The translations under genes and the position numbers were made by a program. Positions 1 to 64,000 of a DNA stretch of 64,000 nucleotides are shown here, piece after piece (the stretch's first letter is position 1; each line of letters starts with the position of its first letter). Source of the stretch: an uncultured Parachlamydiaceae bacterium. Its GTDB lineage: Bacteria; Chlamydiota; Chlamydiia; Chlamydiales; Parachlamydiaceae. Below the pieces are notes generated by a model that was given only the letters and a program-made list of their open reading frames with translations, did not search any database and was not told the DNA's origin. The stretch lies in NCBI GenBank assembly GCA_963742415.1, contig CAVULX010000003.1, positions 32,001 to 96,000 of the forward strand. The letters run 5' to 3'.

Positions 1-10207: not shown

Positions 10208-10525
10208 TTGTTGAAATTGCAAAGTCAGCAAGAAGACTCTTATGAAGATTTTTTGGATCGCCATTTTCAACTTAGTGTCTCGCTTTACGCAGATGGTGTC
10301 ATTGGCCTTGGCGCTTCGGATGAGAAGCTTCTTTTTGCGTTAGGCTTGAAAAGACAGAGGCTTCGAAGCGGTTCAACTATTCGAGATGTTTCCAAGAGAT
10401 TAAGATCTAAATCGCCTAACGCTTATGCACGCTATGAAAGAGCTTTAGCAAGACCAAGCATCGAGAAATATGCTCAGCTTTTACACGCAGCAAACCCAAA
10501 TAGAAGACCACTATTGGTAAGCTAA
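10208..10525 (+). CDS. XRE-type HTH protein fragment (possible antitoxin remnant)
   Basis: LKRQRLRSG.TIRDVSKRL..KS.NAYARYER...RPSIEK; TTG start without clear RBS. Confidence 0.5.
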   Translation: MLKLQSQQEDSYEDFLDRHFQLSVSLYADGVIGLGASDEKLLFALGLKRQRLRSGSTIRDVSKRLRSKSPNAYARYERALARPSIEKYAQLLHAANPNRRPLLVS

Positions 10526-10588
10526 GGAAAATCACTTGGGCTCAGTTGAGTTAATAGCCTGAGCTAAGAGTTTGTTTTGCAAATGGGG

Positions 10589-10700
10589 TTGGGACAATAG
10601 GGACTTAAGCGACCTTAGGGACATTGGAGACAGGGACAAATAATCTAAATTGTCCCTGTCTCCAATGTCCCTAAGGTCGCTTAAGTCCCTATTGTCCCAA
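10589..10700. repeat. Perfect 51-bp inverted repeat (10-nt loop) built from ~9-bp GGGAC units
   Basis: 10589-10639 is the exact reverse complement of 10650-10700. Confidence 0.95.
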
Positions 10701-10752
10701 GTTTAATTTAGTTATTTGCAACTTACAATAATTACATCTTGGAGAGGATATA

Positions 10753-11169
10753 ATGATGGATTATCAAAAGCTTAAGATAAAATCATACAAATATTGGGAT
10801 GTTTATTTGCATGAAAATCAATGTTATCTAGGGCGTGTTTTTGTTCAGCTTAAAGACGATAAGGACGTGGAAGATTTTTTAGATATTCAAGGGGAGGTGC
10901 GCAACGAGTTTTTTGAGATTGGGGAAGAGATCAAAAAGGCTCTCAAAACACTTTTTAAACCTGACAGGATGAATTATGCAGCGTTGAGCAACACATCGCA
11001 CGTCATTCATATGCATCTTGTGCCTCGTTATAAAGAAACTCGGGAATTTGACGGCATGACCTTTAAGGATGCTCGGTGGGGACAAAATTATGCTCCTTAT
11101 GATCGTTCTTTTGTCCTTGACGAATCGATGCTATTTAAAATTAGGGATGCTTTGAAAAAGCAGCTATGA
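10753..11169 (+). CDS. HIT-family hydrolase
   Basis: FKPDRMNYAALSN..HVIHMHLVPRY histidine-triad-like motif. Confidence 0.85.
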   Translation: MMDYQKLKIKSYKYWDVYLHENQCYLGRVFVQLKDDKDVEDFLDIQGEVRNEFFEIGEEIKKALKTLFKPDRMNYAALSNTSHVIHMHLVPRYKETREFDGMTFKDARWGQNYAPYDRSFVLDESMLFKIRDALKKQL

Positions 11170-11205
11170 CAAACTGGGCCTAATCAACCGAAGGACAAAA
11201 ATCGG

Positions 11206-11886
11206 ATGCGCGGTAAAGATAAAAGACTTTTGCGGGTTTGTTTTTTTCTTTTAACTCTTTTCTATTTTAACTGTGCCTTTGGTTCTAAAACTGATACGGA
11301 ATATTGGCAGTATATCAATTGGAAGAATTGGGAGCATGGTCCTTATAAACTATATACGATAGGAGAAATACGTTTAAATAAGGATATCTCAAGAGTCTAT
11401 TATTATAGAATTACGGAAAACTTTTCTTTTCAAGCTTTTCCCGGACTAGATTTAGAAGCGCATTATAGCTACATCACTAATAAATCAAAAGGGGCTACGC
11501 AGTTCAAACACACGAGCCGCTTGGAACTGGAAGTTAATCCCACGCTTAACTTCGATAATGGGATCTCGGCCACATGGAGAAATCGTTTAGAACTATTAAA
11601 GAAACAACGCGTTTCCCATATCCAGTTTGTTGTAAGGCACCGCGCTTTGCTATCTTTTCCAATAGAGAACTGGGGTTGTTTAACTTCTATTAAAACTTAT
11701 GATGAGGTCTTTTATGACTTCGATACAAACAAATTTACTCAGAACCGTTTTGTTCCTTTCCAGCTCTCTTTTGTTCTGCATCGAGATCTAACGATTAATA
11801 TGTTTCTTATGTTGCGCAACTTCTTCAGTTTTAGTACGAGCAAATGGAATCGAAGCATCGTTTTGGGAACTGAAGTGCAATTTTAA
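11206..11886 (+). CDS. Putative outer-membrane beta-barrel (DUF2490-like)
   Basis: Signal peptide, RNRLE, YDEVFYDF, FTQNRF, C-terminal Phe. Confidence 0.65.
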   Translation: MRGKDKRLLRVCFFLLTLFYFNCAFGSKTDTEYWQYINWKNWEHGPYKLYTIGEIRLNKDISRVYYYRITENFSFQAFPGLDLEAHYSYITNKSKGATQFKHTSRLELEVNPTLNFDNGISATWRNRLELLKKQRVSHIQFVVRHRALLSFPIENWGCLTSIKTYDEVFYDFDTNKFTQNRFVPFQLSFVLHRDLTINMFLMLRNFFSFSTSKWNRSIVLGTEVQF

Positions 11887-11932
11887 TTCGACATGTGCGA
11901 GAGGCCCATTAAAGCCTCCCGCCATCCGTAAA

Positions 11933-13636
11933 CTACTGCCCTTCATGCGACTTCATCATCTCATCGATCTTTGCTTTGATTGCTGACAGATTAAATGATG
12001 CTGGTGCTTGCATTGGCGGATAGTCAATCGCTGTCTGAGCTAGTTGTCCAACTACTTTCTGGACAGTGACAAAACGCCAAAACTCCCGGGCATAAAAATC
12101 ATTCATGTATCCTCCCCCCATGTCATTCAGGCTCTGCCCGCGACTACCGGGAGTTCTCTCGAAAGGATCTTGTCGTATATTCACAATCGTAGGCATATCA
12201 GTCGTTAACTTTTCTCCCGGCCAGCCCCATGGCTGCTGGAAGAACTGAAACTTAAAGTCATCGATCCGGATAGCTCCAAGGTGGGGTCCGCCGAAATAGA
12301 AAATTTCATGCCGTGCCGAAGGGGCTTTGCTTAACAGCAGATCCAGCTGATTGTAGCCATCCAGGTGATTTTTGTAGGTACGCTCTCCTAGTTTTACCCC
12401 TTTGAGCAGTTGATTCGTGATATCGGAATTTCCTGCAGCGGCTAAGAGGGTTGGGAACCAATCGAGGCCGGAAAAGATCCCATTCTCAACGGCACCGGCT
12501 TTGATATGACCTGGCCATCGGGCAATGCATGGAACCCGGAATCCCCCTTCAAACACCGTTCCTTTAGTGGCTTTAAATGGAGTCATACCGCCATCTGGCC
12601 ATGTGAATACTTCTGCGCCGTTGTCGGTGGTAAAGATCACAATGGTGTTATCAGCCTCGCCCATCTCCTCTAAGTGTTGCAAGAGTTTGCCGATGCAATC
12701 ATCCATTTGAGCCATCCCTGCCTCTTCTACATTATAATTGGATTTAGAATTCATCATTGCCTGGTACTTAGGTGAAAGATAGGTGAAGACGTGCATGCGA
12801 GTCGTGTTGTGCCAGATGAAGAATGGTTTGCCGTCGGCCTTTGCTTTATCCATGAAGTCGATAGAACTCTTAACAAGGACTTCATCAAAGGTCTCCATGT
12901 CATACTTGGCCTTGCGGCTCACCTGCCAATTCTGCATATCTTTCATTTCTGGGAATGGGGCTAAAGGACCTTCATCTACAATTTTCTGTTTGCCGATCCT
13001 ACCCCATCGCGACTGTTCTGTTGGGTCGTCGACATTAGTTGCCCAGCAATGGACTAGATTGCGTGGACCAGTCTTATCAACCCAATCCTGTGGGTAATCG
13101 AACCAGTAGGGATCTGACATTGCATCTAGGTGATATAGATACCCGAAGAATTCGTCGAAACCGTGGACTGTCGGCAGATATTTATTTAAGTCTCCGAGGT
13201 GATTTTTACCGAATTGGCCAGTGGCGTAGCCTAATGTCTTTAGCGCAGTAGCTATCGTGCATGCTTGGTCCGGCAATCCTACGTCGGCTCCAGCTTGACC
13301 CACGGTGGTTAAGCCGGTTCGTACCGGAAGTTCGCCTGTAATAAAGTTAGCCCGCCCTGCGGTGCAACTCGCTTCGGCGTAATAGTCTGTAAATAACATC
13401 CCTTCGTTGGCAAGCTTATCGAGATTGGGCGTTTTGCCCGACATGATCCCCCGGTGATAGGCGCCAATATTAAACCAGCCCACATCGTCGCCCATGATCA
13501 CGAGGATGTTGGGTTTTTTATCATTAGACCCTTTCGACCCTTTAGGCTGATCAGCATTATTAGCCCCGAAAAGCGGCGTTGATGTGATGAGCAGAAAAAG
13601 AGAATATTGAAAAAAATTTCTTAATTTCATACACAT
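11933..13636 (-). CDS. Arylsulfatase (Cys-type)
   Basis: KPNILVIMGDDVG, SCTAGRANFITG (CxAxR), GYATGQFGKNHLG; signal peptide. Confidence 0.92.
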   Translation of the reverse strand: MCMKLRNFFQYSLFLLITSTPLFGANNADQPKGSKGSNDKKPNILVIMGDDVGWFNIGAYHRGIMSGKTPNLDKLANEGMLFTDYYAEASCTAGRANFITGELPVRTGLTTVGQAGADVGLPDQACTIATALKTLGYATGQFGKNHLGDLNKYLPTVHGFDEFFGYLYHLDAMSDPYWFDYPQDWVDKTGPRNLVHCWATNVDDPTEQSRWGRIGKQKIVDEGPLAPFPEMKDMQNWQVSRKAKYDMETFDEVLVKSSIDFMDKAKADGKPFFIWHNTTRMHVFTYLSPKYQAMMNSKSNYNVEEAGMAQMDDCIGKLLQHLEEMGEADNTIVIFTTDNGAEVFTWPDGGMTPFKATKGTVFEGGFRVPCIARWPGHIKAGAVENGIFSGLDWFPTLLAAAGNSDITNQLLKGVKLGERTYKNHLDGYNQLDLLLSKAPSARHEIFYFGGPHLGAIRIDDFKFQFFQQPWGWPGEKLTTDMPTIVNIRQDPFERTPGSRGQSLNDMGGGYMNDFYAREFWRFVTVQKVVGQLAQTAIDYPPMQAPASFNLSAIKAKIDEMMKSHEGQ

Positions 13637-13727
13637 CTCTCCTGGCTATTATCCTATTTATGTTCTTAATGACAGATAATCATATGGATGAGATTTAGTA
13701 AAGAAAAGATTTTCCTTCTAGTATAGA

Positions 13728-14612
13728 TTAATTTGGTCTTATTTGATTGAGCCAATAGGAGATAAAAAGCTTTTCAAAATCATACTTTTTTAGCTTCATA
13801 GCTTCATATTGCTCGTTCAAATAAGACTCTGTGACTGTTCTCCACTCCTCTACAATAAGGACGGGAAGATCTTTATATAGGGAGTCTAGAGTGGAAGCGC
13901 GAACAATAGGGATTGCCCCCAAGAGGAGTGCTTCCCATGTCCGATGGCAATCAAGACCGTTTCCTCTTGGGCTAAAAACGAATTTAGAACGGGAAAGGTC
14001 TTTAAGGTATCGTGAAAGTGCTTTATTTTTGGGGCCCACGCACCAAGGATGCTTAGAGAAAAGGCACCTTACATAAGTGCGCTCTTTAGGATAGGTCGCA
14101 TCATGAAAGTTTAAATAACCTAAAAAGGGGCGATCGTCATTTCTGGATAGGTGTAAATAGGTGGAAAAAACATCCATATTACCATGCTCATGACATTTGT
14201 TAGCGATTCCAATTGGAATAGGATGTAACTTTGGATGGGAATCATCTTCGACATTTTGTGCAAACCACGCTAGTATTTTAGGATCATCCAAATAGCTTTT
14301 GAAAGGACCTGGGGCGCCATGGTCGCTGTTATGTGTGAGCAAAATGTAAGGGACGGTAATTTGAGGATGATAATTTGAAAAGAAATCTTCGAGATATTCC
14401 CAATCAGTCTTGACGAATACAATATCCCCCAACTTAACATCTCCAGGGTTAAATCCAGACGTTGTTTCATCCAAAACGTGATCTGCATAGGCTCTAAAAG
14501 TATCGCCGCTGATGAATGGGGCCGCAGATCCCCTTTCTAGGGAAAAAAGGGTGTCTCTATTTCCAGAAAGGAGTAGTGCAAACGCAAAGAATATGAGACT
14601 GTGGTAAAGCAT
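13728..14612 (-). CDS. Exostosin/GT47-like glycosyltransferase with signal-like N-terminus
   Basis: SKFVFSPRGNGLDCHRTWEALLLGAIPIV, YKDLPVLIVEEW. Confidence 0.7.
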   Translation of the reverse strand: MLYHSLIFFAFALLLSGNRDTLFSLERGSAAPFISGDTFRAYADHVLDETTSGFNPGDVKLGDIVFVKTDWEYLEDFFSNYHPQITVPYILLTHNSDHGAPGPFKSYLDDPKILAWFAQNVEDDSHPKLHPIPIGIANKCHEHGNMDVFSTYLHLSRNDDRPFLGYLNFHDATYPKERTYVRCLFSKHPWCVGPKNKALSRYLKDLSRSKFVFSPRGNGLDCHRTWEALLLGAIPIVRASTLDSLYKDLPVLIVEEWRTVTESYLNEQYEAMKLKKYDFEKLFISYWLNQIRPN

Positions 14613-14635
14613 GATAAATTCTCCAAAAATTTTAC

Positions 14636-15580
14636 TTATTGTTGATTAGCGTGTCCAACTTGACTTTGCTTCATTTTATAAAACAGTGTGTGAATGGACT
14701 CGTGAATCGGGGGAATTTCGGGAAACTCGCCCAGCAGCTTGGTGACATCCAATTCGTTATTCGATCTTTTTGCTTTCAGTATTGTGTTTTGTTCTTCGAT
14801 CGAAAAGTTGGTCCAGGTGAACTCGTTGTCTATATATTTCTTGTAGAGTGTTAGGATCTCATTGTGAGAAATCGTTCCGGGGTTTGTAAAGTTGTAAGTC
14901 CCCGATAATCTTCTTAAAGCCATTTCGATCGAAATGGGTAAAAGGTCATCCAGAACCGTCATGGAGTTAGGAACATTGACAACTTTTTTATAACGTGTGA
15001 TTTTTGTAATGAAGTTTCTTGGATGAAGATCGCTGGAAAGGGGCATTCTTAAGCGTAAGTTGAGCACGTTCGGGTAACTCTTGAACAATTTGTCGAGCAT
15101 CCCTTTCGATTTTGAATAAAATGATCCTGCAAAGTTGGGCTCATCCTCCTCCTTAAATCCGATGCCGCTGCCGATGGGGTGGTTTTCATCATACTCATAG
15201 ATGCATCCGGTGCCAAAATTTGTGACATGAATTTGATGCAAATGGGCGACATCTGCCAAATTTAAAGCGCCGATAATATTGGATCTTATTGTTGCCTGCT
15301 GGTGATCTTCGCACCAATCCACATTGGGCGTCCCCGTGATCCCTGCTGCGTTAAAAATGAAATCGGGCTTGACCTCAAAAATTTCCCTTTCAACGGCCTC
15401 CCTATTTTCGAGCCTAGAGTTTGCTGCAAGGGCGATGTGATTTTTTTCCTGGATGAGTGTGATTAGTTTTTGCCCTATCCACCCCGTTTTTCCGCCGAAA
15501 ACCAAAAACACTTTAGATTCATCTGCGTTCAGTTGAAATGAAATGACTAGTAAGAAACAAAATAAAATAATGCGTTTCAT
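14636..15580 (-). CDS. NDP-4-keto-6-deoxyglucose 3,5-epimerase/4-reductase, plant UER1/RHM C-terminal type
   Basis: GGKTGWIG, AAGITGTPNVDWCE, GTGCIYEYD..HPIGSGIGFKEED.PNF.GSFYSK.K, NFITKITRY.KVVNVPNSMTVL, RSNNELD. Confidence 0.9.
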   Translation of the reverse strand: MKRIILFCFLLVISFQLNADESKVFLVFGGKTGWIGQKLITLIQEKNHIALAANSRLENREAVEREIFEVKPDFIFNAAGITGTPNVDWCEDHQQATIRSNIIGALNLADVAHLHQIHVTNFGTGCIYEYDENHPIGSGIGFKEEDEPNFAGSFYSKSKGMLDKLFKSYPNVLNLRLRMPLSSDLHPRNFITKITRYKKVVNVPNSMTVLDDLLPISIEMALRRLSGTYNFTNPGTISHNEILTLYKKYIDNEFTWTNFSIEEQNTILKAKRSNNELDVTKLLGEFPEIPPIHESIHTLFYKMKQSQVGHANQQ

Positions 15581-15587
15581 GGGGTTT

Positions 15588-16703
15588 CTACATTGAATTT
15601 GATGTTACTAATTCTTTTTGAGCTTTCTCGTTTTGATTGATTTTTTTCCAATAAGAGGAATTTTCGATGTACCATGATATGGTATTTTTCAGACCATCAG
15701 AAATGTCAATTTTCGGCTTCCAACCAATGAGATTGTAAATTTTATCGATGCTCCCAATATGGCACGCCACTTGCCCAGGCCTTTCGGTGGTAGATGTCAA
15801 ATGTGCTTCTTTATTTAAATTAAAATATTGAAGGATATGATTTGCAATATCTATGACGCTGACCGCTTTCCCAGTGCCTATATTAATTTCTTGATTTTTT
15901 ATTTCGGCGAAATTTTCCGCATGCAAGAGTCCATCTAAAGCTTCACAGACATCGTGAGTATGGATCCAATCCCTTTTTTGAGCCCCATTTCCATGGATCG
16001 TCAAAGGTTTTCCTTCGATGGCTGAAATGATAAAATGGGGTATCATTTTTTCCGGATGCTGTCTAGGACCGTAGTTGTTAAATGGCCTGACGATAACTGC
16101 AGGGACATCATATGTGCACCAATAGGCGTAAACCAATCGATCGGCAGCAGCCTTGGCCGCTGCATAAGGGGATCTAGGGTTTAGGGGATGGGTCTCATCC
16201 ATGGGTTCATATTGGGCCGTTCCATAAACTTCCGAAGTTGAAATATGGATAAAGCGCTCAATCTTTGATTTGTATTTGACTAGGGATGCCATCATAGCCC
16301 TCGTCCCCATCACATCTGTTTCGAAGAAAACATAGTCGTCTTCAATACTTCTTGCTACATGTGTTTCAGCAGCAAAATGAACGACATAATCAGCTTGAGC
16401 CATGAGCTGATCAACTAATTCTGCATTGATAACGGATCCATGGAAAAATTGATATCGATTTGATTGCTGGATGTAATCCGGAATGTTTTCCAAAAAACCT
16501 GCGTATGTTAACGCATCAAGCACGATGAAATTGTATTCGGGGTATTTTTCAAACATATAATGGAGAAAATTACTTCCAATGAATCCTGCAGCGCCTGTTA
16601 AAAAAACAGTTTTGGGATTTTCCCTACTTTCATCTGCAAAGGTTGTGTGGTTGCCATAAATAAAGAAAAAAAGTATGAGAATAGGAAATAAATACCTTTT
16701 CAT
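15588..16703 (-). CDS. rfbB: dTDP/UDP-glucose 4,6-dehydratase (RmlB-like) with signal-like N-terminus
   Basis: TGAAGFIGSNF, LDALTYAG, HFAAETHV, HISTSEVYG, PRSPYAAAKAA, NNYGPRQHPEK; GGAGAG RBS before 16703. Confidence 0.88.
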   Translation of the reverse strand: MKRYLFPILILFFFIYGNHTTFADESRENPKTVFLTGAAGFIGSNFLHYMFEKYPEYNFIVLDALTYAGFLENIPDYIQQSNRYQFFHGSVINAELVDQLMAQADYVVHFAAETHVARSIEDDYVFFETDVMGTRAMMASLVKYKSKIERFIHISTSEVYGTAQYEPMDETHPLNPRSPYAAAKAAADRLVYAYWCTYDVPAVIVRPFNNYGPRQHPEKMIPHFIISAIEGKPLTIHGNGAQKRDWIHTHDVCEALDGLLHAENFAEIKNQEINIGTGKAVSVIDIANHILQYFNLNKEAHLTSTTERPGQVACHIGSIDKIYNLIGWKPKIDISDGLKNTISWYIENSSYWKKINQNEKAQKELVTSNSM

Positions 16704-16922
16704 TAATTCTCTCCATTTTGTGTAAAAGTCGGGCGCGCAATCTAGCATGGTTCTAAAAAGTTGAGTTTTTTCAGTCAATAAAAAATAAATTTACCACGCA
16801 GTGAAATCCTTTTTCTTAGCTGTATGAATGACAGTAAAACCAAAAATTATTTGACAAGTAATCGCATCTTAAGACATTTCTTTCAGATACCTTTAAGCCC
16901 GTTCAATTGACAGGAGAAAATA

Positions 16923-17873
16923 ATGAATTATAGAATCCTTCAAATTATTTTTATCTTCTCCTTTTTTGCATTCGCTTCTGGTTTTTCTGAAAGCAAGGTT
17001 CTCATATTTACCTATAGCTATAACAGGGCCGACTTTATCGAAATCCAACATAAGACATTTAAAAAATTTCTTAAAGATGATTACGAATTTGTTGTTTTCA
17101 ACGACGCATCGAATCGAGCCAAAAACCGCCAAATTCATCGCAAGTGTGAAACACTTGGGATCCGATGTATTGACATCCCTCAGGAGATCCACAATCGGCC
17201 CTATCTTTACAGGGTACCTGGAGAGGATTACAATCACCCATCTGTAAGGAATTCAAACGTCGTGCAGTATTCTTTGGACCATTATGGATTCCAGCATGAT
17301 GGAATTGTTGCTTTATTTGATTCAGACCTGTTTCTAGTCAAAAATTTTAGCATTAAAGAATTTATGAAAGACTCTGCACTAGCGGGTGCGGCCCAATCAC
17401 GTTCTCGAAATGGCAAAACGGCGGATTATTTATGGATCGGTCTCGCCTTTTTAGACATGTCTAAAATGCCAGATAAAAGATCGATTAGCTTCAACTGCGG
17501 TAAAGTGAACGGCATTAATGTTGATGCAGGCGGCCACACATATTGGTATTTGCATAACCATCCGAAAGTACATGTGCGCTATTTTAATATGTTAATTTGG
17601 CCTTTTATACGATGTCCTTCGTGTGAGCAAGCGGATGTTTATCCCTGCCTGCACAGCGATGAAGAATTAAAAAAGCATGGATGCGACATTCACCAAATCA
17701 ATTTTATCCATTCCGGTCCAATGTATTGTGAATTTTTTCAAAAGGCCCACTTTTACCATTATAGGGCAGGCTCGAATTGGGATTATAAATCTAGCGAGTT
17801 CCACAAGCAAAAAACAAAAAGGTTATATGATTATATTGATTCGATCTTGAACTCACCAGAAGACGAATCATAA
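16923..17873 (+). CDS. Putative GT-A-fold glycosyltransferase-like secreted protein
   Basis: Signal peptide; YNRADFIEIQ, YEFVVFND, DxD-like FDSD; located in a glycan locus. Confidence 0.5.
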   Translation: MNYRILQIIFIFSFFAFASGFSESKVLIFTYSYNRADFIEIQHKTFKKFLKDDYEFVVFNDASNRAKNRQIHRKCETLGIRCIDIPQEIHNRPYLYRVPGEDYNHPSVRNSNVVQYSLDHYGFQHDGIVALFDSDLFLVKNFSIKEFMKDSALAGAAQSRSRNGKTADYLWIGLAFLDMSKMPDKRSISFNCGKVNGINVDAGGHTYWYLHNHPKVHVRYFNMLIWPFIRCPSCEQADVYPCLHSDEELKKHGCDIHQINFIHSGPMYCEFFQKAHFYHYRAGSNWDYKSSEFHKQKTKRLYDYIDSILNSPEDES

Positions 17874-17881
17874 CATAGAAC

Positions 17882-17911
17882 CAGATATCCCTGCGATTGC
17901 GGGGATATCTG
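17882..17911. terminator. Stem-loop between convergent genes
   Basis: CAGATATCCCTGC-GATT-GCGGGGATATCTG. Confidence 0.6.
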
Positions 17912-17919
17912 AATGGGAT

Positions 17920-18600
17920 CTAAGGGTTGTTAAAGTCGTAAATATGATATGTTCCAGGCATTGGGATAGCGCCATACTTGCCCGTCAGTGCTTTTGAAAC
18001 ATGACAATAATTAAAAGCGTGTGTGACTATCAAAACAGTTTGGTTTTGGAGATAGGATAAACTCTGTAAAAAATCATCTGTTCTACTATAAACTGAGTGA
18101 CCTGATTCCCCTTGGGAAGGCTTTCCTTCGAGCATATCTTCTTCCGAAGAATAACTTGCTTTATAGACATTATAATTTTCTCCATCCGCTGTTCCAAAAT
18201 TCTGCGTCGCCAACCGGGAATCAACGATCAATTCATTCGGCTGTAAATTCAAAGTTGCTCCTAACAAACTGATGGTTTCCTGAGTTCTAAATGCGGGTGA
18301 TGTGTAAATACGGGAAATATTTTGCTGCGATAAGACGGGTATTGCCTCTTGCAATTGTGTTAACCCTTCAGTGGTTAAAGCGTAGCCTGGGGAAATTGTA
18401 GAAGTTACAATATCAGCCACGTTATTTGAGCTTTGAAAATTGCATAACACGACTAATCGGAGTTGATTTTTAGATAGTGTGTTAACCAATTTAGAATCTT
18501 GGGCAAAAAAATGATCTCCATTTTCATCTCCGTCTCCATTTCCGTAAATCATGGAAGAAAAAGAGACTAACAAAAATAAGAAAAATTTCAAACTTTTCAT
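17920..18600 (-). CDS. Histidine-phosphatase (phosphoglycerate mutase) fold protein, secreted; catalytic RHG motif degenerate
   Basis: LTTEG..Q, IYTSPAFRTQET, DSRL..QNFG, GES, VLIVTHA; N-terminal motif reads LCNFQS. Confidence 0.7.
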   Translation of the reverse strand: MKSLKFFLFLLVSFSSMIYGNGDGDENGDHFFAQDSKLVNTLSKNQLRLVVLCNFQSSNNVADIVTSTISPGYALTTEGLTQLQEAIPVLSQQNISRIYTSPAFRTQETISLLGATLNLQPNELIVDSRLATQNFGTADGENYNVYKASYSSEEDMLEGKPSQGESGHSVYSRTDDFLQSLSYLQNQTVLIVTHAFNYCHVSKALTGKYGAIPMPGTYHIYDFNNP

Positions 18601-18708
18601 CCTATTCCTCTCCTGTAATAAATTGAAATATCAGCTTTTGCTTCGTATCGATAACAAGTAAGTTGTTTTAAGACAATAGGAACCTGAGTTTAGATAATGT
18701 GCTAGAGA

Positions 18709-18924
18709 CTAGCTTTTTGGATGGAAGGTATGATTGAATAAATTTATGATGGGCAAACTTGCATTGGAATCTATGCTTTTGACTTTCACGCTTTTGCCAT
18801 TCAGTTTGCCTGTAGAATTAAAACCTTCTTTTGCATCAAGTGCATCTAAATGATTTTGATAATACTTGTAGTGCTCATTTCTTTTTTTTCTTTTTAATAA
18901 ATCTTCAAAAGTAAGAGGATCCAT
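18709..18924 (-). CDS. Small hypothetical protein
   Basis: 71-aa ATG ORF in an otherwise AT-rich gap; no recognisable motif. Confidence 0.35.
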   Translation of the reverse strand: MDPLTFEDLLKRKKRNEHYKYYQNHLDALDAKEGFNSTGKLNGKSVKVKSIDSNASLPIINLFNHTFHPKS

Positions 18925-19136
18925 AATAAACCATAAAATAAATTTATTCTAATCTAATTATACCAGTTTTCATAATTTTATTCAATAAAAATATAAAATT
19001 CTAAGTTTACACCTATTTTATTCAAAATTTCTTGTTAGGATTTAATATTTAACTCTATGGTAGGAACAATTCATACTCCTAGGGAGGCCATATCGATGCC
19101 AACTGATCGAATTTCCATTAATTTAGGTGAGCCCCT

Positions 19137-20294
19137 ATGAATCGAACAAAAAGGTCAGCGATTGCGTTTGTCATTCTTATGGGAATGGTGAGTCTCTTTG
19201 GTGACATGACTTATGAAGGCGCGCGGAGCATTACAGGTCAATATTTGGCTATTCTTGGTGCAAACGGAGCCATCGTTGGCGTTATAGCTGGATTTGGGGA
19301 GTTCATTGGTTACGGCTTCAGGCTTGTTTCTGGATATGTCAGTGATAAGACGGGAAAATACTGGCCGATCACGTTCATTGGGTACACGATTAACCTTTTA
19401 GCTGTTCCCCTTTTAGCTCTAGCGGGCAATTGGCCTGTAGCTGCTGCTTTAATCATTATTGAACGATTCGGGAAAGCTGTCCGCTCCCCAGCCAAAGACG
19501 CGATGCTTTCATATGCGACTAAGGAAGTGGGACGAGGGTGGGGATTTGGCCTCCATGAAGCTATGGATCAAGCCGGAGCTATTATAGGCCCGTTAATGAT
19601 GAGTTGTGTTCTTTATTTTCATGGAACATATCAAGCAGGGTTTGCGCTTCTTTTAATTCCCGCTTTATGCGCCTTAGCCGTATTAACGTGCGCGAGAATT
19701 TCTTACCCTAGTCCGGAAAAATTGGAGATTGCGCAGCCCAAGTTGAGTGGAGAGCGTTTGAACAGGAAATATTGGCTTTATGTCATTGCAGTTTCATGTG
19801 TGGCGGCAGGTTATGTGGATTTTGCTTTGATTGCTTTTCATTTAAAAAAAGGATCGCTTATTTCAGATGCTTGGATATCTATCATTTTTTCTATTTCCAT
19901 GGGAGCAGCAGGGGTAGCAGCTCTAGTTTTTGGAAAGCTTTATGATCGGTGGGGTTTTTCCGTTTTAATTTTTGCGACAGCTCTTGCATCCTTATTCGCA
20001 CTATTGGTATTTATTGATGGATTTTATTTCGCGTTAGCAGGAATGATTTTGTGGGGTATGGGGCTGGGAACTCAAGAGTCGATCATGCGCGCCTTTGTGG
20101 CTGATCTTGTCCAGATGAATAAGAGAGCCACTGCTTATGGAATTTTGAATATCTGGTTTGGAATTTTCTGGTTTGTAGGAAGCGCTTTGATGGGTTTTTT
20201 ATATGATATTTCGGTGACCTATTTAATCATTTTTTCCATGAGCATCCAGCTCTGTTCCATTCCTCTCCTTTTTGCGGTGAAGCATTCAGAATGA
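19137..20294 (+). CDS. MFS transporter
   Basis: SLFGDMTYEG, SGYVSDKTG, ERFGKAVRSPAKDA, GKLYDRWG; ~12 TM helices. Confidence 0.9.
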   Translation: MNRTKRSAIAFVILMGMVSLFGDMTYEGARSITGQYLAILGANGAIVGVIAGFGEFIGYGFRLVSGYVSDKTGKYWPITFIGYTINLLAVPLLALAGNWPVAAALIIIERFGKAVRSPAKDAMLSYATKEVGRGWGFGLHEAMDQAGAIIGPLMMSCVLYFHGTYQAGFALLLIPALCALAVLTCARISYPSPEKLEIAQPKLSGERLNRKYWLYVIAVSCVAAGYVDFALIAFHLKKGSLISDAWISIIFSISMGAAGVAALVFGKLYDRWGFSVLIFATALASLFALLVFIDGFYFALAGMILWGMGLGTQESIMRAFVADLVQMNKRATAYGILNIWFGIFWFVGSALMGFLYDISVTYLIIFSMSIQLCSIPLLFAVKHSE

Positions 20295-20461
20295 AAACTA
20301 AAAGACTGTTATGTCCTTATAACAAATTTTTATTTGATAAAAAGCATCTTGATAATCTTTAATGGTGCTCAAAGAGAGTTGCGAATATTAAATATTGAAC
20401 ATGAAAGTCTTTGAATCAGTCTAAAACTAGATAAACAAATTATAATTATTTCAGGAGCTCT

Positions 20462-21742
20462 ATGATCTTTGAATCATATAGTAGGGGAATAACTAATAGC
20501 CCCTTTGACATTGTTGGTGAAAGCGAATGGGGATTTAGTAGCAATTTTCATGATGTTGAGACTGTTGAAACCGGATTTATGCCAACAGACAATCTTTCAA
20601 CCGGAGAAAATGGTATTGACGAAATGTATGATGAGCCTCTTTCAATGGACCTAGTTGGAAAAATTGATCTGTTTAATCCATGTGTGGGTAATGACACTCA
20701 AAATTTCCCCTTTATAACGTTTGAAGGGTTAGGTAATTTTTTAAAATCACCATTTCAAGAAAATGCCCAAGAAGCCCTAGAACAAAATTCCTGCACCAGC
20801 AATACAGAAAACACACCCGAAGTTTCAAAAAAACGTACAAGAAAACCTTCTTCTGGTAAAAAAGAAACTCTCAACACCTCAAAAAAACGTAAAAAGGACC
20901 CTTATTCTTCTACTGAATATGGTAAAAGTTATCGAGAAGCCCAGAAAAAATATAATGAACATCTTGAAGAAAAAGTAACTGATTTGTTTAAAACTTTTAA
21001 AGATCTGTTGAAACAAATGAAAGCCAAGTCTCAGAATTCTCTACAGCCACCCGATCAAGACATGCTTCAGAAATCTTTTAATGAGCTTCGGGAATCTTTA
21101 CGGCCTCTAGATTATTCAAGTTGGAAGAATAAAAATAATGTAATTCCTTTTTCTGAATTTGCTAAATCTAAGTCAAATTTAAATCGTTCTTCATACTATA
21201 ACGATATTCGCGATAAATATAATAGTTACAAAATCTTATTAATAAATAAATTATTTAAAAAAATTAATCAAGGCCGTGCGTTATTGGAATTGACAGAGAT
21301 TATTGAGGAACCTGCTGTCTCTTTTTATGAATTTAGACAATCTATCAAGAACAAAGACCATTTAATAAGCAAATCTCAAACAGAAAGCCTCTCACAAAAT
21401 TCAAATCAAGAAAATCAAAAAATTTTTCTTGAAGGCTATAATATTAAAGCAATCGGCTACCTTTTGAAGGATAACCGCTTACTTGTAAAAAAGGATTCTG
21501 AGGCATGCATGATAGAGGCAAAATCATTAAAAGAATATTATATCAAGATCCGTCAACAACTTGTGAAAGATAAGATTCTCATTCTCGAAGAAAAAAGATA
21601 TAAATTTACAAAGGATTATATCTTCAGGACTCCCACATTGGCCGCCTCGGCAATTCTTGGAACGGCTGTTAATGGGAAAAGATATTGGAAAAATGAGTCA
21701 GGGCAATCTATTACAAAAGTCGAATCGAATAAATCGGTTTGA
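20462..21742 (+). CDS. Array member A1: acidic N-terminus + NLS + bZIP-like helical module + C-terminal DUF4357-like domain
   Basis: C-terminal LLVKKDSEA...YKFTKDYIFRTPTLAASAILGTAVNGKRYWKNESG; KKRTRK and KKRKK. Confidence 0.75.
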   Translation: MIFESYSRGITNSPFDIVGESEWGFSSNFHDVETVETGFMPTDNLSTGENGIDEMYDEPLSMDLVGKIDLFNPCVGNDTQNFPFITFEGLGNFLKSPFQENAQEALEQNSCTSNTENTPEVSKKRTRKPSSGKKETLNTSKKRKKDPYSSTEYGKSYREAQKKYNEHLEEKVTDLFKTFKDLLKQMKAKSQNSLQPPDQDMLQKSFNELRESLRPLDYSSWKNKNNVIPFSEFAKSKSNLNRSSYYNDIRDKYNSYKILLINKLFKKINQGRALLELTEIIEEPAVSFYEFRQSIKNKDHLISKSQTESLSQNSNQENQKIFLEGYNIKAIGYLLKDNRLLVKKDSEACMIEAKSLKEYYIKIRQQLVKDKILILEEKRYKFTKDYIFRTPTLAASAILGTAVNGKRYWKNESGQSITKVESNKSV

Positions 21743-21859
21743 TAAAAAACATCTTGATAATCTTAAATAGTGCTCAAAGAGAGTTGCGAATATTGAACAT
21801 GAAAGTCTTTGAATCAGTCTAAAACTAGATTAACCAATCATAAATATCTAAGGAGATCT

Positions 21860-23104
21860 ATGTACTCGGAAACAACTTTGAATAATGGAACTGCTTTTTT
21901 TAATATCCCCTTTGACTTTGCTTCTGAAAAGGGTACCATTGGTAGTTTTTATGTTGAAGAAACTATTGAAACTGGATGTATGCCAACAGGCGATCTTCCA
22001 ACTAGAGAAAATGATATTTTGTTTGATGATCCTCTTTCAATGGGCCTAGTTGAAAAAATTAATCTTTTTAATCCATTTGTGAGTAATGACTCTCAGAATT
22101 CCCCCTCTGTAACGTCAGAAGCATTAGATGATTTTTTAAGTGTATCATCTCAAGACAATGCCCAAGAAGTCCTAGAACAAAATTCCTGTATTAGCAATAA
22201 AGAAAACACCCCCGCAGTTTCAAAAAAACGTAAAAGAAAACATTCTTCAAAAGAAACTTCCTATGTCTCAAAACTACCTAAAACGGACTCTGTTTCTATT
22301 GAATATATGAAAAATTATCGAGAAGCCCAAAGAAATTATAATAAATATCTTGAAAAAAGAGTAGATGATCTATTTAAAACTTTTATAGATATGTGGGAAC
22401 AAATAAAAGCTAAGTATCAGAATTCCCTACAGCCTTTCGATCAAGACGTGCTTCAGAAATTTAAAGAGCTTCGAAAGTCTTTACGGCCTCTAAATTTTTC
22501 AAGTTGGAAGAAAAAAAATAATGTACTCTCTTTTCCTGTATCTAAGTCAAATTCAAAGCGTTCTACATTCTATAGAGAGATTCACGAAAAATATGATAAT
22601 TACAAAATCTCATTAATCAATAAATTATTTATAAAAATTAATGAAGGCCATGCGTTATTGGGGTGGCCAAAGCTTATCGAGGAACCTGTTATTTCTTTTT
22701 CTGATTATAGGCAATTTAACGATAACAATGACTATCCAACGAATCAAGAAAATCAAAGATATATTCTTAAGCGCAAAAGGAAAATTATTGCAATCGCCTA
22801 CCTTATGAGTGATAACCGCATGTGTGTAATGAAGGATTCTAAAGCACGCATGTCGGAGGCAAAATCCTTGAAAAATGGTTATTCCGAACTCCGTCAGCAA
22901 CTCGTGGAAGGTGGGATTCTAATTCCTGATGATAAGAGTCCAATTTCCGAAGAAAAACTATATATATTTACAACGAATTATACCTTCAAATCTGCCACAT
23001 CGGCTGCCGTGGCAATTCTTGGAAGAACTGTAAGTGGGAAAAATCTTTGGAAAAATGAGTCAGGGCAATCTATTACAAAAGTCGAATCGAATAAATGGGT
23101 TTGA
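21860..23104 (+). CDS. Array member A2 (same architecture as A1)
   Basis: AAGGAG RBS before ATG 21860; KKRKRK; FKSATSAAVAILGRTVSGKNLWKNESG. Confidence 0.75.
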   Translation: MYSETTLNNGTAFFNIPFDFASEKGTIGSFYVEETIETGCMPTGDLPTRENDILFDDPLSMGLVEKINLFNPFVSNDSQNSPSVTSEALDDFLSVSSQDNAQEVLEQNSCISNKENTPAVSKKRKRKHSSKETSYVSKLPKTDSVSIEYMKNYREAQRNYNKYLEKRVDDLFKTFIDMWEQIKAKYQNSLQPFDQDVLQKFKELRKSLRPLNFSSWKKKNNVLSFPVSKSNSKRSTFYREIHEKYDNYKISLINKLFIKINEGHALLGWPKLIEEPVISFSDYRQFNDNNDYPTNQENQRYILKRKRKIIAIAYLMSDNRMCVMKDSKARMSEAKSLKNGYSELRQQLVEGGILIPDDKSPISEEKLYIFTTNYTFKSATSAAVAILGRTVSGKNLWKNESGQSITKVESNKWV

Positions 23105-23151
23105 TAAACATTATGTAAATATACTTTAATATCAATAATTCAAGGAGATAT

Positions 23152-24012
23152 ATGACCATCAATTTACGTCCGACTGAGCCTAATATCTCAAGTATCAATT
23201 TTTGGGATGAAGGAGAAATTGAATCTGGATTGGAGTCAAGAAAAACTTTAAACGGAGGAAATGATGTTGACGAAATATTTAAGAGTGATGATTTATCTCT
23301 TGACCTGATTGAAAAAGTTGATTTTTTTAATCCATGTGGGGATCAGTATCTTCAAAAATTACCCTCTTATGCATCTGAAGATTCAGTGAATTTTGTTGAA
23401 AAAAAAACCGAGATGAATGAAGTGACTTATATAGTCGATTTTGTGGATAGGTTTGGGAAGAATATTGAATTTTCTTCCGGAGTTGATGATTTAGATGATA
23501 TAAAACTTCCTCCATCAAAAAAACGTAAAATTGGCCCATTAAATGACCAGAATATTTTTCAGACCAGACATGATGTCTCAAGTTCAGCAGAGGAAATTGG
23601 CGAAAAATATACTATAAAAGAGAATCAAATTTATGCTATCGGCTACCCTTTGGGCGGAAAGAGCATGCGTGTAAAAGAAGGCTCTACGGCGAGCCTGAGT
23701 GAGGTACCATTGTTAAATAAATGTCATGTCATATGCCGCAAAAGTCTTGTGCAAAATGGTGTTCTAACTGTAACTACCGATGGTACAAAATATAGATTTA
23801 CAAGAGATTTCGACTTCAAGTCATCCACAGGTGCTGCCTCGGTCATCCGCGGAAAAAATTCATGTGGGACTGTATGTTGGAAAAATGAGGCGGGGCTATG
23901 CATCAATAAAAAGAAATATCAGAGGACTAAGAAAGGTCAAATGAATTCTTCAAAAATACTTGCGAAAGGAACCGCGATCAACCGGTCTATAAGTGAGAGC
24001 CTGAATTTTTAA
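23152..24012 (+). CDS. Array member B1: acidic N-terminus + NLS + DUF4357-like domain
   Basis: PPSKKRKIGP; YRFTRDFDFKSSTGAASVIRGKNSCGTVCWKNEAG. Confidence 0.75.
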   Translation: MTINLRPTEPNISSINFWDEGEIESGLESRKTLNGGNDVDEIFKSDDLSLDLIEKVDFFNPCGDQYLQKLPSYASEDSVNFVEKKTEMNEVTYIVDFVDRFGKNIEFSSGVDDLDDIKLPPSKKRKIGPLNDQNIFQTRHDVSSSAEEIGEKYTIKENQIYAIGYPLGGKSMRVKEGSTASLSEVPLLNKCHVICRKSLVQNGVLTVTTDGTKYRFTRDFDFKSSTGAASVIRGKNSCGTVCWKNEAGLCINKKKYQRTKKGQMNSSKILAKGTAINRSISESLNF

Positions 24013-24185
24013 AATAACTAAAAAGGAAAGCAAACTGTCTTTATAACAAATTTTTATTTGATAAAAAACATCTTGATAATCTTTAATAGTGCTCAAAGAG
24101 AGTTGCGAATATTAAATATTGAACATGAAAGTCTTTGAATCAGCCTAAAACTAGATTAACAAATCATAAATATTTAAGGAGATCT

Positions 24186-25451
24186 ATGTCCTTTGGTATA
24201 AATTTGAATAACGGAACAACTTTTTGTAATAGCCCCTCCTTTGACTTTGTACCTGGAAGCGAACGGGGATTCAGTTGCAATTTTTATAATGATGAAACTA
24301 TTGAAAATGGATTTATGCCAACAGACAATCTTCCAACTGAAAAAAATGGTCTTTTGTTTAATGAGCCTCTCTCAATGGACCTAGATGTAAATCTTCGCAA
24401 TCCATGTGTGAGTAATGACACTCAAAGTTTTCCCTTTACAACGTTTGAAGAATTAGGTAATGATTTAAAATCGTCATCTCCAGACAATGCCCAAGAAGTA
24501 CTAGAACAAAATTCCGGTATCAGCACAGAAAACACCCCCGCATTTTCAAAAAAACGTACAAGAAATCCTTCTATTGATACAAAAGAAACTCTCAATCCCT
24601 CCAAAAAACCTAGAAAGGATCCTTATTCTTCCATTAAATATATGCAAAATTATCGAGAAGCCCAGAAAAACTATGAAGAATATCTTAAGGCAAGAGTAAA
24701 TGACTTGTTTAAAACTTTTTTAGTTCTGTTGAAACAAATGAAAGCCTATCATAAGAATTCCCTACAGTCTTTCGATCAAGACGTGCATCAGAAATTTAAC
24801 AACCTTCAAAAGTCTTTACGGCCTCTAAATTTTTCAAGTTGGAAGAAAAAAAATAATATACTCCCTTTTTCTGAAGTTGCTAAAACCCAGTCAGATTTAA
24901 AGAGTTCTACATACTATAGAGAGATTCACAATAAATATGATAATTACAAAATCTTATTAATCGATAAATTATTTAAAAAAATTAATGAAGGCCGTGCGTT
25001 ATTGGGGTTGCCAGAGGTTATTGAGGAACCCGCCGTTTATTTTTATGAATTTAGACAAAACGGCAATAACAAAGACTATCCAATAAGCAGATCTTACACA
25101 CAAAATACAAATCAAGAAAATCAAAAATATTTCCTTAAGAAAAAAAACAAAATTATAGCAACCGCCTCCCTTTTGCGTGGTAACCGCTTACGTGTAAAAA
25201 AAGATTCTGAGGCATATATGACGGAGGCAAAATCATCAAAAAAATGTTATATCAATATCCGTCAAAAACTTGTGAATGATGGGATTCTAATTCCCAAAAA
25301 TGAAAGATATATATTTACAAAGGATTATATTTTCAAGTCTGCCTCATTTGCTGCCTCGGCAATTCTTGGAGCATCTGTAGCTGGGAAAAGTCTTTGGAAA
25401 AATGAATCAGGGCAAAGTATTAAACAAGTCGAGTCGAATAAACAAGTTTGA
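24186..25451 (+). CDS. Array member A3
   Basis: AAGGAG RBS before ATG 24186; KKRTR, KKPRK; FKSASFAASAILGASVAGKSLWKNESG. Confidence 0.75.
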   Translation: MSFGINLNNGTTFCNSPSFDFVPGSERGFSCNFYNDETIENGFMPTDNLPTEKNGLLFNEPLSMDLDVNLRNPCVSNDTQSFPFTTFEELGNDLKSSSPDNAQEVLEQNSGISTENTPAFSKKRTRNPSIDTKETLNPSKKPRKDPYSSIKYMQNYREAQKNYEEYLKARVNDLFKTFLVLLKQMKAYHKNSLQSFDQDVHQKFNNLQKSLRPLNFSSWKKKNNILPFSEVAKTQSDLKSSTYYREIHNKYDNYKILLIDKLFKKINEGRALLGLPEVIEEPAVYFYEFRQNGNNKDYPISRSYTQNTNQENQKYFLKKKNKIIATASLLRGNRLRVKKDSEAYMTEAKSSKKCYINIRQKLVNDGILIPKNERYIFTKDYIFKSASFAASAILGASVAGKSLWKNESGQSIKQVESNKQV

Positions 25452-25497
25452 TAACCGTTTGTAAATACATTCTAATATCAATAATTCAAGGAGATCT

Positions 25498-25892
25498 ATG
25501 TTCATTAATTCATATTCGGCTGACTCTAATACCTTAAACGGCAATTTTTGGGATGTAGTAAAAATTGAATCTGGATCGGAGTCAAGAAACATTTTAAACG
25601 AAAGAAATTATGTTAATGAAATATTTAATAGTGATTTATCATTAAGGAGGCAAAATCGATAGATAAATGTTATGCCAAGTGGCGTAAAAAACTTGTGAAA
25701 AATGATGTTCTAACTGCAACTGAGGATGGAAAAAAATATAAATTTACCGCGGATTTCATCTTCCGGTCACCCTCACATGCTGCCTCGGTCATCTGCGGAA
25801 AAAATACAAGCGGGCCTGGAAATTGGAAAAATGAGGCGGGAAAAAGTATTAGGCAATTAATTGAAACGAAAAAAAAATTCAGAGGACTATGA
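25498..25892 (+). pseudogene. Array member B2: internally deleted, frameshifted
   Basis: B-type N-terminus (MFINSYSADSNTLNGNFWD...) is fused out of frame at ~25645 to a DUF4357 half (EAKSIDKCYAK...GPGNWKNEAG); ~660 bp missing relative to B3. Confidence 0.8.
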
Positions 25893-26084
25893 AAGGTAAG
25901 CAAATTGTTTTTTTATAATAAATTCGTATTTGCTAAAAAAACATTTTATACATTAAAGAGTAGATTTTTGTTTAATTAATTTTGTATAAATGTTAGGTTA
26001 TAAAAAATTAAATAGAATTCTACTATGAAGCATTAAATGTGCTATAGAATTTGATTAACTAATAACAATAATTTAAGGAATTAT

Positions 26085-26939
26085 ATGTCTACTCAACCTG
26101 TTTATTTTAATCCAATAAATTACCCTCTTACAAATTATTCAGGACTTGAAAGCCAACAAAAATCAGGTTTATGTTTTCAGGATTGCGATGTTCATAATGG
26201 ATCAGTAAGTGAATTGGAACCGAATAGCAATTATTCAAATGTTAATAAAAATTCATTTAACACAAAAAGTTTGGAAAAACTGGCTTATAAAACTCATCAG
26301 GTTATTGTTGGGGCTAATATATCTTTAGATTCTTCTGAACCCAAATATTTAGGAGCTTTTGACGAAACTACTGCCAATTCTCAAAGTGTCCTTAAGCAAA
26401 CTTCCCTCAACGACGATACAGATTGCCTCAGAGAGTCAAATAAACGTAAAAGAGAATCTTCAGCTCAAGCTCGAATTTCTCAAAAGCGTCCAAAGGGTTG
26501 GATTTTCCATACCGCAAATCCTGCAGTCAAGAAAAACTTAAAAAAGCCTTCTAATTTTCAAGACGTAGGTGATGCCCCAAACTCAAAATCAGAATCGGAT
26601 GAATACACTCTTAGGCGTAAAGAGATTCTTGCGACAGGCCAGCTTTTAAAAGATAATTCCATGCTTGTAAAAAAAGGTTCTACGGCTTGCATAGAGACAG
26701 TAGCATCAATGCATAATGGATATTTAAGACTCCGCGAAAAACTTTTGAAAAAAAATATTCTAGGTCTCGATCCCGATAGTGAAAATAAAAATTATATATT
26801 TAAAGATGAATATATCTTTAGGACGCCCTCACTAGCTGCCTCGGTGATCTCTGGGGCAAATGCAAGTGGAAGTGACTATTGGAAAAATAGGTCGAACCAA
26901 AGCATTAAGGCCGTCGAATTGAAGAAAAAAAATAGCTAG
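26085..26939 (+). CDS. Array member C1: low-complexity N-terminus + NLS + DUF4357-like domain
   Basis: KRKRE; YIFKDEYIFRTPSLAASVISGANASGSDYWKN. Confidence 0.75.
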   Translation: MSTQPVYFNPINYPLTNYSGLESQQKSGLCFQDCDVHNGSVSELEPNSNYSNVNKNSFNTKSLEKLAYKTHQVIVGANISLDSSEPKYLGAFDETTANSQSVLKQTSLNDDTDCLRESNKRKRESSAQARISQKRPKGWIFHTANPAVKKNLKKPSNFQDVGDAPNSKSESDEYTLRRKEILATGQLLKDNSMLVKKGSTACIETVASMHNGYLRLREKLLKKNILGLDPDSENKNYIFKDEYIFRTPSLAASVISGANASGSDYWKNRSNQSIKAVELKKKNS

Positions 26940-27019
26940 ACATTACTCGGCTATGAGCTTGAATGATTCGGGCATATTATAAAATTAGATTAACAAATCA
27001 TAAATATTTAAGGAGATCT

Positions 27020-28303
27020 ATGCTCCCTGGTACAACTTTGAATAGCGGAACAACTTTTTACAATAGCCCCGACTTTGTACCTGGAAGCGAATGGGGATTC
27101 GGTAGCAATTTTTGTGATGATGAAACTATTGAAACTGAATTTATGCTAACAAACAATCTTCTAACTGGAGAAAATGGTCTTGGCGAAAAGTTTAATGAGC
27201 ATCTTTCAATGGACCTAGTTGAAAAAATTGATCTGTTTAATCCATGTGTGGGTAATCACACTCAAAGTTTCCCCTTTACAACGTTTGAAGAATTAGGTAA
27301 TGATTTACAATCGTCACCTCAAGACAATGCCCAAGAAGTCCTAGAACAAAATTCCTGCACCAGCAATACAGAAAGCTCTCCCAAAGCTTCAAGAAAACGT
27401 AGAAGAAAACCTTCTATTGATACAAAAAAAACTCTCAATGCCTCAAAAAAACCTAAAAAGGACCGATATTTTGAATATAGAAAAAATTATCGAGAAGCCG
27501 AGAAAAATTATGATATATATCTTGAAGAAAGAGTAAAAAATTTGTTTAAAACTTTTATAGGACTGTGGGATCAAATGAAAGCCAAGCATCAGAATTCTCT
27601 ACAGCCTCCCGCTCAAGACATGCTTCAGAAATCTTTTAATGAGCTTCGGGAATCTTTACGGCCTCTAGATTTTTCAAGCTGGAAGATTAAAAATAATGTA
27701 CCTTCATTTACTGATTCTGCTAAAATTAAGTTAAATTTAAAAAATTCTACATACTATAAAGACATCCACGATAGATATAATAATTACAAAATCGTATTAA
27801 TTGATAATTTATTTAAAAAAATTAATGAAGGCCGTGCGTTATTGGGTTTGCCAGAGGTTATTGGGGTATCTACTGTTTCTTTTGATGAATTTAGGAAATA
27901 TATCAAAAATAAAGACTATCCCATAAGCAGTTCTCAAACACAGAGTCTCACACAAAGTTCAAATCAAGAAAATCAAAAATATATTCTTAAGGACAAGAAG
28001 AATATTAAAGCAATTGCTTACCTTTTGTGGGATAACAGCTTACTCGTAAAAAAGGATTCTGAGGCATGCATGATGGAGCCACAATCATTAAAGAAATGTT
28101 ATAGCAAGATCCGTCAAAAACTTGTGAAAGATATGGTTCTAATTCCCGAAAAAGGAAGATACATATTTACAAGTGACTATATCTTCAAGTCTCCCACATT
28201 TGCAGCCTCGGCGATCCTTGGATCATCTGTAAGTGGGAAAAAATATTGGAAAAATGAGTCAGGGCTAAGTATTGAACAAGTCGAATCAAAAAAATGGCTT
28301 TGA
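27020..28303 (+). CDS. Array member A4
   Basis: AAGGAG RBS before ATG 27020; RKRRRK, KKPKK; FKSPTFAASAILGSSVSGKKYWKNESG. Confidence 0.75.
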   Translation: MLPGTTLNSGTTFYNSPDFVPGSEWGFGSNFCDDETIETEFMLTNNLLTGENGLGEKFNEHLSMDLVEKIDLFNPCVGNHTQSFPFTTFEELGNDLQSSPQDNAQEVLEQNSCTSNTESSPKASRKRRRKPSIDTKKTLNASKKPKKDRYFEYRKNYREAEKNYDIYLEERVKNLFKTFIGLWDQMKAKHQNSLQPPAQDMLQKSFNELRESLRPLDFSSWKIKNNVPSFTDSAKIKLNLKNSTYYKDIHDRYNNYKIVLIDNLFKKINEGRALLGLPEVIGVSTVSFDEFRKYIKNKDYPISSSQTQSLTQSSNQENQKYILKDKKNIKAIAYLLWDNSLLVKKDSEACMMEPQSLKKCYSKIRQKLVKDMVLIPEKGRYIFTSDYIFKSPTFAASAILGSSVSGKKYWKNESGLSIEQVESKKWL

Positions 28304-28346
28304 CAAACTTTTGTGAACACCCTCTATCAATAATTCAAGGAGATAT

Positions 28347-29372
28347 ATGTCCATAGATGCACTGACTGACTCTAATACCTTAAGCTGCAGTTTTTGGGGT
28401 GAAGTAGAAATTGAATCTGAGTTAAGAGACATTTCAAATGAAGGAAATTATGTTAATAAAATATTTAATAATAATTTATCACTTGACCTGATTCAAAGAA
28501 TTGATTTTTTTAATCCATGTGCGGGGGAATATCTTCAAGACGTACCCTCTTTTACATCTGAAGATTCAGGAAATTTTGTAATGACATTTCAAGGAAAGCC
28601 ACCAGAAGTTCAAGAGCAAAATTCCTACGCCATCAGTACAAAAAAAACTCCTAATAACACGAAAAAACGTAAAATTGAGCCTTTATATTATCCTGATTGT
28701 GTAAAAAGACCTACGTATTGCGACCCGAACGTTTCTCTGTCAACTTTATTTTACAAGTATTATAGGCAGGAACCAAATGCTTGTTTTGATATCGAAGAAA
28801 TTCCTGAAGAGAAAGCTGAGATGAATTGTACAGATGAACCGACTTATATGGTCGGTTCTGAGGATAGGTTTGGGAAAATAATTGTACCTTCTTTCGGTGT
28901 TGATGATTTAGGTGATATAGAACATCCTGTCTCAAAAAAAAGTAAAATTGACCTTTTACATCATGCACAAAATGCTCAAAAAACTCTAAATGACCGGAAT
29001 ATTTTTCAGGCCATATGGGATGTCTCAAGTTCAGTAGCGGAAATTGGCGAAAAATATATTATAGAACATAAACAGATTTATGCTATCGGCTACCTTTTGA
29101 ACGATAACCGCATGCGCGTAAAAGCAGGTTCTACGGCATACCTGATGGAGGCAAAATCAATAGGTAAATGTTATGCAAGATGCCGTAATGAACTTATAAA
29201 AAGTGGAGTTCTAACTGTAACTGACGATGGTACAAAATATAGATTTACGGCAGATTTCGTCTTCAAGTCACCTTCGCGTGCTGCCTCGGTCATCCGCGGA
29301 ACAAATACAAGCGGGCCTGGATTTTGGAAAAATGAGGCGGGGAAAAGTATTAGGCAATTCAAAGGACTATGA
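28347..29372 (+). CDS. Array member B3
   Basis: KKRKIEP; YRFTADFVFKSPSRAASVIRGTNTSGPGFWKNEAG. Confidence 0.75.
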   Translation: MSIDALTDSNTLSCSFWGEVEIESELRDISNEGNYVNKIFNNNLSLDLIQRIDFFNPCAGEYLQDVPSFTSEDSGNFVMTFQGKPPEVQEQNSYAISTKKTPNNTKKRKIEPLYYPDCVKRPTYCDPNVSLSTLFYKYYRQEPNACFDIEEIPEEKAEMNCTDEPTYMVGSEDRFGKIIVPSFGVDDLGDIEHPVSKKSKIDLLHHAQNAQKTLNDRNIFQAIWDVSSSVAEIGEKYIIEHKQIYAIGYLLNDNRMRVKAGSTAYLMEAKSIGKCYARCRNELIKSGVLTVTDDGTKYRFTADFVFKSPSRAASVIRGTNTSGPGFWKNEAGKSIRQFKGL

Positions 29373-29425
29373 AAAGTTAAATCTAGTGAGGCATGCCAAT
29401 AAAGTTATTTGATAACAAATGTAGC

Positions 29426-29590
29426 TATACACAAACAACTTGAAAAATCGGTTTTAGGCTTAAGCGAAAGCTCTCGCGATTCGACTTCCGGAATCGACCC
29501 CATATTATAATATTGGGTCGATTCCGGAAGTCGAATCGCGAGAGCTTTCGCTTAAGCCTAAATTCCGATTTTTCAAGTCGTTTGGGTATA
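29426..29590. mobile_element. 165-bp near-perfect palindromic MITE (TATAC...GTATA ends)
   Basis: Self-complementary over almost its whole length; same termini as 38381-38459; absent from the paralogous site at ~23940. Confidence 0.8.
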
Positions 29591-29887
29591 ACATCGGCCC
29601 GACTATCAACTGTTACTTGAATTCTTCAAAAATACATGCGAAATTGAACCATGATCAACCTGTCAATAAGCGAGAGCCTTAATTTTTAAAATAATTAAAA
29701 AGGTAAGCAAATTGTTTTTTATAATAAACTTGTATTTGCTAAAAAAATTTTATTCATTAAAAAAGAGATTTTTGTTTAATTAATTTGGTAGAAATGTTAA
29801 GTTATAAAAATTTAAAAGAATTCTAATATGAAGTATTAAAAGTGTTATAAAATTAGATTAACTAATGCCAATAATTTAAGGAGATAT

Positions 29888-30676
29888 ATGTCTGTAAATC
29901 CAACCAATTTTAATTCAATAAATTATGATACTAGATACACTCATGCAAGATTTGAAAGTCAACAAGAACCAAGTTTAAGTTTTCAGGGTGGCGGCATACC
30001 TAATGAATCCGTATGTGAATTGGAATTGAATAACAACCTTTCAAATGAAAACGAAGATATTAAAAATTTATTTAACACAACTGATTTAGAAGAACTGGCT
30101 AAAGAAATTGATCGGTTTAATCCATATAATTTTGAATGTGAGACTGATATATCTTTAAATTTAAACTTTTTTCAATCCAAAGAATTAGGTTCTTTTGACG
30201 AAACTTCTACCGATTCCCGACAAGTCCCAGAACAAAATCCCTCCATCGACGATACAGATCGTCCCAGAGCGTCAAAAAAACGTAAAAGAGAACCTTCAAT
30301 TCAAGGCGAAAGTGATACTCCAAATTCAAAATCAAAATTGCAAGAATATATTCTTGAACGTAAAGGTATTCTTGCAAAAGGCCAGCTTTTGACAGATGAT
30401 TCCATGCTTGTAAAAAAAGGTTCTACGGCTTGCATGGAGACGGTACCATCAATAGCTAGAGGATATTTAAAACTCCGCAAAGAACTTTTGAATAAAAAAA
30501 TTCTAGTTCCCGATAGTGGAAATAAAAAATATATATTTACAAATGATTATACCTTCGGGAACTGGACAATAGCTGCCTCGGTGATCTCTGGGGTATGTGT
30601 AAGTGGAAGTAAATTTTGGAAAAATTCGTCGATCCAAAGCATTAAGGCCATCAAATTAAAGAGAAAAAATAGCTAG
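29888..30676 (+). CDS. Array member C2
   Basis: KKRKREP; YIFTNDYTFGNWTIAASVISGVCVSGSKFWKN. Confidence 0.75.
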   Translation: MSVNPTNFNSINYDTRYTHARFESQQEPSLSFQGGGIPNESVCELELNNNLSNENEDIKNLFNTTDLEELAKEIDRFNPYNFECETDISLNLNFFQSKELGSFDETSTDSRQVPEQNPSIDDTDRPRASKKRKREPSIQGESDTPNSKSKLQEYILERKGILAKGQLLTDDSMLVKKGSTACMETVPSIARGYLKLRKELLNKKILVPDSGNKKYIFTNDYTFGNWTIAASVISGVCVSGSKFWKNSSIQSIKAIKLKRKNS

Positions 30677-30765
30677 ACATTACTCGGCTATAAGATTAAA
30701 TGATTCTAAGTAGTGGGGCATTTTATAAAATTAGATTGACTAATACCAATAATTTAAGGAGATAT

Positions 30766-31545
30766 ATGTCTTTTGATTCAATCTATTGTAATTCAACAAA
30801 TTATTATAATTATAGTAACAATTATTCAGGACTTGGGAGTCAACATGAATCGGAATCGAATAACAACCTTTCAAATGAAAACGAAGCTATTGAAGAATTA
30901 TTTGAGACAAATTATTCAGAAGAACTGATTAAAAAAATTGATAGCTTTAATCCATTTAAAGTTGAATGTGAGACTGATATATCTTTAAATTTAAACTTTT
31001 TTGAATTCAAAGATTTAGGTTCTTTTGACGAAACTTCTACCGATTCCCGACAAGTCCCAGAGCAAAATCTCTCCATCGACGACACAGATCGTCCCAGAGC
31101 GCCAAAAAAACGTAAAAGAGAACCTTCAATTCAAGGCGAAAGTGATACTCCAAATTCAAAATCAAAACCGAAAGAATATACTCTTGATTCTAAAGGTATT
31201 CTTGCAAAAGGCCAGCATTTGGAAGGTAATCTCATGCGTGTAAAAAAAGGTTCTACGGCGTGTAAGGAGATGGCAAAATCAATTAGTGAAAATTATTCCA
31301 CACTCCGCAATCAACTTTTGGACAATAAAATTCTAGTTCTCGATAGTCTAAAAGAAAAATATGAATTTACAAGCGCTTATACCTTCCAGTCCCCCACACA
31401 AGCTGCCTCGGTGATCCGTGGAGCAAATACAAATGGGAGAACTTCTTGGAAGAATACTACCTCGAAACAAAATCTTAATGATGTCGCATGGAATAAAAAA
31501 AGAGCTAGATTTTTCGAGACTATGGAGTTGAATGATTCTAAGTAG
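30766..31545 (+). CDS. Array member C3
   Basis: AAGGAG RBS before ATG 30766; KKRKREP; YEFTSAYTFQSPTQAASVIRGANTNGRTSWKN. Confidence 0.75.
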   Translation: MSFDSIYCNSTNYYNYSNNYSGLGSQHESESNNNLSNENEAIEELFETNYSEELIKKIDSFNPFKVECETDISLNLNFFEFKDLGSFDETSTDSRQVPEQNLSIDDTDRPRAPKKRKREPSIQGESDTPNSKSKPKEYTLDSKGILAKGQHLEGNLMRVKKGSTACKEMAKSISENYSTLRNQLLDNKILVLDSLKEKYEFTSAYTFQSPTQAASVIRGANTNGRTSWKNTTSKQNLNDVAWNKKRARFFETMELNDSK

Positions 31546-31580
31546 TTGATACTGATTTAACATCTATATCTACAAAAAAT

Positions 31581-31915
31581 GAATTTTATGCCGTCCTTAC
31601 AGGACTCTGTTTTTTTTTGCATTTTACCCAGGCCTTCGCTTCGCTACGACCTGGGCTGTGATATTCCGCGCCTTCGGTGCTGAAAACGGCCTGAAAGGCC
31701 GAAATGTTATAGCCCAGGTCGTAGCGAAGCGAAGGCCTGGGTAAAATGCAAAAAAAACAGAGTCCTGTAAGGACGGCATATTTTTTTATAGAGGGAAGTT
31801 TCAGGAAAAAATTTGCAAGCTTTTGGGGCTAAAAGCCATATTATTTGCAAATTTATTTAGACCAAAAATGCATGCATACCTTATTATCAATGGGAAATTA
31901 CTACGAATTCAGCAC
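31581..31915. repeat. Composite REP-like palindromic element, copy 2 (inverted relative to 3796-4206, without the internal duplication)
   Basis: Hairpin TATGCCGTCCTTACAGGACTCTG...CAGAGTCCTGTAAGGACGGCATA plus AT-rich arm ending GAATTCAGCAC. Confidence 0.9.
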
Positions 31916-31935
31916 TGATTGTACCTGAATAACTT

Positions 31936-32919
31936 CTAAATTGTTAATACAGCAGACCCTTCTAGCGAGCCATTTCTAATAGCTTCAAGAGCTTGATTCG
32001 CTTTTTCAAGAGGATAGGGAGTTGCAGTTATTTGCAAATGCACCTGTTTCACAACTTTCATAAAATCGATCCCATCTTGCCGTGTCAAATTGGCAACGGA
32101 GGACATAGATCTCTCTTCCCATAATAAAGCATAGGGAAAAGAGGGAATATCGCTCATGTGGATTCCAGCACTGATGACTTTCCCCCCTTTTTTTATGACT
32201 TTAAGAGCTTGAGGATATAAGGCTCCTACCGGGGCAAAAATTAAAGCGGCATCTAAGGCAGCGGGAGGAAGCTGGTCAGACCCGCCAGCCCATTTAGCGC
32301 CAAGAGATCGAGCAAACGCTTGGGTTTTTTCATCTTTAGGGCGTGTGAAAACATAAACCTCCCGCCCAAGTGCGTTTGCTATTTGGATTAAAATGTGGGC
32401 TGATGAACCGAATCCATAGAATCCGATCCTCTTATTTGGTTCTGCCAATCGGAAAGCCCGATATCCAATAAGGCCAGCGCATAGCAGCGGAGCACAATGC
32501 AGATCATCATATTCGTGAGGTAGCTTTAAAATGAAATCTTCATGAGCTGCACAATACTCGGCGTATCCCCCATTAAGCAAATAACCTGTGTATAGGGCCT
32601 TGTCGCAAAGATTTTCCCTACCGGAAGCACAAAACTCGCAAGTATGGCAACAGCTGCCTAACCAGGGAACACCAACCCTGTCTCCAATTTGATGTTTTGA
32701 AACTTTTTGCCCTATCTGATCGATAATCCCCACCACTTGATGACCTAAGATCAAAGGCAGCTTGGGATTTGGAAGTTCCCCATCGACGATGTGCAAGTCT
32801 GTGCGGCAGACTCCGCAAGCAGCGACTTTGATGAGCACTTCGTCTGGTTTTGGTGTTGGACGTGGAACATCCTTTAAAATTAAAGGATCCCCTATCTTTT
32901 CCAGTACCATCGCACGCAT
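31936..32919 (-). CDS. Zinc-dependent alcohol dehydrogenase family protein
   Basis: CGVCRTDLH, LGHQVVG, CCHTCEFC..GRENLC, APLLCAGLIGY, GFYGFG. Confidence 0.92.
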   Translation of the reverse strand: MRAMVLEKIGDPLILKDVPRPTPKPDEVLIKVAACGVCRTDLHIVDGELPNPKLPLILGHQVVGIIDQIGQKVSKHQIGDRVGVPWLGSCCHTCEFCASGRENLCDKALYTGYLLNGGYAEYCAAHEDFILKLPHEYDDLHCAPLLCAGLIGYRAFRLAEPNKRIGFYGFGSSAHILIQIANALGREVYVFTRPKDEKTQAFARSLGAKWAGGSDQLPPAALDAALIFAPVGALYPQALKVIKKGGKVISAGIHMSDIPSFPYALLWEERSMSSVANLTRQDGIDFMKVVKQVHLQITATPYPLEKANQALEAIRNGSLEGSAVLTI

Positions 32920-33193
32920 GCGCCGCTCTTGATTAAAGGATATTTACATACACTCTGTCATATTTATTTTAAATGGACAATTCCCATTTTAGTGCTGTCA
33001 GTAAAAATACAAATGCGTATTTGCGGATTGATTTTGTCGCATAAAAATAGATCTGGAAACAATCATTTTGTCGATTTGCAGATTTTTTTTTGATTATATA
33101 AAACTATCTGCAAACCGACATTTTGTTTATTTGCAGATTGACTTTATATATAGAAAAAATGTATTCTATGCTCAAAGTATAGGAGAATTAAAA

Positions 33194-34627
33194 ATGAAAC
33201 CAGCCCAATTTATTGGCCGCGAAGCTGAAATGAGAAGGCTGAAAGGGCTTTTAAATAAAAAAAGTGCAAGCCTTATCGTGGTACGAGGCAGAAGGCGAAT
33301 TGGTAAAAGCAGGCTTTTGGCTGAATTTGGAAAGGAAATGAAAAGTTTTTTCTTTTCTGGAAATCCTCCAGTGCGCAAAACAACAGCTCAATCTCAACGC
33401 GATGTCTTTGCTCATCAGCTTGAAAGAGCGGGTATTCCTGGTGTTAAGCCAGATGATTGGGGCAATCTCTTTTGGCATCTCTCTAAGCATACTCAAAAAG
33501 GACGAATTCTTATTGTATTTGATGAAATTTCATGGATGGGAGGAAAAGATCCTCATTTCTTAGGACAGTTGAAAACTGCTTGGGATATGTATTTTAGCAA
33601 AAATCCACATTTAATTATTGCGCTTTGTGGTTCAATTTCTTCATGGATTGAAAAAAATATTCTAAGTAGCACAGGATTTCTTGGAAGAATTACGATTGAT
33701 CTTGTTCTTGAAGAGCTTCCCTTACATGTCCTGTAATGCTTTCTGGCATCCAAAAGAAAAACGTATTACAGCTTATGAAAAATTCAAACTTTTATCTGTA
33801 ACAGGAGGAGTTCCTCTCTATCTTGAACAAATTAGACCAAATCTTCCTGCAGAGCAAAATATTCAAGATCTTTGTTTTACTAAAGGTGGATTGCTTGTTC
33901 GAGAATTTGATGAGATATTTTCAGATCTTTTTTCTCGTAGTAAAGGGAGTCATAAAGAAATTGTTACTTGTCTTGCGAATGGTCCAAAAGAACTTGCTCA
34001 AATTTGTAAGGAATTGGAAAAAGCCAAGGGGGAATATTCAGCAAGTATTTGGATGAATTGGTAAAGGCAGGTTTTGTAAAAAGAGATTTTACATGGGATC
34101 TAAAAAATGGAAAAGAAGGAAAATTAAGTCGTTATCGTTTAAGTGATAATTATTTGCGCTTTTATTTAAAATATATTGCTCCAAATCGTGCCAAAATTGA
34201 AAAGGGGAATTTTCCGACTTCAATGCTTAACCATCTTCCTGGTTGGGAAGGTATTATGGGATTGCAATTTGAAAATCTTGTTGTTCATAACTTTAAAAGT
34301 CTCTGGAAGATGTTGAATATTTCTCCAGAAGAAGTAGTAATGGATGGACCATTTTTTCAAAACTCAACAACCAGACAACCTGGATGTCAAATCGATTATA
34401 TGATCCAAACACGTTTTCATAACCTATATTTATGCGAAATTAAATTTTCAAAAGCTCCTGTTGGGAAAAAAATAATCGAAGAAATGGAAGAAAAAAGAAA
34501 ACGTTTAAAAGTTCCTAGGCATTTTTCTATTAGACCTGTTCTAATTCATGTAAATGGTGTCGAAGACAGTGTTTTAGATGAGGGATACTTCGATAAGATA
34601 ATCGATTTTGGTCAACTTTTAGAGTAA
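33194..34627 (+). CDS. Archaeal-type AAA/ATPase_2 protein with DUF234-like PD-(D/E)xK tail; two apparent frameshifts (~33730, ~34020)
   Basis: FIGREAE, Walker A GRRRIGKS, Walker B IVFDEISW, GGVPLYL, QIDYMIQ..LCEIKF; three ORFs join into one. Confidence 0.85.
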
Positions 34628-34700
34628 AAGGCAGTGTCTTTGATTGCCCGAAAGTCCATTGTACTTGAAAACTTTGTACTTAAAATTGGAAAATTTGGCC

Positions 34701-35867
34701 TTAAAAGTTTTGGTTGAGAATTGGGGGAAGAACTTGGAGCAATTCATCCACGCGGCTATCCCAAGTATGGAACTTGCGCACTTTCTCTTTGGCGCGCTCT
34801 GCCATCCTTTTTCGCTCATCTTCATGAGATAAATAATATTCTACTGATTCGTTGACACGACTCCATTGTCCAGGCTTATAGAATACCATATCTTCCCCTT
34901 CGTTGAAATGTTCCCTAGCCCATATTGTGTCTGTCGTGATCATCATGCAGCCGCATGCGGGCCCCATAAAAAGCCTCTCATGAGTGCCGTTTTTAAAAAA
35001 GGGCATACTATTCAAGCAAATTTTACTCCGCCTCATGACCTCGATCCCCTCCTCAATGGGGATTGCCGGATGAACAATGACATTAGAGTTATCGGGAAAA
35101 TAGGAGGACCACCCTTTGACCGCGATGGGGGGGCGGAAGCATGCGCCGCCAAAAATATGAACGGTGGCATTTTTGATTGAACGGATGAGTTCGAGCCGGT
35201 CTGTCCCTTTGATATAGCTTCCGATATAATAAAGGAGTGAAGCGTAGTCGAGATCGGCAGGGTTTGCCTGCAATTCACTCATAGCCCTCTGCAGGGCTTC
35301 CCATTCAGTCGCTTTGGGATTTTCCCAAAATATTGAAAGGGCCAGCTCGATTGTTTTTCGTTGAAGATCGGAATATTTATTCCAAAACTTTTCTAACCCT
35401 TGCGGATCATAGCATGTGCCCAAATAGACAACATCATAGAGCTTCTGTTCTTCAGGAAGCTGTGTCAACTCAACTTCTACGCCATGGCCGAAAAAAAAAA
35501 CTTTCTTGAAGAGCATTTTTTTCAGTTCTTCACACTGCAAGTGATCCACGCAAGATATGAGGAGATTAGGGCGTTGCAAATAAGGAAAAAGGGGAGCGGG
35601 GGGATCTGTCAGGATGCTCCAAAAAGGGATTTTAAACTGTTTCCAAAGCCTCTCTATTTTTGTAAACTGAAAGGGCCAATAGAAAGAGCATAATAAATCT
35701 GGAAGCTGATTTTTTTGTGCTGAAGCAATAGCTACAGGATCTTCTTTTAGAGCATCTAAGAAACGGGTTTTGATCCCTTTTCGATTGAGGGCCTCACTAA
35801 ATTTTTTTGAAAAATGCCTTTTGGTGTCATAAAGATTATTGCCAAGCAAAATCCAAATGTTATCCAT
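34701..35867 (-). CDS. Glycosyltransferase (CgeB/Glyco_trans_1_2-like), paralogue 3
   Basis: YDVVYLG, SKICLNSMPFFKNGTHERLF...ACG, HTWDSR. Confidence 0.8.
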   Translation of the reverse strand: MDNIWILLGNNLYDTKRHFSKKFSEALNRKGIKTRFLDALKEDPVAIASAQKNQLPDLLCSFYWPFQFTKIERLWKQFKIPFWSILTDPPAPLFPYLQRPNLLISCVDHLQCEELKKMLFKKVFFFGHGVEVELTQLPEEQKLYDVVYLGTCYDPQGLEKFWNKYSDLQRKTIELALSIFWENPKATEWEALQRAMSELQANPADLDYASLLYYIGSYIKGTDRLELIRSIKNATVHIFGGACFRPPIAVKGWSSYFPDNSNVIVHPAIPIEEGIEVMRRSKICLNSMPFFKNGTHERLFMGPACGCMMITTDTIWAREHFNEGEDMVFYKPGQWSRVNESVEYYLSHEDERKRMAERAKEKVRKFHTWDSRVDELLQVLPPILNQNF

Positions 35868-37056
35868 TATTTTCGGCCTGTTGTTTCATTTGCTGAATAA
35901 ATGCGGGGATCTCCTCTAAAAGCTGTTCTGCCCGTTGATCCCAAGTATGGTGGAGGAGGACCTTTTCGTATCCACTGCGAACCAACTGCTGCCGCTCCGC
36001 TTCATGAGCCAAAAAATAATTGATTTTATCATTTACTTCATTCCATTTAAGGGTCTCGTAAAGCAGGAGTTCTTTCCCATTGATAAAATTTTCACGGACC
36101 CACAGATTGTCTGTGGTGATAGGAAGAGCGCCGCAGGCTAGGCTAAAGAAAATCCTTTCATGGGTACCATTCTTAAAAAAAGGCATGCTATTCAAGCAAA
36201 TCTTGCTTTGCTTGCAGATCTCCAGAATTTCCCAGTACGGGACTGCAGGATGCACGGTGACGTTGGGGCAATCGAATAAGGCTTGAGCCCATCCACTGAT
36301 GGGGTGTTCATCGCGCCAGCAAGTCCCTCCAAAAACATGGACGGAGGCATCTTTGATTGATCTGATTAACTCCAAACGATCGACTCCCCTCATGTAATTA
36401 TCGACATTCATATAAATTCTGATTTTTTCTTGCTCTGTAAAAGGGATTTTATACTGCAGCAATATATCATCGACAACTTTCCAAAAAGGGATGTCTCTTT
36501 GAGAAAGAGCGATTCTGGCTGCTTCTTCGAAGAGAACGAGCAGCTGAGGGATATATTTGCCTTGCCAAGCTTTTCTAAGGCCTTGAGGATCGTATGAGCT
36601 CCCGAAGAATACAACATCGTAGGGTCGTGGTTGATCTGGAGAGGCGAATAGTTCTTTTTCGATAGCATGTGGAAAGAAGAAGACATTTTTTCCCCCTTTT
36701 TGCTGCAAATAGTAGCAATCGAAACGATCGACGCATGAAATTAGAGAATAGGATGGTTTGACGAGATTGGCATCATAGCAAGCAGGATCAACCAAGATGG
36801 AGAGGTAGGGAATTTTTCTTTTTTCCCAAAAAAATGTTCCATCCTCATTGGGAACGACACGATTGAAAGAGCAGCACAAATCGGGAGGTTTTGTATACTC
36901 TTTGCTTTTGGAATTTGGGAGCAATCCCTCTTTCCTGAAGTCGATAACTCTCGTTTTAACTCCATGTCGCTTTAAGGCATCAGCCAGCTTTAAGCTAAAA
37001 TGTTTTTTTGATTCGTAGAGATTATAGTTATAGATAATCCAAACTTCGTTGAGCAT
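35860..37056 (-). CDS. Glycosyltransferase (CgeB/Glyco_trans_1_2-like), paralogue 2
   Basis: YDVVFFG, SKICLNSMPFFKNGTHERIF...ACG, HTWDQR. Confidence 0.8.
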   Translation of the reverse strand: MLNEVWIIYNYNLYESKKHFSLKLADALKRHGVKTRVIDFRKEGLLPNSKSKEYTKPPDLCCSFNRVVPNEDGTFFWEKRKIPYLSILVDPACYDANLVKPSYSLISCVDRFDCYYLQQKGGKNVFFFPHAIEKELFASPDQPRPYDVVFFGSSYDPQGLRKAWQGKYIPQLLVLFEEAARIALSQRDIPFWKVVDDILLQYKIPFTEQEKIRIYMNVDNYMRGVDRLELIRSIKDASVHVFGGTCWRDEHPISGWAQALFDCPNVTVHPAVPYWEILEICKQSKICLNSMPFFKNGTHERIFFSLACGALPITTDNLWVRENFINGKELLLYETLKWNEVNDKINYFLAHEAERQQLVRSGYEKVLLHHTWDQRAEQLLEEIPAFIQQMKQQAENNG

Positions 37057-37069
37057 CTGGCATCCGATT

Positions 37070-38245
37070 TTATGTAGGAAGTCTGTTAAGGATATCTGGC
37101 ATTTCTTCCAACATTTCATCGACCCGATTATTCCAGGTGTGATTTTCCATCACCAAAGCACGTCCCCGTTTAGCGATATCGACCCGTCTGGATTCATCAT
37201 GTAATAAAGCATTAACTTTTTCATTTATAAGCCCTCTTTGATTCATACTGTAGTAGATGACATGTTTTTCCTCTTCGAAGAACTCTCTAAAATAATTATT
37301 ATCTGTCGTCGCAGGGACAGCTCCGCACGCGAGACCTGTGAACACCCTTTCGTGTGTGCCGTTCTTAAAGAAAGGCATGCTATTTAAGCAGATTTTGCTT
37401 TGTTTCAATATTTTGAGCGATTCAGCAAAAGGGACTGAAGGGTGAAGTAAGACGTTTTTTTGAGAACCAAGATAGTGCTTCCAACTGAGAACGCCTACAG
37501 CCATATCGGTTGATAGCTCCCCAAAAACATGAATGGGAGCTTCTGTGATAGAATTGATTAACGCCACCCGATCCTTGCCCCGAGTATAGTTGTCGAGGTA
37601 ATAAAAAAGGGCTGCAAAATCTACTGCAGTTGGATCAAGCTTGGAGGCATTCCAGGCATTTAAAAGAGCATCCACAAGAGAAGTAGAATTATCGGAAAAG
37701 ACGATTTCAATAGCATCGTCTAGAGCTTTGTTGATCTCTGCAGGATATTGTTGCTGCCATGAGGCGCGCAAGCTCTCATAGTCATAGCAAGTGCCTAGAA
37801 AAACCACATCATAAATCCTTTTTTCATTTCCCGGATTGAGCTCCGGCTCCACGGCATGGGGGCAAAAAAAGGCATTTTTAAATTGATAGGAATGGAGCTG
37901 GATTAAATCAGAACGGTCTACACAGGAAAGGATTGTATAGGGACTGCGGGTGAGGTGGACAGAATAAAGGACGGGGTCTACTAAAATTGACCAATGGGGA
38001 ACCTCTAGAAAATCGCAAAGGAACTTTGTTTCTGAAATAGGGAGAAGGGCGTTGAAGGAACAAGTTAAATCGGGGTTAAAATGTCGGATGGTGTTCATCG
38101 TGTCGGAAGCGATTGAAGCTTCATTGACATCGATAACCAGTGTTTCGATCCCTTTTCGTTTCAAGGCATCTGCAAGTTTGCTGGTAAAATAACGTTTGGA
38201 TTCATAAAGATTGTAATTGACGATCAAGCATATTCTATTCAGCAT
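37070..38245 (-). CDS. Glycosyltransferase (CgeB/Glyco_trans_1_2-like), paralogue 1
   Basis: YDVVFLG, SKICLNSMPFFKNGTHERVF...ACG, HTWNNR. Confidence 0.8.
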   Translation of the reverse strand: MLNRICLIVNYNLYESKRYFTSKLADALKRKGIETLVIDVNEASIASDTMNTIRHFNPDLTCSFNALLPISETKFLCDFLEVPHWSILVDPVLYSVHLTRSPYTILSCVDRSDLIQLHSYQFKNAFFCPHAVEPELNPGNEKRIYDVVFLGTCYDYESLRASWQQQYPAEINKALDDAIEIVFSDNSTSLVDALLNAWNASKLDPTAVDFAALFYYLDNYTRGKDRVALINSITEAPIHVFGELSTDMAVGVLSWKHYLGSQKNVLLHPSVPFAESLKILKQSKICLNSMPFFKNGTHERVFTGLACGAVPATTDNNYFREFFEEEKHVIYYSMNQRGLINEKVNALLHDESRRVDIAKRGRALVMENHTWNNRVDEMLEEMPDILNRLPT

Positions 38246-38374
38246 AAGCCCCCTATTAGGTTGCTTCACTTGAAAAGCATGAATACCCTCTTATTGGCTA
38301 TCCTAGCTTTAATTTTATAATTTTCGACTTTATCTTTAAAATTAAAATTTTAGTATATGGAAGAATTATTATTT

Positions 38375-38593
38375 ATAATGTATACCCAAACGACTTGAAA
38401 AATCGGAATTTAGGCTTAAGCGAAAGCCTAAAACTGATTTTTCAAGTCGTTTGGGTATAAGTTGAAAATTTCTGCGTAATCAAGTTTAAAAACCTCTGTG
38501 TCCTCTATGATCTCTGTGGTTGAATTTTAACAAACCACGGAGATCACAGAGAACACAGAGAGACAATAAATTTAATTTTTTGCAACTTACGTT
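38375..38593. mobile_element. MITE-like element, left copy (TIR GTAAGTTG...CAACTTAC, internal CTCTGTG/CACAGAG 9-bp units)
   Basis: Inverted copy of 39788-39923; supplies the TAA stop codon of the adjacent gene. Confidence 0.7.
38381..38459. mobile_element. Short MITE with TA target-site duplication, nested in the end of another element
   Basis: TA-[TACCCAAACGACTTGAAAAATC...GATTTTTCAAGTCGTTTGGGTA]-TA; the empty site ATAATGTAAGTTG is seen in the sister copy at 39911-39923 (reverse complement). Confidence 0.85.

Positions 38594-64000: not shown

Follow-up and report, generated by a model that had tools for sequence, protein, structure and literature searches.

A tandem array of DUF4357 paralogues with acidic heads and import-type basic clusters: candidate nucleus-targeted effectors of a Parachlamydiaceae bacterium

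Positions 20462–31545 (+) of the window (the whole 64,000-nucleotide stretch analyzed, from an uncultured Parachlamydiaceae bacterium) carry ten paralogues in tandem, nine of them intact and one reduced by deletion to a remnant. We read them, with moderate confidence, as a lineage-specific family of type-III-secreted effectors that are aimed at the host nucleus and bind DNA or chromatin there, amplified by segmental tandem duplication. This reading, which draws on sequence comparison and structure prediction, partly supports the interpretation given in an earlier note: every part open to sequence tools held, and we infer the core functional claims, namely that the proteins are secreted, enter the nucleus, bind DNA, and have some effect on transcription in the host. 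Independent support comes from a bZIP-related middle region in one of the array's gene types and from GATA and Myb proteins of the same genome that share the design.

The ORF listing gave nine long co-directional frames and a short one, at the same coordinates as in the earlier note, and alignment sorts them into three types, A, B, and C. The four A genes, with 60–68% identity to A1, are A1 (20462–21742; 426 aa), with an acidic disordered head, K/R clusters KKRTRK (20828–20845) and KKRKK (20882–20896), a helical middle, and a C-terminal DUF4357 domain (residues 364–416; 58.5 bits); A2 (21860–23104; 414 aa; DUF4357 46.0 bits; KKRKRK at 22223–22240); A3 (24186–25451; 421 aa, as in gene call P0001; 66.5 bits); and A4 (27020–28303; 427 aa; 61.8 bits; RKRRRK at 27392–27409). 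Among the B genes, B1 (23152–24012; 286 aa) has an acidic head with the cluster PPSKKRK (KKRK at 23518–23529), a DUF4357 domain scoring 47.8 bits, and a 38-residue tail, and B3 (28347–29372; 341 aa, identical to P0010; 61.3 bits) carries TKKRKIEP (KKRK at 28662–28673) and a degenerate second cluster, KKSK. B2 (25498–25892; 60.6 bits), called a pseudogene in the earlier note, is indeed a deletion remnant by its sequence and by blastn against B3: a 54-codon N-terminal piece (25498–25662) ends in TAG at 25660–25662, a 65-codon C-terminal piece (25695–25892) contains most of DUF4357, and about 665 bp of internal sequence, equivalent to B3 28481–29147, are missing. The C genes are C1 (26085–26939; 284 aa; 52.7 bits; SNKRKRESS, with KRKR at 26442–26453), C2 (29888–30676; 262 aa; SKKRKREPS, with KKRKR at 30275–30289), and C3 (30766–31545; 259 aa; 58.5 bits; PKKRKREPS, with KKRKR at 31105–31119). 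Each of the ten has its own ribosome-binding site, as had been proposed, in the form of an invariant AAGGAG-N4-ATG (AAGGAG at 24176–24181 for A3). The ATG following this AAGGAG is the likely start of A2, A3, A4, and C3 (21860, 24186, 27020, and 30766). Open frames extend further back, to TTG 21809 in A2 and to 30700 in C3; for the four genes, the invariant AAGGAG together with database gene calls (414 aa for A2; P0008, 259 aa, for C3) speaks against starts at the upstream TTG or ATG. The block is AT-rich, with 31–36% G+C versus about 40–48% for most of the window.

The proteins start with a sequence rich in S/T/N and poor in charges, which leads into a disordered, acidic, aromatic-dotted segment of 105–140 residues with the conserved short motifs LSxDLxxKIDxFNP and QEVxEQN. 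The acidic N-termini described in the earlier note are borne out: regions N-terminal to the K/R cluster have a pI of 4.05–4.66, 14–27 acidic versus 3–11 basic residues, and 10–14 aromatics. In the AF2 model of A1, pLDDT is below 50 over residues 1–149, residues 151–312 are helical, and pLDDT is 81–92 over residues 319–425. The same note had placed an NLS-like cluster in every intact member, which is true of eight of the nine in the sense of a run of at least four K/R residues; A3 lacks one, with only the weaker KKRTR (24549–24563) and KKPR. The cluster occupies one aligned site in the A, B3, and C members and is by its sequence of the classical nuclear-import type, from which we infer nuclear entry. 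In this AT-rich genome such runs are no rarity: 149 of 1,533 ORFs of at least 200 aa contain [KR]4+, and 42 of the 1,533 contain the narrower KKRK or KRKR, eight of these 42 being array members. Because the members are paralogues, their clusters do not count as nine independent observations.

A gene for a 387-aa protein with three eukaryote-type bZIP basic regions lies outside the array, 7 kb downstream (38587–39750, –). On its three stretches, Pfam bZIP_2 scores 47.7 bits (cutoff 22.3) and bZIP_1 41.8 bits (cutoff 27.6), and the protein also carries an acidic head and K/R clusters, placing it in the same design family as the array. The helical middle of the A-types appears to be homologous to this neighbor, a relation that rests on one profile comparison (hhalign with the profile of the A-types: probability 83.8%, E 7.9e-6, 116 columns, 32% identity); the middle region of A4 aligns with the neighbor, and BLASTP gives E 2e-4. 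An HMM search of the genome with the same profile, built from the N-terminal and middle regions of the A-types, did not reach the bZIP gene at E <= 0.1, and the A-types lack the bZIP basic-region signature, with bZIP_2 matching A4 at only 16 bits (E 0.013, below cutoff). A screen devised after the array had been seen took 1,533 ORFs of at least 200 aa and required KKRK or KRKR within 220 residues, preceded by a head of net acidic charge. It returned nine ORFs, namely six of the nine array members and three others; in these three, Pfam finds a bZIP, a Myb, and a GATA domain, each scoring above its cutoff. The genome also has tandem GATA genes, six in a row, and tandem Myb genes, four in a row, and both sets are built on the same head and K/R-cluster design; bZIP proteins of four relatives share the layout.

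The earlier assignment of the shared C-terminal domain to DUF4357 is confirmed by profile: all ten genes match Pfam PF14267 (E <= 5.8e-9), nine of them above the gathering score of 38.4 bits in hmmscan, with C2 below it at 36.2 bits and at 38.9 bits in the six-frame genome search. Domain alignment and model put its length at about 105 residues, not the ~85 aa first given, and it is basic (pI 9.3–10.2). The A3 domain modeled alone (25116–25451) has a confident predicted fold (AF2 pLDDT 94.3). Among 48,161 chains compared with it by VIA-align, two only reached Z>=5, both RAMA domains, from CcrM (6pbd_B; Z 6.4, rmsd 2.1, 66 residues) and MPND (7ydt_A; Z 6.2, rmsd 2.5, 68 residues), scores that are moderate, the VIA-align caution line being 8; eukaryotic SAND domains came next (Z 4.6 and 4.5). 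Foldseek with the domain model returned no match at E <= 0.001, a PDB sequence profile search none (best E 0.15), and the Pfam RAMA model (PF18755) did not match the array proteins at E <= 1. A bridge is offered by L021, a small chlamydial protein in which DUF4357, RAMA, and DUF2924 match one stretch, all below cutoff, and which aligns to the array domain profile with 93% probability. With these structural matches and this bridging protein, the proposed link between DUF4357 and the RAMA fold held; the model places the array domain closest to RAMA domains, which would be consistent with DNA binding. The RAMA domain of MPND is described as binding dsDNA independently of sequence, with flanking acidic regions that promote histone binding and inhibit DNA binding (PMC9963953), and a preference for 6mA is disputed between that source and PMC6591016.

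By profile comparison, the nuclease half of the usual GIY-YIG/DUF4357 defense protein (PADLOC PDC-S14) is missing from the array proteins, in line with the replacement proposed earlier: they match PDC-S14 models over profile positions about 176–313 only (the C-terminal ~115), versus a full-length match (E 2.3e-96) for the genome's own canonical copy, L001 (286 aa; G000:C2, 1456–2316). In place of the nuclease half stand the disordered acidic N-terminus, its short motifs, and the K/R cluster. The array and L001 have 16 domain columns in common that do not vary, and the domain of canonical PDC-S14 proteins is 28–33% identical to that of A3. In the tree, the array's nine domains group together as a single clade (support 86/95; stem 0.86), separate from all 12 canonical rows, that of their own genome included. 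The canonical gene adjoins a PD-(D/E)XK/Cas4-like gene and a toxin-antitoxin-like pair.

The full architecture appears unique to this genome among the databases searched. Among 5.8 billion proteins, it was found only in the window's own paralogues, the other matches being three nuclease-type proteins of ~278 aa with 18–22% of the query covered, and the A-type N-terminus and middle profile had two matches among 1.84 billion representatives, both the window's own, and seven in the genome, all in the array. DUF4357 was found in none of 40 relatives and in nine of 399 other genomes of the phylum, as a single copy in open frames of 204–301 aa; all eight copies read over the cutoff are of the nuclease-type form at their start or further on. 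These searches agree with the earlier remark that no chlamydial family of this kind is known, and since no homologue with this architecture turned up elsewhere, they give no sign that the design is common in free-living bacteria.

Chance likeness does not apply here because the genes are clear paralogues from segmental duplication: blastn shows the A-B-C unit duplicated at 74–86% nucleotide identity (24146–25641 with 26980–28481; 25646–25858 with 29147–29359). The array could in principle be the decaying by-product of such runaway duplication, drifting neutrally with no present function, and non-adaptive birth-and-death has been argued to contribute to expansions of this sort (PMC4209131). Within types, dN/dS is 0.71–1.22 over whole genes (at dS 0.18–0.37) and close to 1 in the folded domain too, values that relaxed constraint would also give; B2 has already decayed, and the family is absent from all 40 relatives. 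The reading frames are nevertheless kept open: nine frames of 259–427 codons persist despite 15–35% pairwise nucleotide change, and neutral simulation left a frame open in 1.2–9.7% of trials per gene at 5% change per site and in 0–1.05% at 10%. With the same script, TLC paralogues used as a control had saturated pS (0.78–0.82) and pN of 0.33–0.38. The AAGGAG-N4-ATG and the sixteen domain columns are likewise invariant. Although dS between types is about 0.5–0.7, the K/R cluster and the motif islands can still be aligned from one type to another. On this evidence, we regard present lack of function as very improbable.

The domain's origin raises another alternative, that the proteins act inside the bacterium as DNA-binding regulators, nucleoid proteins, or a PDC-S14-derived defense sensor or decoy, with an acidic head that mimics DNA or inhibits the protein itself, as the inhibitory acidic regions of MPND might suggest. 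Elsewhere, DUF4357 has been described in prokaryotic restriction and defense proteins, fused to GmrSD, GIY-YIG, T5orf172, and McrB-type proteins (PMC4619093, PMC11090510), which counts against the effector reading; the array domains match the PADLOC candidate-defense models PDC-S14, PDC-S57, and DUF3780, and the neighbors of the canonical gene fit a defense role. Yet the ORF listing and Pfam show neither a nuclease or NTPase domain nor a partner gene within the array, no other genome searched (40 relatives, 399 phylum genomes) had DUF4357 in more than a single copy, and the A-type middle and the GATA and Myb proteins point to a eukaryote-type context. Disordered heads of 105–140 residues with eukaryote-style K/R clusters are, moreover, unusual for bacterial DNA-binding proteins, and we regard action inside the bacterium as quite unlikely. 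Secreted effectors could also have a target other than host nuclear transcription, such as giant-virus factories, competing symbionts, organelle DNA, or mere chromatin tethering. Chlamydial symbionts have been reported to protect amoebae from giant viruses, the domain descends from a defense nuclease that is presumably a sensor of foreign or modified DNA, and high dN/dS with kept frames would fit an arms race; RAMA domains, too, are described as binding DNA without sequence specificity (PMC9963953). Against such targets stand the import-type cluster conserved at one aligned site, the kinship in design, and for the A-types also in sequence, to GATA, Myb, and bZIP proteins, which are known to act in the nucleus, and the lack of an attached effector domain, such as a nuclease, able to harm foreign DNA. 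We consider another target unlikely.

For nucleus-targeted effectors, the comparison the earlier note drew was with the TAL effectors of Xanthomonas and Ralstonia, type III substrates that work in the host nucleus and combine an NLS and an acidic region with a DNA-binding part (PMC7819608). As an analogy of design logic this stands; the likeness goes no further, in that the array has no 33–35-residue repeats and no Pfam TAL match, its acidic part is N-terminal, and its putative DNA-binding domain has another fold and probably does not recognize particular bases. PDC-S14 candidates share the C-terminal ~105-residue domain but keep their nuclease half and occur elsewhere as one copy per genome, in contrast to the ten tandem copies here, whose domains form a clade of their own on a long stem and follow an acidic head and a K/R cluster, with the bZIP-related module added in the A-types. 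The nearest solved folds are the C-terminal domain of CcrM (6PBD) and the N-terminal domain of MPND (7YDT), the latter a nuclear deubiquitinase with acidic flanks that is described as acting on chromatin (PMC9963953, PMC6591016); the array domain has neither methylase nor deubiquitinase attached. The F-box/BTB families NEX and PEX of Parachlamydiaceae are likewise lineage-specific duplicated tandem arrays that differ greatly in copy number between close relatives, but they carry ubiquitination-related domains, not a predicted DNA reader of prokaryotic origin, have dN/dS of 0.29–0.63, and are reported to be exported by type III (PMC4209131), which for the array is a prediction. The Chlamydia type III effectors NUE, a SET-domain methyltransferase, and SinC, a nuclear-envelope binder, are described as reaching the host nucleus or nuclear envelope (PMC7819608); neither has a DNA-reader domain of the array kind, and the Pfam results showed no sequence or domain relation to them.

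The genome encodes four TLC proteins, two FHIPEP proteins, and Hc1, which mark a chlamydia-like, obligate intracellular setting with a type III export gate, and Parachlamydiaceae offer a precedent in tandem arrays of effectors with eukaryote-like domains that were positive in a heterologous type III assay (PMC4209131). In such a setting, the S/T/N-rich start and disordered N-terminus would direct type III export, and the K/R cluster behind the acidic segment would mediate importin-dependent entry into the host nucleus. There the basic C-terminal domain, presumably the DNA-sensing half of a GIY-YIG/DUF4357 defense nuclease with a RAMA-like predicted fold, may dock on host DNA or chromatin, much as RAMA domains bind the dsDNA backbone, with the A-types adding the helical module they seem to have in common with the bZIP protein encoded 7 kb away. 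Once there, the acidic head with its motifs could draw in host factors or dislodge them, either through transactivation or through binding histones as MPND does. What is new here is the tie between the A-type middle and its bZIP neighbor, together with GATA and Myb sets of the same build; if the effector reading is true, this looks like an intracellular chlamydia-like bacterium with a kit for acting inside the nucleus of its host.

The ten co-directional array genes (20462-31545, plus strand; in order A1, A2, B1, A3, the B2 remnant, C1, A4, B3, C2 and C3) are flanked on one side by an MFS transporter gene (19137-20294) and on the other by a minus-strand zinc-dehydrogenase gene (31936-32919). 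The interval between the two holds nine long and one short open reading frames, all in the same orientation, and the array stretch has a G+C content of 31-36%, compared with about 40-48% across most of the window. By alignment the products are of three types: the A proteins, A1-A4, have 414-427 aa, the C proteins, C1-C3, have 259-284 aa, and type B consists of B1, B3 and the remnant B2. When the 100 bases upstream of each gene were aligned, AAGGAG-N4-ATG proved invariant in all ten, thus placing the true starts of A2, A3, A4 and C3 at 21860, 24186, 27020 and 30766, positions with which protein-database gene calls concur; a TATAAAAnTAGATTAAC stretch is also conserved ahead of AAGGAG in most A and C copies, A1 being the exception. 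Blastn self-comparison (24146-25641 with 26980-28481, 80.8% identical; 26526-27022 with 30271-30768, 80.1%) indicates that the array grew by duplication of an A-B-C unit, and these segmental duplications, 74-86% identical, are the lineage-specific tandem duplications by which expanded effector families of the Parachlamydiaceae type are recognized. B2 is a deletion remnant consisting of a 54-codon head closed by a stop codon and a 65-codon tail; it has lost the counterpart of B3 28481-29147. Scans for promoter-like sites (40, against 45.6 +/- 6.5 in shuffles) and terminator-like sites (7, against 6.8 +/- 2.7) were uninformative, neither kind being in excess.

Directly past the last array gene, a 13-base palindromic hairpin, GTCCTTACAGGAC, with a T-run lies at 31593-31605 and recurs, inverted, 170 bases further on at 31762-31774; the two are possibly terminators facing each other. 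A separate plus-strand region, 33068-34627, contains three overlapping frames (33068-33736, 33681-34064 and 34049-34627), the first with an ATPase_2/AAA_16-type domain, and looks like a single ATPase gene broken by frameshifts. Among complete relatives that have both flanking genes, G335 is the closest; in it, the dehydrogenase and MFS genes are 2.5 kb apart in a different orientation, and no open reading frame other than these two is held in common with this part of the window, so that no clean insertion site can be drawn.

The assignment of the shared C-terminal domain to DUF4357, made in the earlier note, is borne out: Pfam DUF4357 (PF14267) matches all ten proteins at E <= 5.8e-9. Nine exceed the gathering score of 38.4 bits in hmmscan (46.0-66.5 bits) and C2 reaches 36.2 bits, while in a six-frame genome search all ten genes pass the cut-off, C2 at 38.9 bits. 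NCBIfam held no family for any of the five of ten array proteins submitted. GmrSD-type, GIY-YIG and T5orf172 proteins carry DUF4357 as an accessory domain (PMC4619093), McrB homologues are fused to it (PMC11090510), and the passages on the domain in both papers concern restriction systems. PDC-S14 proteins join an N-terminal GIY-YIG-type nuclease half to DUF4357, whereas the array proteins share the DUF4357 half alone. L001, the 286-aa product of the genome's eleventh, canonical DUF4357 gene (locus G000:C2:250908-254069), matches PDC-S14 over its full length (positions 13-296 of 301, E 2.3e-96), whereas A3, B3 and C2, the three of nine intact array members compared, match the PADLOC PDC-S14 models at positions ~176-313 of 301-320 only. 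That only the last ~115 positions are matched bears out the earlier proposal that the nuclease half has been replaced, and membership of the array in PDC-S14 is ruled out by the absence of that half. The L001 gene itself adjoins a PD-(D/E)XK/Cas4-like gene (Pfam, PADLOC) and a pair of genes that, judged by sequence only, looks like a toxin-antitoxin pair. It is nearly identical to L014 (G295:C82), a gene whose genome belongs to another family (tree branches 0.10 and 0.06, support 100/100), a sequence likeness that suggests recent horizontal transfer.

The family as found in the array is unique in the collections searched. DUF4357 was absent from all 40 relatives examined (24 of the same family and 16 of the same order) and occurred in 9 of 399 other genomes of an even phylum sample, always as one copy, with one further genome not scorable; eight of these genes, over the cut-off, are nuclease-type open frames of 204-301 aa, and the ninth encodes the small protein L021. 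Full-length A3, searched against 5.8 billion proteins, matched the four A-types and three nuclease-type proteins of ~278 aa (18-22% query coverage), full-length C3 matched itself and C2, and the A3 domain region alone matched three A-types of the same array. When a profile built on the head and middle of the A-types was searched against 1.84 billion representatives with no word filter, the two matches were A1 and B3 themselves; in its own genome it gave seven matches, all within the array. A single-protein search of genome contigs returned one GmrSD-type DUF4357 protein from a Sulfurimonas MAG, and pattern scans of metagenome and viral contigs with the array proteins gave no match. In a maximum-likelihood tree of 21 domains, the nine array domains form one clade (support 86/95, stem 0.86) separate from every canonical DUF4357 protein, L001 included. 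Descent of the array from L001 is rejected, as the tree groups L001 with L014, far from the array; the simplest history is a single domain capture and a single fusion, followed by local duplication.

Modelled alone with 18 sequences (nine from the array, eight canonical chlamydial DUF4357 proteins and one GmrSD-type protein from Sulfurimonas), the A3 C-terminal domain (25116-25451) is predicted to be a small beta-sheet/helix unit (pLDDT 94.3). Exhaustive VIA-align comparison with 48,161 chains gave Z >= 5 for two only, both RAMA domains: the CcrM C-terminal domain (Z 6.4, rmsd 2.1, 66 residues) and the RAMA domain of mouse MPND (Z 6.2, rmsd 2.5, 68 residues), values that fall below the tool's caution line of 8. 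The full-length A1 model also picks MPND for its C-terminal part (Z 6.3). Next in the VIA-align ranking come the eukaryotic SAND domains of GMEB1 (Z 4.6) and 1ufn (Z 4.5). Foldseek found no match to the model in the PDB at E <= 0.001, a sequence profile search of the PDB with the domain gave a best E of 0.15, which is not meaningful, and Pfam RAMA (PF18755) matched none of the ten array proteins at E <= 1. The RAMA kinship proposed earlier is thus favoured by the two nearest solved folds but finds no counterpart in the Pfam RAMA model, and because the Z values lie under 8 we consider the relationship probable, not proven. The sole protein tested here that matches the RAMA model is L021, a 132-aa chlamydial protein (G405:C62) in which DUF4357, RAMA and DUF2924 match the same stretch, all below cut-off (RAMA, 28.4 bits; cut-off 35.2). 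L021 aligns to the profile of the array domain with 93% probability and bridges these three Pfam families, which may belong together. SAND domains have a conserved KDWK motif and DUF4357 an invariant W-K-N, and a deep relation among RAMA, DUF4357 and SAND may exist. The passages of PMC9963953 dealing with MPND describe its RAMA domain as binding double-stranded DNA through backbone contacts with no sequence preference, and flanking acidic regions as damping DNA binding yet promoting histone binding; selective binding of MPND to 6mA DNA, reported in PMC6591016, was according to the same passages not reproduced in that later paper.

Ahead of this domain the proteins have a consistent anatomy. 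An AlphaFold2 model of A1, built with nine paralogues as the alignment, shows residues 1-149 as disordered (block means 24-44) with a single short helix at 63-71, residues 151-312 as long helices of middling confidence and residues 319-425 as a compact domain (block means 81-92). Across the array, the region preceding the first K/R cluster, a basic tag resembling a nuclear import signal, spans 105-140 residues with a pI of 4.05-4.66, 10-14 aromatics and 23-39% S/T/N/Q, and a basic pI of 9.3-10.2 marks the C-terminal 105 residues. The first 20 residues are S/T/N-rich with 0-4 charged positions, a composition compatible with, though not diagnostic of, a functional type III secretion signal. All three types share conserved islands within the disordered head, an LS(M/L)DL(V/I)EKIDxFNP block and a QEVxEQN(S/P) block, and the K/R cluster follows the latter directly (SKKRKRKxS, TKKRKIEP, SNKRKRESS, S/PKKRKREPS), with that of B1 (PPSKKRKIG) located further downstream than in other members. 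A classical NLS-like cluster had been claimed for every intact member; eight of the nine have a K/R run of at least four, but A3 has KKRTR and KKPR only, and such a motif does not in itself establish nuclear localization.

For the helical middle of the A-types, a VIA search with the full A1 model matched residues 142-284 to helical structures at Z 6-8.5, under the tool's helical-bundle line, so that we assign no fold to this part, and an ESM Atlas search with the A3 N-terminus and middle gave no usable match. Predicted as a dimer, residues 120-275 of the A-type middle scored 0.01. TAL effectors bind DNA through central 33-35-residue repeats, whereas the array proteins have no such repeats and are therefore ruled out as TAL effectors; no TAL family appeared among their Pfam results at E <= 1, and the AlphaFold2 model of A1 contains no repeat solenoid.

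A relative of the A-type middle is encoded in the same window. A layout screen framed after the array was seen, requiring a head at least 8 net-acidic and then KKRK or KRKR within 220 residues, returned nine of 1,533 open reading frames of at least 200 aa: six array members and three others, which carry bZIP, Myb and GATA zinc-finger domains, all above Pfam cut-offs. The bZIP protein (38587-39750, minus strand, 387 aa; bZIP_2 47.7 and bZIP_1 41.8 bits) has three basic regions, an acidic head and K/R clusters. No kilobase of the window is richer in A+T than the one that contains its gene (29.6% G+C). The A-type profile aligns to this protein over 116 columns with 32% identity (probability 83.8%, E 7.9e-6), from the K/R clusters through YLEERVKNLFKTF...SLRPLxFSSWK, and pairwise BLASTP gives E 2e-4, which supports homology at the sequence level between the A-type middle and the bZIP protein. 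The bZIP models themselves (PF00170/PF07716) match A4 only among the A-types (bZIP_2, 16.0 bits, E 0.013; cut-off 22.3). With no match reaching the cut-off and the basic-region signature lost, a true bZIP is ruled out, and we therefore term the module bZIP-related only.

Other genes of this type are found in the same genome and, sparsely, across the phylum. At E <= 1e-4, bZIP_1 was detected in 6 of 301 phylum-sample genomes, three of them over the cut-off, a count that missed the present genome itself because 19 of its 29 candidates were scored. Four bZIP-matched frames from genomes of the same family (L023-L026) have, in this order, an S/T/N-rich start, an acidic stretch, a K/R cluster and a basic region. 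Six consecutive GATA zinc-finger genes (G000:C4:1280967-1289216, plus strand) encode proteins of 296-409 aa, five of them over the Pfam cut-off; most contain K/R clusters (KKRKR, KKKKR, KRRK and the like). Elsewhere in the phylum, GATA was found in 7 of the 299 other genomes sampled. Four consecutive Myb-type genes (G000:C4:318218-321855, plus strand) encode acidic heads with a common SQIW-like motif, and two further Myb proteins are encoded at G000:C3:202161-203069 (plus strand; 302 aa, four Myb repeats and a PKRKRE cluster) and G000:C3:887165-887671 (minus strand; 168 aa). An HMG-box search of the genome gave no match and was uninformative, its controls giving none either. A full-text literature search found no paper in which bZIP, Chlamydiae and eukaryotic-like occur together, none of the papers that mention both bZIP and Chlamydiae describes chlamydial bZIP genes as judged by title and abstract, and the passages returned by a full-text search on DUF4357 contain no description of such chlamydial array proteins.

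Whether the array is under constraint bears on one alternative, its neutral decay. Whole-gene dN/dS within types is 0.71-1.22 at dS 0.18-0.37 by the Nei-Gojobori method (NG86), which takes no account of transition bias or gene conversion, and values are near 1 in head, middle and folded domain alike (regional range 0.54-1.64). Two TLC paralogue pairs run through the same script gave saturated pS (0.78-0.82) with pN of 0.33-0.38, so the script does distinguish a constrained family; the three youngest GATA pairs gave dN/dS of 0.71-0.86. Taken alone, a dN/dS near 1 would also fit drift. Under simulated neutral change of 10% per site, the frame stayed open in 0-1.05% of 2,000 trials per gene, and with 5% change in 1.2-9.7%. 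By contrast, the array has kept nine of its ten frames open, with no variation in the ribosome-binding site and with its motif islands and 16 columns of the domain fixed. For these reasons we read the pattern as strong turnover of most residues in a protein that must be kept, and neutral decay as very improbable. Such turnover with a retained protein is usual in host-interaction families.

The genome (2.69 Mb, 4 contigs) carries four TLC nucleotide-transporter genes, two FHIPEP genes and one Hc1 histone-like gene, a complement that fits the obligate intracellular, chlamydia-like lifestyle assumed at the outset; the FHIPEP family includes the type III export gate as well as its flagellar cousin. 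Chlam_OMP6 scored 21.5 bits only in this genome, below its cut-off. The fourth TLC-family transporter, at 6649-7956 on the plus strand of the window (G000:C3:38649-39956), is divergent, with 71.9 bits compared with 630-696 for the other three. The best-supported reading, which we think reasonably likely, is that the array encodes substrates of type III secretion bound for the host nucleus, where they would dock on DNA or chromatin. On this reading, the proteins would be exported by the type III route, the K/R cluster would mediate nuclear entry and the RAMA-like domain would provide the docking. Contacts with host proteins would fall to the acidic head and its motifs, the A-types would contribute an additional, bZIP-derived helical module, and an effect on transcription may follow.

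Several observations weigh against nuclear docking. The known company of DUF4357 is prokaryotic defence, as would be expected if the array proteins acted inside the bacterium or in defence; we judge this alternative quite unlikely. K/R runs occur in 9.7% of the 1,533 open reading frames of at least 200 aa, the array paralogues are not independent of each other, and the fold match is only moderate (Z 6.2-6.4). Another alternative, secreted proteins directed at non-nuclear or foreign DNA, seems to us unlikely, if a shade less so than an intrabacterial role. A broader and distinctly more tentative proposal extends the nuclear reading to a battery of home-made 'transcription factors' directed at the protist host and comprising the GATA, Myb and bZIP sets together with the array. 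The DNA-sensing, RAMA-like DUF4357 of a defence nuclease may then have been re-purposed for eukaryotic chromatin, possibly 6mA-marked, with the paralogues diversifying in an arms race over loci or partners. Many protists have abundant N6-methyladenine in their DNA.

Nucleus-entering effectors are known from bacteria, but direct DNA binders among them are few, TAL effectors being the classic case. If our reading is right, the array proteins work like nucleomodulins of the DNA-binding kind, and what would be new is the warhead, a defence-derived RAMA-like DNA reader. In its genome, the array behaves like the effector families of Parachlamydiaceae that PMC4209131 presents as expanded in tandem. 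The chlamydial nuclear effectors named in the relevant passages of PMC7819608 are NUE, an enzyme, and SinC, an envelope binder, only; the array candidates instead carry the RAMA-like reader. The evidence is wholly computational, and the wider set of transcription-factor-like genes in this genome is previously unreported. Under the broader proposal, the array would represent the first DNA-binding effector family in Chlamydiota and the first defence-system DNA sensor turned host-nucleus effector. The nuclear reading, if right, would in itself reveal a new effector route, in which the DNA-sensing half of a defence nuclease is joined to an acidic head, a nuclear tag and an export signal. Its nine diverged RAMA-like domains would offer a natural series for learning what is recognized by this poorly understood fold, the disputed 6mA included, and, together with the GATA, Myb and bZIP sets, the array would point to an environmental chlamydia that imitates host transcription factors wholesale.

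Follow-up and report, generated by a model that had tools for sequence, protein, structure and literature searches.

A helix-PLxxxW-helix module shared by tandem DUF4357 proteins and an orphan bZIP protein of a Parachlamydiaceae bacterium suggests likely nucleus-directed effectors

Known bZIP proteins and the chlamydial protein Z

The bZIP domain is characteristic of eukaryotic transcription factors. The viral proteins Zta, HBZ and Meq are pathogen-encoded bZIP mimics, and TAL effectors, NUE and AnkA are bacterial nucleomodulins; in Zta a C-terminal tail folds back and props the short zipper. Our literature search, with most subscription journals outside its reach, found no paper that describes a bacterial effector, chlamydial or other, with a bZIP domain. 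The genes described here lie in a window of 64,000 nucleotides (contig CAVULX010000003.1, positions 32,001 to 96,000, assembly GCA_963742415.1) from an uncultured Parachlamydiaceae bacterium. One of them (38587-39750, minus strand) encodes a 387-aa orphan bZIP protein, hereafter Z, and 11 kb away stands a tandem array of ten DUF4357 gene copies (20462-31545, plus strand).

Judged by Pfam, Z is a bona fide bZIP protein, as the first-pass annotation of this DNA had held for its helices. It scores 47.7 bits against bZIP_2 (PF07716; cut-off 22.3) and 41.8 bits against bZIP_1 (PF00170; cut-off 27.6) over three stretches, which in the genome search reached 29.3 bits (unit 2a), 21.4 bits (unit 1b) and 19.5 bits (unit 1a) singly. 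The protein has two repeats (repeat 1, 39106-39453; repeat 2, 38590-38913) holding four basic-region helix units. As in eukaryotic bZIP domains, units 1a, 1b and 2a have an N-x7-R basic region, with Asn eight residues before the Arg (Lys in unit 2b), followed by leucine heptads; Leu stands at +17 in all four units and at +10 in 1b, 2a and 2b, with Arg at that place in 1a. The predicted structure of repeat 1 (pLDDT 81.7, pTM 0.66) has helices at residues 3-49, 51-57, 62-69 and 81-114, and the nearest protein-language-model clusters to Z are eukaryotic bZIP_2 families (score 0.8, taken as a lead only). The present genes differ from their eukaryotic counterparts in being bacterial, in having zippers of two to three heptads that end at Pro, and in carrying two units per chain joined by a PLxxxW turn; we know of no bZIP family with such a turn. 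The tail of Zta would offer a model for the turn plus the second helix. The parallel with bZIP mimics and nucleomodulins is one of analogy only, in that a pathogen protein would combine a transcription-factor domain of host type with an import signal; no sequence relation to them is known.

bZIP proteins are scattered among several environmental chlamydiae: bZIP_2 matches over the cut-off occur in five of the 401 genomes of the phylum searched, the present genome included. The four other loci (L009, L010, L012 and L014) resemble the present proteins in having a disordered N-terminus and a basic cluster ahead of the bZIP unit; they differ in their long canonical zippers and in lacking both the PLxxxW element and DUF4357. 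L012, whose genome belongs to the same family as the present one, has two bZIP units and matches Z at E 8e-5. The L009 protein, a 'hypothetical protein' in a Parachlamydiales MAG, and Z are alike in having no detectable relatives elsewhere. Protein, genome and metagenome searches together with 400 other genomes of the phylum did not yield the PLxxxW module outside this genome; a profile of its six copies, run against the 401 genomes, matched only those six copies and the L009 bZIP domain (E 2.7e-4).

The array and the module it shares with Z

Nine array copies are intact and one is broken. The four long members, termed A-type, are A1 (20462-21742, 426 aa), A2 (21809-23104, 431 aa), A3 (24135-25451, 438 aa) and A4 (26963-28303, 446 aa). 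The last three are on record in forms of 414, 421 and 427 aa, respectively, and since the protein collection has the 414-aa form, the true start of A2 is probably an ATG 17 codons inside the TTG-started frame. Each A-type protein runs from a disordered N-terminus bearing a basic cluster of the KKRKR type through a single module (A1, 20846-21292; A2, 22232-22666; A3, 24567-25010; A4, 27404-27850) to a DUF4357 C-domain of about 110 aa. Z has two modules in tandem and no DUF4357, so the modular use that the first-pass annotation had proposed is borne out. Among the other members, B1 (23152-24012) is short, with an NLS-like KKRK and DUF4357 and without the module, C1 (26085-26939) is likewise short and without it, and in B2 (28347-29372) it is not detectable; C2 (29888-30676) and C3 (30700-31545), the array's last gene, are also short. 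The broken copy (25498-25892) retains pieces of the N-terminal region and of DUF4357, which lie in different frames with stops between. In the Pfam scan of eight array proteins, seven exceeded the DUF4357 (PF14267) cut-off of 38.4 bits at their C-terminus, with C2 at 36.2 bits, and in the genome search all ten array places, the broken copy included, passed it, all nine intact copies matching.

The motifs first reported for A1-A4 and Z were all found in the translations, the three stretches quoted from Z in unchanged order. All four A-type proteins have YREAQ(K/R)xY..(Y/H)L...V..LFKTF, with YREAEK as the A4 variant, followed by SLRPL(D/N)(Y/F)SSWKxKNN and then by Y..I..(K/R)Y..YKI.LI..LF. The span 20930-27830, within which this homology had been proposed, reaches from A1 helix 1 (20915-21010) to A4 helix 2 (27740-27835). 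The first helix keeps the eukaryotic bZIP pattern R-x9-L-x6-L-x6-L/M, with V, F and M/I at the intervening a-positions; in A1 the Arg of YRE is residue 158, with Leu at +10, +17 and +24.

Several comparisons support a homologous, unnamed helix-PLxxxW-helix module common to A1-A4 and Z, as had been claimed. BLASTP aligned A1 with Z at E 5e-5 over 113 columns. The profile check suggested earlier, an hhalign comparison between A modules and Z repeats, gave E 1.6e-4 over 96 columns with a probability of 50% (only 50-64% over both runs); in a rerun the score was 32.3, 300 Z alignments with shuffled columns all stayed below it (mean 11.8, sd 2.25, maximum 20.5), and the reversed control scored 11.6. 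An HMM of the A modules placed Z repeat 1 first of 2,002 sequences, residue shuffles included, at 20.9 bits, and the Z profile placed the A modules at ranks 1-4 of 2,004 (17-22 bits), the top shuffle in either direction reaching 12.4 bits. Z repeat 2 was weak under the A profile (7.6 bits, rank 14 of 2,002). All six modules are collinear in a MAFFT alignment, with invariant F, Q, P, L, W, K, Y, Y and L. The relation of the two loci as one family, also asserted earlier, holds for the module and fails beyond it: a profile of the array N-terminus found no match in Z, and the whole-protein profile comparison was weak (E 0.052).

The alternative, in which amphipathic helices rich in K, N, E and Y converged within AT-rich DNA and a short PL..W motif is shared by chance, draws on several of the same searches. 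When full-length proteins were scanned genome-wide with the HMMER composition correction, the A profile matched Z at E 0.095 and the Z profile matched the A proteins at E 0.11-2.9, with bias scores of 10-25 bits; residue shuffles destroy helical periodicity, and the hhalign probability can be as low as 50%. PDB searches with profiles of the A module and of the 12 helix units described below returned PARP2 and influenza HA2 fragments and no bZIPs, and the PARP2 construct match (E 0.009), chance-level and of similar strength, includes LRPLD..S, so that chance alone can produce E-values near 0.01 in these searches. Against convergence, the three elements helix, PLxxxW and helix match in the same collinear order across the 96 columns, neither column shuffling nor reversal reproduces the score, and among 11,845 real ORFs of the genome, natural helical proteins included, the top non-self match of the A profile is Z and that of the Z profile is A3. 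The A helices also align without gaps to Z unit 1b with 10-12 identities per 21-24 residues. We regard separate origins as improbable.

The comparison of single helices yielded a point new to this analysis: judged by sequence, A helix 2 is a further copy of the bZIP-like unit of helix 1, degenerate in the case of A1 (21182-21277). The two helices of A3 match each other at E 9e-4, and A3 helix 2 matches Z unit 1b at E 6e-4 (10 of 21 residues identical). The 12 units, four from Z and eight from A1-A4, align gap-free over 32 columns with one Leu invariant and one Tyr present in 11.

Bearing of the evidence on bZIP ancestry of the array helices

The first-pass annotation considered the A module probably bZIP-derived, and this receives weak support. 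In favor of it, the sub-threshold bZIP_2 matches of the A copies always place the YRE Arg on profile column 20, and a BLASTP alignment of A4 with the canonical bZIP protein L009 (E 7e-4, 110 columns) brings YRE, Leu and RV..L into register; compared with the four other chlamydial bZIPs by hhalign, the A modules gave P 0.0034. On the other side, all A units miss the bZIP_2 cut-off of 22.3 bits, A4 scoring 16.0 bits (E 0.013), A3 13.7 and A1 13.3 (E-values 0.069 and 0.094 for these two), with no match for A2 in that scan, and the PDB searches did not recover bZIPs. Other families (TipAS, DUF1031 and DUF1820) match the A copies equally well or better at the sub-threshold level, fold searches gave generic helix matches only, and the protein-language-model atlas gave no usable match to the A module. 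In the AF2 model of A3, residues 1-165 have pLDDT below 50, the first helix (167-207) is a single helix of 41 residues (pLDDT about 67-74), three short helices follow, the second helix spans 257-289, and the C-domain (331-437) is strand-rich with pLDDT about 80-89 and a dip to 58 around 361-370.

The invariant bZIP Asn, eight residues before the Arg, is replaced in the array copies by S, S, S and Y in A1-A4, in agreement with the earlier reading. Helix 1 also differs from eukaryotic bZIP domains in lacking the Ala-Ala and Ser/Cys of the basic region, and Tyr precedes the Arg. Because the DNA-contact Asn and Ala-Ala have been lost, the term DNA-binding module is unsupported for the A copies, and so is the description of the array as carrying shuffled DNA-binding modules.

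Genomic context and probable role of the proteins

The context of these genes resembles that of effectors. The GC content of the nine intact array genes is 0.33-0.37, that of the DUF4357 piece of the broken copy 0.39 and that of Z 0.326, against 0.417 for the genome and 0.42-0.48 for neighbouring genes. Seven of the nine intact array ORFs, and Z as well, contain a basic cluster of the KKRK/KRKR type, compared with 75 of 1,659 long ORFs genome-wide (4.5%); in A3 and A4 the clusters are variants. As in obligate intracellular chlamydiae, the genome encodes four TLC nucleotide transporters along with two FHIPEP export-gate genes. The A-type proteins and Z are best read as lineage-specific, likely secreted and putatively nucleus-directed effectors, and the shared module likely marks one fast-evolving family with a predicted action in the nucleus of the host cell.

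The C-terminal domain raises a different reading. Elsewhere, DUF4357 sits at the end of candidate defence proteins of the nuclease type, which makes an intrabacterial role conceivable: the module, though homologous, would be a mere helical scaffold or oligomerisation piece, and the unsecreted array proteins would act in nucleic-acid binding or defence through DUF4357, their basic clusters binding nucleic acid in place of directing import. The C-terminal approximately 115 residues of A1, B1 and C1 match the C-terminal ends of the PADLOC models PDC-S14 (E 1.3e-25), DUF3780 and PDC-S57, and a 295-aa ORF of the same genome has a DUF4357 C-domain (80.1 bits) behind an N-terminal half that looks GIY-YIG-like by eye. 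Passages of two papers place DUF4357 on GmrSD, GIY-YIG, T5orf172 and McrB-type restriction proteins (PMC4619093, PMC11090510). The missing DNA-contact residues of the A helices fit such a role as well. However, the likeness to the candidate defence proteins ends at this shared C-terminal part. They differ over their N-terminal approximately 180-230 residues, where the array proteins have disorder and a basic cluster, to which A1-A4 add the bZIP-like module, and family scans found no nuclease, ATPase or other enzymatic domain in the array proteins. The 165 residues of predicted disorder before the module, the status of the genes as low-GC orphans and the presence of the module in the eukaryote-type bZIP protein Z also speak against an intrabacterial role, and ten tandem, fast-diverging copies better fit host-interaction gene families. 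We consider this role unlikely.

Substitution rates bear on whether the A-type genes and Z are instead decaying or functionless orphan frames in which the module has no present role. Among A1-A4 dN/dS is about 1 (about 0.99 in the module and N-terminus), a value also expected from relaxed constraint; one array copy is already broken, and no relatives were found in other genomes. Yet dN/dS falls to 0.78 in the C-domain and 0.40 at PLxxxW, and all four A-type frames of 426-446 codons are open. A neutral simulation at the observed 9.6% substitution per lineage introduced 7.4-8.3 stops per gene, with a probability of no stop of at most 0.0007. Z, moreover, has kept three Pfam-recognisable basic regions. 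We regard decay as very improbable.

The reading we prefer, at a probability of roughly 0.55, is that A1-A4 and Z carry one homologous, lineage-specific module with a likely role in pairing or in binding host bZIPs, the proteins themselves being predicted to enter the host nucleus after secretion. Internal duplication of an ancestral chlamydial bZIP gene would have been followed by its joining to a bacterial DUF4357 domain, and the products would be type III-secreted and then imported into the host nucleus. There Z may bind DNA or host bZIP partners, and the A proteins may pair through their degenerate zipper and contact nucleic acid through DUF4357. A bolder scenario, which we hold to be doubtful, would have an amoeba-associated chlamydia capture a eukaryotic bZIP and duplicate it into single-chain basic-region helix pairs clasped by a new PLxxxW turn; a degenerate pair would then have been welded onto a restriction/defence DNA-reader domain, and the resulting expanding and diversifying array of nucleus-targeted effectors would rewire or jam host bZIP networks.

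The A-type genes, hitherto 'hypothetical', gain a domain map of disordered N-terminus, basic cluster, double zipper-like module and DUF4357. If Z and the A-type proteins do reach the host nucleus, they would constitute a new class of bacterial transcription-factor mimics, and the array would be a natural series of bZIP domain degeneration and recombination with a prokaryotic DNA-reader domain.

Genomic setting of the two loci

The source genome (2.69 Mb in four contigs, GC 0.417) carries four genes for nucleotide transporters of the TLC type and two FHIPEP genes for an export gate, and a bZIP protein from another genome of the same order is labelled as originating from a Parachlamydiales MAG. 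Together these features suggest that the organism is an environmental, obligately intracellular chlamydia. The co-directional DUF4357 array occupies positions 20462-31545 of the window and comprises ten copies, nine intact and one broken, with an MFS transporter gene (19137-20294) on one side and an alcohol-dehydrogenase-like gene on the other. The A-type members A1 (20462-21742), A2 (21809-23104), A3 (24135-25451) and A4 (26963-28303) are the long copies and contain an insert of approximately 150 residues relative to the five short copies. The broken copy (25498-25892) has lost its middle part: an N-terminal piece, matching the array N-terminal profile at E 1.4e-6, runs into a stop, and the DUF4357 piece after it (66.8 bits) lies in a different frame. 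A conserved stretch directly precedes the probable ATG start in A2, A3, A4 and the short member C3 (21809-21860, 24135-24186, 26963-27020 and 30700-30765, respectively) and reads in frame as K(I/T)RLTN..(Y/N)LRR(S/Y)M. Since A2, A3 and A4 are on record in the protein collection as shorter forms of 414, 421 and 427 aa, this stretch may serve as a conserved leader or in regulation rather than code for protein.

The orphan protein Z (387 aa; 38587-39750, minus strand) is encoded 7 kb past the array, behind three tandem glycosyltransferase-like paralogues of 388, 419 and 399 aa (34701-38269, minus strand) that separate it from the array; the first of these matches Glyco_trans_1_2 at E 2.4e-25. An ATPase_2/AAA_16-type gene at 33068-34627 is split into three overlapping frames of 222, 127 and 192 aa and is probably a frameshifted pseudogene. 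The GC content of the nine intact array genes (0.33-0.37) and of Z (0.326) compares with 0.42-0.48 in their neighbours and 0.39 in the DUF4357 piece of the broken copy.

Relationship between the A module and the repeats of Z

Each A-type protein carries one helix-PLxxxW-helix module and Z carries two, as repeats 1 and 2. The motif strings on which the first-pass annotation had based its proposal of a shared module were all found in A1-A4 and Z, in the order claimed. Identity is 61-69% among the four A modules and 41% between the two Z repeats. BLASTP of A1 against Z returned a match of 113 columns spanning the basic cluster, helix 1 and PLxxxW (E 5e-5), and a second segment that pairs A helix 1 with Z unit 1b (E 0.014); A2 against Z gave an ungapped match with 12/24 identities (E 0.005). 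Profile-profile alignment by hhalign, which the annotation had put forward as the check, joined the four A modules to the two Z repeats over 96 columns at E 1.6e-4, with a middling probability of 50%. In a MAFFT alignment the six modules are collinear and share nine invariant columns.

The resemblance between A and Z could also be pure chance, a less likely explanation that was weighed against shuffled controls. A rerun of hhalign scored 32.3, a value reached by 0/300 column-shuffled Z alignments (mean 11.8, sd 2.25, max 20.5), and the reversed alignment scored 11.6. In HMM searches against residue-shuffled decoys, Z repeat 1 ranked 1/2,002 at 20.9 bits and the four A modules took ranks 1-4 of 2,004 at 17-22 bits, the best decoy reaching 12.4 bits in each direction. 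Z repeat 2 by itself counts against homology, with only 7.6 bits and rank 14 of 2,002. When 11,845 six-frame ORFs from the genome were scanned, Z was the top non-self match of the A profile and A3 that of the Z profile, which also placed A4 fourth, A1 seventh and A2 fourteenth; the genome-wide E-values are only 0.095 (A profile) and 0.11-2.9 (Z profile) after large composition corrections. The whole-protein array profile matched Z weakly (E 0.052), and the array N-terminal profile did not match it. Weighing these results, we put the probability that the A module and the Z repeats are homologous at roughly 0.8. By sequence comparison, a single module family appears to join the array and the Z locus.

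Alignment of the individual helices, with the YRE Arg or the equivalent residue as fixed point, elaborated on the anatomy of the module. The 12 units (Z helices 1a, 1b, 2a and 2b, four A helix 1 and four A helix 2) align over 32 columns with zero gaps; counted from the Arg, all of them have Leu at +17 and 11/12 have Tyr at +6. The second A helix is present as the annotation had quoted it, but the gapless alignment indicates that it is another copy of the helix-1 unit rather than a separate element. Pairwise comparisons of A3 helix 1 with A3 helix 2 (E 9e-4) and of A3 helix 2 with Z unit 1b (E 6e-4, 10/21 identical) gave E-values that are generous because the pieces were preselected. Each module may accordingly be described as a unit, a PLxxxW turn and a second unit, the A copies having about 30 additional helical residues ahead of the turn. 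AlphaFold models of Z repeat 1 (helices 3-49, 51-57, 62-69 and 81-114; pLDDT 81.7, pTM 0.66, from a six-row alignment) and of A3 (helices 167-207, 215-227, 233-239, 245-251 and 257-289; pLDDT ~60-78) are alike in the order of their secondary structure. In Foldseek and VIA-align, the two models matched only generic long helices or bundles.

bZIP character of the units

Z exceeds the Pfam thresholds for bZIP_2 (47.7 bits) and bZIP_1 (41.8 bits) and is, by those thresholds, a bZIP protein. Its three bZIP stretches correspond to units 1a, 1b and 2a, in each of which an Asn stands eight residues ahead of the Arg; unit 2b has Lys at this position. Scores of the A units fall below the bZIP_2 cut-off of 22.3 bits (A4 16.0, A3 13.7 and A1 13.3, with no match for A2), and in these three matches the YRE Arg always falls on profile column 20, as does the Arg of Z unit 1b. 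A helix 1 follows the pattern R-x9-L-x6-L-x6-L/M with hydrophobic intervening a-positions. A4 further matched L009, a bZIP-bearing hypothetical protein of another Chlamydiota genome, over 110 columns at E 7e-4 with the YRE, Leu and RV..L motif in register. Against the bZIPs of four foreign chlamydial proteins, hhalign gave P 0.0034 for the four A helix-1 regions and 4.9e-5 for the Z repeats.

In profile searches of the PDB, the Z repeats found CREB and Jun at E 0.23-0.7 only, the 12-unit profile recovered influenza HA2 fragments and no bZIP, the A module recovered a PARP2 fragment and no bZIP, and the nine array proteins had nothing at E <=1. The A module had no usable match in a protein-language-model atlas, and NCBIfam assigned no family to A1, B1, C1 or Z.

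The PARP2 match was to a delta-HD construct at E 0.009, natural PARP2 chains giving about 0.25. It was rejected as a relative of the A module and attributed to chance, as an artificial junction supplies part of the score. The A modules (for example 21050-21133) contain LQP..QD.LQK.F.ELR.SLRPLD.SSWK, which is similar to human PARP2 where its helical domain ends and its catalytic domain begins; SLKPLIYEDWKVK of Z fits the same motif.

The annotation had correctly noted that the bZIP Asn is replaced in the array copies, where S, S, S and Y occupy its position in helix 1 of A1-A4. The Ala-Ala and Ser/Cys of the basic region are also missing from A helix 1, which counts against bZIP descent. Its suggestion that the A helices derive from bZIP has weak but consistent direct support: the constant-register sub-threshold bZIP_2 matches and the L009 and hhalign matches speak for it, whereas the lost DNA-contact residues and the null PDB and atlas results speak against it. 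On balance we lean towards descent of the A units from bZIP. With these basic-region residues gone from helix 1, the proposed description of the array copies as DNA-binding modules is not supported, and canonical bZIP-type DNA contact by them is unlikely. Judged from their residues, the module helices are best described as bZIP-like units, which Z has apparently kept intact and which have degenerated in the A-type proteins.

Distribution, evolution and possible role

No genome other than the source genome is known to carry the A-type and Z genes. Searches with Z recovered only Z itself from a word-indexed collection of 5.8 billion proteins and, by phmmer, from 1.84 billion representatives; 0/60 related genomes had a match, and none of 94 pattern matches in metagenomes was confirmed. 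The A module recovered only its four own proteins in a search limited to proteins of 234-746 aa, had a match in 0/60 related genomes, and yielded pattern matches in genome contigs (206, 0 confirmed) and metagenomes (596, 0 confirmed). Across 401 genomes of the phylum, including the source genome, the six-module profile found only the six own modules and the L009 bZIP domain (E 2.7e-4), and bZIP_2 matched seven at E <=1e-3, five of them, the source genome included, over the cut-off. Like Z and the A-type proteins, the bZIP-bearing hypothetical proteins L009 (G327), L010 (G344), L012 (G159) and L014 (G009) of other Chlamydiota have a disordered N-terminus and a basic cluster ahead of the bZIP; unlike them, their zippers are long and canonical. 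L012, from the family of the source genome, has two bZIP units and gave no match for the PLxxxW element. The collection of 5.8 billion proteins yielded no relative of L009. The literature covered, which takes in only a small part of the subscription journals, gave no account of chlamydial bZIP proteins or of bZIP effectors from bacteria.

Decay of the A-type and Z genes is a further explanation, also less likely. Among A1-A4, dN/dS is lowest in the PLxxxW stretch (0.40), higher in the C-domain (0.78) and ~0.99 in both the module and the N-terminus. Neutral simulation at the observed 9.6% per lineage predicts 7.4-8.3 stops per gene (P(no stop) <=0.0007), which indicates that the frames of A1-A4 are held open by selection despite fast change.

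Every array copy ends in DUF4357 (Pfam E 5.8e-9 to 2e-18 in the eight proteins scanned), and a genome search located this domain at 10 places within the array and one outside. The latter is a 295-aa ORF (G000:C2:252366-253250, minus strand; 80.1 bits) with an N-terminal half that is GIY-YIG-like by eye, and it is a possible donor of the array C-terminal domain. In the A-type proteins the module is joined to a DUF4357 domain that is bacterial in origin. For the three array proteins compared with PADLOC (A1, B1 and C1), the C-domain match to the candidate defence families PDC-S14, DUF3780 and PDC-S57 is confined to the C-terminal ends of those families. In the AlphaFold model of A3 the C-terminal ~110 residues are strand-rich with pLDDT ~80-89, falling to 58 at residues 361-370. 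Apart from helical matches, the structure searches hinted only at the C-terminal DNA-binding domain of CcrM (6pbd_B), which aligned with A3 323-438 at Z 6.6 and rmsd 2.6 over 71 residues, within the noise range of the tool. Two reports (PMC4619093, PMC11090510) place DUF4357 on restriction-type proteins. The main rival reading fits this C-terminal context: it keeps the homology and holds that the proteins stay inside the bacterium as DUF4357-based nucleic-acid binders. To be set beside it are the N-terminal features. A3 residues 1-165 are predicted to be disordered, and basic clusters occur in all array proteins and Z; the strict KKRK/KRKR-type pattern is found in 7/9 intact array ORFs and in Z, compared with 75/1,659 long ORFs genome-wide, the clusters of A3 and A4 being variants.

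In the reading that we prefer, the PLxxxW turn would act together with the second unit to prop up the short zippers, an arrangement similar to that in Zta, a viral bZIP protein. The A-type proteins and Z may be secreted and then enter the host nucleus; there Z would bind DNA or host bZIP partners, and the A module would serve in pairing rather than in contact with DNA.
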